Part shown: in pieces, positions 1-44,372 of the stretch
Position numbering within the stretch: the first letter of the stretch is position 1
Layout of the letters: each line of letters begins with the position of its first letter
Assembly (NCBI GenBank): GCA_003644925.1
Contig: QNDS01000001.1
Coordinates: forward strand, 1-44,372
DNA length: 44,372 nt
Source of the DNA: Candidatus Fermentibacterota bacterium
GTDB lineage: Bacteria > Fermentibacterota > Fermentibacteria > Fermentibacterales > JCC-6
Direction of reading: 5' to 3'
Notes under the pieces: generated by a model
Told to the model about the DNA's origin: nothing
Databases searched by the model: none
The model's input: the letters and a program-made list of their open reading frames with translations, nothing else
Program-made: the position numbers and the translations under genes

Positions 1-537
1 CTTCCTCTGGTACTGGACGCTGATGCCCTGAATGTAATTGACGACCCGGCTAAGATCTTTAAGAGATACAAAGGGCCGCTGCTGATAACACCTCATCCGG
101 GGGAAATGGCCAGACTTGCAAAATGCGACCCTTCAGATATCACCAGCAGATCAAGGGCTGCTGCTGAACTTGCAGAATCAGCCGGGATCACCGTTGTGCT
201 TAAGGGCAGACCAACAGTGGTTTTCTCTCATGACGGACACTCCTGCACAATACCTGCGGGCAACAGCGGCATGGCCACTGGCGGAAGCGGTGATATCCTC
301 ACGGGGATAGCAGCATCTCTTCTTGCCCAGGGCATGGAACCCTTCGATGCAGGAATACTTGGAGTATTCGTGCATGGCCTGGCTGCGGATATGGCGATTG
401 AGAATTCCTCAGAGAGGTCTCTCATTCCCTCTGATATAGCTTCCTTCCTTGGAAAGGCTTTTCGCGTAATAGAAAAAGGCGGCAACAGTGATCTTCTTAC
501 CTCCGGAGGCAGGTGGAACAGTGACTATGATTACTAG
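1..537 (+). CDS. nnr: NAD(P)H-hydrate dehydratase domain (Nnr/YjeF C-terminal carbohydrate-kinase-like), 5' partial
   Basis: Frame 1 is open from base 1 (LPLVLDADALNVI..TPHPGEMARL..GNSGMATGGSGDILTG). These are typical YjeF_C motifs. Stop TAG at 535-537. Confidence 0.85.
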   Translation, partial: LPLVLDADALNVIDDPAKIFKRYKGPLLITPHPGEMARLAKCDPSDITSRSRAAAELAESAGITVVLKGRPTVVFSHDGHSCTIPAGNSGMATGGSGDILTGIAASLLAQGMEPFDAGILGVFVHGLAADMAIENSSERSLIPSDIASFLGKAFRVIEKGGNSDLLTSGGRWNSDYDY

Positions 538-1081
538 AGAAAAGGCCCTTGAACTGCTCGAAGAGAACCTCGGCAACAGGAACCTGATCCGGCACTGTCT
601 GGCGGCAGAGGCCGTCATGCGTTCGCTGGCGGAAGACAGGGGTGAGGACGTTGATCTATGGGGCATTACCGGCCTGCTGCATGATCTGGACTACGAAAAG
701 ACTGTCGATGACCCCGCAAGACATGCGCTTGTTACCGCCTCCATGCTCGATGGAGAGCTTCCTGAGGAAGCGATACACGCCATAAAATCACATAACTCTG
801 AGAATAACGGTATCGAGAGATCGTCGGGTTTCGATTATCTTCTTGCGGCAGGAGAATCCATAACCGGCCTGATAGTCGCTGTCGCCCTTGTATATCCCGA
901 TAGGAAAATCCAGCCTGTAAAACTGAAATCAGTCCTGAAAAGAATGAACATGACCGCCTTCGCAAGGTCGGTACCGAGGGATACCATCAGAGATTGCTCA
1001 AAAGCAGGATACGAGCTGGACGAATTTGTGCGTCTTTCCCTTGAAGCGATGAAGGGCATAGCTTCGGATATAGGTCTTTAA
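527..1081 (+). CDS. HD-domain metal-dependent phosphohydrolase
   Basis: MITREKALELLEE..IRHCLAAEAVM..LLHDLDY has the H...HD signature. ATG 527 follows GGAGG at 503-507 and overlaps the nnr stop. The track ORF 488 start is probably an upstream extension. Confidence 0.75.
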   Translation: MITREKALELLEENLGNRNLIRHCLAAEAVMRSLAEDRGEDVDLWGITGLLHDLDYEKTVDDPARHALVTASMLDGELPEEAIHAIKSHNSENNGIERSSGFDYLLAAGESITGLIVAVALVYPDRKIQPVKLKSVLKRMNMTAFARSVPRDTIRDCSKAGYELDEFVRLSLEAMKGIASDIGL

Positions 1082-1094
1082 CGCAGCATACCGG

Positions 1095-1676
1095 CTAATT
1101 CCCGAAGAGTTCCCTGCCCTTCCTGAATGCCTCGAGGTTTACTTCTAATGCCTTCGGGGGCACCCGATCCTCTATAGCCCGCTTCCAGTGCGCCTCATCG
1201 ATAGGCAGATGGGTTGAAACCGCCCCTATCAGTACGACATTCACTACCCTGAGGTTGCCGAGTTCCTCAGCGATCTCAACTGCAGGAATGAGGGTTACCG
1301 GAAGGTTCTCCTTTTCAATTATCTCGTTCACGTCCGGATATACTGCATGCCCTGTATTCACAGTCATGGGAGTGATCTCAAGATCGCAGGCTACAAGCTT
1401 GCCGTGGGGAGCAAGGTAGGGAGACCATCTGAGGCTCTCCATCTTCTCCATCGCAAGGATGAGGTCCGCGCAGCCTTTTTCCACCAGGGGACTGTTTATC
1501 TTTTCTCCGAAACGGACATGGCTTGATACGCTCCCGCCGCGCTGGGACATTCCGTGGACTTCGCTCTTCTTGACATCATTCCCAGCATGCAGGGCTGCCG
1601 CGCAGAGGATTTCACTCGCGAGGAGTATTCCCTGGCCGCCGGTTCCGCAGATGATAACATTGGTTACGGATTTCAT
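1095..1676 (-). CDS. iorB: indolepyruvate:ferredoxin oxidoreductase beta subunit
   Basis: MKSVTNVIICGTGGQGILLASEIL is the typical IorB N-terminus. Its ATG overlaps the iorA TGA (ATGA at 1673-1676). The track ORF start at 1739 is an upstream extension. Confidence 0.85.
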   Translation of the reverse strand: MKSVTNVIICGTGGQGILLASEILCAAALHAGNDVKKSEVHGMSQRGGSVSSHVRFGEKINSPLVEKGCADLILAMEKMESLRWSPYLAPHGKLVACDLEITPMTVNTGHAVYPDVNEIIEKENLPVTLIPAVEIAEELGNLRVVNVVLIGAVSTHLPIDEAHWKRAIEDRVPPKALEVNLEAFRKGRELFGN

Positions 1677-3457
1677 GTCTGTCCTCCCATATCCTTGGAG
1701 ATGGCATCTACGGGGCATACCTGAACACACATATTGCAATCAGGCCAGCAGAGGTGTTTGCTTATCTCGGGCTTTTCGCCGTCCCAGCTTATGGCGGGAC
1801 ATCCAAGCTTCATGCACAGTTTGCAGCTTATGCATTTCTCCGGATCTACAACCGCTATGCCTTTTCGAATCGGCTTGTAAGCCATTATGCATGGTCTCCG
1901 GGTTATTATTACGGAGAGTTCATCACGGTTCATTTCCTCTTTGAAAACCTTCTCCATTTCCGGCAGATCGTGTGGATCAACAACACGTATATGCTTTACT
2001 CCGCACGCATTAACCAGTTTTTCCAGGTCAAGAACGGGAGCGGGTTCTCCACGGAGATTCTTTCCTGTGGTAGGGTTTTCCTGCCCTCCTGTCATAGCGG
2101 TAAGACTGTTGTCCATGATCATCACTGTCCCGGTATTCCCGTTATAGACCATATCTATAAGTCCGGTTATTCCCGAATGGACGAAAGTTGACTCGCCTAT
2201 GGCAGCAACGAGTTTCCCCATTCCTTCCCTGCCTACGGCCTTTTCAATTCCCGCGAGAACACCAATGGACGCACCCATGCATACCGTTGTTTCAAGCGCG
2301 TTATGAGGAGGCATCAGGCCCAGAGTATAACAGCCTATATCTCCGGTTGAACTGCCTCCAAGTTTGCTCAGGCAGTAGAAAGCCCCTCTGTGGGGGCATC
2401 CGGCACAAAGAGCCGGAGGCCGCGCCGGGAGCTGTATCTCGCTGAAGGTTATTTCCTTGGTTGTGCCGGGGTGAACCGCTTTCCTTACGATCTGGGGGTT
2501 CAGTTCTCCCTCAAGCGGAACGATGTTTTTTCCATCAGCCTCTATGAGGAACCGGGCTTTTATATTCTCCTCGAGGTAGGGGTCGTTCTCCTCAACAAAG
2601 ATAATCCTGTCCACCATGTTTATGAACTTCTCTATAAGATTCCAGGGCAAAGGATTAGCTATGCCTATCTTGAGCACGCTGGCCTCGGGGCTCACTTCCT
2701 TTACGTACTGGTATGATATTCCGCTTGTGATTATGCCAAGGGATGTATCTCCCTCTTCAATTCTGTTCAGAGAACATTCCGAACCCCAGGCGGAAATATC
2801 TACAAGCCTCTGCTCAACCCTGCTGTGCATCGCTCTGGCGTGGGCGGGAATAGGAACTCTTTTCTTTATATCCCCCACGTAACCCTTAACGGGCACTTCT
2901 TTGCGGGGGCCGAGCGTCACCATGCTTTTTGAGTGACAGATCCTTGTTGTCAGCCGCAGAAGAACGGGTGTGTCGAAATCTTCGGAGATCTTCAGGGCCT
3001 CTCCCACCATATCCTTTGCTTCCTGGCTGTCCGAGGGTTCGAGAACAACTACTTTAGCGGCTTTCCCCATCAGTCTGTTGTCCTGCTCGTTCTGGCTTGA
3101 GTGCATGCCCGGGTCATCGGCTGATACTATTACGATACCGCCAGTCGCCCCTATGTAACTGAGCGTGAAAAGGGGGTCAGCTGCCACGTTAAGCCCCACA
3201 TGCTTCATTGCCGACAGAACCCTTGCTCCCGCGAACGAAGCGCCGGCAACAACTTCAAGCCCAACCTTCTCATTCGGGGCCCACTGAGCATCTATCTCAT
3301 CGTACTCTTCGGCGATAGTTTCAAGAATCTCGGTTGAAGGTGTTCCGGGATAGGCCGAGGCGAAGTGAACGCCGTGTTCCCAGGCCCCTCTTGCCACAGC
3401 TTCATTACCCGAAAGAAGTATTGTCCCTTCGTCTATCGTGTTCAGTTTCTTCCTCAT
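1673..3457 (-). CDS. iorA: indolepyruvate:ferredoxin oxidoreductase alpha subunit (TPP and 2x[4Fe-4S])
   Basis: 594 aa. Has the SGNEAVARGA..YPGTPSTEI N-terminus, the TPP-binding GDSTFxHSG-like GESTFVHSG motif, and C-terminal CxxCxxC..CP ferredoxin motifs. Confidence 0.9.
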   Translation of the reverse strand: MRKKLNTIDEGTILLSGNEAVARGAWEHGVHFASAYPGTPSTEILETIAEEYDEIDAQWAPNEKVGLEVVAGASFAGARVLSAMKHVGLNVAADPLFTLSYIGATGGIVIVSADDPGMHSSQNEQDNRLMGKAAKVVVLEPSDSQEAKDMVGEALKISEDFDTPVLLRLTTRICHSKSMVTLGPRKEVPVKGYVGDIKKRVPIPAHARAMHSRVEQRLVDISAWGSECSLNRIEEGDTSLGIITSGISYQYVKEVSPEASVLKIGIANPLPWNLIEKFINMVDRIIFVEENDPYLEENIKARFLIEADGKNIVPLEGELNPQIVRKAVHPGTTKEITFSEIQLPARPPALCAGCPHRGAFYCLSKLGGSSTGDIGCYTLGLMPPHNALETTVCMGASIGVLAGIEKAVGREGMGKLVAAIGESTFVHSGITGLIDMVYNGNTGTVMIMDNSLTAMTGGQENPTTGKNLRGEPAPVLDLEKLVNACGVKHIRVVDPHDLPEMEKVFKEEMNRDELSVIITRRPCIMAYKPIRKGIAVVDPEKCISCKLCMKLGCPAISWDGEKPEISKHLCWPDCNMCVQVCPVDAISKDMGGQT

Positions 3458-3473
3458 TTCCCGCCCTTCATTT

Positions 3474-4556
3474 TTATCTGTATGACTTTACTTCTTCTAC
3501 CGAGTCAAGAACTCTGAGAACACCTCTCATAAGGGCTTCCAGTTCTTCTTCTCCGGGAAAGATAATGATTTTTCCAAGGTACTCAAGGTTATGTTTCAGC
3601 CTATCGGTCATCCATTTGTTATGCGCTATGCCTCCGGTAATGACAACTGCGTCTACTTTTCCTGCAAGCGCTGCTCCCATTGCTCCGGCTTCCTTTGCTA
3701 TCTGATAAGCCATCGCCCGGAGCGCCAGATCACAATTCTCATCGCCTTCCTCAGCCCGTTTAAGAGCTTCGCCCACATGATCGGTACCGGTATAGGCCAT
3801 AAGCCCTCCGCGCCGGAGCAGCATCACTTTCATATCGTTCCAGCTGTACTCGCCTGACAGGCATAGTTTCGCAAGCCCTGTTGTCGGGAGTGCCCCGACC
3901 CTCTGGGGGCTGAAAGGACCTCCGTCGTTAGCCTGGCTTGTATCTATCATTCTGCCTTCTCTTATTGCGGTGACGGATATCCCGCTTCCGAGGTGAAGTA
4001 CAACGAGATTCAATTCTCTGAGCTCCATGTCCAGCATTTGAGCAGCCTTGTAGGCTACCATCCTGATATTAAGAGCGTGGCTGAGGCTCGTCCGCTGCAG
4101 AGCGGGAAGACCGGACAGCCTCGCTTCATCTATCATTTCGTCAACGCAAACCGGGTCAACTATATAGGGTTTAACTCCGGCTGCTTTCGCTATTCCGTGG
4201 GCCAGAAGAGCTCCGAGGTTTGACGGGTGGTCGGCCTGAAGAGTCGATCCTTCTCTTATTGCCTCGACCAGCGCATCGTTCACTTCGTAGGTTCCGCTTT
4301 GCAGGGGCTTGAACGCGCCACCACGACCGACAACAGCTGAAAGATCATTCGGGCTGTAACCTTGTTCCTCAAGAATACGAAGTATTAGGTTCCGCCTGAA
4401 ATCATGCTGCCCGAAAGTGGAATCGAATTGAGCCAGCTCCTCTGGAAGGTGTCTGATATTATCTTCAAATATCAGCTCGGTTTCCCGGAACAACCCGACC
4501 TTTGTTGATGTTCCCCCGGGATTTATCGCAAATATCAGTCTTCCGTTATCAGTCAT
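3474..4556 (-). CDS. buk: butyrate (branched-chain/acyl) kinase
   Basis: 360 aa. INPGGTSTKVGLF N-terminus and ASKHA-fold motifs (HLGSGISV, VITGGIAHN). Confidence 0.9.
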   Translation of the reverse strand: MTDNGRLIFAINPGGTSTKVGLFRETELIFEDNIRHLPEELAQFDSTFGQHDFRRNLILRILEEQGYSPNDLSAVVGRGGAFKPLQSGTYEVNDALVEAIREGSTLQADHPSNLGALLAHGIAKAAGVKPYIVDPVCVDEMIDEARLSGLPALQRTSLSHALNIRMVAYKAAQMLDMELRELNLVVLHLGSGISVTAIREGRMIDTSQANDGGPFSPQRVGALPTTGLAKLCLSGEYSWNDMKVMLLRRGGLMAYTGTDHVGEALKRAEEGDENCDLALRAMAYQIAKEAGAMGAALAGKVDAVVITGGIAHNKWMTDRLKHNLEYLGKIIIFPGEEELEALMRGVLRVLDSVEEVKSYR

Positions 4557-5478
4557 TGTTACCTCCCGATACCACTACTCCAAGGGCCAGCGAATTCAGT
4601 TTTGTGCGTGGCACATCAGATCTTGAGAGCATAACCACGGGCGCTGCAGCGCCGGCTATCAGACCGCCGAGCTCCGCGCCTGACATGTACATGAGCCCCT
4701 TTGCCAGAATATTGCCGCACGAGATATCAGGGGTTATCAGAATGTTTGCCCTTCCGGCGACTTCTCCAGTAATTCCCTTTATTGCAGCCGACTCGGGGTC
4801 CATGGCTCCATCGAGGGCAATGGGACCTGCTACAGCAAGGCCTGGGATTCCCTCTGCGGCGATTTCAGCAAACATTACCGTTTCGGGCATTTTCTCGTTC
4901 GGGACTTCAACCGCTGCAAGAAGAGCTACAAGAGGCTTTTCTGCTCCAAGTTTGGTTATCACACCGGCAGCGTTCAAAGCTATCTGCCGGGTTGCTTCTA
5001 TATCGGGTCTTATGTTCATTCCGCCATCGGAAATTATCACAAGTCTGTTCTGACTGGGTACTTGAAGTACCGCTACATGGCTGAGTATTCGACCGGTTCG
5101 CAGCCCGGTTTCCCTGTCGAGCAGCGCTTTCTGGAAGATGGAGGTTTTCAGCAGACCCTTCATCAGAATATTCGCTTCTCCTGAACGTACAAGCCTAACA
5201 GCCTCCAGTGCTGCCTCTTCAGGGTCTCCGGAGTCCACGATCTCGATTCCGCCTGGAAGTTTCCTTCCAAGTTCCCGAAGGGTTTCCCTGACCCCGGCAG
5301 CGGGCCCTACTATCACGGTTGATGCAATGTCTTCTTCGAAAGCTGTTATTAATGCCTCTATGGACGAAGCGTCGTGTCCCATGGGAATAGCGACCCTTGC
5401 ATCCGATATTCCTCTCGCGGCCTGTCTGATCTCATCGAAATTACTGAACAAGAGAACCTCCCTGATGTATGAAACCAC
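4549..5478 (-). CDS. ptb: phosphate butyryltransferase / phosphate acyltransferase
   Basis: 309 aa with PTA_PTB-like blocks (ANILMKGLLKT, ISDGGMN, MLSRSD). It overlaps the buk start by 8 nt. Confidence 0.85.
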   Translation of the reverse strand: MVSYIREVLLFSNFDEIRQAARGISDARVAIPMGHDASSIEALITAFEEDIASTVIVGPAAGVRETLRELGRKLPGGIEIVDSGDPEEAALEAVRLVRSGEANILMKGLLKTSIFQKALLDRETGLRTGRILSHVAVLQVPSQNRLVIISDGGMNIRPDIEATRQIALNAAGVITKLGAEKPLVALLAAVEVPNEKMPETVMFAEIAAEGIPGLAVAGPIALDGAMDPESAAIKGITGEVAGRANILITPDISCGNILAKGLMYMSGAELGGLIAGAAAPVVMLSRSDVPRTKLNSLALGVVVSGGNND

Positions 5479-5549
5479 TTTGCATAAATTCAGTGCACCC
5501 GATCGGTCATTGATATGATTGGAGTGGTCTCAGTCCTGTCATTTTTTGT

Positions 5550-5578
5550 ATTATGTATACTGTTCCTGCAGCAGCCAA
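5550..5578 (-). promoter_or_regulatory. candidate sigma70-type promoter for ptb-buk-iorAB
   Basis: On the minus strand: TTGGCT, a 17-nt spacer, then CATAAT, about 70 nt upstream of the ptb ATG. Confidence 0.3.
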
Positions 5579-5607
5579 GGTCACCTTTGTAGGTATGGTG
5601 GTAAAAT

Positions 5608-6309
5608 ATGACCAAACAACTGGTTAAGCACTCTTTTATCGGGGTCCTGGATGCAGCTGTTGCGTTTCTTTTCGATTTCGACGGTGTGCTGGCAGACAGC
5701 GAGCCGCTCTTCAGAAGATCATGGAATATCGCTCTTGCGCCATGGGGTCATGAAATTTCACCTGAGGATTACTGGAAGTACTGGTCTTCTCTTGGAGAAG
5801 GTCTTGAGGGCGAGATCAGAAGATACGGATTGAATGACATTGACGTTTACCTTGCAGGGAAAAGACAGAAAACTATATATGAAAATTTCGTGAATGACGG
5901 TCTTGTTCCCCTGTTCCCCGGAACAGCACGGCTTCTTGAAACGCTTTCCTCGGGTGAAATCGCTTCCAGGTGGCAATTCTGCATTGCGTCCAATACCCCG
6001 GCCAGACTCATTCGGAGCATTCTCCAGAAGGGAGGAGCGAAGATTCCGCTGATAGTCGGGGGAGATAACCTTAAGAAAAAGCCCGCTCCGGATATTTTCC
6101 TCCGGGCATCTGAGCTGCTTGATGTCAACCCCTTAACAACCCTTGTCTTCGAGGACTCCTGGAAAGGTGTAACAGCGGCCGAAAAGGGTGGTTTCATCAG
6201 CGTTCTGGTACTTAACAGTCATAACAGGAGGCTTGATATAAAAAGCGAATTCGTTATTGATAGCATACAGTTTGTTCTTGATCTTCTCATCGAAGGGAGC
6301 TTGCAATGA
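5608..6309 (+). CDS. HAD-superfamily hydrolase (beta-phosphoglucomutase-like subfamily IA)
   Basis: FDFDGVLADSEP is HAD motif I (DxDG). ASNT is motif II. Also has K..PAPDIF and FEDS. Confidence 0.8.
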   Translation: MTKQLVKHSFIGVLDAAVAFLFDFDGVLADSEPLFRRSWNIALAPWGHEISPEDYWKYWSSLGEGLEGEIRRYGLNDIDVYLAGKRQKTIYENFVNDGLVPLFPGTARLLETLSSGEIASRWQFCIASNTPARLIRSILQKGGAKIPLIVGGDNLKKKPAPDIFLRASELLDVNPLTTLVFEDSWKGVTAAEKGGFISVLVLNSHNRRLDIKSEFVIDSIQFVLDLLIEGSLQ

Positions 6310-6884
6310 ATCTTATTCTTGATGGACAGGTATTTGCATTACCATACATCAGTTTTATCGCAGGCTTGCTGTTCTGTTTGCTTGGAAGAAAGCTGCTTGG
6401 CGTAATCGTTATACTTTTCGGATTGATCATAGGATACACATGGGGCGCATCTCTGCTCGCTGGTATTATGGGTACGACCATTGCCTCTTCTCCGTGGATA
6501 CAATGGGCTGCGGGCATCACCGGCGCTGTTCTCGGGCTTGTCGCCTGGAAACTATCGATGTTCCTGATCGGAACTATAATCGGCCTGTTCGTAGCCCGTG
6601 GGTTTCTCCCGGCCGTACCCGGGGTGGCTCACGCAGGAATCGCTTTGACCTGCGGTATTCTTGTACACCTTTACAGGGAACCTGTAATTGCTCTGCTTAC
6701 CGCCATATCAGGGGGATTCATAGCCGCGGGTTCTGCTGTTATCCTGATGGACATGGTCGGTTTTCTAAGTGCGGTAGGGATACCTTCGCTTGCATCTGAT
6801 AACGCTACGCTCCTTGTTGTTATCCTGACCGGTATATTCGCCCTGACGGGTTACAAATTCCAGATGCGGGACGTCAATGCTTGA
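6306..6884 (+). CDS. polytopic membrane protein of unknown function (DUF4203/TMEM198-like by composition)
   Basis: 192 aa with about 6 Gly/Ile/Leu-rich hydrophobic segments. Its ATG overlaps the HAD stop (ATGA at 6306-6309). Confidence 0.6.
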   Translation: MNLILDGQVFALPYISFIAGLLFCLLGRKLLGVIVILFGLIIGYTWGASLLAGIMGTTIASSPWIQWAAGITGAVLGLVAWKLSMFLIGTIIGLFVARGFLPAVPGVAHAGIALTCGILVHLYREPVIALLTAISGGFIAAGSAVILMDMVGFLSAVGIPSLASDNATLLVVILTGIFALTGYKFQMRDVNA

Positions 6885-6909
6885 GGTACTGTAGCGAGGG
6901 TGGTATAAT
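6881..6909 (+). promoter_or_regulatory. candidate sigma70 promoter with extended -10
   Basis: TTGAGG (6881-6886, overlapping the preceding stop), a 17-nt spacer, then TGgTATAAT (6901-9). It lies about 40 nt upstream of SD GGAGG 6939-6943. Confidence 0.5.
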
Positions 6910-6948
6910 TTTACTTTGTGCTGATATTTCCCTTCTTTGGAGGTGCAT

Positions 6949-7473
6949 TTGGGTCAGAGACTGATCGACTACGCGATGGTTGCCATCGTAATACTGGCTG
7001 TTTTCGGGCTATTCAGACTTTCAAGAGTACTGATGCAGCGGCTTATCGGGAACCTGAGAAACAGGTATCCTCTTTTCGGGGCTGACCGGATGCTGGTTAC
7101 CGGGCTGATCTTCCTTCTTACAGGTCTGCTGTTTCTACCTGTGTTCACATCTCTTCTTGCCGTGATCAATAACGCACACCTTACCGGCGGTATAGTGTTG
7201 CATCTTGTGCTGGTTGCTGTCTCAATCGTACTTTTCAGTATAGCTGAAGACCTTTTCAGAGACTTCTCTGTATGCCACTCGGAAGAATACTGGACGATCG
7301 GCAAACATTTTAAATGTGTATCTCTGCCGTTCATTCTCTTCTGGGCGGCGGGTTCCGTTTTTATCAGTCCGCTCTTCTATTCCGGTCTGACTATCGTTCT
7401 GGCGCTTTTTTACCTTTTCGCCCTCTCCTGCAGATCCGGTGCATGCAGCGGGACCGGGGACAAATCAGGCTGA
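6949..7473 (+). CDS. membrane protein of unknown function
   Basis: 4-5 hydrophobic helices. GGAGG at 6939-6943 lies inside the track ORF start (6937), which favours the in-frame TTG at 6949. The stop overlaps the next gene (TGATG at 7471-7475). Confidence 0.55.
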   Translation: MGQRLIDYAMVAIVILAVFGLFRLSRVLMQRLIGNLRNRYPLFGADRMLVTGLIFLLTGLLFLPVFTSLLAVINNAHLTGGIVLHLVLVAVSIVLFSIAEDLFRDFSVCHSEEYWTIGKHFKCVSLPFILFWAAGSVFISPLFYSGLTIVLALFYLFALSCRSGACSGTGDKSG

Positions 7474-10286
7474 TGCAGGTAAAGCAGCCGCGAGTTCTCC
7501 ACATTATCACCAAGCTCGCTGTTGGCGGAGCTCAATACAACACTCTCATCTCTACCAGAGATATAACCGAAAAAGGATATCATTCGGATATATTGACGGG
7601 CACCGAGAGGCCTTCCGAGGGAGATCTTTTCAATCTTGCGGATAAATGGAACCTGAATATCATTACCGCACCTCATCTCAAAAGAAATATTTCCCCCTTC
7701 AGTGATATTCTTGCCCTTTGGGAAATTAAGAAGATTATCAGCAGGGGCGGGTACAATATTGTTCATACCCATGGATCAAAGGCGCGCTTTCTTGGAAGGA
7801 TCGCAGCTGCCGCATCCAGGGGAGTGATCGTAGTACAGACTGCTCATGGCTGGCCGTTTTACGCCTCAATGAACCGTATAAAGAAAAAATTCTACGTTAC
7901 CCTCGAAAAACTCGGCTTCAATCTGGCTCATATAAATATATGCGTAAGCCCAAAGGATCGTGATAAAGCCCTGGGGCATGGATTAGGTCATTTTGATGAT
8001 TACAGGATTGTACGCAGCGGAGTGAACTTCGATGAGTTCCGTGCCGCAAGAGGCAGCGGTACCGAAGCCAGAGCAAATCTAGGCATAAGCCCCGACGCGA
8101 AAGTAATCGGTTCGGTTATGCGTTTCTGCCCGGAAAAGGCTCCTGATATTTTCATAAAGGTCGCTGCAGAAGTAATAAAAGCAAAGCCTAATAGTCTCTT
8201 CATCCTTGTAGGAGATGGTCCCCTCCGAAAACAGACGGAGGACATGATCGATTCGATGGGACTCCGTGATAACATCATCCTTCTTGGAAGCAGAAAAGAT
8301 GTTGCCGATATACTCCCCGCTTTTGACGTTTTTCTGATAACTTCCCGTACCGAGGGCCTTCCCAGAGCACTTCTGGAAGCCCTTGCTGCAGGGATTCCTG
8401 TTGTTTCCACAAATGTTGGCGGAATACATGAGCTGATCTGTGACGGTCGCAACGGGTTTCTTTCGGATGAAGGTAACATTGATTCCCTTGCCGCAGATGT
8501 GAACACAATTCTGGACCATCCGGGCATGGCGAGAGAAATGATGGCGCATGTAGATGAAAATCTTGAGCCATTCTCTTCAGAACAGATGGTTAATGATCTC
8601 TATTCATTGTATACGCAGCTGATGTCACCATCGCTCAACGTAGTGTTTTTATGTGATGACGAACCTTTCAACATCCCAAAGACCATTGCACGAGTAATCA
8701 GGAAAAGACCATTTAACAGGTATACACTGGTATCTCTCCGGGGGCATGGTTCTCTCGCGAAACCTGTTCTGAACATAAGACGATACATGAATCTATATGG
8801 CCGCTTCGGATTTTATGTTCAATTATTCAGGTTCGCTGCTCTGAAGATATCCGGCATGTTATTGCTGCCAAGTCGATACTCTCACTCTCTGCGGCAGACT
8901 GCGAGACGAGAGCACACCGATTATATCGCTCTTGACAAACTCAATTCTAAGAAATCCAGGGATTACCTCAGATCACTTGACCCGGATGTGTTTATATCGG
9001 TAGCCTGCCCGCAGATACTAAGAAAGAAAATCCTGCAGATTCCCCGGCACGGAGCCTGGAACGTACACTCGGCACTTCTTCCGAGAAACAGGGGTATGCT
9101 TCCGACTTTCTGGTCTCTTCTCAACGGAGATACCCCGGGTGTTACTCTCCATAAGATGGTTCCTGAGCTCGATGCGGGCAGGATTCTGCTGCAGAGAAGC
9201 ATTAACTGTTCAATAAACGACACTACTCTTCATCAGCTCCTCGATAGAACAAAACATCTTGCCGCCGATGTAATAGCTGAAGGCCTTGATCTTCTCGACA
9301 AGGACGACTATAGGCTCATTCCAAATCCATCTGAGGATGCCACGATGAACAGATTCCCATCGAAGAAGGATATTCAGAGATTCGAGTGGCTGGGCGGGAA
9401 GGTTACCGGCATCAGGAATGCGCGTCCTGAAGTTGCTGTTTCGTTCGATGTTGAGGAATGGTTTCAGACGTATGCAGCTAGAAAATGGTATCCCAACGAC
9501 AAATGGGACCAGATAGACAGCAGGATAGACCGTGTCCTGGACAGGATTCTGGGCATTCTCGATGACCATAAAGCCAAGGCAACTTTCTTCTTTCTGGGTT
9601 GGATAGTTGAGCGTCATCCTGATCTTGTGCTCAAAATTCTCGGCAAAGGTCATGAAATTGGTTACCATGGATACAATCATGTTGAGCTTGCATCGCTGAC
9701 AAAAGACGAATTCAGAGGCAACCTTGATCGATTCTTGAAACTGGTCGATTCCCTTTCGATTCCTGTTCCTGTCGGGTTCAGGGCTCCCAGTTTTTCCATG
9801 AAGGGAGACACTTCCTGGGCCGTCGATGATATAGTAGCCCGTGGTTTCAAGTATGACAGCAGTGTATATCCTATGTTTAAGTTGCGCTATGGGATACCGG
9901 AGGCTCCGCAGGTGCCGTTCAAACTCAATGGAGAAAAAAGCTCTATCGTAGAGCTGCCCCTTGCATCAGTATCTATTGCCGGGTTGAAGGTCCCTGTGGC
10001 AGGTGGAGCATATTTCAGGTTCTACCCCGGAGTTATACATAGAATGCTGCTTCGGTCTGTCGCCAGGACCAGGAGAACCCCTGTCCTTTATTTTCATCCA
10101 TGGGAGATCGATTCAATCAATATCTCCAGCAGGATGAATCTATTTCAGAGGATAAGGCAGCATCACAATTCCGGTCAGAACACCATTTCAAAACTGCACG
10201 AAATACTTAAATACTACAAAGGCATTACTTTAAGAGAACTTGCAGAGAATTTGAAGGAAACTGACCTGCCTGATTTCAAGCTGTGA
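7473..10286 (+). CDS. tri-domain fusion: GT4-family glycosyltransferase + formyltransferase (Fmt/ArnA-N-like) + CE4 polysaccharide deacetylase (DUF3473-type)
   Basis: GT4 domain: VLHIITKLAVGGAQ..HTHGSKA..EGLPRALLEALAAGIPVV. Formyltransferase domain from about 8622: NVVFLCDD..AWNVHSALLPRNRG..ELDAGRIL. CE4 domain from about 9421: VSFDVEEWFQ..HGYNH..FRAPSF. ATG 7473 overlaps the upstream stop. The track start at 7314 overlaps the previous gene. Confidence 0.85.
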   Translation: MQVKQPRVLHIITKLAVGGAQYNTLISTRDITEKGYHSDILTGTERPSEGDLFNLADKWNLNIITAPHLKRNISPFSDILALWEIKKIISRGGYNIVHTHGSKARFLGRIAAAASRGVIVVQTAHGWPFYASMNRIKKKFYVTLEKLGFNLAHINICVSPKDRDKALGHGLGHFDDYRIVRSGVNFDEFRAARGSGTEARANLGISPDAKVIGSVMRFCPEKAPDIFIKVAAEVIKAKPNSLFILVGDGPLRKQTEDMIDSMGLRDNIILLGSRKDVADILPAFDVFLITSRTEGLPRALLEALAAGIPVVSTNVGGIHELICDGRNGFLSDEGNIDSLAADVNTILDHPGMAREMMAHVDENLEPFSSEQMVNDLYSLYTQLMSPSLNVVFLCDDEPFNIPKTIARVIRKRPFNRYTLVSLRGHGSLAKPVLNIRRYMNLYGRFGFYVQLFRFAALKISGMLLLPSRYSHSLRQTARREHTDYIALDKLNSKKSRDYLRSLDPDVFISVACPQILRKKILQIPRHGAWNVHSALLPRNRGMLPTFWSLLNGDTPGVTLHKMVPELDAGRILLQRSINCSINDTTLHQLLDRTKHLAADVIAEGLDLLDKDDYRLIPNPSEDATMNRFPSKKDIQRFEWLGGKVTGIRNARPEVAVSFDVEEWFQTYAARKWYPNDKWDQIDSRIDRVLDRILGILDDHKAKATFFFLGWIVERHPDLVLKILGKGHEIGYHGYNHVELASLTKDEFRGNLDRFLKLVDSLSIPVPVGFRAPSFSMKGDTSWAVDDIVARGFKYDSSVYPMFKLRYGIPEAPQVPFKLNGEKSSIVELPLASVSIAGLKVPVAGGAYFRFYPGVIHRMLLRSVARTRRTPVLYFHPWEIDSINISSRMNLFQRIRQHHNSGQNTISKLHEILKYYKGITLRELAENLKETDLPDFKL

Positions 10287-10287
10287 A

Positions 10288-10318
10288 AAACCGCCTGAAT
10301 AAAGACATCAGGCGGTTT
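10288..10318. terminator. bidirectional intrinsic terminator hairpin between the convergent GT-fusion and ferredoxin genes
   Basis: aaaccgcctga (10288-10298) pairs with tcaggcggttt (10308-10318) around a 9-nt loop. The A/T runs on each side give a U-tract in both directions. Confidence 0.7.
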
Positions 10319-10343
10319 CCATACTTCAAGATTCAGTCAGCTT

Positions 10344-10511
10344 TTACGGAACGTCTATAGCCCCAACCGGACAGGCGGGAACACAAGCTCCGCAATCAAT
10401 GCATGTCTCGGGGTCTATCGAATACTTATCCCCTTCACTTATTGCATCAACGGGACATTCAGGTTTGCACGCTCCGCAGGCAATACACTCATCGTTAATC
10501 TTATGTGCCAT
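10344..10511 (-). CDS. fdx: 2x[4Fe-4S] clostridial-type ferredoxin
   Basis: MAHKINDECIACGACKPECP...CIDCGACVPACP, two CxxCxxCxxxCP motifs. SD AGGAG sits 5 nt upstream of ATG 10511. The track start at 10526 contains that SD. Confidence 0.9.
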   Translation of the reverse strand: MAHKINDECIACGACKPECPVDAISEGDKYSIDPETCIDCGACVPACPVGAIDVP

Positions 10512-10568
10512 TAGCACTCCTTTCATTCCTTCTTATAGATATCGCATATTCATTGCTACATTAAGAGC

Positions 10569-10597
10569 GATTATATCCGCTCTATTAATAATGGTCA
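10569..10597 (-). promoter_or_regulatory. near-consensus sigma70 promoter upstream of ferredoxin
   Basis: On the minus strand: TTGACC (10597-10592), a 17-nt spacer, then TATAAT (10574-10569). Confidence 0.55.
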
Positions 10598-10621
10598 ATA
10601 TTTTTTGTTTCAGGCATCTGC

Positions 10622-11476
10622 TCAAGATTTGATAATAATAAGGATCCTGTCCAGCTCATCAAGATCGCTATAGCTGATCTCTATTCTGCCTGCTCTTTTT
10701 TTTCCCTTTATCCTGACCTTTGTTTTCAGAAATCTCTGCAGATTTTCCTGAAGCTTTCTGATTTCAGCGGTTTCCGCCATGGAAGCCTTTTTTACAGCTT
10801 TTCCTTTTTTCGAATTCAGCTTTCGAACCCTCTCTTCGATCGACCGTACAGATATACCCCTCTTAACCGCAAATGCCGCCACACGTGATACAAGCGCTTT
10901 GTCTGAAAGCCCCAGCAAAGCTCTCCCGTGCCCCATACTCAGTTTACCGGCTCTCAGAAGGTCGAGCACCTGGTCCGGAAGGTCCAGAAGTCTCTGATAA
11001 TTTGCCACCGAGGAACGGCTGATGCCCACTACTTCTCCCATTTTTTCCTGCGTCATGCTGAACTCTGAAGAAAGTCTCTCAAACGCCTCAGCTTTCTCAA
11101 CGGGACCAAGATCCTGGCGCTGTATGTTTTCCACCAGAGCAAGCGCAAGCATCTGCTGATCGTCTGCTTCTCTGACAACAACAGGTACTTTCTTTAAACG
11201 CGCTTCGTGCGCTGCTCTCAATCGCCGCTCTCCGGCAATCAGCTGATATCTCCCTTTGCTCCTTCTTATTACAAGCGGCTGCAGTATCCCTTGAGACATT
11301 ATAGATCTCGCCAGTGATGCAATTTCTTCTTTCTTCCATTGTTTTCTGGGCTGGAAGGGGTTTGGATCGATAAGATCTATATCAACTTCTCCGGGACTCA
11401 GTTTGTCATCATCGGTAATACCTGGAAAGATCTCTTCCATACCCTTCCCAAGCGCTCTTCTTTTTCTCTTTGTCAT
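10622..11476 (-). CDS. parB: chromosome partitioning protein ParB/Spo0J
   Basis: 284 aa. NPFQPRK, LIAGERRLRAA (the GERR box) and an HTH region. Confidence 0.9.
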   Translation of the reverse strand: MTKRKRRALGKGMEEIFPGITDDDKLSPGEVDIDLIDPNPFQPRKQWKKEEIASLARSIMSQGILQPLVIRRSKGRYQLIAGERRLRAAHEARLKKVPVVVREADDQQMLALALVENIQRQDLGPVEKAEAFERLSSEFSMTQEKMGEVVGISRSSVANYQRLLDLPDQVLDLLRAGKLSMGHGRALLGLSDKALVSRVAAFAVKRGISVRSIEERVRKLNSKKGKAVKKASMAETAEIRKLQENLQRFLKTKVRIKGKKRAGRIEISYSDLDELDRILIIIKS

Positions 11477-12234
11477 CTGCTCATCACCTCCCTGGCCAGA
11501 TCAAAGTAACTTAAAGCTCCCTTCGACTTCGCGTCGTACATAAGTACTGGAATCCCATAACTAGGTGCTTCGCTGAGCTTTACGTTCCTTGGGATATATG
11601 TGTTGAAAAGAGTGGACCCCATAAAATCTCTAACTTCCTCCTCTACTTCACGACTCAGTATCAGCCTCCTGTCGAACATCGTAAGGACAACTCCGCTTAT
11701 TTCTAATCCGGGGTTCCAGAGCTTCCTGATATTCCTCACTGTGTCCATCAGATGCGAAAGACCTTCCAGAGCGTAGTACTCACTCTGCAGTGTTACAAGA
11801 ACCTCATTTGACGCAACCAGTGCATTGATGGTCAGTAAACCCAGCGAAGGAGGGCAATCAATAAGTACGTAATCGAACCTGGCAGTGCTTTCCTCCAGCG
11901 CTTCCTTCAGAAGGTATTCTCTGTCCTCAGCACCCGCGAGCTCAATCTCAAGTCCGGAAAGGTCTCTGGATCCAGGTATGATCATAAGTCCCTCAACACC
12001 TGTATGTTTCATAACTTCATTAATATTGCTTTCTCCGAGGATAAGCGAATTTATGTTGCCTCCCTGCGTTTCGCGTATCCCCAAACCTGAAGTTGCGTTA
12101 ACCTGGGGATCAAAGTCTATCAGAAGGACATCACAGTCGTTCATAGCAAGGCTTGCACCGAGGTTGATGACTGTAGTTGTTTTTCCTACGCCGCCTTTCT
12201 GGTTAGCCACTGCTATTACCCTGGATGCCTTCAT
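11473..12234 (-). CDS. parA: chromosome partitioning ATPase ParA/Soj
   Basis: 253 aa. Deviant Walker A NQKGGVGKTT, plus DCPPSLG. It overlaps the parB start by 4 nt. Confidence 0.9.
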   Translation of the reverse strand: MKASRVIAVANQKGGVGKTTTVINLGASLAMNDCDVLLIDFDPQVNATSGLGIRETQGGNINSLILGESNINEVMKHTGVEGLMIIPGSRDLSGLEIELAGAEDREYLLKEALEESTARFDYVLIDCPPSLGLLTINALVASNEVLVTLQSEYYALEGLSHLMDTVRNIRKLWNPGLEISGVVLTMFDRRLILSREVEEEVRDFMGSTLFNTYIPRNVKLSEAPSYGIPVLMYDAKSKGALSYFDLAREVMSR

Positions 12235-12304
12235 GGTATTCCTTCGCTGTGTAATGATATCTGAAGCATATATGTGTGTTTAAAATGACCTTTGATAATC
12301 CGAA

Positions 12305-12919
12305 TCAGACTCGATACTGCACCAGAAACCCATTGCGGTCAAGCGGTGGACAATTGAGTTCAACATAACTTTCAAATTCCTCATTACCGGATATTTCCGG
12401 TTGCCTGTATACAAGCATCGAACCCTCTCCGGCAATTTCTGCTATTCTCGCAAGCAACAGGGCAGGAGGGGCTACGGCCCTGGCTACAAATTGTTTTACC
12501 TCTTCTTCCGGGTTGAAGTTCTCAAGTCTGAGCGGGACTGTCATGCAGTTATCAAGACCGAGCTCAGAAGAAGCGTAATCAAGGAACAGATACCTCTTTC
12601 TCCTTGGTTCAAGAAGTATCATGCGATAACCCATGATCGCAAGGATCATTCCGGGGAATCCGTTCCCGCTTCCTATATCGACAACTGCCTCTCTCTTATC
12701 AAGCAGAAGAGCATACTGTATTGATTCAAGGAAATGCCTTCTCCACAACCTGCCTCTTTCCCGCGGCCCGATCAGATTGATTCTTGCAGATCTTTCAAGA
12801 AGAATCCCCGCAAACTTTCCGAATATTTCAAGCTGTTTCTCGTCTACGCCGGCGTTAAGTTCTTCAATATCTTCTATCATGGTGCTCAGTGGAGGAAACG
12901 AAATGGGAAATTGTTTCAC
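12305..12919 (-). CDS. rsmG: 16S rRNA (guanine527-N7)-methyltransferase
   Basis: 204 aa. SAM motif VVDIGSGNGFPG. Conserved position between mnmG and parA. Confidence 0.9.
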   Translation of the reverse strand: MKQFPISFPPLSTMIEDIEELNAGVDEKQLEIFGKFAGILLERSARINLIGPRERGRLWRRHFLESIQYALLLDKREAVVDIGSGNGFPGMILAIMGYRMILLEPRRKRYLFLDYASSELGLDNCMTVPLRLENFNPEEEVKQFVARAVAPPALLLARIAEIAGEGSMLVYRQPEISGNEEFESYVELNCPPLDRNGFLVQYRV

Positions 12920-12927
12920 GTGGAACG
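12912..12927. promoter_or_regulatory. parS-like ParB binding site (copy 1)
   Basis: tgtttcacgtggaacg matches 14/16 positions of TGTTNCACGTGAAACA. It lies at the mnmG stop / rsmG start junction. Confidence 0.6.
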
Positions 12928-14721
12928 CTGCCTGCCCAGATATATCAGAAGCCCATGGAGGTCAGTCGGTCTTATTCCCGGTATTCTCTCCGCTCCAGCC
13001 AGCGTTTCAGGTCTTTCCCTTTCCAGGACTTCCCTTGCCTCCCAGCATATCTCATCTATCTCCATGTAAGAGCCAATTTCTCTGAGGTTGATACTGCCTA
13101 GGTTTCTGTTGGATTCGTGCCTTCTGAGGTTTCTCTCTATATAGCCTCTGTATTTTTCGTCCAGAAGTACTGATAGAAGGACTTTCTGATCCCGCTCGAC
13201 TAGAGATTCCGCCAGGGCACCAACAGCTTCAACGGTTACACCGGGTCTTCTACACCACTTGGACAGTCTCATCCCGCCTGCCGTCTTGCTTTCGAGTACA
13301 CTCCAGATGAGTTCGGCTTCTTTCAGATTAGCTGACAGGAGGTCCCTTTTTTCTTCAGACAGTATCCCAAATCTTTTTCCCGAAAGGTAAAGCCGTCTGT
13401 CTGCATTGTCCTGTCTCAAATGAAGTCTGTTCTCGGCTCTGGATGAAAACATTCTGTACGGCTCATCCGCTCCCTTGCTTACAATATCGTCTATCATTAC
13501 CCCTATATATGAATTCATTCGCGATAGCTTCAGCGGCTCTTGGTTCTTTGAGGTTCTGGCGGCGTTGGCTCCTGCAACTAATCCAAGTCCGGCAGCTTCT
13601 TCGTATCCGGAAGTTCCGCATATCTGCCCGGCCGCGAACACATTTTCCGTTTTTCTCAACCTCAGTGTATCGGCAATTTCAGAGAAGTGAAAATAAGAAT
13701 ACTCAACGGCATATCCGTAATCAGTTATTTCAGCACCTTCAAAACCCCTGAGCGATCTCACCATTTTTATCTGCGCTTCCCTTGGAAGGCTGGTTGAAAG
13801 TCCGTTCAGGTAGAAATCTCTCGACTTGTATCCCATCGGTTCAACGTATATCCTGTGTCTCTGTCTATCAGGAAATTTTACAACCTTATCCTCGTAACTC
13901 GGACAGTACCTTGGTCCTGTTCCTTCTATCCTTCCCTCCATCAGAGGAGAAAGGTGAAGATAGTCCCTTGCGATGTTCATTGTATTTATATCGGTGTGCG
14001 TTATGTAGCACACCTCTTGATCCCTTTCCTGCAGGCCTTTTCCGAAACTGAAAGTAAAGTCTGTATCTTCTGACCGCTGTACTTCGAGTTCTGCGGTATT
14101 CACAGAACTTCTTACGATTCTCGCGGGAGTACCCGTCTTAAAACGTTCCACGTGAAACATTCTTTTCACCAGGTCTCTTTCCAGCGCATCTGCAGAGATA
14201 TCTCCTATTCTCCCCCCTTTCCAGCGTTCATCTCCTCTGAAAAGCCTGCCCCGGAGGAATGTCCCTGCAGCAAGTACCACTGTTTTTCCCTTAACTCTCC
14301 CGCTTCTTCTGCACTTGACTCCTGAAACTCTTTCTGTGTCGCCGCTGAGACCTGTTACTTCGTCCTCTACAACTGCAATCCCGCTGTTTTCTATGTATAG
14401 CTGCTGTGCCCTTGCGTACTCCGCAGCATCCGACTGAACTCTCGGACCCCACACAGCAGGCCCCTTTCTTCTGTTCAGCATCCGAAAATGCAGCGATGTA
14501 GCATCCGCCGAGCGGGCCATTGATCCATCAAGTGCGTCGATTTCGCGGACGATAGTCCCCTTGGCGATTCCTCCTATTGCTGGATTGCACGACATTTCAC
14601 CGATCCGGTTTGCCTTCGCTGATATCAGAACGACCGTGCAGCCCGTTCTTCGTGCTGCGAGCGCTGCTTCTATTCCGGCATGACCCCCGCCGACTACAAT
14701 CACATCCCATGTGTCGATCAT
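12916..14721 (-). CDS. mnmG: tRNA uridine 5-carboxymethylaminomethyl modification enzyme MnmG (GidA)
   Basis: WDVIVVGGGHAGIEAA FAD motif, and full-length colinear GidA blocks. ATG 14721 abuts the mnmE stop. The track start at 14733 is also possible. Confidence 0.95.
   Translation of the reverse strand: MIDTWDVIVVGGGHAGIEAALAARRTGCTVVLISAKANRIGEMSCNPAIGGIAKGTIVREIDALDGSMARSADATSLHFRMLNRRKGPAVWGPRVQSDAAEYARAQQLYIENSGIAVVEDEVTGLSGDTERVSGVKCRRSGRVKGKTVVLAAGTFLRGRLFRGDERWKGGRIGDISADALERDLVKRMFHVERFKTGTPARIVRSSVNTAELEVQRSEDTDFTFSFGKGLQERDQEVCYITHTDINTMNIARDYLHLSPLMEGRIEGTGPRYCPSYEDKVVKFPDRQRHRIYVEPMGYKSRDFYLNGLSTSLPREAQIKMVRSLRGFEGAEITDYGYAVEYSYFHFSEIADTLRLRKTENVFAAGQICGTSGYEEAAGLGLVAGANAARTSKNQEPLKLSRMNSYIGVMIDDIVSKGADEPYRMFSSRAENRLHLRQDNADRRLYLSGKRFGILSEEKRDLLSANLKEAELIWSVLESKTAGGMRLSKWCRRPGVTVEAVGALAESLVERDQKVLLSVLLDEKYRGYIERNLRRHESNRNLGSINLREIGSYMEIDEICWEAREVLERERPETLAGAERIPGIRPTDLHGLLIYLGRQRST
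14144..14159. promoter_or_regulatory. parS-like ParB binding site (copy 2, inverted)
   Basis: cgttccacgtgaaaca is the exact reverse complement of the 16-mer at 12912-12927. It lies inside mnmG coding sequence. Confidence 0.55.
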
Positions 14722-15977
14722 TTTCCCACACACATCCCGGACAGTGCCCGCTCAACACTTAACTGTATGTTCTCTCCCCTGCTGAGAATTCGTCTTGTTT
14801 CGATCTCAGCTTCGCTCAGAAGTTCTGCCGCCAGTCCGTATTCCCCGGATGATATGAAATTGAATGACTCTTCTATGCTGCCTGATATCCTGTCGGCGAC
14901 TCCTGACAGAGACATACTCCCGGGGACTCTTGACAGCATCGTTTTCAGTTCCTCCAGTCCCTCACCCGAAATCGAGGATACGTTCAGGAGATCGGCTGTT
15001 TCCCTTCTGCCGTCCAGATCACTCTTAGCCGCGATTTCTATTATCTCTCCGGCTTTTTTTCTTACTTCGCCGGGAGGCGGTGTCTTCCCTCCAACTGACA
15101 TCCAGATAACCCTTTCCGTTCCATCAAGTCCGTCGATAACTGCTTCCGAGGCAGTTCTGTCCAATCCAAGGCCGTCCGTACCGGCAGTATCGCAGAGCTG
15201 CACTTTTCTACCGCTGACTTCAATAATACAGGTCGAGCCGTCGCGTGTGGTGCCCGGCTCCCCGGATACCAGAGCTCTGCCTTCGCCGCTCAGTAGATTG
15301 AAAAGTGTGGATTTTCCCGAATTCATCGGGCCCATAAGCATTACTCTGCCCCTTTTCTCTATGGATGCAGCTTCTCTTTTGAAAACTCCCGCTCTGCCAA
15401 TAAGCTCATCGTAAACTTTTCCGATTGCATCGTCATCCCCGTCCAGATGCGCTTCACCGAACTCAATAAAACCTTCAACAGCTTCTCTTGCGCTTTCTAT
15501 CCCGGAAAGGAGTTCCATACAGCTGTTTTCCGCTTCCCCATTGAGGGTTGTCTGCTCCCTCTCGGTATCCCATAGCGCTGCAAGTGCTATTATCTGAACA
15601 GCGCTCAGTCTTTCATTGCCGAATGCCCTTCGCGCGAACTCCCCCGGCCCGGCTCTTCTTGCCCCGTTCTTTATCAGAATTTCCATTATCGTTCTGATCG
15701 ATCGCGGTATACCGTGACAGATGATCTCGACCATCTCTTCTCCGGTGAAACTGCTTCCCCGGGGCCAGGAAACAGCGACAACCTCATCAACGGTTCTACC
15801 TTCCTGGAAAATCCTTCCGACCTTTCTTCGCATTCCCCTCAGTCGGTTCTTTTCCAGGGACATGATGTTTTCAAGAAGTTCAAAGGATCCGCTTCCGCTG
15901 ATCCTTATGACAGAAAGTGCGGATGTTCCCTCTGGCGTTGCAACGGCACAGATGATCTCCGGTGACATTGTATTCAC
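14718..15977 (-). CDS. mnmE: tRNA modification GTPase MnmE (TrmE)
   Basis: 419 aa. G1 GPMNSGKST, G2 GTTRD, G3 DTAG, and the C-terminal CVGK tetrapeptide characteristic of MnmE. Confidence 0.9.
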   Translation of the reverse strand: MNTMSPEIICAVATPEGTSALSVIRISGSGSFELLENIMSLEKNRLRGMRRKVGRIFQEGRTVDEVVAVSWPRGSSFTGEEMVEIICHGIPRSIRTIMEILIKNGARRAGPGEFARRAFGNERLSAVQIIALAALWDTEREQTTLNGEAENSCMELLSGIESAREAVEGFIEFGEAHLDGDDDAIGKVYDELIGRAGVFKREAASIEKRGRVMLMGPMNSGKSTLFNLLSGEGRALVSGEPGTTRDGSTCIIEVSGRKVQLCDTAGTDGLGLDRTASEAVIDGLDGTERVIWMSVGGKTPPPGEVRKKAGEIIEIAAKSDLDGRRETADLLNVSSISGEGLEELKTMLSRVPGSMSLSGVADRISGSIEESFNFISSGEYGLAAELLSEAEIETRRILSRGENIQLSVERALSGMCVGK

Positions 15978-16016
15978 ATCTTACTCTTTCATGCAGAACA
16001 TTTCACTGAGATGACT

Positions 16017-17606
16017 TCAACTCTGTCCGGCCTCGAGCTTTTTCTTGATAAGCTGCTGCTGCCATATTGTCAGGAGGCTGTTGCTGAACCAGTACATGGT
16101 CAGGCCTGCCGGAAACCTCATGAAAAGGAATGTCATGAATATCGGCATCATGTACATCATACCCTTCTGGTTCTGGTCGGTCATGGTCATCTTCTGTTGA
16201 AGGAACATCGCTATTCCCATAAGAAGAGCAAGTATGCCGACGCCATGAAGCCCCAGTATCGGAGTCTGGAATGGAATCAGTATTTCCGGTTTTGACAGAT
16301 CCTGAATCCAGAGCATGAAGGGTGCTCCCCGCAGCTGTACAGAATTGGCAAGAACACGGTACAGTGCAAAGAATACGGGCATCTGCATAATGAGCGGAAG
16401 GCACCCTCCAAGGGGATTGACACCCTCCTCCCGGTAAAGTTTCTGCATTGCGCTCTGCAGAGCCTTCGGGTCGCTCTTATGCTTCGCCTGCAGTTCTTTC
16501 ATTTTGGGCTGCACCTGTTTAAGCATTGCCATGGATTTGAAACTCTTAGTCGTAAGCGGCATAAGAACGAGTTTAAGCACTATTGCCAGCAGTATTATCT
16601 TGATACCCCAGTTGCTGACGAACGAAAGCACTGATGTGCAGAACCAGAAAAGCAGTCTTCCTATATCCCTTATTATCGGCCATCCGAAATCCACCAGTCT
16701 GCTCGTGTCCCTGCCCAGTGCTCTGAGTCTGCTGTAATCGAGTGGTCCTGCGTAGACGAATATCCGGTTATCCTGTAACCCTATGGACGGAGATTCTTCC
16801 TCCCCCGATGCGTAGAGGAATCCATACGCTCTATCGTAGGATTGCGGCATCATAATAACCGCGAAATACTGTGATCTCGCTGCAATCCACTCCACATTAC
16901 CGACTTGCGCGTCCTCGGTAATACTGTTCGAGCCTCGGCTTTTAACCTTCTCCGCGTTCCATTGAGCCTTGAAATATCTTGAAACATTTGAATTCATTTC
17001 GCTTACCGGAAGAATTCCGGCGTTCAGCGTTGTTATTTCAGTGAGCCCCTCGGTCTCATAAAGGAAGCCGTACTGCCCGGGAGTAAATGTATACTTTATC
17101 TCCGTTTCGCCTGACGGATCAATGAATACCAGCGTCTGCGGGATCTCATTGATAAGAATAGTGTCTTCCGAAAGTGTTTCATAAAAGGTGCTGTTCCGTG
17201 TCCAGCGGTTTCCGTTGAAGTTGATGCTTTCCCCACTTCCGGCACCCGGAATGTCTTCATACTGTGGTAATTTCCACCCTGTTACAGTTCCACCGATAGT
17301 TGAAATATCGGCTTCAACTAGTACATTATCTCCATCATATATGATAACCTTAATTACTCTTTCATCAGGTAATATTTCATCTATATCAGTATTATGTGTT
17401 TTATCAGAAGCTATTTCATCACTTTGTTTATCAACAGATACTGAGTCGTCGAGCACCGGCAGTTGTTCCTGCTGAACGTATTCAATCGGCTGCGGCGAAG
17501 TCTGTGAACTGTCCGATGTTCCCGATTTTCCCATGAACTGCCAACTGATAAACAGCACCGCTGCCATTAATGCAGCAGCAAAAAGTAGCCTCTTTTGATC
17601 ACTCAT
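16017..17606 (-). CDS. yidC: membrane protein insertase YidC
   Basis: 529 aa. N-terminal TM, periplasmic domain, and the C-terminal 60-kDa IMP core (LLAIVLKLVLMPLT..GCLPLIMQMPVFFALY). Confidence 0.9.
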   Translation of the reverse strand: MSDQKRLLFAAALMAAVLFISWQFMGKSGTSDSSQTSPQPIEYVQQEQLPVLDDSVSVDKQSDEIASDKTHNTDIDEILPDERVIKVIIYDGDNVLVEADISTIGGTVTGWKLPQYEDIPGAGSGESINFNGNRWTRNSTFYETLSEDTILINEIPQTLVFIDPSGETEIKYTFTPGQYGFLYETEGLTEITTLNAGILPVSEMNSNVSRYFKAQWNAEKVKSRGSNSITEDAQVGNVEWIAARSQYFAVIMMPQSYDRAYGFLYASGEEESPSIGLQDNRIFVYAGPLDYSRLRALGRDTSRLVDFGWPIIRDIGRLLFWFCTSVLSFVSNWGIKIILLAIVLKLVLMPLTTKSFKSMAMLKQVQPKMKELQAKHKSDPKALQSAMQKLYREEGVNPLGGCLPLIMQMPVFFALYRVLANSVQLRGAPFMLWIQDLSKPEILIPFQTPILGLHGVGILALLMGIAMFLQQKMTMTDQNQKGMMYMMPIFMTFLFMRFPAGLTMYWFSNSLLTIWQQQLIKKKLEAGQS

Positions 17607-17866
17607 TTACGGTTCTCCCATTTGTCCGGAACAGGGTCGTATCCGCCTTGTCTGAATGGATGACATCGGAGCAGGCGCAATGTCGCCAGTTTCAGTCCCC
17701 GGATGACTCCATACCTCTTTATAGCAGTTTCCGCATAAACACTGCAAGTCGGGTTGTATATGCAGCTCGATGGGAACGCCGGCGATATGAATTTCCTGTA
17801 TCCTTTGATTGTAGCTATTAGTAATGACGCTGTCGCTCGTTTTGTTCTGCAGCCTTTTTCACTCAT
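17603..17866 (-). CDS. yidD: membrane protein insertion efficiency factor YidD
   Basis: YRKFISP..C.Y.PTCSVYA..RCHPF..GGYDPVP signature. It overlaps the yidC start by 4 nt. Confidence 0.85.
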   Translation of the reverse strand: MSEKGCRTKRATASLLIATIKGYRKFISPAFPSSCIYNPTCSVYAETAIKRYGVIRGLKLATLRLLRCHPFRQGGYDPVPDKWENRK

Positions 17867-17878
17867 CTCGTTTTCTCT

Positions 17879-18355
17879 TCAGTGGGTATCGCTTTCTATG
17901 ACGGACATCATGTTCTCAAAATCAGCTTTTATGTCCGCCCATCTTGCATCACGTAGCTTTCCTGCCGGTAATATAACAATATCCGCTCCGACACTTTTAC
18001 CGCTCTGTGCAGCAAGGCCTTTAATCCTTCTTCTTATAAGGTTTCTTTTCACCGCATTTCCACTTTTTGCGGATAGTGAAAACCCCAGACGTATATTGCC
18101 CAGGGTATTCTTAATATATACAGCCCTGAATGATACACCCCTGAAAGCTTTACCTTTCCTGAAAACTCTTCTGAACTGGTAACCTTTTTTCAGGGTTCTC
18201 TCTATCTTTATCAGGGAATCAATTTCTTTCTTCCCTTTCTCCTTCTTGCGTTGATCGTTCTTCTTCCGCTCTTTGTTGACATTCTTTTCCGGAATCCATG
18301 TCTTCTTGCCTTTGAGAGGTTGCTTGGCTGAAAGGTTCTTTTCATTAATCATCAC
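17879..18355 (-). CDS. rnpA: RNase P protein component; start uncertain (see findings)
   Basis: Conserved core [15 protein letters not shown]...[14 protein letters not shown] (RNR motif). The only in-frame canonical starts are GTG 18355 and ATG 18352, upstream of the rpmH ATG. Otherwise an ATT/CTG/ATA start around 18223-18205 is needed. Confidence 0.8.
18211..18345 (-). CDS. rpmH: 50S ribosomal protein L34
   Basis: My own translation of the minus strand gives [44 protein letters not shown], a textbook L34 sequence of 44 aa. It is missing from the ORF track because it is short. Confidence 0.9.
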
Positions 18356-18510
18356 TCTTTCCTGAATCCCTGCCTTGACGACGGTGGGATTACTGCATCA
18401 GTTTCAACGGTCAGGTAAATATCTATCTCTGGAGTCAACGATTGTGAAAGTTAGCCAATATAATCATATATGTCAAGTATTTGAGTGTACTCATTTTGGA
18501 TACCGCAGGG

Positions 18511-18610
18511 TTTTCCACAGTATGTGTTCGCTTGAAACACTACTTTTCGTTAAGTTACTGAATTTCATTAAGTTACCGTATATACCAGTTGTTGATATCC
18601 CTGTTGATAA
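18511..18610. promoter_or_regulatory. DnaA-box-like cluster upstream of dnaA
   Basis: ttttccaca at 18511-18519 matches 8/9 of TTATCCACA. tgttgatat at 18590-18598 matches 7/9 of TGTGGATAA. tgttgataa at 18602-18610 matches 8/9. Confidence 0.45.
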
Positions 18611-18667
18611 ATATCGTTGTTTGCTACATGCTATCACTTTACGCTGTATTCATTGATTGGAACGCTT

Positions 18668-19543
18668 ATGGATAATTTCAATCCCACTGACCTATGGAAC
18701 ATGTGCCTTCTGGAGGCTGAAAGAAGACTTGAATCCACCGAATTTGAGGCATGGCTGAAGAATTCAACCTACGAAGACATCAATGGTACAAGACTTGTTA
18801 TCAGGTTCCGAAACTCATTTGTCGCGGGACATGCCAAAGACCGCTTCGGAAATATAATGGAAGAGATTATCCGAACTATTTCCCAAAGGAGCGAACTCGC
18901 TCTTCAGTTCATAGGAGATCCTGCCGAACCAGGCCCTTCCGCTACAGAAAAGCTTACCCTTAATAGAGAGCCCTCTTCTTCCAATTACAGTTTCCTTCGC
19001 TCTAATTATACTTTCGATCACTTCGTCGTAGGTCCCAGTAATCAGCTGGCCCACGCGGGAGCTCTTGCAGTCAGCCGGGATATCGGCTCTACAAATTATA
19101 ATCCTTTATTCATTTACGGAGGTGTTGGCCTTGGAAAGACTCATCTTATTCAGGCTATAGCACATCACCTCAGACAGGAAGGCTCGAAGAGAACGTTCAG
19201 ATATATTTCAACTGAGCTTCTTGTGGAAACTTTTATTAAGTGTGTACTGCAGAATGACTATGCTCTCTTCCGCAAGCTCTTTCATGGTATCGACTATTTT
19301 CTAATGGATGATATACAGTTCCTCAAAGGAAAGGTTGAAACACAGGAGGCTTTCTTTCATCGTTTCAACGAGCTCCATCAGCAGGGGAAACAAATCGTTC
19401 TCACATCCGACAGGCCCCCGCACGAGCTTCCCGATCTTCCCGAAAGGCTGATAAGCCGTTTTCAATCGGGGCTTGTCGCGGATATCAAACCTCCGGAATA
19501 TGAAACACGCCTGGCTATACTTCAACTTCTTGTAAGAGACTAA
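18668..19543 (+). CDS. dnaA: DnaA N-terminal fragment (domains I-III core), ends at in-frame TAA 19541-19543
   Basis: MDNFNPTDLWN..; Walker A GGVGLGKTH; Walker B LMDDIQF; TSDRPP; ..PPEYETRLAILQLLVRD*. The track start at 18617 is an upstream extension. Confidence 0.85.
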   Translation: MDNFNPTDLWNMCLLEAERRLESTEFEAWLKNSTYEDINGTRLVIRFRNSFVAGHAKDRFGNIMEEIIRTISQRSELALQFIGDPAEPGPSATEKLTLNREPSSSNYSFLRSNYTFDHFVVGPSNQLAHAGALAVSRDIGSTNYNPLFIYGGVGLGKTHLIQAIAHHLRQEGSKRTFRYISTELLVETFIKCVLQNDYALFRKLFHGIDYFLMDDIQFLKGKVETQEAFFHRFNELHQQGKQIVLTSDRPPHELPDLPERLISRFQSGLVADIKPPEYETRLAILQLLVRD

Positions 19544-19564
19544 GAGCTGGAGGTAAGCCTGGAT

Positions 19565-20011
19565 GTGCTTGACTTCATAGCATCTTCAATAAGAAAGAAT
19601 GTGAGACAGCTGTCCGGTGTGATCCACAGGCTCGCTGCAATGTCCAGGCTTACCGGGTGCAGGGTGGATATGGATCTTGCTCAGAAGGAAATCCGTTCTT
19701 CTCTTGGCACCATTACAAGAAGGTTGACAGCTGGTTCTATTACTTCCGTTGTTGCGGAAAGTTTTGATGTTCTGCCCAAGCAGCTCAAAGGATCTGATAG
19801 AAAGCATAACGTTCTTATACCAAGACAGGTGTCAATGTCACTTATTCGGGAACTTACTTCCTTATCTCTTATGGAGATAGGATCATTTTTCTCTGGAAGA
19901 CATCACTCCACTATCCTCAATTCAATAGACAGGATCAAGGAACTCAAAGAGAATGATCCTGAACTTGAAAGAAAGATAGAAGAAATACGGAGCAAACTTA
20001 TTTCAATCTGA
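19565..20011 (+). CDS. dnaA: DnaA C-terminal fragment (AAA+ lid with sensor II, plus DNA-binding domain IV), same frame as the upstream fragment
   Basis: LDFIASSIRKNVRQLSGVIHRL (sensor II) and RQVSMSLIRELTSLSLMEIGSFFSGRHHSTILNSIDRI (the DnaA signature). In-frame GTG 19565 sits 11 nt after GGAGG 19549-19553. Confidence 0.8.
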   Translation: MLDFIASSIRKNVRQLSGVIHRLAAMSRLTGCRVDMDLAQKEIRSSLGTITRRLTAGSITSVVAESFDVLPKQLKGSDRKHNVLIPRQVSMSLIRELTSLSLMEIGSFFSGRHHSTILNSIDRIKELKENDPELERKIEEIRSKLISI

Positions 20012-20239
20012 AAAACCCTTAAATTGTCTTTGGAAAGTTGTGTAAAACCATCTATTCCAGAGTGTAGAAAACCTTCTTCTGTTGAAAAGCCTTATTTCAC
20101 TATCACGTTTTCAACATTTCTTCAACAGGGACAATTAACTCCTGTCTTTACCGCATGTGACATGTCCACATATCCACATGTATAATAACTATCATTATTG
20201 TTCTAAAATTACTGTATTCATAAAGCTGGAGGATATCCC
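20012..20239. other. putative oriC segment (DnaA-box cluster plus AT-rich unwinding region) in the dnaA-dnaN spacer
   Basis: Tandem atgtccaca/atatccaca at 20162-20178. TGTNGAAAA-type 9-mers at 20039, 20063 and 20080 (+) and at 20108 and 20119 (-). AT-rich tract at about 20179-20228. Gene strands switch here. Confidence 0.6.
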
Positions 20240-21361
20240 ATGATTAAACTTCTTGTTAACCATTCCGACTTGCTAAAAGGTCTTAATTGTGTAGCAACTG
20301 CCCTCCCTACAAGAAGCAGTCTTCCTTACCTTACTAACGTTCTTCTTGAAACAGAAGGAGAAACCCTCAGGTTATCAGCAACCGATCTGGATACTACGGT
20401 CATTACAACAATTCCCGCGTCAATTACAACTTCAGGATCAATTACGCTTCCAGGTAAAAAGCTGCACGAAATAGTACGTGAACTGTCTGAAGAAGAAGTT
20501 CGTTTAAGCGGTACTGGCAATAGAATAACTATAAGCTGCGGAAACGGATCTTTCACGCTCAGCGGTAGCTCCAGCGAGCAATTTCCTTCCCTTCCTCAGA
20601 AAAGTGATGTTGAACCGGCATCGATTCCTGTAGATGTCTTCTCTGATGCAATAAGGAAAACGTCTTATGCGGTAGCAAGAGACGATTACAGGGCAACTCT
20701 GAATGGCGCACTTCTTGATATCGGTGAAAAAGGGTTCGAAATGGTTGCGACCGACGGCCACAGACTCAGCTGTATTACACTTGGAAGCATAACTGCCCCT
20801 GTTAAAATCCATGCTCTTGTCACTCAAAAAGCTCTGAACCTTTTCGCGAAATTAGCTTCAGAAGGAGACGTTCTTATAAGTTTCAAGGGTTCTCAGATTT
20901 CTTTTGAATTTGGTAACACGATGATTTTCAGCAGAACAATAGACGGAGAATACCCTCCGTACAAAAAAGTTATTCCGCAGGATAACGACTCTGTTCTCTC
21001 TACAGACAGAAGTGATCTGATATCAGTACTGCGGCGGGTCAAGACCATGGCAAACCCTACAACACATCAAATAAAGTTCTCACTTGAACCTGGCAAGGTT
21101 CTCGTTCATTCGGAGAGTGCTGACGCTGGAGATGCCCAGGAAGACCTTGCTGCTGAGTATGCGGGAAGCCCCTTCCAGATAGGTTTCAATGGAAACTTCC
21201 TCATGGAAATACTCCGAAACATGAATTGCTCCAGAATATCGATGATGATGAAAGACAGCAATACGGCGGTAGTGATAAAGGACGAGGAGGAATCAGATGG
21301 TTCCGATTCATACCTCGCTCTCATTATGCCCGTCAAACTGTCAAAGGTTGCTGAAGAATAG
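20240..21361 (+). CDS. dnaN: DNA polymerase III beta sliding clamp
   Basis: 373 aa, colinear with beta clamps (LPYLTNVLLE, LSATDLD, MVATDGHRL, LIMPVKL). SD GGAGG lies upstream. Confidence 0.95.
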   Translation: MIKLLVNHSDLLKGLNCVATALPTRSSLPYLTNVLLETEGETLRLSATDLDTTVITTIPASITTSGSITLPGKKLHEIVRELSEEEVRLSGTGNRITISCGNGSFTLSGSSSEQFPSLPQKSDVEPASIPVDVFSDAIRKTSYAVARDDYRATLNGALLDIGEKGFEMVATDGHRLSCITLGSITAPVKIHALVTQKALNLFAKLASEGDVLISFKGSQISFEFGNTMIFSRTIDGEYPPYKKVIPQDNDSVLSTDRSDLISVLRRVKTMANPTTHQIKFSLEPGKVLVHSESADAGDAQEDLAAEYAGSPFQIGFNGNFLMEILRNMNCSRISMMMKDSNTAVVIKDEEESDGSDSYLALIMPVKLSKVAEE

Positions 21362-21375
21362 TATCCGGTACCGCA

Positions 21376-21651
21376 GTGAAGAAAATTGACAGCCTTCTTC
21401 CAGGTGTACTGAGTAATTTCAGTCTGGATATATACCAGAAGAGAAACAGTGCTGTCAGTATGTGGAAAGATATCGTGGGAGACGAATTAGCAGCTTTAGC
21501 AAAGCCCGTGGGTTTTAACGGATCTGTGCTTCTGCTGAAAATCACTCATCCGGCGGCATCAATGGAGATTGTACTGAGAAAGAAGGAAATACTGCACAAA
21601 CTGAATTCATTGCGGGATGAGGAACTGTTCACCGATCTGAAAACAGTGTAG
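21376..21651 (+). CDS. DUF721 / DciA-like protein
   Basis: 91 aa with a GTG start. W..IVG..LA..A.P..F..G.L.L.V..PA....I pattern, and the classic position between dnaN and gyrB. Confidence 0.7.
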   Translation: MKKIDSLLPGVLSNFSLDIYQKRNSAVSMWKDIVGDELAALAKPVGFNGSVLLLKITHPAASMEIVLRKKEILHKLNSLRDEELFTDLKTV

Positions 21652-21659
21652 CGGGAAAG

Positions 21660-23600
21660 GTGGAAGGTAACAGTTTGACCGAGAACAATACAAACTATGA
21701 CGCGAACTCGATCAAAGTTCTAAAGGGGCTTGAACATGTCAGAAAAAGGCCGAGTATGTATATCGGCTCAACATCTCAGACAGGCCTTCACCACCTGGTC
21801 TGGGAGGTAGTGGATAACAGTATTGATGAGGCTCAATCAGGTTTCTGTACTTCAATAGAGGTGATCCTGCACTCTGACGGTTCGATCTCAGTTAACGACA
21901 ACGGACGCGGTATTCCGATAGAGATGCACGAAAGCGGCAAGACAGCGCTTGAAGTGGTTATGACGACCCTGCATGCAGGAGGGAAATTCGACAATACAGC
22001 GTACAAAACATCAGGAGGGCTTCACGGTGTCGGGGTAAGTGTTGTCAATGCCCTATCGTTATGGCTGTCAGTTGAGGTTCGTAAAGGCGGGAATGTCTAT
22101 CGACAGAGTTTCCGGCGCGGAGACCCGGAAGGACCGCAGGAGAATACAGGCAAAACTGATCTTACGGGAACGAGAATCAGATTCATGCCTGATTACGATG
22201 AGATCTTTGAAACATCCTTGCTCAACTTTGAAACACTGTCCGGCAGGCTTCGAGAGCTCGCGTACCTTAACAACGGATTGAAGCTTACTATTTCTGATGA
22301 GAGGCAAGGGTACGCGGATAGACGGGAAGAATACCGATTCGAAGGTGGTTTGAGTTCGTTTGTGTCGTATATAAATGAAGCCCACACCACGCTTCATGAT
22401 CCCGTAAGAATAAGCGGAGAATTCGAACTTGATGAAGATGGACTTATAATTATCGATGTGGCACTGCAATACAATAAAGCCTTCCAGGAGGACATTTTTT
22501 CTTTTGTGAATAACATCAATACAATTGATGGCGGTACACATCTATCTGGAATGAAATCGGCTCTTACAAGAACACTGAACGAATACGCTTCGGCTAACAA
22601 CCACTTCAACAGCAAAGATGATACTTTCTCCGGAAGTGATGTGAGAGAAGGCCTCGCAGCGGTAATCAGCGTCAAGATTCCCGATCCTCAGTTCGAGGGA
22701 CAGACGAAAACAAGGCTTGGAAACAGAAGTGTTCAGGGAGCTGTGCTTTCCCATGTCAGCCGAGGAATATCAACTTTCCTTGAGGAGAACCCCTCAATTG
22801 CAAGAAATATCATTCAGAAGTGTCTTCTTAATCACAGCTCCCGGCAGGCCGCAAAAAAAGCCAGGGAACTTACAAGAAGGAAATCCGCACTTGAAACAGC
22901 AGCTCTTCCTGGAAAACTGGCCGACTGCTCCGTGAACAACCCGGAGGAAGCAGAGCTTTTCATAGTAGAGGGAAATTCAGCCGGAGGTTCCGCAAAACAG
23001 GGCCGTAACAGACACTTCCAGGCTATACTTCCCTTAAGAGGAAAGATCATAAATGTAGAGAAAGCACACCTTGCAAAAGTTCTGAAGAACAACGAAATAA
23101 GGACCATCATCACTGCAGCGGGAACGGGTATCGAAGAAGATTTCGATATAAACAATCTCAGGTACCACAAAATAATAATCATGACAGATGCCGACGTTGA
23201 CGGATCTCATATAAGAACCCTGCTGCTTACGTTCTTTTACAGACATATGATTGAACTTATTGAAAAAGGATACGTCTACGTAGCGCAGCCGCCACTGTAC
23301 CTTCTGAAGAAGGGGAGTGTAAAGAGATACGCATATAATGAAGCAGAGAGAATAAAAATAGCAGAGGAGCTTGGTAATACCGGCATTACAATGCAGAGAT
23401 ACAAAGGACTGGGTGAAATGAACCCGGATCAGCTATGGGCAACAACGATGGACCCCGAAAGACGGGTTCTTCTGAAGATAAGGCTTGAGAACGTAATGGA
23501 GGCCAGTCATATTTTCTCCGTTCTCATGGGAGATGATGTGGAGCCGAGGCGTGAGTTCATACAGCAGCATGCAGCTGATGTAATGAATCTTGATGTATAG
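21660..23600 (+). CDS. gyrB: DNA gyrase subunit B
   Basis: 646 aa. YDANSIKVLKGLEHVRKRPSMYIG, GGLHGVG, EGNSAGGSAKQGR, and PLRGKIINVE in the TOPRIM domain. Confidence 0.95.
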   Translation: MEGNSLTENNTNYDANSIKVLKGLEHVRKRPSMYIGSTSQTGLHHLVWEVVDNSIDEAQSGFCTSIEVILHSDGSISVNDNGRGIPIEMHESGKTALEVVMTTLHAGGKFDNTAYKTSGGLHGVGVSVVNALSLWLSVEVRKGGNVYRQSFRRGDPEGPQENTGKTDLTGTRIRFMPDYDEIFETSLLNFETLSGRLRELAYLNNGLKLTISDERQGYADRREEYRFEGGLSSFVSYINEAHTTLHDPVRISGEFELDEDGLIIIDVALQYNKAFQEDIFSFVNNINTIDGGTHLSGMKSALTRTLNEYASANNHFNSKDDTFSGSDVREGLAAVISVKIPDPQFEGQTKTRLGNRSVQGAVLSHVSRGISTFLEENPSIARNIIQKCLLNHSSRQAAKKARELTRRKSALETAALPGKLADCSVNNPEEAELFIVEGNSAGGSAKQGRNRHFQAILPLRGKIINVEKAHLAKVLKNNEIRTIITAAGTGIEEDFDINNLRYHKIIIMTDADVDGSHIRTLLLTFFYRHMIELIEKGYVYVAQPPLYLLKKGSVKRYAYNEAERIKIAEELGNTGITMQRYKGLGEMNPDQLWATTMDPERRVLLKIRLENVMEASHIFSVLMGDDVEPRREFIQQHAADVMNLDV

Positions 23601-23659
23601 TGTCCGTCAGTTGGCAGGACAGGGGAACAACCTATGAATAAACCAGAAGGAACCTCAGT

Positions 23660-26146
23660 ATGACCGAAAAGGTTGAAGAAGATCAGTTGAACAGCAGTCA
23701 TATCGTCAAACCGGATATTATTGATATAGAAGAGGAAATGAAACGCTCCTATATGGATTATTCCATGAGCGTAATAGTTTCAAGAGCATTACCGGACGTA
23801 AGAGACGGGCTGAAACCGGTACACAGAAGAATTCTGTATTCGATGTACGAACAGAAACTGACATACAAACGTGCATACAGGAAATCAGCTACAGTGGTTG
23901 GTGATGTTCTGGGTAAATATCATCCTCACGGGGACTCCGCAGTTTACGACGCAATGGTTAGAATGGCGCAGGATTTCTCACTGCTGCACCCTCTTGTGGA
24001 TGGACAGGGTAACTTCGGATCAATAGATGGCGATCCGGCAGCAGCATATAGATACACTGAAGCAAGAATGTCCAGGATAGGTGCGGAAATGCTTCGTGAT
24101 ATCGACAAAGAAACCGTCGAGCTGGTTCCCAATTTCGACGATCGCTTGAAAGAACCGTCCATACTTCCATCCGGAATACCGAATCTTCTTGTTAACGGCT
24201 CGTCCGGTATTGCGGTCGGAATGGCTACAAACATACCCCCGCATAACCTTCGAGAGATAGTCAATGCATGCTGCAGCATCATTGACAACCCGGATCTAAC
24301 CGAAGAAGAGCTTTTCAGCATAGTAAAGGGTCCGGATTTCCCGACCGGCGGCATAATTATGGGTATGAGGGGCATCAGGGATTGCTACAGGACCGGAAAG
24401 GGGTCTATCCGTGTCCGCGGCAGAATCAGTATCGAAGAAGCCCCAAGGGGCAGGGAAGCCATAATCATTACAGAGATACCGTACCAGGTGAACAAGACCA
24501 GGCTCATAGAGAGTATCGCCGACCTTGTAAAGCAGAAAAAAATTGTATCCATTGCAGATCTCCGCGATGAATCCGACAGAGAGGGCATGCGCATAGTCAT
24601 TATTCTGAAGAATGACGCTCTTTCCGAAGTGGTTCTAAACCAGCTTTACAAGCATACCACCCTTTCAAAGACATTCGGTGCAAACTGCCTTGCGCTCTGC
24701 AGCGGAAGACCGCTGAGGCTTACGCTGCGCGATTTTCTGGACCATTACATTGATCACAGACATGATGTTATTGAGAGGCGGGTTAAGTTCGATCTTGCGA
24801 AGGCGGAAGCGAGAACCCATATCGTGGAAGGCCTGCTGAAGGCGCAGGATTCAATAGAGGAGGTTATCAGGGTCATAAGGGAATCCGGCAATACCGATGA
24901 AGCCAGATCCGCGCTGGTTGAAGGATTCGGATTCTCCGAGATCCAGGCCCAGGCGATACTTGATATGCGCCTGAGAAGACTTACGGGTTTAGAACGGGAT
25001 GAGCTGGAGAAAGAGTATAATGAACTCGTGTTGCTACTTGCAGCGCTTAGAGAAATAGCGGCAAGCAGGTTGAAGAGGATGAGGATCGTTGCCGACGAAC
25101 TCACGGCTGTCGCCGAAGAGTACGGTTGCTCCCGAAAAACGGAAATCCTGCCTTACGCACCGGGCGAAATTGACATAGAAGACCTGATCCCGGACGATGA
25201 GATGGTAATCACCGTTTCGCGCGAGGGTTACATCAAAAGACTTTCATCGGATACGTACAAAATTCAGCACAGGGGCGGCAAGGGTATTACCGGGGCAAAA
25301 ACCCGGGAGGAAGATGCCCTGGAACAGATATTCATTTCTTCAAATCACAGTTATATCCTGTTTTTCACCAGCCAGGGAAGATGCTACTGGCTCAAAGTGT
25401 ACAGGATACCTGAAGCTGGCCGCATAAGTAAAGGAAAAGCTATAGTTAACCTTCTGGACCTTGAGCCGGAGGAAAGACCGGTTGCCAACGTCTGCGTGAA
25501 AGAGTTCGATGAGGATCGGTTCATCGTTATGGCAACCAGCAACGGCGTCGTGAAAAAAACAGCTCTTTCCAGCTACAGTCACCCGAGGAAAAATGGAATA
25601 TGGGCCATCAAACTTGATGACAACGCTGAATTGGTCTCTGCCTCTCTTACAGACGGCAGCAGCAGGATCCTTCTTGCCCTTGCAGGCGGTAAAGCCAACA
25701 GGTTTTCCGAGAAGGAAATCCGTGCCACCGGCAGGCATACAAGGGGAGTGATGGGCATCAGGGTGGGCAGGAGCGACAGGCTGGTCGGCATGGTTGCCAT
25801 GGAGAGCCCGGGAAGCCTGCTTACAGTGACGGAGGGCGGATACGGCAAAAGGACGCCATCTGAAGAGTACAGATTAACCCACAGGGGAAGCGGCGGCGTT
25901 ATAAACATTCGCAATATAGATAGAAATGGACCGGTCATTTCAATAATGCCGGTCTCCGAAGAAGATGAGTTGATCCTTATCTCCGCACTTGGAATGATCA
26001 TAAGACTTCCAGTCGAGCAGATAAGGGAGATGGGACGGAGCACGATGGGCGTAAGGCTGATGAACCTGCCGGAAGAAGACAGGGTGGTGGACGCAGCTAT
26101 TGTGCATCCCGGTGATGATAACACGGATCAGGGAGAATCGGAATAG
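23660..26146 (+). CDS. gyrA: DNA gyrase subunit A
   Basis: 828 aa. [50 protein letters not shown] (catalytic Tyr), and a C-terminal beta-pinwheel with an acidic tail. Confidence 0.95.
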
Positions 26147-26364
26147 ACGTTCAGGAAGCAATAAGGAAAATAGAAGCCTGGAGTCAGGAGAACCAGCTCC
26201 GCTCCGAGAATCCTCCGGAGGTAGGCAAGGGTTTCAGCCTTCCGGAGAAGAACCTTGACACATCGATAGTTTCCTCCGAGACCAGGAACAGGGTTCTATC
26301 AATACCTCTTTTTTCCAGTGATTGGATAACTGCCGGAGAAGCACTGTCATACCTCCTTACAACA

Positions 26365-29300
26365 ATGAAAGACAGAGAAGTAGAGAAAGTACTTCAAAAC
26401 CTGAGAAGTATGAGTACCCCTCCTCCTATCATGGAAGATTCAGCGGTGAAGTGGTTCATGGCCCTGACCAATCTCCCGTCTGAGGCTACAGTTGTTGCAG
26501 TTCAGGAGTTTTTTCATCTCAGCTGGGTATGGAATCAGATAGGTCCACGCACAGGACTTGTGTTCAGCGATCTTATGTCGTTGTTATACAAAGTTTTTTA
26601 CATTCTTGCGGAGAACCCTGAAGACCTGTTCCTTGCCGGTATACTTATTAAGAACGGCATAAAATGGCCGGAACGATTCGGCTTCATGCTTGATCGGACG
26701 CGGATAGGAGGAGGAAATATCATAAGGGCCCTTCAGCGTGCGGCTGATGTCATGATCGATGCCCCCCCTGCCGTACACGAGACACTTGTTGACTTTGCTG
26801 TAGAGACCGGATGGTATCTTCTTGCGGAAGAGGACCTTCCTGTATGGAGATCGGTAGGGAGGAACGGGGAATCTCTATTCAGAAAGATGAGAGGATTCTC
26901 CATCAAGATGGAAGCTATCCGAACTCTTTCTGGTTTTCTTGGTAAGCTGGAAGAATCGAAAGAACTCACCGCGCTGCTTGATGATACGATGAAGGAGGTC
27001 ATCACCGATGTAGTCGGTAATCTTGCCGAACCGGAGATGAATGAAGTTCTTCACAGTGTTTCTCAGCGGGCTGTAGAAGCCCTGAGAAGAAGAGCCGAGA
27101 GAAATATTAACTTTGATATCATAGATCTGCCGGTTACCAACAGCGGAATTTCTGCCGATTACGGGAGAGCCATAGCTGAAATAATTCTGTTCGCCGGAGC
27201 GGGCAGAGCCAGCTATAACTGTTTCCGGGAAGCGTATTCCATTGCAATAGAGACGAATAACAATAACCTGATTGTTATGATATCCAGACTTGCGCGCGAA
27301 AGAAGCGGATACGACTATCTGGAGAACAACAAAACCGAGTTCTACATTGATTTTATTCCGATAATACTGCAGTTTCTAAAAGGCAAGACCAGCTCTGCAG
27401 AGATCAGATGGATCGTTGATTCAGCAGGACGTCTTATGGACTCCATTCTTGGCCAGGAAGACCCGGGTGCCGCAATAGAAGCCATGAACAGCTACCTGGA
27501 GAATATAGAGACCAGCAACGACAAATTTCTACCGACACTGGTACTCCTCCTCCGATCAACAAGACACGTAAAGTTTCATGATCTGATTTTGAAAAGCGAA
27601 GTATTCGCAGGAATACTTGATCTATTGAACGCTAATAGAAGAAAAAGACTGCTGGAAGGGGAGCAGACAGAATGGCTTACGCCTCTGGCGGAGGAACCGG
27701 TAGAGTCGGCGCGGCTTATTTCGCGCACTCTTAAAAACATAAATAGCGTAGATCTCCGCGGAAGATTCCTTGATAAGGTTATCGCTCCCCTGTTGCAGGG
27801 AACGGATACTGAAGATCCCATTTTCGCAGAACTAATCTCAACAGCTGTTTCAAGCTATAACAGAGAAATGAGCATAGATCAGCTCCGGAAAGAGGAAACA
27901 TCCATCCTTGGCAAGCTATTCCGCGCAGAGGATAGAAGCAAGGCGCTCAAGACAACAATGGAGAACCTGCTAAGGATACCGGGTATAGAGGAAAAGAAAG
28001 CCAACGACCTTATATATTCCTCAAGAGCGCTCTGTGAGATCCTTTCCCAGCAGGCTGTCTGGATTGAAAAGACAGGACACAGGATCTTCAGCAAATTCCT
28101 CTCCTACGGCCTTCGGTCGTTCGTAAACACACTTGTGGAACACCCTGATATTGCCGAGCGGATAACAGGAAGTTTCATGAGACACCTGACCGACACCATT
28201 ATTCCTTCAAAGGAGACAGAGGACAGCGATGTTGCTCTTTGGCAGCTGAAGACAGCAGCACTGTTCTTCGGGAAGACCATCCCCCTTACGACCGAGCTTA
28301 TTGCAGACTCACCGGATACTCTCATCCCCTACTTCACCGAGATCTCTGAACTCTCGGTTGCTTCCAAGTACGGGGAACCTGCAGGAGCCGCATTCCTTTC
28401 ATGGATGTCTCACAGACTGGAATCAGAACTCATCAGTGAGTTCGCCAGAAAACTGAGCGAGGACACCCCGTTCGCGGAATTCAATGAGAAATTCAATGCC
28501 GCAGATCTTATGAAAAAATGGCGGAGCATTAGAGACGCATCCTCCGAAATTATGAAGGAGATGGTGGGGTCACTTCAGATGCTTTCCAGCAATCCTCTTT
28601 ATCGCCAGATACTTCTCCGCGAGGGGCGCAAACTCATAGAGGGTTTTATCGAGAACGGCTGCAGTGAAATCATTACCGGATACTCGGGAATAACCTCCCG
28701 CTCTGAGATAGAGAAACTCAGAAAAATAACAGAGGGTAGCGATATCATCGATATTTTCAGAGTTATGGAAAATGAAGGGGAAGATGGAGAAGCTGATGTG
28801 ATAACCGGGGAAGTTAAAAACTACTTCCTTGAGAGACCCTGCCCGCTGGGAGAGAACGCGTGCCGGTATTGGCGAAAGAAGGTTTTTTCTACGCTTGAAA
28901 ACGTTCTTCTTGACATAATAGTGCTTTGCACTGATAAGAGAAGCCTTGAAATCATGGAACAAATGATCGATGACTTCGTGAAGATAATAGGGTATCTGGG
29001 GACTGATGATGACTTTAAACCTGATATAATTCTTACAGCTCTGGAAAAATCACTCTCAGGATCCGAAGGCGGCAGAAATATGACTGTTGATATCGCCGCG
29101 AAGAATCTTGATAAGAATGTGTATAAGCTGATGTGGCTCAGGAAAGCCACAAGAAAAGCTGCGGAATCAGTTGCCGGTTACGTTCCCGGAAGAAAGATAT
29201 CCATCAGACTGTTCGACAGAATCTCAAGAGAAAAGTCCGCTCAGCAGCAGATACTTTTCATGAAGAATTTTGGAAGGATATTCTCTTCTCTGGAAAGCGA

Positions 29301-29796
29301 GATAATGAGGAGGAAAACTACAGAGATAAAATCGGTCAGGTCAGTTCTGGAGCATATCTGGATATTCAACCCGGATGCGCCAAAACCGGCTTCTGCAGTT
29401 GACACCGCAAGGGATGCTGTGGAAACGGTTTCGCAGTTCTTCCTTGAGATCGGAACCCGGACAGGTGCGGTCAGCGCACCAGAAGCCGGCGCGATAAGCC
29501 TCGGTATGCGCCGCAAGTATAGAGATAACGCGAACACTGTTGCAATTCTTATTAAATGGACACAGGATTCATCACGCTCTGACCTCCTCGCCCTTGTTGA
29601 AGCGCATCAGCCGTTACTTGAAGCGGTCAGCAGGGACAGCGAGCTTATAAACATGATAGACAATCTCTGGAGCATAGGTAAGGCGAGGCTGTATATCAGA
29701 TCCCTTGCCGACAGGCCTGACAAACTGAAGAAGCGGCTGGTCCGTTTCTCAGGTGCAGATGCGGCTGGAAACAATGACGGCATCCAATATATCTAA
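26365..29796 (+). CDS. large (1143 aa) protein of unknown function; no recognisable catalytic motif, signal peptide or TM segment
   Basis: A long uninterrupted ORF with coding-like, helix-favouring composition. The frame stays open a further 81 codons upstream, back to 26122, with no ATG/GTG/TTG. Confidence 0.7.
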   Translation: MKDREVEKVLQNLRSMSTPPPIMEDSAVKWFMALTNLPSEATVVAVQEFFHLSWVWNQIGPRTGLVFSDLMSLLYKVFYILAENPEDLFLAGILIKNGIKWPERFGFMLDRTRIGGGNIIRALQRAADVMIDAPPAVHETLVDFAVETGWYLLAEEDLPVWRSVGRNGESLFRKMRGFSIKMEAIRTLSGFLGKLEESKELTALLDDTMKEVITDVVGNLAEPEMNEVLHSVSQRAVEALRRRAERNINFDIIDLPVTNSGISADYGRAIAEIILFAGAGRASYNCFREAYSIAIETNNNNLIVMISRLARERSGYDYLENNKTEFYIDFIPIILQFLKGKTSSAEIRWIVDSAGRLMDSILGQEDPGAAIEAMNSYLENIETSNDKFLPTLVLLLRSTRHVKFHDLILKSEVFAGILDLLNANRRKRLLEGEQTEWLTPLAEEPVESARLISRTLKNINSVDLRGRFLDKVIAPLLQGTDTEDPIFAELISTAVSSYNREMSIDQLRKEETSILGKLFRAEDRSKALKTTMENLLRIPGIEEKKANDLIYSSRALCEILSQQAVWIEKTGHRIFSKFLSYGLRSFVNTLVEHPDIAERITGSFMRHLTDTIIPSKETEDSDVALWQLKTAALFFGKTIPLTTELIADSPDTLIPYFTEISELSVASKYGEPAGAAFLSWMSHRLESELISEFARKLSEDTPFAEFNEKFNAADLMKKWRSIRDASSEIMKEMVGSLQMLSSNPLYRQILLREGRKLIEGFIENGCSEIITGYSGITSRSEIEKLRKITEGSDIIDIFRVMENEGEDGEADVITGEVKNYFLERPCPLGENACRYWRKKVFSTLENVLLDIIVLCTDKRSLEIMEQMIDDFVKIIGYLGTDDDFKPDIILTALEKSLSGSEGGRNMTVDIAAKNLDKNVYKLMWLRKATRKAAESVAGYVPGRKISIRLFDRISREKSAQQQILFMKNFGRIFSSLESEIMRRKTTEIKSVRSVLEHIWIFNPDAPKPASAVDTARDAVETVSQFFLEIGTRTGAVSAPEAGAISLGMRRKYRDNANTVAILIKWTQDSSRSDLLALVEAHQPLLEAVSRDSELINMIDNLWSIGKARLYIRSLADRPDKLKKRLVRFSGADAAGNNDGIQYI

Positions 29797-30790
29797 TCCG
29801 GAAGAGCGATCCCTTGCAAACATAGCGCTTGTTTCCACAGGGGGAACAATAGAAATGGTGTCGGATCAAGGACGAATTGATATCGCCAAACAGCACAATC
29901 CCCTTCCGGTACAGGAAAATGTAATCCCACCCTTTATCAGCGTTGAGCATACCAGATTCTGCAGCCTCCCAAGTCCGGCGATTTCACCCGGAGTGATGGC
30001 AGATCTCTGCCTCGTACTGGAGAATTTGGCCGCCTGCGGAAAGTACCACGGGATCGTAGTTACGCATGGAACTGACACATTGGAAGAAAGCGCTTTCCTT
30101 GCCGATATATATCTGCGGAGCACAATTCCCGTCGTTTTTACGGCTGCCATGAGAAGCCAGTCGGAAATGGGAGTTGATGGCCCGAGAAACGTAAAGGGAG
30201 CATTGCTGACCGCCTCGAATAATGAAGTTCATAAGTTGGGAGTTACCGTAGTTCTTAACGACGAGATCCATTCCGCCAGCAGGGTGACAAAAACGTATAC
30301 AAGTAACGTAAGTAGCTTTAAGTCACCGGGGTATGGCCCTCTTGGATTTGTGGACCAGGACAGGATACTGCTCCAGCGAAAGCCCATGAGAAGAATAAAA
30401 CTACCTCGGGGCAAACTGAAACTGGACGAGCGGGTTGGATTGATCAGAACAGCAGCGGGGCTTGGAGCCAGAGAAATAAGATATTGCGTTGACAGAGGAG
30501 ACAGAGCGCTGGTCGTTGAAGCTCTTGGAAGGGGAAATGTGCCGCCTGAGGCTGCAGAAGCTATCCAGTACGCGGTTGAGAAGGAAACAATAGTCTGCAT
30601 TACCAGCAGGTGCTACATCGGAAGGGTGCTTGGAGTATATAACTACCCCGGGGGTGGAGCGGACCTTGAGAGAAAAGGAGCCATTCTGGCGGGAGATATG
30701 CAGGGACACAAACTCAGACTTTTCCTGATGGCATCATTGGGCATAGGTCTGAACGCTGAGAATATACGGAAATTACTGGAAAGGTTTTGA
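29774..30790 (+). CDS. ansA: L-asparaginase, type I family
   Basis: ALVSTGGTIEM and VVTHGTDTLEESAF are the two asparaginase signature Thr motifs. The start is uncertain (GTG 29753, ATG 29759 or ATG 29774). It overlaps the end of the large ORF. Confidence 0.85.
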   Translation: MTASNISNPEERSLANIALVSTGGTIEMVSDQGRIDIAKQHNPLPVQENVIPPFISVEHTRFCSLPSPAISPGVMADLCLVLENLAACGKYHGIVVTHGTDTLEESAFLADIYLRSTIPVVFTAAMRSQSEMGVDGPRNVKGALLTASNNEVHKLGVTVVLNDEIHSASRVTKTYTSNVSSFKSPGYGPLGFVDQDRILLQRKPMRRIKLPRGKLKLDERVGLIRTAAGLGAREIRYCVDRGDRALVVEALGRGNVPPEAAEAIQYAVEKETIVCITSRCYIGRVLGVYNYPGGGADLERKGAILAGDMQGHKLRLFLMASLGIGLNAENIRKLLERF

Positions 30791-30868
30791 TTGAGATGGA
30801 GTTTGTTGACAAACAAGAGCCCTTCAGCTTAGTTTACCGCATGCGGCACGGGAACAGGCGGGAGTAAA

Positions 30869-31213
30869 TTGCCTGAAAAGGGTTTCACGGCGACGTTTAT
30901 CTCCAATACTGGGAAAACGCTCCACCAGTTCAATGTAAGCGGCCCGAAGCTGTACATTCTAAGGGTTCTAATGGGATTTGCCGTATTGCTGATAACGGCG
31001 TCTTCAATAATTGTAGCATACGGGCTGCTCAGCGCGGGAGAAACAGATAAACTGAGAAGTGAGATACTGCAGCTGCAGGATTCCCTTGCCGTACGAAGGA
31101 ATATTGAAGTGAGGCTGGAGAGCCTGGAATCGGAGATTCAGCAGCTGATTGAATACAGAGAGAAGCTGGAGAATATTCTAGTAGAAATACCAATGCCTGA
31201 GGACTCACTGTAA
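30869..31213 (+). CDS. single-pass membrane coiled-coil protein (resembles the N-terminal anchor of M23-type peptidases but has no catalytic domain)
   Basis: 114 aa with a TTG start. One TM segment (LRVLMGFAVLLITASSIIVAYGLL) followed by a heptad-like LQLQDSL..LESLESEIQQLIEYREKLENIL. Confidence 0.5.
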   Translation: MPEKGFTATFISNTGKTLHQFNVSGPKLYILRVLMGFAVLLITASSIIVAYGLLSAGETDKLRSEILQLQDSLAVRRNIEVRLESLESEIQQLIEYREKLENILVEIPMPEDSL

Positions 31214-31242
31214 TAAAAAAGGAAAAGAGGTAACCGAAGAAT

Positions 31243-31623
31243 ATGCCTAAAAAGGAATTGCCTTCCACGATAGATTCCATTCTCGGTTCCGGGAGTCTAT
31301 GCAAAGGAGCTATCAGAGTAGATGGCGGTCTTAGAATCGATGGTACTGTGGACGGAGAAGTTGTTGTGACCGGAACACTGACCGTCGGCCGTGCCGGTGT
31401 AATAACCGGAGACGTGACCGTAAGCCAGGCTGTTATCGGCGGCAGGATACAGGGAACGGTCAGAGCGGAGCATCAGCTGGAACTGCAGAGTGGTTCGAGC
31501 CTTGAGGGAGATATTTTCACACGATCTCTCATTATCGAGGACGGAGTTTTCTTCGAGGGATCATGCAAGATGAACCGTGTCAACGATTCTGAGCTTAATG
31601 TGGAAAATGTTGAAAAGATCTGA
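31243..31623 (+). CDS. bactofilin (polymer-forming cytoskeletal protein, DUF583)
   Basis: Repetitive beta-helix pattern: IRVDGGLRIDGTVDGEVVVTGTLTVGRAGVITGDVTVSQAVIGGRIQGTV..LEGDI. Confidence 0.85.
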   Translation: MPKKELPSTIDSILGSGSLCKGAIRVDGGLRIDGTVDGEVVVTGTLTVGRAGVITGDVTVSQAVIGGRIQGTVRAEHQLELQSGSSLEGDIFTRSLIIEDGVFFEGSCKMNRVNDSELNVENVEKI

Positions 31624-31624
31624 A

Positions 31625-31707
31625 ATTTGTGGATAACTCCGTAACTGGTTGATATATAATTAAATACAAAATCACTTAAAGTAGTTTCATAAGTAATATC
31701 CACAAAT
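31625..31707. repeat. 11-bp perfect inverted repeat carrying DnaA-box consensus in each arm, separated by a 61-nt AT-rich spacer
   Basis: atttgtggata (31625-31635) and tatccacaaat (31697-31707). The left arm contains TGTGGATAA (31628-31636), a 9/9 match to the DnaA-box consensus. Confidence 0.7.
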
Positions 31708-31803
31708 GACTTTGTTATGGAGGTATAGCACGCATCGGGGGGAGCAGGCCCGGCGCAGAAGCTCTATGCTGTATCTATTATCCATCTGAAAGGCAGGTAA
31801 TAA

Positions 31804-32127
31804 ATGACAAGGCTGGGAGAACTTCACAGGGAAGAGAAAGAAGCTCAGCTGGAGTTGGAAAACGCTGAGAAGGAAGCTCAGAAAATAAGAGTGTCCATAC
31901 CGGACCTGCTGGACTCCCAGAACGAAGAAAGAGATGAGCAGCTGAACGAAATTACACAGATTGCCGAAGCAGAAGTAGATAAGAAAATAATCGACCTTTC
32001 GAACAGTCTTCGGGGTGAAACGGAGAAGAAGCTCAAGCTGCTTACCGGAGAAGAAGCTATACTTGAGAAAGCCGCAACAGCAAGTCTCAGGGAGTATATC
32101 ATGAGTAGCGGGAGCTCCGGCAGATGA
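31804..32127 (+). CDS. V/A-type ATPase small coiled-coil stalk subunit (H/G-like)
   Basis: 107 aa, charged coiled coil (EEKEAQLELENAEKEAQKI). It is first in the operon, and its stop overlaps the subunit I ATG (ATGA). Confidence 0.55.
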   Translation: MTRLGELHREEKEAQLELENAEKEAQKIRVSIPDLLDSQNEERDEQLNEITQIAEAEVDKKIIDLSNSLRGETEKKLKLLTGEEAILEKAATASLREYIMSSGSSGR

Positions 32128-34148
32128 GTCTGGACGCTGTTTCAAAGATAGAGATTCTGTGCCATTCGTTCAGAAAGGAAATGGTTCTCAATACCATTGA
32201 AGCATCTGGAAAGATACACCTCATAGATCTGTCTGAATTTGATATTCCCGAAGAGGAAAGTTTCCTTACACCTGCAAGCATTAATACAGAAGAGCTGGTT
32301 GAGGAAATTTCCGGCCTTGAGAAGGCGATTCTTTTTCTTCAGCAGGAGACAAGAGGAGAAACCTCCCCACCCGGCCCGCCGCCTTCCCTGACAGAAGATG
32401 AACTTATGCTGCTCCTGGAGGACCGGCGGCTTCTTGAGGACGCAAGAAGAGCCTGGTTCGTTGCAGTGCAGAAAGCCAAACTTGAAGGAGCATTGAAGGA
32501 ACTGCTGCAGGAAGAGCAATTTCTTCAGTTATGGCAGGACCTCCCGGTTCCGCTTGAGGAGCTCCGAAGAAAAGGCGACTGCCGCATGATTGCCGGAACA
32601 CTTGAAAAGGAGGCCATAGCGAAAGCTCATCTCATGGAGGAGGATATCCCTCTGTTCCATCTTGAGGTTGTACTTAAACAGAAAAAACTGGAAAAAGTTG
32701 TTGCCGTCACACACGAATCGGTTACAAGAGATGTAACGCTTGCTCTTTCCGAGCTTGGATTCGCACAGCAGGATTTCGGTGCACGCACAGGAATGGTTCC
32801 GGATCTGCTTGAGGCTGCCCGCAGAAAAATAGAGCTTATTCGAAAAAGAATGTCAGCACTTCACGACAGAGCAGTGGACCTGGCTCGGGAAACAGACAGA
32901 TTCCGTACTCTTCTGGATGCGGCCTGCCTGCTTCTGAAGCGGGCGATCGCGACAAGGTCCGCCTGCTCAAGCCCGCATATTTACCTGTTCAAAGCGTGGA
33001 TACGCACGGCAGATCTGAAAGAGTTCACTGAAAAAGTGGAGCGGCTTGGAGAGGTAGCGGTTGAAGAGATCAAGCCGGATTGCGGAGAAGTACCCCCCTC
33101 GCCACTGACGGAGAATACAGGGACAGCGCCCTACACAATCCTTACCGACATGTACGGCCAGCCTACCCGGGACGATCCTGACCCAACACCCTTGATGGCT
33201 CCTTTTTATGCGTTCTTTTTCGGGATATGTATAGGAGACGCGGGCTACGGGATAGCCCTTGCGCTGGGCTGCGCCGCAGGATGGTATCTCGTCCGGAGAA
33301 GACACGGTAACCCGAGGCTGTTCCAGTTGCTTTTCCAGGGGGGGCTTGCAAGTATTTTCGTTGGTATTTTTCTTGGAGGCTGGTTCGGTATACCATTTGA
33401 CAGTCTTCCCGGATTTCTTCAGGCTCCGGCAAATCTCCTTAACGGCATGCTTCCCGGTTATCAGCCGGGACAGCCCGGGCAGGAAGGATTCGGAGTATCA
33501 AAGAACTTTCTTTACCTTACACTGGCACTCGGACTGGTGCAGCTTACCGCGGGAATAGTGGTGAATCTGGTTAAGAGATGGAAAGCCGGAGAGAAATTTG
33601 CAGCGGTGGTTGATCAGTCCGGCTGGCTACTTGCCACAGCGGGTCTTTTTCCATGGCTTTTTAATCATTACCTGCTCAGCGGTGCTCTTTACGATGTGAA
33701 CGGCCCGCTTGACAAGGTTTTCGTTTATATGCTCGCGGCAGGCTCTCTTCTGATATTCATCATGGGCGGCCGCTCAGCGAAGGGATTCGGTAAGATTGGT
33801 CTTGGAGCTTATGCACTGTACGGCATTGTCAACCTTCTTGGAGACGTACTCTCATATTCAAGGCTTTTCGCTCTTGCTCTTTCCAGCGCAATAATAGCAC
33901 AGGTTATCAATCAGATAGCCGGAATGCTGCTGCATCAGGTGGGAATTCCCGTGCTTGGAATTGTCCTTGCAGTCATCGTGGTTATCGCCGGACATACGTT
34001 CAACATAGCCATGGCGGCCCTCAGCGGTTTCATCCATACGGCAAGACTGCAGTTTGTCGAGTTCTTCGGTAAATTTTACGATGGAACGGGAGTACCGTTC
34101 AAACCATTCAGATACGAACCCAGGTATGTACATATTGAAAGAGAATAA
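32124..34148 (+). CDS. atpI: V/A-type ATPase subunit I (membrane a-type subunit)
   Basis: 674 aa. A cytoplasmic coiled N-half and a polytopic C-half with the conserved LSYSRLFALALS (essential Arg) and GHTFNIAM..FIHTARLQFVEFF. Confidence 0.9.
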   Translation: MSLDAVSKIEILCHSFRKEMVLNTIEASGKIHLIDLSEFDIPEEESFLTPASINTEELVEEISGLEKAILFLQQETRGETSPPGPPPSLTEDELMLLLEDRRLLEDARRAWFVAVQKAKLEGALKELLQEEQFLQLWQDLPVPLEELRRKGDCRMIAGTLEKEAIAKAHLMEEDIPLFHLEVVLKQKKLEKVVAVTHESVTRDVTLALSELGFAQQDFGARTGMVPDLLEAARRKIELIRKRMSALHDRAVDLARETDRFRTLLDAACLLLKRAIATRSACSSPHIYLFKAWIRTADLKEFTEKVERLGEVAVEEIKPDCGEVPPSPLTENTGTAPYTILTDMYGQPTRDDPDPTPLMAPFYAFFFGICIGDAGYGIALALGCAAGWYLVRRRHGNPRLFQLLFQGGLASIFVGIFLGGWFGIPFDSLPGFLQAPANLLNGMLPGYQPGQPGQEGFGVSKNFLYLTLALGLVQLTAGIVVNLVKRWKAGEKFAAVVDQSGWLLATAGLFPWLFNHYLLSGALYDVNGPLDKVFVYMLAAGSLLIFIMGGRSAKGFGKIGLGAYALYGIVNLLGDVLSYSRLFALALSSAIIAQVINQIAGMLLHQVGIPVLGIVLAVIVVIAGHTFNIAMAALSGFIHTARLQFVEFFGKFYDGTGVPFKPFRYEPRYVHIERE

Positions 34149-34184
34149 AAACACCGCTCGCAGGCGGAGTGAAGGGAGATATAA

Positions 34185-34634
34185 GTGGAACAACTCGTAG
34201 CGTATATGGGAGTAGCCCTGGCTTGTGCACTTGCAGGGATAGGATCAGCCGTAGGCGTGGGAATAGCTGCCCAGGCAAGTACCGGGGTGATGAGCGTTGA
34301 TCCGGGCAAATTCGGAAAACTTCTTCTTCTGTCGGCATTACCTGGAACCCAGGGGATATACGGATTTGTAATTGCCTTCCTTCTCCTTGGTAAAGTTACA
34401 CCGGGCATGGATATGCATGTTTCCTGGCAGATATTTACAGCAGGCATTCCTATTGCACTTGCAGGATTGTTCTCGGGGATTCATCAGGGGAAAGTATGCG
34501 CCGGCGGCGCAATGATGACAGCCAAGCAGCCGGATGATTCCGCAAAGTCCCTTATTCTGGCGGTTTTTGTTGAGTTTTACGCGATTCTGGGATTCCTGGT
34601 TTCATTCCTAATGCTTCAGGGCATAGGAGGGTAA
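34185..34634 (+). CDS. atpK: V/A-type ATPase proteolipid subunit K (double hairpin, 4 TM)
   Basis: 149 aa, colinear with Enterococcus hirae NtpK: LPGTQGIYGFVIAFLLL, GLFSGIHQGKV, VEFYAILGF. Confidence 0.9.
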   Translation: MEQLVAYMGVALACALAGIGSAVGVGIAAQASTGVMSVDPGKFGKLLLLSALPGTQGIYGFVIAFLLLGKVTPGMDMHVSWQIFTAGIPIALAGLFSGIHQGKVCAGGAMMTAKQPDDSAKSLILAVFVEFYAILGFLVSFLMLQGIGG

Positions 34635-34641
34635 CGGGAAA

Positions 34642-35229
34642 ATGTCTCTCGAAGCAATCCTTTCAAAGATTCAGACAGAGGCCAGCGGGAAGGCACAGGC
34701 GATTCTGGAAGCCGCCGAAAAAGAGAAGCAGGAAGCCCTGGCTAATCATGCTGCAGAGCTCGAAGCAAAACAGAGCAGGGATGTTGAGAAAATCAGATCA
34801 GGTATAGAGGAAGAACTGAAAAGAAAAGAATTTCACGTTCGCAGGGAAGCTGCCAGGAAACTTATGAATGCCAGAAGAACTATGATGGATAACGCTATCG
34901 GAAAAGCGGCTGTTAACCTCGCTTCAGCCCCGGATGCGGAGTATCTTGAGATGATTACATCCCTTCTTGCGGGCTGCGATCTCAGCGGAAAGGTGGAAGT
35001 TGTAATATCCTCCGCAGATGAATCGCGCATAACTGCCGAGTACCTGAGAAAAAACTCGAAAGACGGGCGCGAATTCGTTCTTGCAGGAGAAAGGCACGAC
35101 AAGGCAGGCGGTGTGATCTTCAAATCCGGCAAGATCAGTCAGAATGGAACATTCCCGATGATAGCGGAGCTTGCGCATGAAGATATAGTGATGATGCTCG
35201 CAGGCCTCATGCAGCTCGAAAAGAACTGA
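34642..35229 (+). CDS. atpE: V/A-type ATPase subunit E
   Basis: 195 aa. A long N-terminal charged helix (ILEAAEKEKQEALANHAAELEAKQ) followed by a globular C-terminus, in the expected operon position. Confidence 0.8.
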   Translation: MSLEAILSKIQTEASGKAQAILEAAEKEKQEALANHAAELEAKQSRDVEKIRSGIEEELKRKEFHVRREAARKLMNARRTMMDNAIGKAAVNLASAPDAEYLEMITSLLAGCDLSGKVEVVISSADESRITAEYLRKNSKDGREFVLAGERHDKAGGVIFKSGKISQNGTFPMIAELAHEDIVMMLAGLMQLEKN

Positions 35230-35232
35230 CTC

Positions 35233-36207
35233 ATGACAGAGAGTTTCATTTATGCCAACGGTAGAATAAGCGGTGCGGAAACAACCCTGCTGGATCAGCG
35301 AATGTGGCAGATGCTTATGTCGTCGGCCAGTGACGAAGAAGCGCTGCGGCTTCTCGGTGATACCTGGTACGGCGGCTTTATGCAGTTCCACTCGATGGAA
35401 GAATGTTTTGTCAAAGCCATGGAAGCAACCGAAGACGAGCTCATAGAGCTTTCGGAAGACGAAAGACTCGTAAGGGGTATACTGCACCGGAGGGACGTGA
35501 GAAACGCAAGGTATATATGGAAGAGCCTCCTTTCGGGGACAGGCCCGGAGGGAGAAATAGAGATTGAACGATCCGGGCTTATCGAGACGGAGATACTCAG
35601 AAAAGCTGTTGTATCCGTTGAAGTCCGTGATGAGCTGCCGCCTCTTTTTCTGCGATCGCTGGAGGAACTTCTGGAGAACGACAGAGTCACCACCATGCAG
35701 GTAGACAGGAAAATGGACCTGCTTGCCGCGGCAGTGGAGAGAGACGAACTCGTAGAGATAAACTCCGGCTTTCGATCATTCGTCATGACCAGCATTGAAC
35801 AGAAGAATTTTCTTACAGCCGGAAGGTGCAGCGTTGACGGTGTTTCCAGGCAGGAAGTCTGCGAATTGCTTCTTCCCGGTGGATACCATACAGAGGATGA
35901 AATTGTTGAAGCTTATCAGAGGAGGATACTGCCCGGTCTGCTCGCAGAAACTCCAGGATTTGATGGAATTGTGGCAGCATTCGAGGAAGCTCTTGATGCG
36001 GGGTTCTTTCTGGGATTCGAGAAGGAATGTGACAGAATACTGCTGGAACTGCTTGAAAAGGGAGCTTTCCCTGTCTTCGGTCCTTCCCCGCTGGCAGCTT
36101 TCGTGATAAGACGTGAGATGGAAATACGCCACCTCAGGTTACTTCTTGCCGCAAAATCTGCCGGCGTAAAGGAAGACCGCTTGAAAAAGCGGCTGCCGCG
36201 CGGATAG
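35233..36207 (+). CDS. atpC: V/A-type ATPase subunit C (V0 d-like)
   Basis: 324 aa, helical. The YANGRISGAETTLLD N-terminus is typical of this subunit, and the operon position fits. Confidence 0.8.
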   Translation: MTESFIYANGRISGAETTLLDQRMWQMLMSSASDEEALRLLGDTWYGGFMQFHSMEECFVKAMEATEDELIELSEDERLVRGILHRRDVRNARYIWKSLLSGTGPEGEIEIERSGLIETEILRKAVVSVEVRDELPPLFLRSLEELLENDRVTTMQVDRKMDLLAAAVERDELVEINSGFRSFVMTSIEQKNFLTAGRCSVDGVSRQEVCELLLPGGYHTEDEIVEAYQRRILPGLLAETPGFDGIVAAFEEALDAGFFLGFEKECDRILLELLEKGAFPVFGPSPLAAFVIRREMEIRHLRLLLAAKSAGVKEDRLKKRLPRG

Positions 36208-36216
36208 GAGGCTCTA

Positions 36217-36546
36217 ATGGCTGAGGGTAAAATAGCTTTCATAGGAGACGCAGACTCGGTTCTCGGGTTCCGGGCGCTGGGTGTTGAAACAATAGTTCCG
36301 GGGAACGCAGACGAAGCGCGGAAACAATTCGCAAGGCTTGTAAAGGAGAAGACCTCCATCATCATGATAACTGAGGATATGATGGACCATCTCCAGGATC
36401 AGATAGACGAAACGGTTCATATGGCAATACCATCGGTTGTTGTTCTTCCCGGGATAACGGGTACTCAGAGACGGGGAGAAGACACGATAAGGGAACTTAT
36501 CATAAAGGCCGTCGGTGTTGATCTGATGTCCGAGGAACAGAAGTGA
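36217..36546 (+). CDS. atpF: V/A-type ATPase subunit F
   Basis: 109 aa. KIAFIGDADSVLGFRALGVE is the typical subunit F N-terminus. Confidence 0.85.
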   Translation: MAEGKIAFIGDADSVLGFRALGVETIVPGNADEARKQFARLVKEKTSIIMITEDMMDHLQDQIDETVHMAIPSVVVLPGITGTQRRGEDTIRELIIKAVGVDLMSEEQK

Positions 36547-36577
36547 AGGAGAACCCGCAACCCACCGGAGGCGACGG

Positions 36578-38347
36578 ATGACAAGGGGAACGATTGACAA
36601 GATAGCAGGTCCGCTGGTAGTTGCGGACGGTATGAAGGATGCCAGGATGTTCGACCTGGTATACGTATCCGATTACAATTTAATAGGTGAAGTAATTGAA
36701 CTTAAGGGTGATAAGGCATCAATTCAGGTATACGAGGAAACCGGAGGCCTCAAGCCGGGAGACCCCGTGACAGCTACTGGAAAACCCCTTTCTGTCGAGC
36801 TTGGCCCCGGACTGGTGACGGCCATATATGACGGGATTCAGCGGCCCCTTGATGAAATTCGCAAAGAGGCCGGCGACTGGATCACACGCGGAATCAGCAT
36901 AAGAGGCCTTGATCATAAGAAGGAATGGGATTTCGTCCCTGTTGCAGCAGTTGGTCTGAGCGTAACCGGTGGTGAGATCCTGGGTGAGGTTCCCGAAACA
37001 AAAATTATCACGCATAAAATCATGGTCCCGCCGGAAGTATCAGGTGAAATCACCTGGATGAGCGAAGCCGGTAAGTTTAATATTGACACAATTATAGCAA
37101 AACTGAAAGCTCCGGACGGTTCAACAATAGAGCTGCCCATGTACCACAATTGGCCCGTGAGAAAGCCAAGGCCGATAGCGGAGAAAAGAGCGCCGGAGGA
37201 ACCGCTTATTACAGGGCAGAGGGTCATAGACGCGTTCTTCCCTCTGGGTAAGGGAGGAACCGCCTGCGTTCCCGGTCCTTTCGGCAGCGGAAAAACGGTT
37301 ATCCAGCACCAGCTTGCCAAATGGGCGGATGCCGAGATGGTTGTCTACGTCGGATGTGGTGAACGGGGCAACGAAATGACCGATGTTCTGCAGGAATTCC
37401 CGGAACTTGAGGACCCCAAGAGCGGAGAACCGCTTATTAACAGAACTGTTCTTGTCGCTAATACCAGCAACATGCCTGTGGCCGCAAGGGAAGCAAGTGT
37501 TTATACCGGAATAACAATAGGGGAGTACTTCAGGGATATGGGGTATTCCGTCGCCCTTATGGCCGATTCCACAAGCAGGTGGGCGGAGGCCATGAGGGAA
37601 ATGTCCGGAAGGCTTGAAGAGATGCCTGGCGAGGAGGGATATCCGGCATATCTTGGAACCAGGATCGCCGAATTCTACGAACGGGCCGGTAATGTGAAAT
37701 GTATAGGAGGGGACAGGAGCGGGGCGCTGACAGTTGTTGGAGCGGTGAGTCCCGCAGGAGGAGACCTTTCGGACCCGGTGGTCCAGGCCACTTTGCGGGT
37801 TGTTAAGGTATTCTGGAGCCTCCAGGCGAAGTTGGCTTACGCAAGGCATTTCCCGGCAATCGGATGGCTGGACAGCTACTCTCTCTACTCAGATAATCTC
37901 AAGGAGTATTACGATAAAGAACTCGGCACGGACTGGGTACCGATGATAAAGGAATCCATATCCCTGCTTCAGCAGGAGGCGAATCTCCTTGAAATAGCCA
38001 GATTGGTCGGAGCGGAGTCGCTCTCGCCCGAAGACCAGCTGATTCTGTATACATCAAGGTCTCTGCGGGAGGATTTCCTGCATCAGAACGCCTTTCATGA
38101 GGTTGATACTTACACCTCGATAAAAAAGCAGAAGATAATGATGGAAGTCATAATGCATACCAATGCGGAGATGAAGAAAGCTATCCGCGGCGGCGTTTCG
38201 CCTGGAGATCTTTTCGAACTCCCCCTTAAGGAGGAGGTCGCTAGAATGAGTTACATTCCGGAAGATCGTCTCGATGATATCGAAGCAATAAAAGAACATA
38301 TAAACTCGCAGATCAACGATCTGATCGAAAAAGAGCAGACTGCTTAG
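36578..38347 (+). CDS. atpA: V/A-type ATPase catalytic subunit A
   Basis: 589 aa. Walker A GPFGSGKT, plus GERGNEMTDVL and the non-homologous insert typical of A subunits. No intein. Confidence 0.95.
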   Translation: MTRGTIDKIAGPLVVADGMKDARMFDLVYVSDYNLIGEVIELKGDKASIQVYEETGGLKPGDPVTATGKPLSVELGPGLVTAIYDGIQRPLDEIRKEAGDWITRGISIRGLDHKKEWDFVPVAAVGLSVTGGEILGEVPETKIITHKIMVPPEVSGEITWMSEAGKFNIDTIIAKLKAPDGSTIELPMYHNWPVRKPRPIAEKRAPEEPLITGQRVIDAFFPLGKGGTACVPGPFGSGKTVIQHQLAKWADAEMVVYVGCGERGNEMTDVLQEFPELEDPKSGEPLINRTVLVANTSNMPVAAREASVYTGITIGEYFRDMGYSVALMADSTSRWAEAMREMSGRLEEMPGEEGYPAYLGTRIAEFYERAGNVKCIGGDRSGALTVVGAVSPAGGDLSDPVVQATLRVVKVFWSLQAKLAYARHFPAIGWLDSYSLYSDNLKEYYDKELGTDWVPMIKESISLLQQEANLLEIARLVGAESLSPEDQLILYTSRSLREDFLHQNAFHEVDTYTSIKKQKIMMEVIMHTNAEMKKAIRGGVSPGDLFELPLKEEVARMSYIPEDRLDDIEAIKEHINSQINDLIEKEQTA

Positions 38348-38359
38348 GAGGGCGGGGAT

Positions 38360-39760
38360 ATGATAAGAGAATACACTACGACAGTAGAGATATCCGGCCC
38401 CCTGATGCTGGTAGACAGGGTCGAGGGAGTCGCATACGAGGAACTGGTTGAGATAGAGCTTCCCGATGGTGAGATACGCCACGGCAAGGTTCTCGAAATT
38501 GACAGCCAGATGGCGCTGGTTCAGCTCTTCGAGGGAAGCAGCGGAACGAGCATAACAGAAAGTAAAGTGCGTTTCCTCGGGAAACAGGTTGAACTTGGAG
38601 TTTCCGAAGAGATGCTGGGCAGAGTCTTTGACGGCCAGGGAAGGCCCAGGGTTCCATTCGATATGGCACCGCCCATCGTTCCGGAGAAGATGATGAACAT
38701 CAACGGGGCTCCCATTAACCCATACGCAAGAGACTATCCAGCGGAGTTCATTCAGACGGGCTTCAGCTCGATAGACGGCATCAATACGCTGGTCAGAGGG
38801 CAGAAACTCCCTGTTTTCAGCGGAAGCGGGCTTCCACACTCCGCCGTTGCGGCACAGATAGCCAGGCAGGCCAGGGTCGTGGGCGAAGGGGAAAGCTTCG
38901 CCGTTGTTTTCGCCGCAATGGGTATAACTTTCGAGGAGGCCGATTACTTCATCCGTGATTTCAGGAAAACAGGTGCCATGGACAGGGCGGTTGTGTTCAT
39001 GAATCTCGCCAGTGACCCTGCCATAGAGCGTATTTCAACACCGAGAATGGCTCTCACCGCTGCCGAGTACCTTGCATACGAAAAAGATATGCACATCCTT
39101 GTAATCATGACGGACATGACCAACTACTGTGATGCTCTCCGGGAAATATCCGCTGCAAGGAAGGAAGTCCCCGGAAGAAGGGGGTATCCGGGGTACCTCT
39201 ACACCGACCTTGCGTCAATTTACGAGAGGGCCGGAAGGATCAAGGGCAGAAAGGGATCAATAACACAGATCCCTATTCTGACAATGCCGGAAGACGACAA
39301 GACACACCCCATTCCAGATCTTACAGGATACATCACCGAGGGTCAGCTTATTCTTAACAGGGAGCTTCATAAGAAGGGTATCTTCCCTCCGATGGACGTT
39401 ATGGAGTCCCTCTCAAGGCTTAAAGACAAGGGTATCGGCAAGGGCAAAACCCGTGAGGATCATGCGGATCTGTTCAACCAGCTCATGGCAGCCTACTCCG
39501 CGGGGAAAGATGCCAGGGAACTTGCGGTTATACTAGGAGCCGCGGCACTGAGCCCCCTTGATCAGATGTATCTTAAATTCGCTGAAGAGTACGAGAAGAG
39601 GTACATCAGCCAGGGAGAGCACGAGAACAGAAACATTATAGAGACTCTTGATCTCGGCTGGGAGCTTCTGAAGCTTCTTCCAAGAGGCGAGATGAAGAGA
39701 ATAGACCCCGCCCGGCTCGATAAGTACTGGCCTGTCTCGGAAGATGCAGGGTCCGACTGA
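38360..39760 (+). CDS. atpB: V/A-type ATPase subunit B
   Basis: 466 aa. [30 protein letters not shown] and [22 protein letters not shown]. Confidence 0.95.
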
Positions 39761-40398
39761 TGGCGGTAGTTGTCAGCGCAACCCGAATGGAGCTGCTCAG
39801 TAAGCGCAAGAAAGTTAAACTTGCGCAGAGGGGGCACAAACTTCTGAAGGATAAGCTGGACGAACTCATGCGGCAGTTCAAGATACTTATCGCGGACTAC
39901 GAAGGCGCGAGGGAAGAACTGGAGAAGGAGCTCAGCGTTGCCTACGGCGAGTTCCTTTTCGCAAGGGCCGCCATGACAGAACCGGGGCTGCTTGATGCTC
40001 TCCGGTACCCCGGAGCACAGGCCAGCGTCAGTACTTCCACGAGGAAGATAATGAACCTGACACTGCCCGTATTCGAGGTAACCATAGAGGGGAACGTCCG
40101 GAATTATGGAATGTTCGATACCCCGGTCGAGCTTGATGAATCGCTGAGGGTTTATAAGGACCTTCTTCCGAGGATCATCAAGCTTGCGGAGCAGGAGAAG
40201 GCTATCAGCCTGCTTGCCAGAGAGATAGATTCGACCAGGAGGAGAGTTAACGCCCTTGAATACAAGCTGATACCAGATCTGGAGGAAGCTATCAGGGCGA
40301 TCCGGCTGAAACTGGATGAGATCGAACGCGGAAATCTGACGAGGTTGATGAAAGTAAAGACGATGGTCGAGGAAAAACGCGAAAAAAGCCGCGCCTAA
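39760..40398 (+). CDS. atpD: V/A-type ATPase subunit D (central stalk)
   Basis: 212 aa. ATRMELLSKRKKVKLAQRGHKLLKDKLDEL and RRRVNALEY. Its ATG overlaps the subunit B stop (TGATG). Confidence 0.9.
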   Translation: MAVVVSATRMELLSKRKKVKLAQRGHKLLKDKLDELMRQFKILIADYEGAREELEKELSVAYGEFLFARAAMTEPGLLDALRYPGAQASVSTSTRKIMNLTLPVFEVTIEGNVRNYGMFDTPVELDESLRVYKDLLPRIIKLAEQEKAISLLAREIDSTRRRVNALEYKLIPDLEEAIRAIRLKLDEIERGNLTRLMKVKTMVEEKREKSRA

Positions 40399-40436
40399 GT
40401 CGGACTTACCTTAATCAATTCGCAGGGCCGATCAAT

Positions 40437-40464
40437 TTGATTTCAATGTTTCTATTCAGATAAT
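40437..40464 (+). promoter_or_regulatory. candidate sigma70 promoter upstream of the secreted-paralogue pair
   Basis: TTGATT (40437-40442), a 16-nt spacer, then GATAAT (40459-40464). Confidence 0.3.
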
Positions 40465-40567
40465 ACCCGTCATATCGGACATAAATCGGGCTTGATGTTT
40501 TCATCAAAACGGCTTATTAATTATGTGTGGAAATTTGCTTTGAAATTCAAAACGGAAAGGGAAAAAC

Positions 40568-41164
40568 ATGAGATTTGTATTTGTTGTTTTACTGCTTCTG
40601 ATGGCCACACAGATGGCCTCCGCTGACATCACCGAGACCTACGGCTGGGAAGGCACGGAAACAATTCTCAGTATGTATCCGGTCGATGGCTTAATAGCTA
40701 CGATCGACACAGATCCCGTGCATGGAGGCTCGCAGTCTCTTCGCCTCGAACGTCTTTCCTCCAGTACCCCGCAGGGTTATGTAGCCTGGATCGTTGGACT
40801 TAGTGACGGCGATGAGGTGACATGCAGTTTCTGGCGGTACGATGATACCCCCGGCGTAGCTCCCTCCTGCAGAATATGGGCACACTGGAACGATGATCCC
40901 GGAGACGTTAACGGCCATGCCGGAAGCGCCAGCGGCAATACTGATTACGGTGAAGGTTTAGGCTGGGACGAAGTATCCTGGACCTGGACTGTAGTAGAAG
41001 GTCATACAGGACTTGTAATTGAAGCCAGAGTCTATTCAAACCCCGGAGACATCATCTGGGTGGATGACATGACTGTTATCGCTCCGGACGGCGCTACCAT
41101 CTGGACCCCGGGTAACCTTGCTCTGCAAAACAGCACCTGGGCCGACATAAAGGCGGCATTCTAA
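40568..41164 (+). CDS. secreted protein of unknown function, paralogue 1 (beta-sandwich/CBM-like composition)
   Basis: 198 aa. Signal peptide MRFVFVVLLLLMATQMASA. Shares blocks with the next gene: ETYGWE, GSQSL, YDDTPG, RIWAH, GWD/E, APDGATI, and the C-terminal TWADIKAAF. Confidence 0.75.
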   Translation: MRFVFVVLLLLMATQMASADITETYGWEGTETILSMYPVDGLIATIDTDPVHGGSQSLRLERLSSSTPQGYVAWIVGLSDGDEVTCSFWRYDDTPGVAPSCRIWAHWNDDPGDVNGHAGSASGNTDYGEGLGWDEVSWTWTVVEGHTGLVIEARVYSNPGDIIWVDDMTVIAPDGATIWTPGNLALQNSTWADIKAAF

Positions 41165-41229
41165 ATTTCTGTGAGTTTTTCGAAAGGAAAAGTCACACGT
41201 TTTGTTTTCTTTAATGACAGGAGATCATC

Positions 41230-41841
41230 ATGAAATTTGTTCTTTCCTTCGGCACACTGCTTCTTGTCCTTCCCGCGTTTGCACTGGCATTCCAGACAGA
41301 AACATACGGCTGGGAGGAAACTTCTACGGTTCTGGCTATCTATGGCAACGGTAATCCTGACCTTGAGTATACCTCTCCTGTTTATGCCGGATCCCAGTCC
41401 CTGGAGTTCTATGAGTCTCCACTGGGTGGAACGCCTCAGGCCATTGTATGCTGGATACAGAACCTCGACGAAGGCGACACCGTTGCGGCATCGTTCTACG
41501 TATACGACGATACTCCCGGTTCCAGTCCTTCCGGTCGTATCTGGGCCCACTATAACGTAAATTATTCGGACCCAGGTAATTACGACGGCAGCGCCGGAGG
41601 CAACAGCACCTACTCTTCCGGAATCGGCTGGGAGCAATTGTCATATGAGTGGACTATCGATGCTGATTCACTTCACGCGGGTCTCATGATAGAAGGCAGG
41701 ATTTACTCGAGCTCGGAATTCGACACCCTCTGGTTTGACCAAATGGAGGTTACCGCTCCGGACGGCGCCACGATTGTCTGGCCGAATGTTCCCGTAGCCC
41801 TTGTCAGGCGGACCTGGGCGGATATAAAGTCTGCGTTCTAG
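41230..41841 (+). CDS. secreted protein of unknown function, paralogue 2
   Basis: 203 aa. Signal peptide MKFVLSFGTLLLVLPAFALA, SD AGGAG. Alignable end to end with 40568-41164 and ends in TWADIKSAF. Confidence 0.75.
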   Translation: MKFVLSFGTLLLVLPAFALAFQTETYGWEETSTVLAIYGNGNPDLEYTSPVYAGSQSLEFYESPLGGTPQAIVCWIQNLDEGDTVAASFYVYDDTPGSSPSGRIWAHYNVNYSDPGNYDGSAGGNSTYSSGIGWEQLSYEWTIDADSLHAGLMIEGRIYSSSEFDTLWFDQMEVTAPDGATIVWPNVPVALVRRTWADIKSAF

Positions 41842-41866
41842 CAGTACCGGACAGCAATGTATTGCA

Positions 41867-41902
41867 GCGGGGAAGCGTAAAAGCTTCCCCGCCTTTCTTT
41901 CT
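41867..41902 (+). terminator. intrinsic terminator
   Basis: gcggggaagc (41867-41876), loop gtaaaa, gcttccccgc (41883-41892), followed by ctttctttct. Confidence 0.75.
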
Positions 41903-41915
41903 ATATTGTGGAATA

Positions 41916-42566
41916 TCAGAAAAGCTCACTCAATTTTTCGACCATACTCAAGGCACCCTCGAAAACTTCCGCAGGACCGCCTGCAAGCATATAAGCCGGT
42001 GTTGTCACCAGCTTTTTTTCCACATCAACAACGGACTCTTCCACCGGACAATTTACATGAACGGCTCCCATTGCGCTGACCGCAGCAATTGTTTCGGGAT
42101 GATTGCCGATAGTCAGCCTTGCTCCGGGGATCGTCCTTGCAAGGATTACAGGAGCAATGCACATGGCAGCTATCGGTTTTCCGGACTTGAGAGCTGCGTT
42201 GATGAGACTTTCCACTTCAGGATTTACAGAGCATTCGGGACCATCTGACGCAAAGGAACAGAGGGTGAGGGCAGCCCCGAAACCTCCGGGAAATACTACA
42301 GCGTCGTAGTCCTCCGGTCTGAGATCGGACAGGGGTTTGATATTGCCCCTGGCTATTCTGGCAGCCTCCTTCAGCGCATTTCTGGTTACAGACTCTCCGT
42401 CCTCCGTGCTGTGATCAACCGTGGCAGCCTGATCCACATCAGGGGCAGTGTATATGATTTCGTAACCAACCATGTCCAGGGCTATGAGGGCAGCTACAGC
42501 TTCGTGTATTTCAGAGCCGTCCTTCACCCCGCATCCGCTAAGCACAAATGCGACTTTCTTTCCCAT
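41916..42566 (-). CDS. elbB: DJ-1/PfpI-family glyoxalase ElbB-like protein
   Basis: MGKKVAFVLSGCGVKDGSEIHEAVAALIALD is the typical ElbB N-terminus, and AAMCIAP carries the nucleophile-elbow Cys. The track start at 42578 is 4 codons upstream. Confidence 0.85.
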   Translation of the reverse strand: MGKKVAFVLSGCGVKDGSEIHEAVAALIALDMVGYEIIYTAPDVDQAATVDHSTEDGESVTRNALKEAARIARGNIKPLSDLRPEDYDAVVFPGGFGAALTLCSFASDGPECSVNPEVESLINAALKSGKPIAAMCIAPVILARTIPGARLTIGNHPETIAAVSAMGAVHVNCPVEESVVDVEKKLVTTPAYMLAGGPAEVFEGALSMVEKLSELF

Positions 42567-42703
42567 GATATCCTCCATGTCAGTAAGATCCTTTTTACTG
42601 TTGAAGTGATACTAAAACAATCTCCCGCAGTCCACGGTGCCCGAGACATTGCCGATTTAAATCTGTAATGTATCTTTAGCCCAACTGAAATAAAGGAGTT
42701 GAA

Positions 42704-43375
42704 ATGCTCAGGATATTATTTACCATAACGATTTTTACATTATTGCTGTCATCATGTTACTATGGAGTCATGCAGGGCGCTCATACTCTGGGGAAAGACC
42801 ACATCACGATAACCGGCGGAGTTACCCTGCCCGCCTATTTCTCCGCTGACGCGAAGCGGGAGGCGGAAGAGAACAGAATTGATTTCCTTGAAGCTTATCC
42901 CACAGCGGATTTTGCCATCGGGGCAACCGACAGGATAGACCTCGGGGTATCTTCCTTCGGGTACGGGGTAGGCCCTATGGTGAAGTACAACTTCATGAAT
43001 CCCGCAGAACCAACTGCTGTATCCGCCATGCTGAACATGAACTACGTGATCCCAATGCAGGTTATGCTTCCAAGGTTGTCTCTCTGTGCCGGACACCTGT
43101 TCGACAGGGATCTTGAGATTTTCGCCGGAAGCGACGTGGGTTACGGCCCCGATATGTCCAATATCCCCGAGTCGGAGGATGGTTCTCACGACTGGGATTT
43201 GGTGGACAACACTTTTTTCGCGTGTATCCGTCTTGGCTGCAAGTACGAACTGAAGCCGCCTGGCAGCCCGAATGAGAATTTAGTGTACCTCCCCGAATCC
43301 ATCCTGTTTCAATTCTCCATACCTCTTGATATCTCAAGGAGCATGATACTGGCGGGGCTGGCTATCACGTACTAG
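42704..43375 (+). CDS. lipoprotein of unknown function, possibly outer-membrane associated
   Basis: 223 aa. Lipobox LLLSSC. C-terminus ...MILAGLAITY has alternating hydrophobic residues and a terminal aromatic. Confidence 0.65.
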   Translation: MLRILFTITIFTLLLSSCYYGVMQGAHTLGKDHITITGGVTLPAYFSADAKREAEENRIDFLEAYPTADFAIGATDRIDLGVSSFGYGVGPMVKYNFMNPAEPTAVSAMLNMNYVIPMQVMLPRLSLCAGHLFDRDLEIFAGSDVGYGPDMSNIPESEDGSHDWDLVDNTFFACIRLGCKYELKPPGSPNENLVYLPESILFQFSIPLDISRSMILAGLAITY

Positions 43376-43382
43376 GGATAAA

Positions 43383-44198
43383 TTGAAACCGCTAAGCGAC
43401 ATGCATGTTCATACAAGCGACTCTCCAGACGCTGATATTCCCGCGTGGAGCCTTATACAGAAGGGCAGAGAGAACAATCTGAGAGGGATCGGTTTCGTCG
43501 CTCATCTTGACCTGAATCCGGAGGATTTCTGTTACAACAGCTTCAATGCTGATACTTACGATGAATCAATAATCCGTGCCCGGAATGAATCCGAAGGACA
43601 ATTACTGGTAATGAAGGGTCTGGAAGTAGGGGAACCTCATAAGTACGAAGAACAGGTGAAGAATCTTGTTAATTATTCGGACTATGATTTCATAACCGGA
43701 GCTCTTCACTCCGTAGAGAATATCGGAATGATTCTGGGAAAGGAAGCTTATTCGGATAGAGACCCGCTTGAAATCGTAGAGGAGTACTACACCGAAACGC
43801 TAAGAATGGTCGAGATTTCCGATATCGATATCCTCGCTCACACGGGTCTTTTCAGAAGGGGGCTTGCGCTTGCCGGACTGAGGTATGATTTCAACGAAAT
43901 GCAGCTCTGGCCGGAAGCCATAGACAGTATCCTCAAAGTGCTGATCGAACGGGACATAGCGCTTGAGCTGAACACATCCGGTCTCCGCAGGGCCGAAAAG
44001 ATCACCTATCCCATTCCCGCAATTCTTGAGCGGTTTCGAGAGCTTGGCGGAACCCTTGTGACGCTCGGTTCGGATACTCACAGGGAGCCTCATGTGTTCT
44101 TTGGTCTTTCGCGGGGCGCCGCACTCCTTCTGCAATCAGGTTTCAAAGAGGCTTACGCTTTTGTTGATCGGGAGCCAATGGCATTCGGCTTAGCCTGA
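43383..44198 (+). CDS. PHP-domain phosphoesterase, histidinol-phosphatase (HisJ/HisK) family
   Basis: DMHVHTSDSPDA (HxH), ..GALHS.., ILAHTG, LELNTSG, GSDTH. The start is either TTG 43383 or ATG 43401. Confidence 0.75.
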   Translation: MKPLSDMHVHTSDSPDADIPAWSLIQKGRENNLRGIGFVAHLDLNPEDFCYNSFNADTYDESIIRARNESEGQLLVMKGLEVGEPHKYEEQVKNLVNYSDYDFITGALHSVENIGMILGKEAYSDRDPLEIVEEYYTETLRMVEISDIDILAHTGLFRRGLALAGLRYDFNEMQLWPEAIDSILKVLIERDIALELNTSGLRRAEKITYPIPAILERFRELGGTLVTLGSDTHREPHVFFGLSRGAALLLQSGFKEAYAFVDREPMAFGLA

Positions 44199-44210
44199 GA
44201 TATTATTGAA

Positions 44211-44372
44211 TTACTTCGTGAGACCGTGCTCTTGGAGTTCTTCAGTTGCCGAGTCCACAAGATCGGATGAAGTACAGGTTTCAACCCAGCTGCAAAGATC
44301 AGAAACACCCCTGGAGAACTCTATCTCCGCGCTGAAACCAAGGATATCCTTCGTTCGGGATGTATCTGCAAA
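44211..44372 (-). CDS. C-terminal end of an NAD-dependent epimerase/dehydratase-like protein (partial, runs off the window)
   Basis: My own minus-strand translation gives FADTSRTKDILGFSAEIEFSRGVSDLCSWVE..., which resembles the ADxSKAxxxLGWxPxxxLxEGL tail of SDR epimerases. Stop TAA at 44211-44213. Confidence 0.45.
   Translation of the reverse strand, partial: FADTSRTKDILGFSAEIEFSRGVSDLCSWVETCTSSDLVDSATEELQEHGLTK

Follow-up and report, generated by a model that had tools for sequence, protein, structure and literature searches.

Probable out-of-frame nesting of rpmH within an extended rnpA in Fermentibacterota, a Thermus-type arrangement outside Thermus

The nested rnpA-rpmH gene pair of Thermus is said to have been described by Feltens et al. 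in 2003. In the accessible parts of two later papers, from 2019 and 2022, this pair is presented as the only bacterial case described up to then in which a whole gene is nested out of frame in another one and shares its initiation region (PMC9841429; bioRxiv 10.1101/520783), and the two starts are given there as AUGGAUG, i.e. with an offset of 4 (PMC9841429). Related, smaller-scale situations are found in E. coli, where ambiguous or dual initiation sites of the AUGUG/GUGUG type occur, such as those of pqiA, tamA and narQ, and where two SD motifs serve the two frames of tamA (PMC9841429). As for the expression of rnpA itself, low levels of RnpA are said to be commonly due to GUG and UUG starts (PMC9945441).

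The window, i.e. the whole stretch of 44,372 nucleotides of DNA from an uncultured Fermentibacterota bacterium that was analysed here, contains an rpmH-rnpA pair that can be compared to these systems. The genes are arranged as dnaA (opposite strand)/rpmH-rnpA-yidD-yidC and the GC-skew minimum is at 18-20 kb of the window, which together indicate a classical origin-proximal locus. In the ORF list, rpmH occupies positions 18211 to 18345 on the minus strand (ATG 18345, TGA 18213-18211) and encodes the 44-aa ribosomal protein L34. The protein matches the Pfam family Ribosomal_L34 (PF00468, E=1.4e-19) over profile positions 1-42 of 44, i.e. it is a full-length family match, and it is identical or nearly so among the relatives. 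The extended rnpA ORF runs on the same strand from ATG 18352 to TGA 17879 (positions 17879 to 18352, 157 aa, or 158 aa from the in-frame GTG at 18355-18353) and fully contains rpmH, which it covers in the -1 frame (offset of 7). Its ATG is located 7 nt and its GTG 10 nt 5' of the rpmH ATG, both of them in a frame that differs from that of rpmH.

The conserved core of RnpA takes up positions 17903 to 18202 (minus strand): the match to Pfam Ribonuclease_P (PF00825, E=4.3e-19, 69 bits with a cut-off of 22.3) is confined to ORF residues 52-151, and the basic motif that is conserved in this family is present. The window RnpA also matches the solved structures 6OV1, 1D6T, 1NZ0 and 1A6F, and as residue 1 of the canonical protein in these structures aligns at about ORF residues 43-47, roughly 42-50 residues of the ORF are extra. 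From ATG 18352 onward there is no in-frame ATG, GTG or TTG before the GTG that encodes V102 (18050 to 18052, minus strand), and this codon is not a plausible start because it is inside the conserved core, within ..SGNAVKRN... The only canonical starts left in the rnpA frame of the window are just upstream of rpmH. The initial annotation had described rpmH as lying entirely inside the rnpA ORF in another frame, without a canonical rnpA start below it until the GNAVKRN motif; every coordinate of that description checks out, and the further elements that it had pointed to, namely ATT 18223, CTG 18214 (CTGA together with the rpmH TGA), the ATA codons at 18211 and 18205 and the stretch AGGAAAGAG at 18363-18355, are all present.

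The best explanation, to which we assign a probability of roughly 0.6, is that rnpA of the window is productively translated from ATG 18352, probably alongside a weak non-AUG route. With equal confidence, and on comparative evidence, we regard the pair as a nest of the Thermus type that would have evolved independently in Fermentibacterota, i.e. as a new case of a known arrangement. According to this explanation, ribosomes recruited at the rpmH leader, where AGGA is found 7 nt upstream, would initiate at AUG 18352, read all of the L34 gene in the -1 frame and then the RnpA core. This would yield an RnpA of 157 aa, about 50 of which would form a Lys-rich N-terminal extension with a sequence that is predicted to be almost unconstrained. 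The majority of the ribosomes would take the rpmH AUG, 7 nt further on, so a single leader would split initiation between abundant L34 and scarce RnpA. A far weaker backup by the rpmH stop, at CUG 18214 (which overlaps the UGA), AUA 18205 or AUU 18223, would probably coexist with the nested route, and this non-AUG backup alone would sustain three of the relatives.

The SD-like stretch AGGAAAGAG (18355 to 18363, minus strand) is upstream of both starts. It consists of AGGA (18363-18360), placed 7 nt before ATG 18352 and 14 nt before the rpmH ATG, and of AAGAG (18359-18355), placed 9 nt before the rpmH ATG; rpmH probably uses this adjacent AAGAG. The presence of AGGA correlates with nesting: it is found in the nested genomes (as CGGA in L045), is absent from L028, L030, L031, L032 and L048, and is CGGG in L050. 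In clade I, the clade of the window as defined below, positions -16 to -7 are 100% conserved. The rpmH leader at 18364-18410 (GAAACTGATGCAGTAATC...CGTCAAGGC...) is about 90% conserved in clade I and is recognisable in the outgroups. A fold of the leader RNA gave nothing significant (z=0.32), an Rfam search of the window returned no match, and scans for sigma-70 promoters and terminators were uninformative. The conserved rpmH leader is probably a promoter or leader element.

The junction was then compared among about 50 Fermentibacterota rpmH-rnpA loci, each of which was dissected individually. Forty-three loci were fetched via RnpA core motifs, which makes the sampling unbiased as to the extension, and 9 more via individual proteins; six open-frame loci (L044-L047, L051 and L052), which were retrieved by extended gene calls and are biased towards openness, were left out of the statistics. 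L034 and L049 were excluded as chimeric or truncated metagenome contigs. In both of them dnaA-derived or unrelated same-strand sequence stands in place of the 5' half of rpmH, probably because of a chimeric assembly at the divergent dnaA/rpmH junction. The tree was a simple NJ tree built on the downstream rnpA-yidD-yidC DNA, and f1 is our name for the rnpA frame where it passes through rpmH.

In a protein search, Candidatus Aegiribacteria and Fermentibacteria were the source names of the closest proteins. For 29 database relatives (69-97% identity) the called rnpA has 157-170 aa and shares the MINEKNL... extension, and in more distant relatives RnpA is called at about 108-131 aa and begins with MKRTLKK or MEKTLKK. 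The Met of these shorter proteins aligns with I51 of the window, i.e. with an ATA codon (18203 to 18205, minus strand) that is located 5 nt past the rpmH stop at the ancestral rnpA start site. The codon at this site is ATG in L031, L032, L048, L005 and L028, TTG in L010, and ATA, ACA, GTA, AAA, ATC, GAA, ACG, TCG or ACT in the other relatives; P0026 has T at the ancestral start position. Outgroup and sister loci (L011, L013, L015; L031, L032, L048) have a canonical ATG 5-11 nt past the rpmH stop together with 1-4 stops in f1 (one each in L031 and L032, three in L048). Comparison of the aligned junctions shows that rnpA ancestrally started at an ATG 5 nt past the rpmH stop; this ATG lacked its own SD and is now ATA in the window.

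Clade I comprises the window/L025, L001-L008, L010, L026, L028, L029, L030, L044, L046, L047, L051 and L052. Its members have the upstream sequence GTG-ATG-ATT and an open f1, with the exception of L006 and L030, and their ancestral-site codon is mostly ATA, otherwise ACA, GTA, AAA, ATC, GAA or ACT. Both starts coexist with an open f1 in L005 and L028, which have ATG at the ancestral site, and in L010, which has TTG there. A second group, the L009/L045/L050 subclade, is placed inside the sister clade and has GTG(-10) alone upstream and ACG, TCG or ACT at the ancestral site. Judging from these distributions, the ancestral ATG was independently lost at least two times, in clade I and in L009/L045/L050, each time in an f1-open background with an upstream start. 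An open frame plus ATG(-7) or GTG(-10) is present in 16 of the 19 lineages without the canonical start. Note that in at least 8 open-frame genomes the ancestral codon is now ACA, GTA, AAA, GAA, TCG or ACT; these are not one-base neighbours of AUG, and the site therefore cannot be the start in these genomes.

A second, different type of overlap is found in the same phylum-level group. In the deeper-branching L022, L023, L037, L038 and L040-L043 the rnpA ATG is inside rpmH (+94, MPGDARDA...), and the two genes share the final 41 nt of rpmH, with rnpA read in the other relative frame.

Three relatives have no canonical rnpA start. L006 has three TAG stops in f1. L030 has GTG-ATA-TAG immediately before rpmH, so that a TAG stands between the upstream GTG and rpmH. 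L050 has a TAG in f1 at i=113, where i counts the nt that follow the first base of the rpmH ATG, and its ancestral-site codon is ACT. The rnpA genes of all three are intact, with dN/dS values of 0.10-0.21, the same as those of their neighbours. Since rnpA is intact and under selection in these genomes while the canonical routes are blocked, some weak (re)initiation at a non-AUG codon close to the rpmH stop must take place. This leads to an alternative that we consider rather unlikely: (re)initiation could be the only route, in which case the extension would never be productively translated and the open f1 would be inherited chance. RnpA would then be made at canonical length and at a low level by ribosomes that, after the UGA, start at the near-cognate CUG 18214, AUA 18205 or AUU 18223. 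A non-canonical start that suffices in some lineages could in principle be the true start everywhere. The ancestral ATG, 5 nt past the rpmH stop and without an SD, also makes rnpA appear coupled to rpmH already, and for this reason we find that the data suggest a long reliance of rnpA in this phylum on termination-reinitiation coupling to rpmH. In E. coli, RnpA is about 130-fold rarer than L34 (PMC9945441). As RnpA is needed at about 1% of the L34 level (PMC9945441), a start of about 1% efficiency could do, and leaky near-cognate reinitiation is plausible.

The candidate codons for such a route differ in their distribution. CTG48 (18212 to 18214, minus strand), which is in the rnpA frame and overlaps the rpmH TGA as CTGA, is a candidate weak reinitiation codon and the only near-cognate common to L006, L030 and L050; in addition, ATA51 is present in L006 and L030, and ATT45 in L006 and L050. 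The (re)initiation-only alternative can point to CTG48 being present in all focal- and sister-clade loci but L029 (which has CTA), and to ATA being kept at the ancestral site in 11 lineages. We considered the conservation of CTG48 as a sign of a CUGA coupling start and rejected it: CCC-TGA is conserved phylum-wide, in 40 of 49 loci, whatever the frame of rnpA, so CTG48 is a by-product and not a selected start, which together with the CTA of L029 speaks against this alternative. A tie between a blocked upstream route and an ATA kept at codon 51 was rejected as well, as L050 has ACT and the numbers are too small. ATT45 (18221 to 18223, minus strand) is a further candidate non-canonical start in the rnpA frame, with AAGGGAAG just 5' of it, and the NCBI RnpA record of L050 (P0034) begins at the homologous ATT; the codon is not conserved, being ACT, TTT, GTT or TCT in other relatives.

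The CCC-TGA just mentioned is the rpmH terminus (window 18211-18216), and L34 in this group ends with ..L(I/V)P. In E. coli, a UGA preceded by a C-terminal Pro makes a poor termination context. We speculate that ribosomes might pause and reinitiate more readily at the junction because of this Pro.

We then asked whether the open frame is maintained by selection. A stop in f1 arises when an rpmH codon ending in T is followed by a codon beginning with AA, AG or GA, and rpmH has 10 stop-prone third positions where T would be synonymous. When rpmH codons were resampled from local or general codon usage, f1 was open in about 5% of the trials (0.02-0.06). This probability was dropped as the main argument, since many GC-richer outgroups with canonical starts are also f1-open, often through composition alone, and it was replaced by AT-matched outgroups, tree-based counts, simulation and a genome-wide codon-context control. 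Among the AT-matched outgroup genomes, 1 of 9 is f1-open. Parsimony on clade I gives 28 synonymous changes at the 10 stop-prone sites, 3 of them to T and all three in L006, leaving 0 of 25 elsewhere. Without L006, this 0/25 compares to 11/39 changes to T at non-prone, T-permissive sites (Fisher p=0.0045) and to 8/18 at the same sites on outgroup branches (p=0.0003); when L006 is included, the values are 3/28 versus 11/39 at non-prone sites, which is not significant (p=0.13). In a neutral simulation on the clade I tree, starting from a stop-free ancestor and calibrated to the observed 3 changes per site, the probability that at least 14 of 15 tips are stop-free was 0.02 at piT=0.156 and 0.0001 at piT=0.30. 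Ordinary genes carry T at stop-prone contexts in 16-25% of the cases in the window genome and in 16-30% in the window and clade I, which means that the conservative piT is realistic and that there is no genome-wide codon-pair bias. Openness in a single genome is marginal evidence against chance; across the clade it is significant. The three stops of L006, all in one lineage, form the pattern that would be predicted for a relaxation after a first hit.

The upstream start behaves in a similar manner. ATG(-7) is retained in 15 of 16 clade I lineages, and positions -5 to -2 vary in clade II. The other alternative frame through rpmH contains at least one stop in every locus, for instance the TGA in the starting ATGAAA; the nests are always in the same frame because the codon structure of L34 leaves only one frame that can be opened. 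Nested translation is favoured because of the avoidance of stops in f1, the kept ATG(-7), the coincidence of both start losses with an open frame and the drift of the old start. (Re)initiation as the only route is at odds with the stop avoidance, the clustering of three stops in the single lineage L006, the conserved ATG(-7), the two losses of the canonical ATG in f1-open backgrounds and the drift to non-start codons in at least 8 genomes.

The N-terminal extension itself, 49 Lys/Glu-rich residues from ATG 18352 to the ancestral start codon (18206 to 18352, minus strand), is mostly rpmH read out of frame, with its first codon positions corresponding to rpmH third positions, and it has no Pfam match. 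When related to that of yidC, the synonymous divergence of rpmH amounts to 0.71 for the nested clade and to 0.88-1.17 for the outgroups. We considered this as a sign of conservation of the extension at the protein level and rejected it, as the modest drop is inseparable from stop avoidance. An AlphaFold model of the 157-aa RnpA had a mean pLDDT of 42, too low to inform on the extension. On the basis of its sequence the extension appears to behave as a readable spacer that is barely constrained, rather than as a conserved domain.

These results bear on the two options that the initial annotation had offered for rnpA. Its Thermus-like option is favoured by the open frame, the conserved upstream ATG and the two origins, with the qualification that a non-AUG route is also present in the group; its other option, a non-canonical start, describes a route that does operate in the group (L006, L030, L050), even though the relatives favour nesting. 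The suggestion of an independent case outside Thermus holds on comparison with the Fermentibacterota relatives. It had further proposed to look for a conserved extension in related genomes: the frame does stay open, but the extension protein is not conserved beyond the constraint that rpmH imposes. A single SD-like sequence for both starts, as it had suggested, may not apply, with AGGA 14 nt away from the rpmH ATG and AAGAG as the probable element of rpmH. Relatives with an ATG after rpmH and stops in f1, which it had counted against nesting, do exist (L031, L032, L048); they are sister lineages in the ancestral state, and nesting in clade I is not refuted by them.

Two other readings need to be discussed. 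One holds that the arrangement is an annotation artefact or that rnpA is decaying, so that the openness of f1 is due to chance and the function of rnpA is fading, e.g. because a protein-only RNase P is encoded elsewhere. A single A/G-rich rpmH is f1-open by chance in about 5-17% of cases, and a private nonsense codon in dnaA indicates that single-base errors or mutations do occur in the window assembly. Nevertheless, 30 columns of the RnpA core are invariant among 31 relatives, its dN/dS is 0.15-0.25 in pairs with the window and 0.10-0.25 for each focal-clade lineage that was tested, the rnpA ORF is unbroken in every complete focal or sister locus examined, and L025 and L001 have exactly the same junction sequence as the window. 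As the core is under purifying selection, we regard this reading as largely refuted and very improbable. The other reading is a programmed -1 frameshift, in which ribosomes from the rpmH AUG would slip near the rpmH 3' end and produce an L34-RnpA fusion; we know of no such fusion. For this mechanism f1 would need to be open merely past the last exception stop (i=116-135), and an A-rich region (AGAAAGAAATTG) is present. However, inspection of the sequence revealed neither a canonical slippery heptamer (X XXY YYZ) nor a downstream structure, and a frameshift would not explain the conserved ATG(-7) and the stop avoidance over the 5' two-thirds of rpmH, so that we find it scarcely credible, even less so than decay.

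Returning to nested translation, a broader evolutionary picture can be drawn, which we put forward tentatively and with slightly less than even confidence. In this picture rnpA is in transit among three modes of initiation, i.e. an rpmH-coupled AUG, an upstream AUG or GUG that is read through L34, and non-AUG reinitiation, and nesting is a convergent attractor that may have arisen at least two times here and once in Thermus. Within the same tentative picture, living intermediates would carry two, one or none of the canonical modes. If this is true, nesting of rpmH in rnpA would be a convergent evolutionary attractor and not an oddity of Thermus, and the group would provide a natural series for the birth and loss of overlapping genes. 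Independently of this picture, a separate case, probably with two origins, in an unrelated phylum would mean that the nested layout is repeatedly reachable. Fermentibacterota supply what Thermus lacks, namely sisters that retain the ancestral layout, genomes that carry both starts and genomes in which the nested route is lost. Comparisons and reporter constructs can therefore be used to test how an overlapping gene is born and how ribosomes are shared out between two adjacent starts.

There are also consequences for annotation. In L044-L047, L051 and L052 a 157-162 aa rnpA is called and rpmH is missing from the gene calls, in L050 rpmH is called and rnpA is called from ATT, and the rnpA product of L003 (P0031) carries the NCBI label 'partial'. 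The nested layout leads to systematic annotation loss or inconsistency, so that L34 or RnpA can seem missing or broken in MAGs.

A few other features of the window should be pointed out. The dnaA gene (18617 to 20011, plus strand) has an in-frame TAA at 19541-19543 (..LLVRD*ELEV..). GAA is present at this site in each of the 10 relatives used for comparison, all of which have an intact DnaA (446-447 aa). The TAA is a private G-to-T change in the assembly and stems from an error in the reads or the consensus, from a minority variant or from a genuine nonsense mutation in this essential gene. DnaA-box-like 9-mers (TTATCCACA, at most 1 mismatch) occur 18 times in the window, with 8.5 expected. 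Three of them, including the only perfect box, are within about 105 nt at 31599-31704, and three more, at 18511, 18602 and 18667, are in or near the dnaA-rpmH intergenic region. One of these clusters may be oriC or a DnaA-regulated site.

Finally, it is instructive to compare the general features of this locus to the known systems. The order dnaA/rpmH-rnpA-yidD-yidC is that of the ordinary bacterial rpmH-rnpA operon, and the low-level expression of rnpA would be shared with those operons that have a weak, coupled rnpA start; the sister genomes analysed here have an ATG 4-11 nt past the rpmH stop. Unlike the ordinary operon, the window has no ATG, GTG or TTG from the start region of rpmH up to the conserved core. 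With the dual initiation sites of E. coli the locus shares two start codons in different frames, only a few nt apart, that would compete for initiating ribosomes. The differences are that the starts are 7 nt apart here and do not overlap, that both products are conserved essential proteins, and that the overlap covers a whole gene. The similarities to Thermus, as far as that system is covered by the accessible parts of the papers cited at the outset, go further. In both, rnpA contains all of rpmH in another frame, its start precedes that of rpmH by a few nt in one initiation region, and the relative frame is the same, since the offsets of 4 in Thermus and of 7 and 10 here are all 1 mod 3. Both have a long basic N-terminal extension of RnpA, which is predicted from the genes in our case, and in both an abundant and a scarce protein would be linked at the step of initiation, as we infer for Fermentibacterota. 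On the other hand, Fermentibacterota are an unrelated phylum, the spacing of the starts is 7 nt (ATG) or 10 nt (GTG) as opposed to the 4 nt given for Thermus, and there are probably two adjacent SD-like elements here in place of the one GGAGG of Thermus. Unlike Thermus, Fermentibacterota have a variant that starts with GTG, natural intermediates in the form of genomes with both starts or with neither, and evidence of a parallel non-AUG route.

Follow-up and report, generated by a model that had tools for sequence, protein, structure and literature searches.

An in-frame stop codon in dnaA of a Candidatus Fermentibacterota contig is found in one assembly only and is probably a base error

The dnaA gene of the window, by which we mean the whole 44,372-nucleotide stretch of a Candidatus Fermentibacterota contig (QNDS01000001.1) analyzed here, is cut by one in-frame TAA. 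The T at position 19541 that creates this stop is private to one assembly. The lineage as such does not have the split, and the locus is an ordinary dnaA; we estimate at about 0.6 the probability that the stop is a technical base error in this single contig. The evidence points to a one-base blemish in a MAG, and the two annotated products, RKZ11249.1 and RKZ11250.1, are to be read as one DnaA. The case calls for caution: when a single in-frame stop turns up in an essential gene of a MAG, other assemblies of the same population should be compared first. Were the stop a genuine and working one, the result would be a split form of the central initiator of bacterial replication, which would be novel. 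It would mean that the AAA+ lid can assemble in trans, and the gene would represent a natural bacterial initiator in two pieces, the first of its kind, at the moment of its origin.

A single stop codon interrupts an otherwise complete dnaA gene

Read through, dnaA extends from 18668 to 20011 on the plus strand and comprises 447 codons. The sequence at 19538-19546 reads gac TAA gag, and the TAA (19541-19543, plus strand, codon 292) is in frame with both dnaA open reading frames (ORFs). Codons 1 to 291 (18668-19540, plus strand) encode domain I, the linker, the AAA+ core with Walker A and B, sensor I and the box VII arginine, and the first lid helix; their product is an exact match to RKZ11249.1 (DRQ25_00095, 291 aa). 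Codons 293 to 447 and the TGA stop (19544-20011, plus strand) supply the remainder of the lid, including sensor II, and the DNA-binding domain IV. The product of the downstream ORF matches RKZ11250.1 exactly (DRQ25_00100, 148 aa), the annotated start of which is an in-frame GTG (19565-19567, plus strand) that corresponds to Val300 of the intact protein. Both products are annotated as hypothetical proteins in the Candidatus Fermentibacteria bacterium MAG.

The Pfam domains DnaA_N (PF11638) and Bac_DnaA (PF00308, ATPase) are found on the first piece, and Bac_DnaA_C (PF08299, HTH) on the second. The read-through product of 447 codons matches the DnaA profile TIGR00362 from position 1 to 437 of 437 with a score of 443.5 bits, the curated cut-off being 343.9 bits, and it aligns without gaps to Bacillus subtilis DnaA (PDB 8btg), codon 292 being opposite a Glu residue. 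These two alignments uphold the statement in a preliminary description of this DNA that the gene contains no indel relative to intact DnaA proteins. In alignments with homologous proteins, the motifs that precede the stop are Walker A (GGVGLGKTH, 151-159), Walker B (LMDDIQ, 212-217) and box VII (RLISRF, R264), and sensor II (NVRQLSG, R313) and domain IV follow it, which is the distribution of motifs over the two pieces given in that description. All four domains and the nucleotide-binding motifs of DnaA are collinear in the read-through sequence. The single uninterrupted frame expected of DnaA is broken in the window contig and present on a contig of the same strain, described below. AlphaFold modeling of the intact allele (mean pLDDT of 85) puts the stop in a loop, residues 292-297, that connects the first two helices of the lid (278-291 and 298-307), in agreement with the earlier view that the TAA cuts the gene within the AAA+ lid.

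On its own, the N-terminal piece would amount to an AAA+ module of the DnaA type devoid of domain IV, reminiscent of Hda and other truncated DnaA paralogues. However, it comes from the orthologous dnaA locus and not from a paralogue, it keeps domain I, and it lacks sensor II. Compared with the Hda profile TIGR03420, the read-through protein scored 102.7 bits, below the cut-off of 194.8 bits.

The stop is absent from other assemblies of the strain and from its relatives

Two contigs of the ENA assembly ERZ27227323, a MEGAHIT assembly with MEGAHIT-style contig names, represent the same strain and correspond to positions 14640-25399 (contig L096) and 28360-44372 (contig L099) of the window. Over the 26,773 bases that they cover together, there are 8 mismatches and no gaps. 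L096 carries an intact dnaA of 447 aa with GAA (Glu) at codon 292; the single difference from the dnaA of the window is base 19541, G instead of T, and the other 1,343 bases are the same. A Logan contig from run SRR6478915 (L012; 1,125 bases) is 100% identical to positions 18417-19540 (1,124 bases), and its last base, at position 19541, is a G. An index of 153 billion gene positions contains the 291-aa product only on the window contig and on L012. In the latter, the gene is cut by the end of the contig and has no stop, and the 291-aa product with a stop is therefore limited to the window contig. Exact look-ups of the 148-aa C-terminal product, in versions starting with M or with V, retrieved no record.

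Position 19541 is a G in all other assemblies. Codon 292 is GAA in L006 (JGI 3300033155; approximately 99.6% identity over the contig and 99.3% over dnaA), in L010 and L011 (94.6% identity over dnaA) and in L007 to L009 (92.9%), and it is GAG in L001 to L005 (83%). The ancestral codon is GAA, for Glu292. A Glu residue occupies this position in 19/19 of the closest proteins and in 93 of 115 full-length homologues, and in none of these 115 did we find a stop or a gap at positions 280-310. Among named relatives, Candidatus Aegiribacteria and Fermentibacteria MAGs are the closest, and every Fermentibacteria species representative in GTDB yielded a full-length match. The protein cluster defined at 90% identity has 29 members; among the 15 listed, those from outside the window are full length or nearly so, and the only short members are the two pieces of the window contig. 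No split dnaA was found among about 130 relatives or same-strain contigs.

An alignment with dnaA of the closest genomes had been proposed in the preliminary description, and it reveals a sense codon in every same-strain assembly and relative. The TAA had also been proposed to derive by one base change from GAA, CAA or AAA. The single change and the GAA codon are borne out, whereas CAA and AAA are not.

At the end of the 3,532-base L006 contig, positions 3516-3532 diverge from window positions 20953-20962 into a run of A, which looks like a low-quality contig end.

The gene is under strong constraint and lies at a likely origin

The dN/dS ratio in the clade is 0.02 to 0.09 for both halves of dnaA, indicating that the whole protein is under strong constraint. 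No further lesion was found in dnaA, which differs by a single base from the intact L096 allele; both halves are thus as free of additional damage as they had first appeared. No other gene of the window is broken, and a Pfam check of neighboring ORF pairs that might be split genes found none. A decaying pseudogene was rejected in view of the lack of additional lesions and of dN/dS values without relaxed selection.

From dnaA onward, the plus strand carries dnaA, dnaN, a DciA-family gene, gyrB and gyrA, and the minus strand beside dnaA carries yidC, yidD, rnpA and rpmH. The usual downstream neighbor of dnaA, dnaN, is intact (20240-21361, plus strand, 373 aa). The rpmH-dnaA intergenic region (18356-18667) is a candidate origin or promoter region, with DnaA-box-like 9-mers at 18511, 18602 and 18667, and the dnaA-dnaN intergenic region (20012-20239) has a DnaA-box-like site at 20170-20178. 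The cumulative GC skew reaches its minimum at about 19 to 21 kb in the window. The chromosomal-origin context of DnaA is therefore present, with dnaN adjoining, a GC-skew switch and nearby DnaA-box-like sites, and judging from the sequence the dnaA locus would be a textbook-type, working-looking origin region. Taken together, the likeness to known DnaA comprises the full-length collinear protein, the rpmH-rnpA / dnaA-dnaN-dciA-gyrB-gyrA gene order and the GC-skew minimum. The difference lies in codon 292, TAA instead of GAA, in the window contig only.

Potential restart signals downstream of the stop predate it

Translational reinitiation after nonsense codons is known from the classical lacI restart fragments. 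The dnaA sequence of the window resembles this situation in that the stop is followed by a Shine-Dalgarno (SD)-like motif and an in-frame GTG within 24 nt. The motif, GGAGG (19549-19553, plus strand), is separated from the GTG at 19565 by 11 nt, as previously read in the sequence. One could thus imagine a working two-piece initiator, in which translation would stop at codon 291 and restart at GTG 19565 by means of GGAGG, and the resulting DnaA(1-291) and DnaA(300-447) would reassemble across the lid. We regard such an arrangement as very improbable, although several of its elements are plausible. A GGAG-like motif is found upstream of about half of the window genes, in some cases with similar spacing (e.g., at 34642 and 38360), and the GGAGG-N11-GTG sequence could therefore act as a start. 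Its occurrence by chance would be rare, as only 0.5% of the window codons are followed by a complete GGAGG with an in-frame start within ten codons, a value that rises to 5.8% for any 4-base SD core. Furthermore, in the model the break is in a loop at the surface, where one lid helix passes into the next, and a protein is most tolerant of a split at places of this kind.

However, both signals preexist in intact alleles, where they are coding sequence: GGAGG spans the codons cTG GAG Gta (L-E-V), and the GTG is part of D-V-L. GGAGG is present in the intact alleles L096, L006 and L010, and it is replaced by GGAAG in L007 to L009 and by TGAAG in L001 to L005. Similarly, the GTG is present in the intact alleles L096 and L006, whereas L010, L011 and L001 to L005 have GTA in its place. 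Being present in intact alleles and variable in relatives, the two signals are by-products of coding that were not selected for restart. In this respect they differ from lacI-type reinitiation, and the SD and GTG of the downstream piece, previously taken to make restart mechanistically plausible, are no evidence of design. In addition, the split occurs in no relative and not in the same strain, restart at the GTG would, according to the model, remove residues 292-299 and part of the helix 298-307, and no second allele or compensating change was seen. The coincidence of GGAGG and GTG is the sole point in favor of a tolerated split; it predates the T and was picked post hoc. That the T is real and tolerated, with two DnaA chains (1-291 and 300-447) made from the preexisting GGAGG-N11-GTG and rejoined via the lid, is extremely doubtful. 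We are not aware of any description of a DnaA that is split in nature, and a limited search of the literature yielded none; as for internal stops of dnaA in MAGs, the search returned nothing useful.

Decoding of the TAA as an amino acid by programmed readthrough, reassignment or an ochre suppressor is scarcely conceivable. The one point in its favor is that the frame continues perfectly past the stop. Among bacterial stop codons, TAA is the least leaky, and we know of no bacterial TAA reassignment. The relatives do not have the stop but GAA or GAG, and scans of the window for tRNA genes and Rfam elements came out empty, revealing no suppressor tRNA and no recoding element. TAA ends 7 of the 32 long ORFs of the window, one of them being the dnaA piece. 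As it terminates the six others, the code appears to be standard, and reassignment of this stop codon was rejected on that ground and because no other gene has an in-frame stop. A functional two-piece DnaA or readthrough is thus without support.

A base error is the most probable explanation of the stop

If the stop is a technical error, the true codon 292 would be GAA, and the gene would be an ordinary chromosomal dnaA at oriC, encoding a single polypeptide, between rpmH/rnpA and dnaN. The T at 19541 would be a G-to-T miscall, or it would result from a wrong path taken during assembly where coverage was thin and strains were mixed; the erroneous base would then have been carried over to the MAG consensus. 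A parallel is offered by the spurious split genes that single-base consensus errors create in draft genomes and MAGs, as here one substitution, private to one assembly, affects an essential gene that shows no decay. They are more commonly caused by homopolymer frameshifts, in contrast with the present substitution, for which we infer a technical rather than a biological cause.

Several observations favor an error. Two further assemblies of this population lack the T, and dnaA is essential, strongly constrained and located at a working-looking origin. The 291-aa product with a stop occurs on no other contig, and no other gene of the window is broken. A G-to-T change also argues for an error, as it is a typical signature of oxidative (8-oxoG) damage to libraries. 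Finally, the assembly graph is disrupted at this very site in another data set. In the Logan graph of SRR6478915, contig L012 ends at 19541 and contig L097 starts at 19556, leaving a 14-base hole at the disputed site, which indicates that coverage is thin or inconsistent there in at least one read set. With a simple G/T bubble, breaks would be expected at 19540 and 19542, unlike the actual contig ends; low coverage or extra variation at 19542-19555 is therefore needed to explain them.

The main alternative is a real, very recent GAA-to-TAA nonsense mutation, carried by a subpopulation, relic DNA or non-growing cells, on which the assembler happened. The allele would be defective or crippled, unfixed and without evolved function. 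We consider this possible but clearly less probable than an error, although such a variant would leave an identical signature in the assemblies. SNP mosaics among the three assemblies at the strain level indicate that several strains or variants coexist; the hole in the Logan graph could likewise reflect heterogeneity, and the absence of further decay fits extreme recency. In the region compared with outgroups, the derived alleles private to the window are E292*, GyrB T72S and GyrA N571S, all three non-synonymous, and the remaining differences are synonymous. Private changes that are all non-synonymous form a pattern unfiltered by selection, which fits errors and young unpurged mutations alike; we count it on both sides. 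The two gyrase changes are located at 21873 (GyrB codon 72) and 25371 (GyrA codon 571) and are private relative to both the same-strain assembly and the outgroups.

A recent nonsense allele is nevertheless difficult to reconcile with the purifying selection on dnaA and with a working-looking origin that has DnaA-box-like sites, since a null allele should not reach a frequency sufficient to win the assembly under such conditions. Moreover, the allele is in no other assembly. A base error has points against it as well. The comparison assemblies have a few additional differences from the window, and they need not derive from the same reads. For a random error, a complete GGAGG with a start, found after 0.5% of codons, is an unlikely coincidence, less so if a 4-base core (5.8%) is considered. 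The preliminary description had left four possibilities side by side; an error or a very recent nonsense mutation is favored by our analysis, and the evidence speaks against the other two, a genuine two-piece initiator and programmed readthrough.

Other features of the window

Three DnaA-box-like 9-mers are clustered within 106 bp at 31599-31704, between a bactofilin gene and a V-type ATPase operon and 12 kb from dnaA. The cluster includes the only perfect TTATCCACA of the window (31628-31636, minus strand). The cluster could bind or titrate DnaA, or it could have arisen by chance.

The longest rnpA ORF (17879-18355, minus strand, 158 aa) crosses, in another frame, the rpmH gene for L34 (18211-18345, minus strand, 44 aa). 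In relatives, the gene callers give either the long rnpA or rpmH, and the start of rnpA is probably mis-set in several records.

A large ORF of 1,143 aa (26365-29796) is located downstream of gyrA. In relatives, no Pfam hit is recorded for it, and among close relatives its length ranges from 1,127 to 1,191 aa. Further along, positions 32124-40398 harbor a complete V/A-type ATPase operon (subunits I, c, E, C/AC39, F, A, B and D), which is identical or nearly so in ERZ27227323 and JGI 3300033142.
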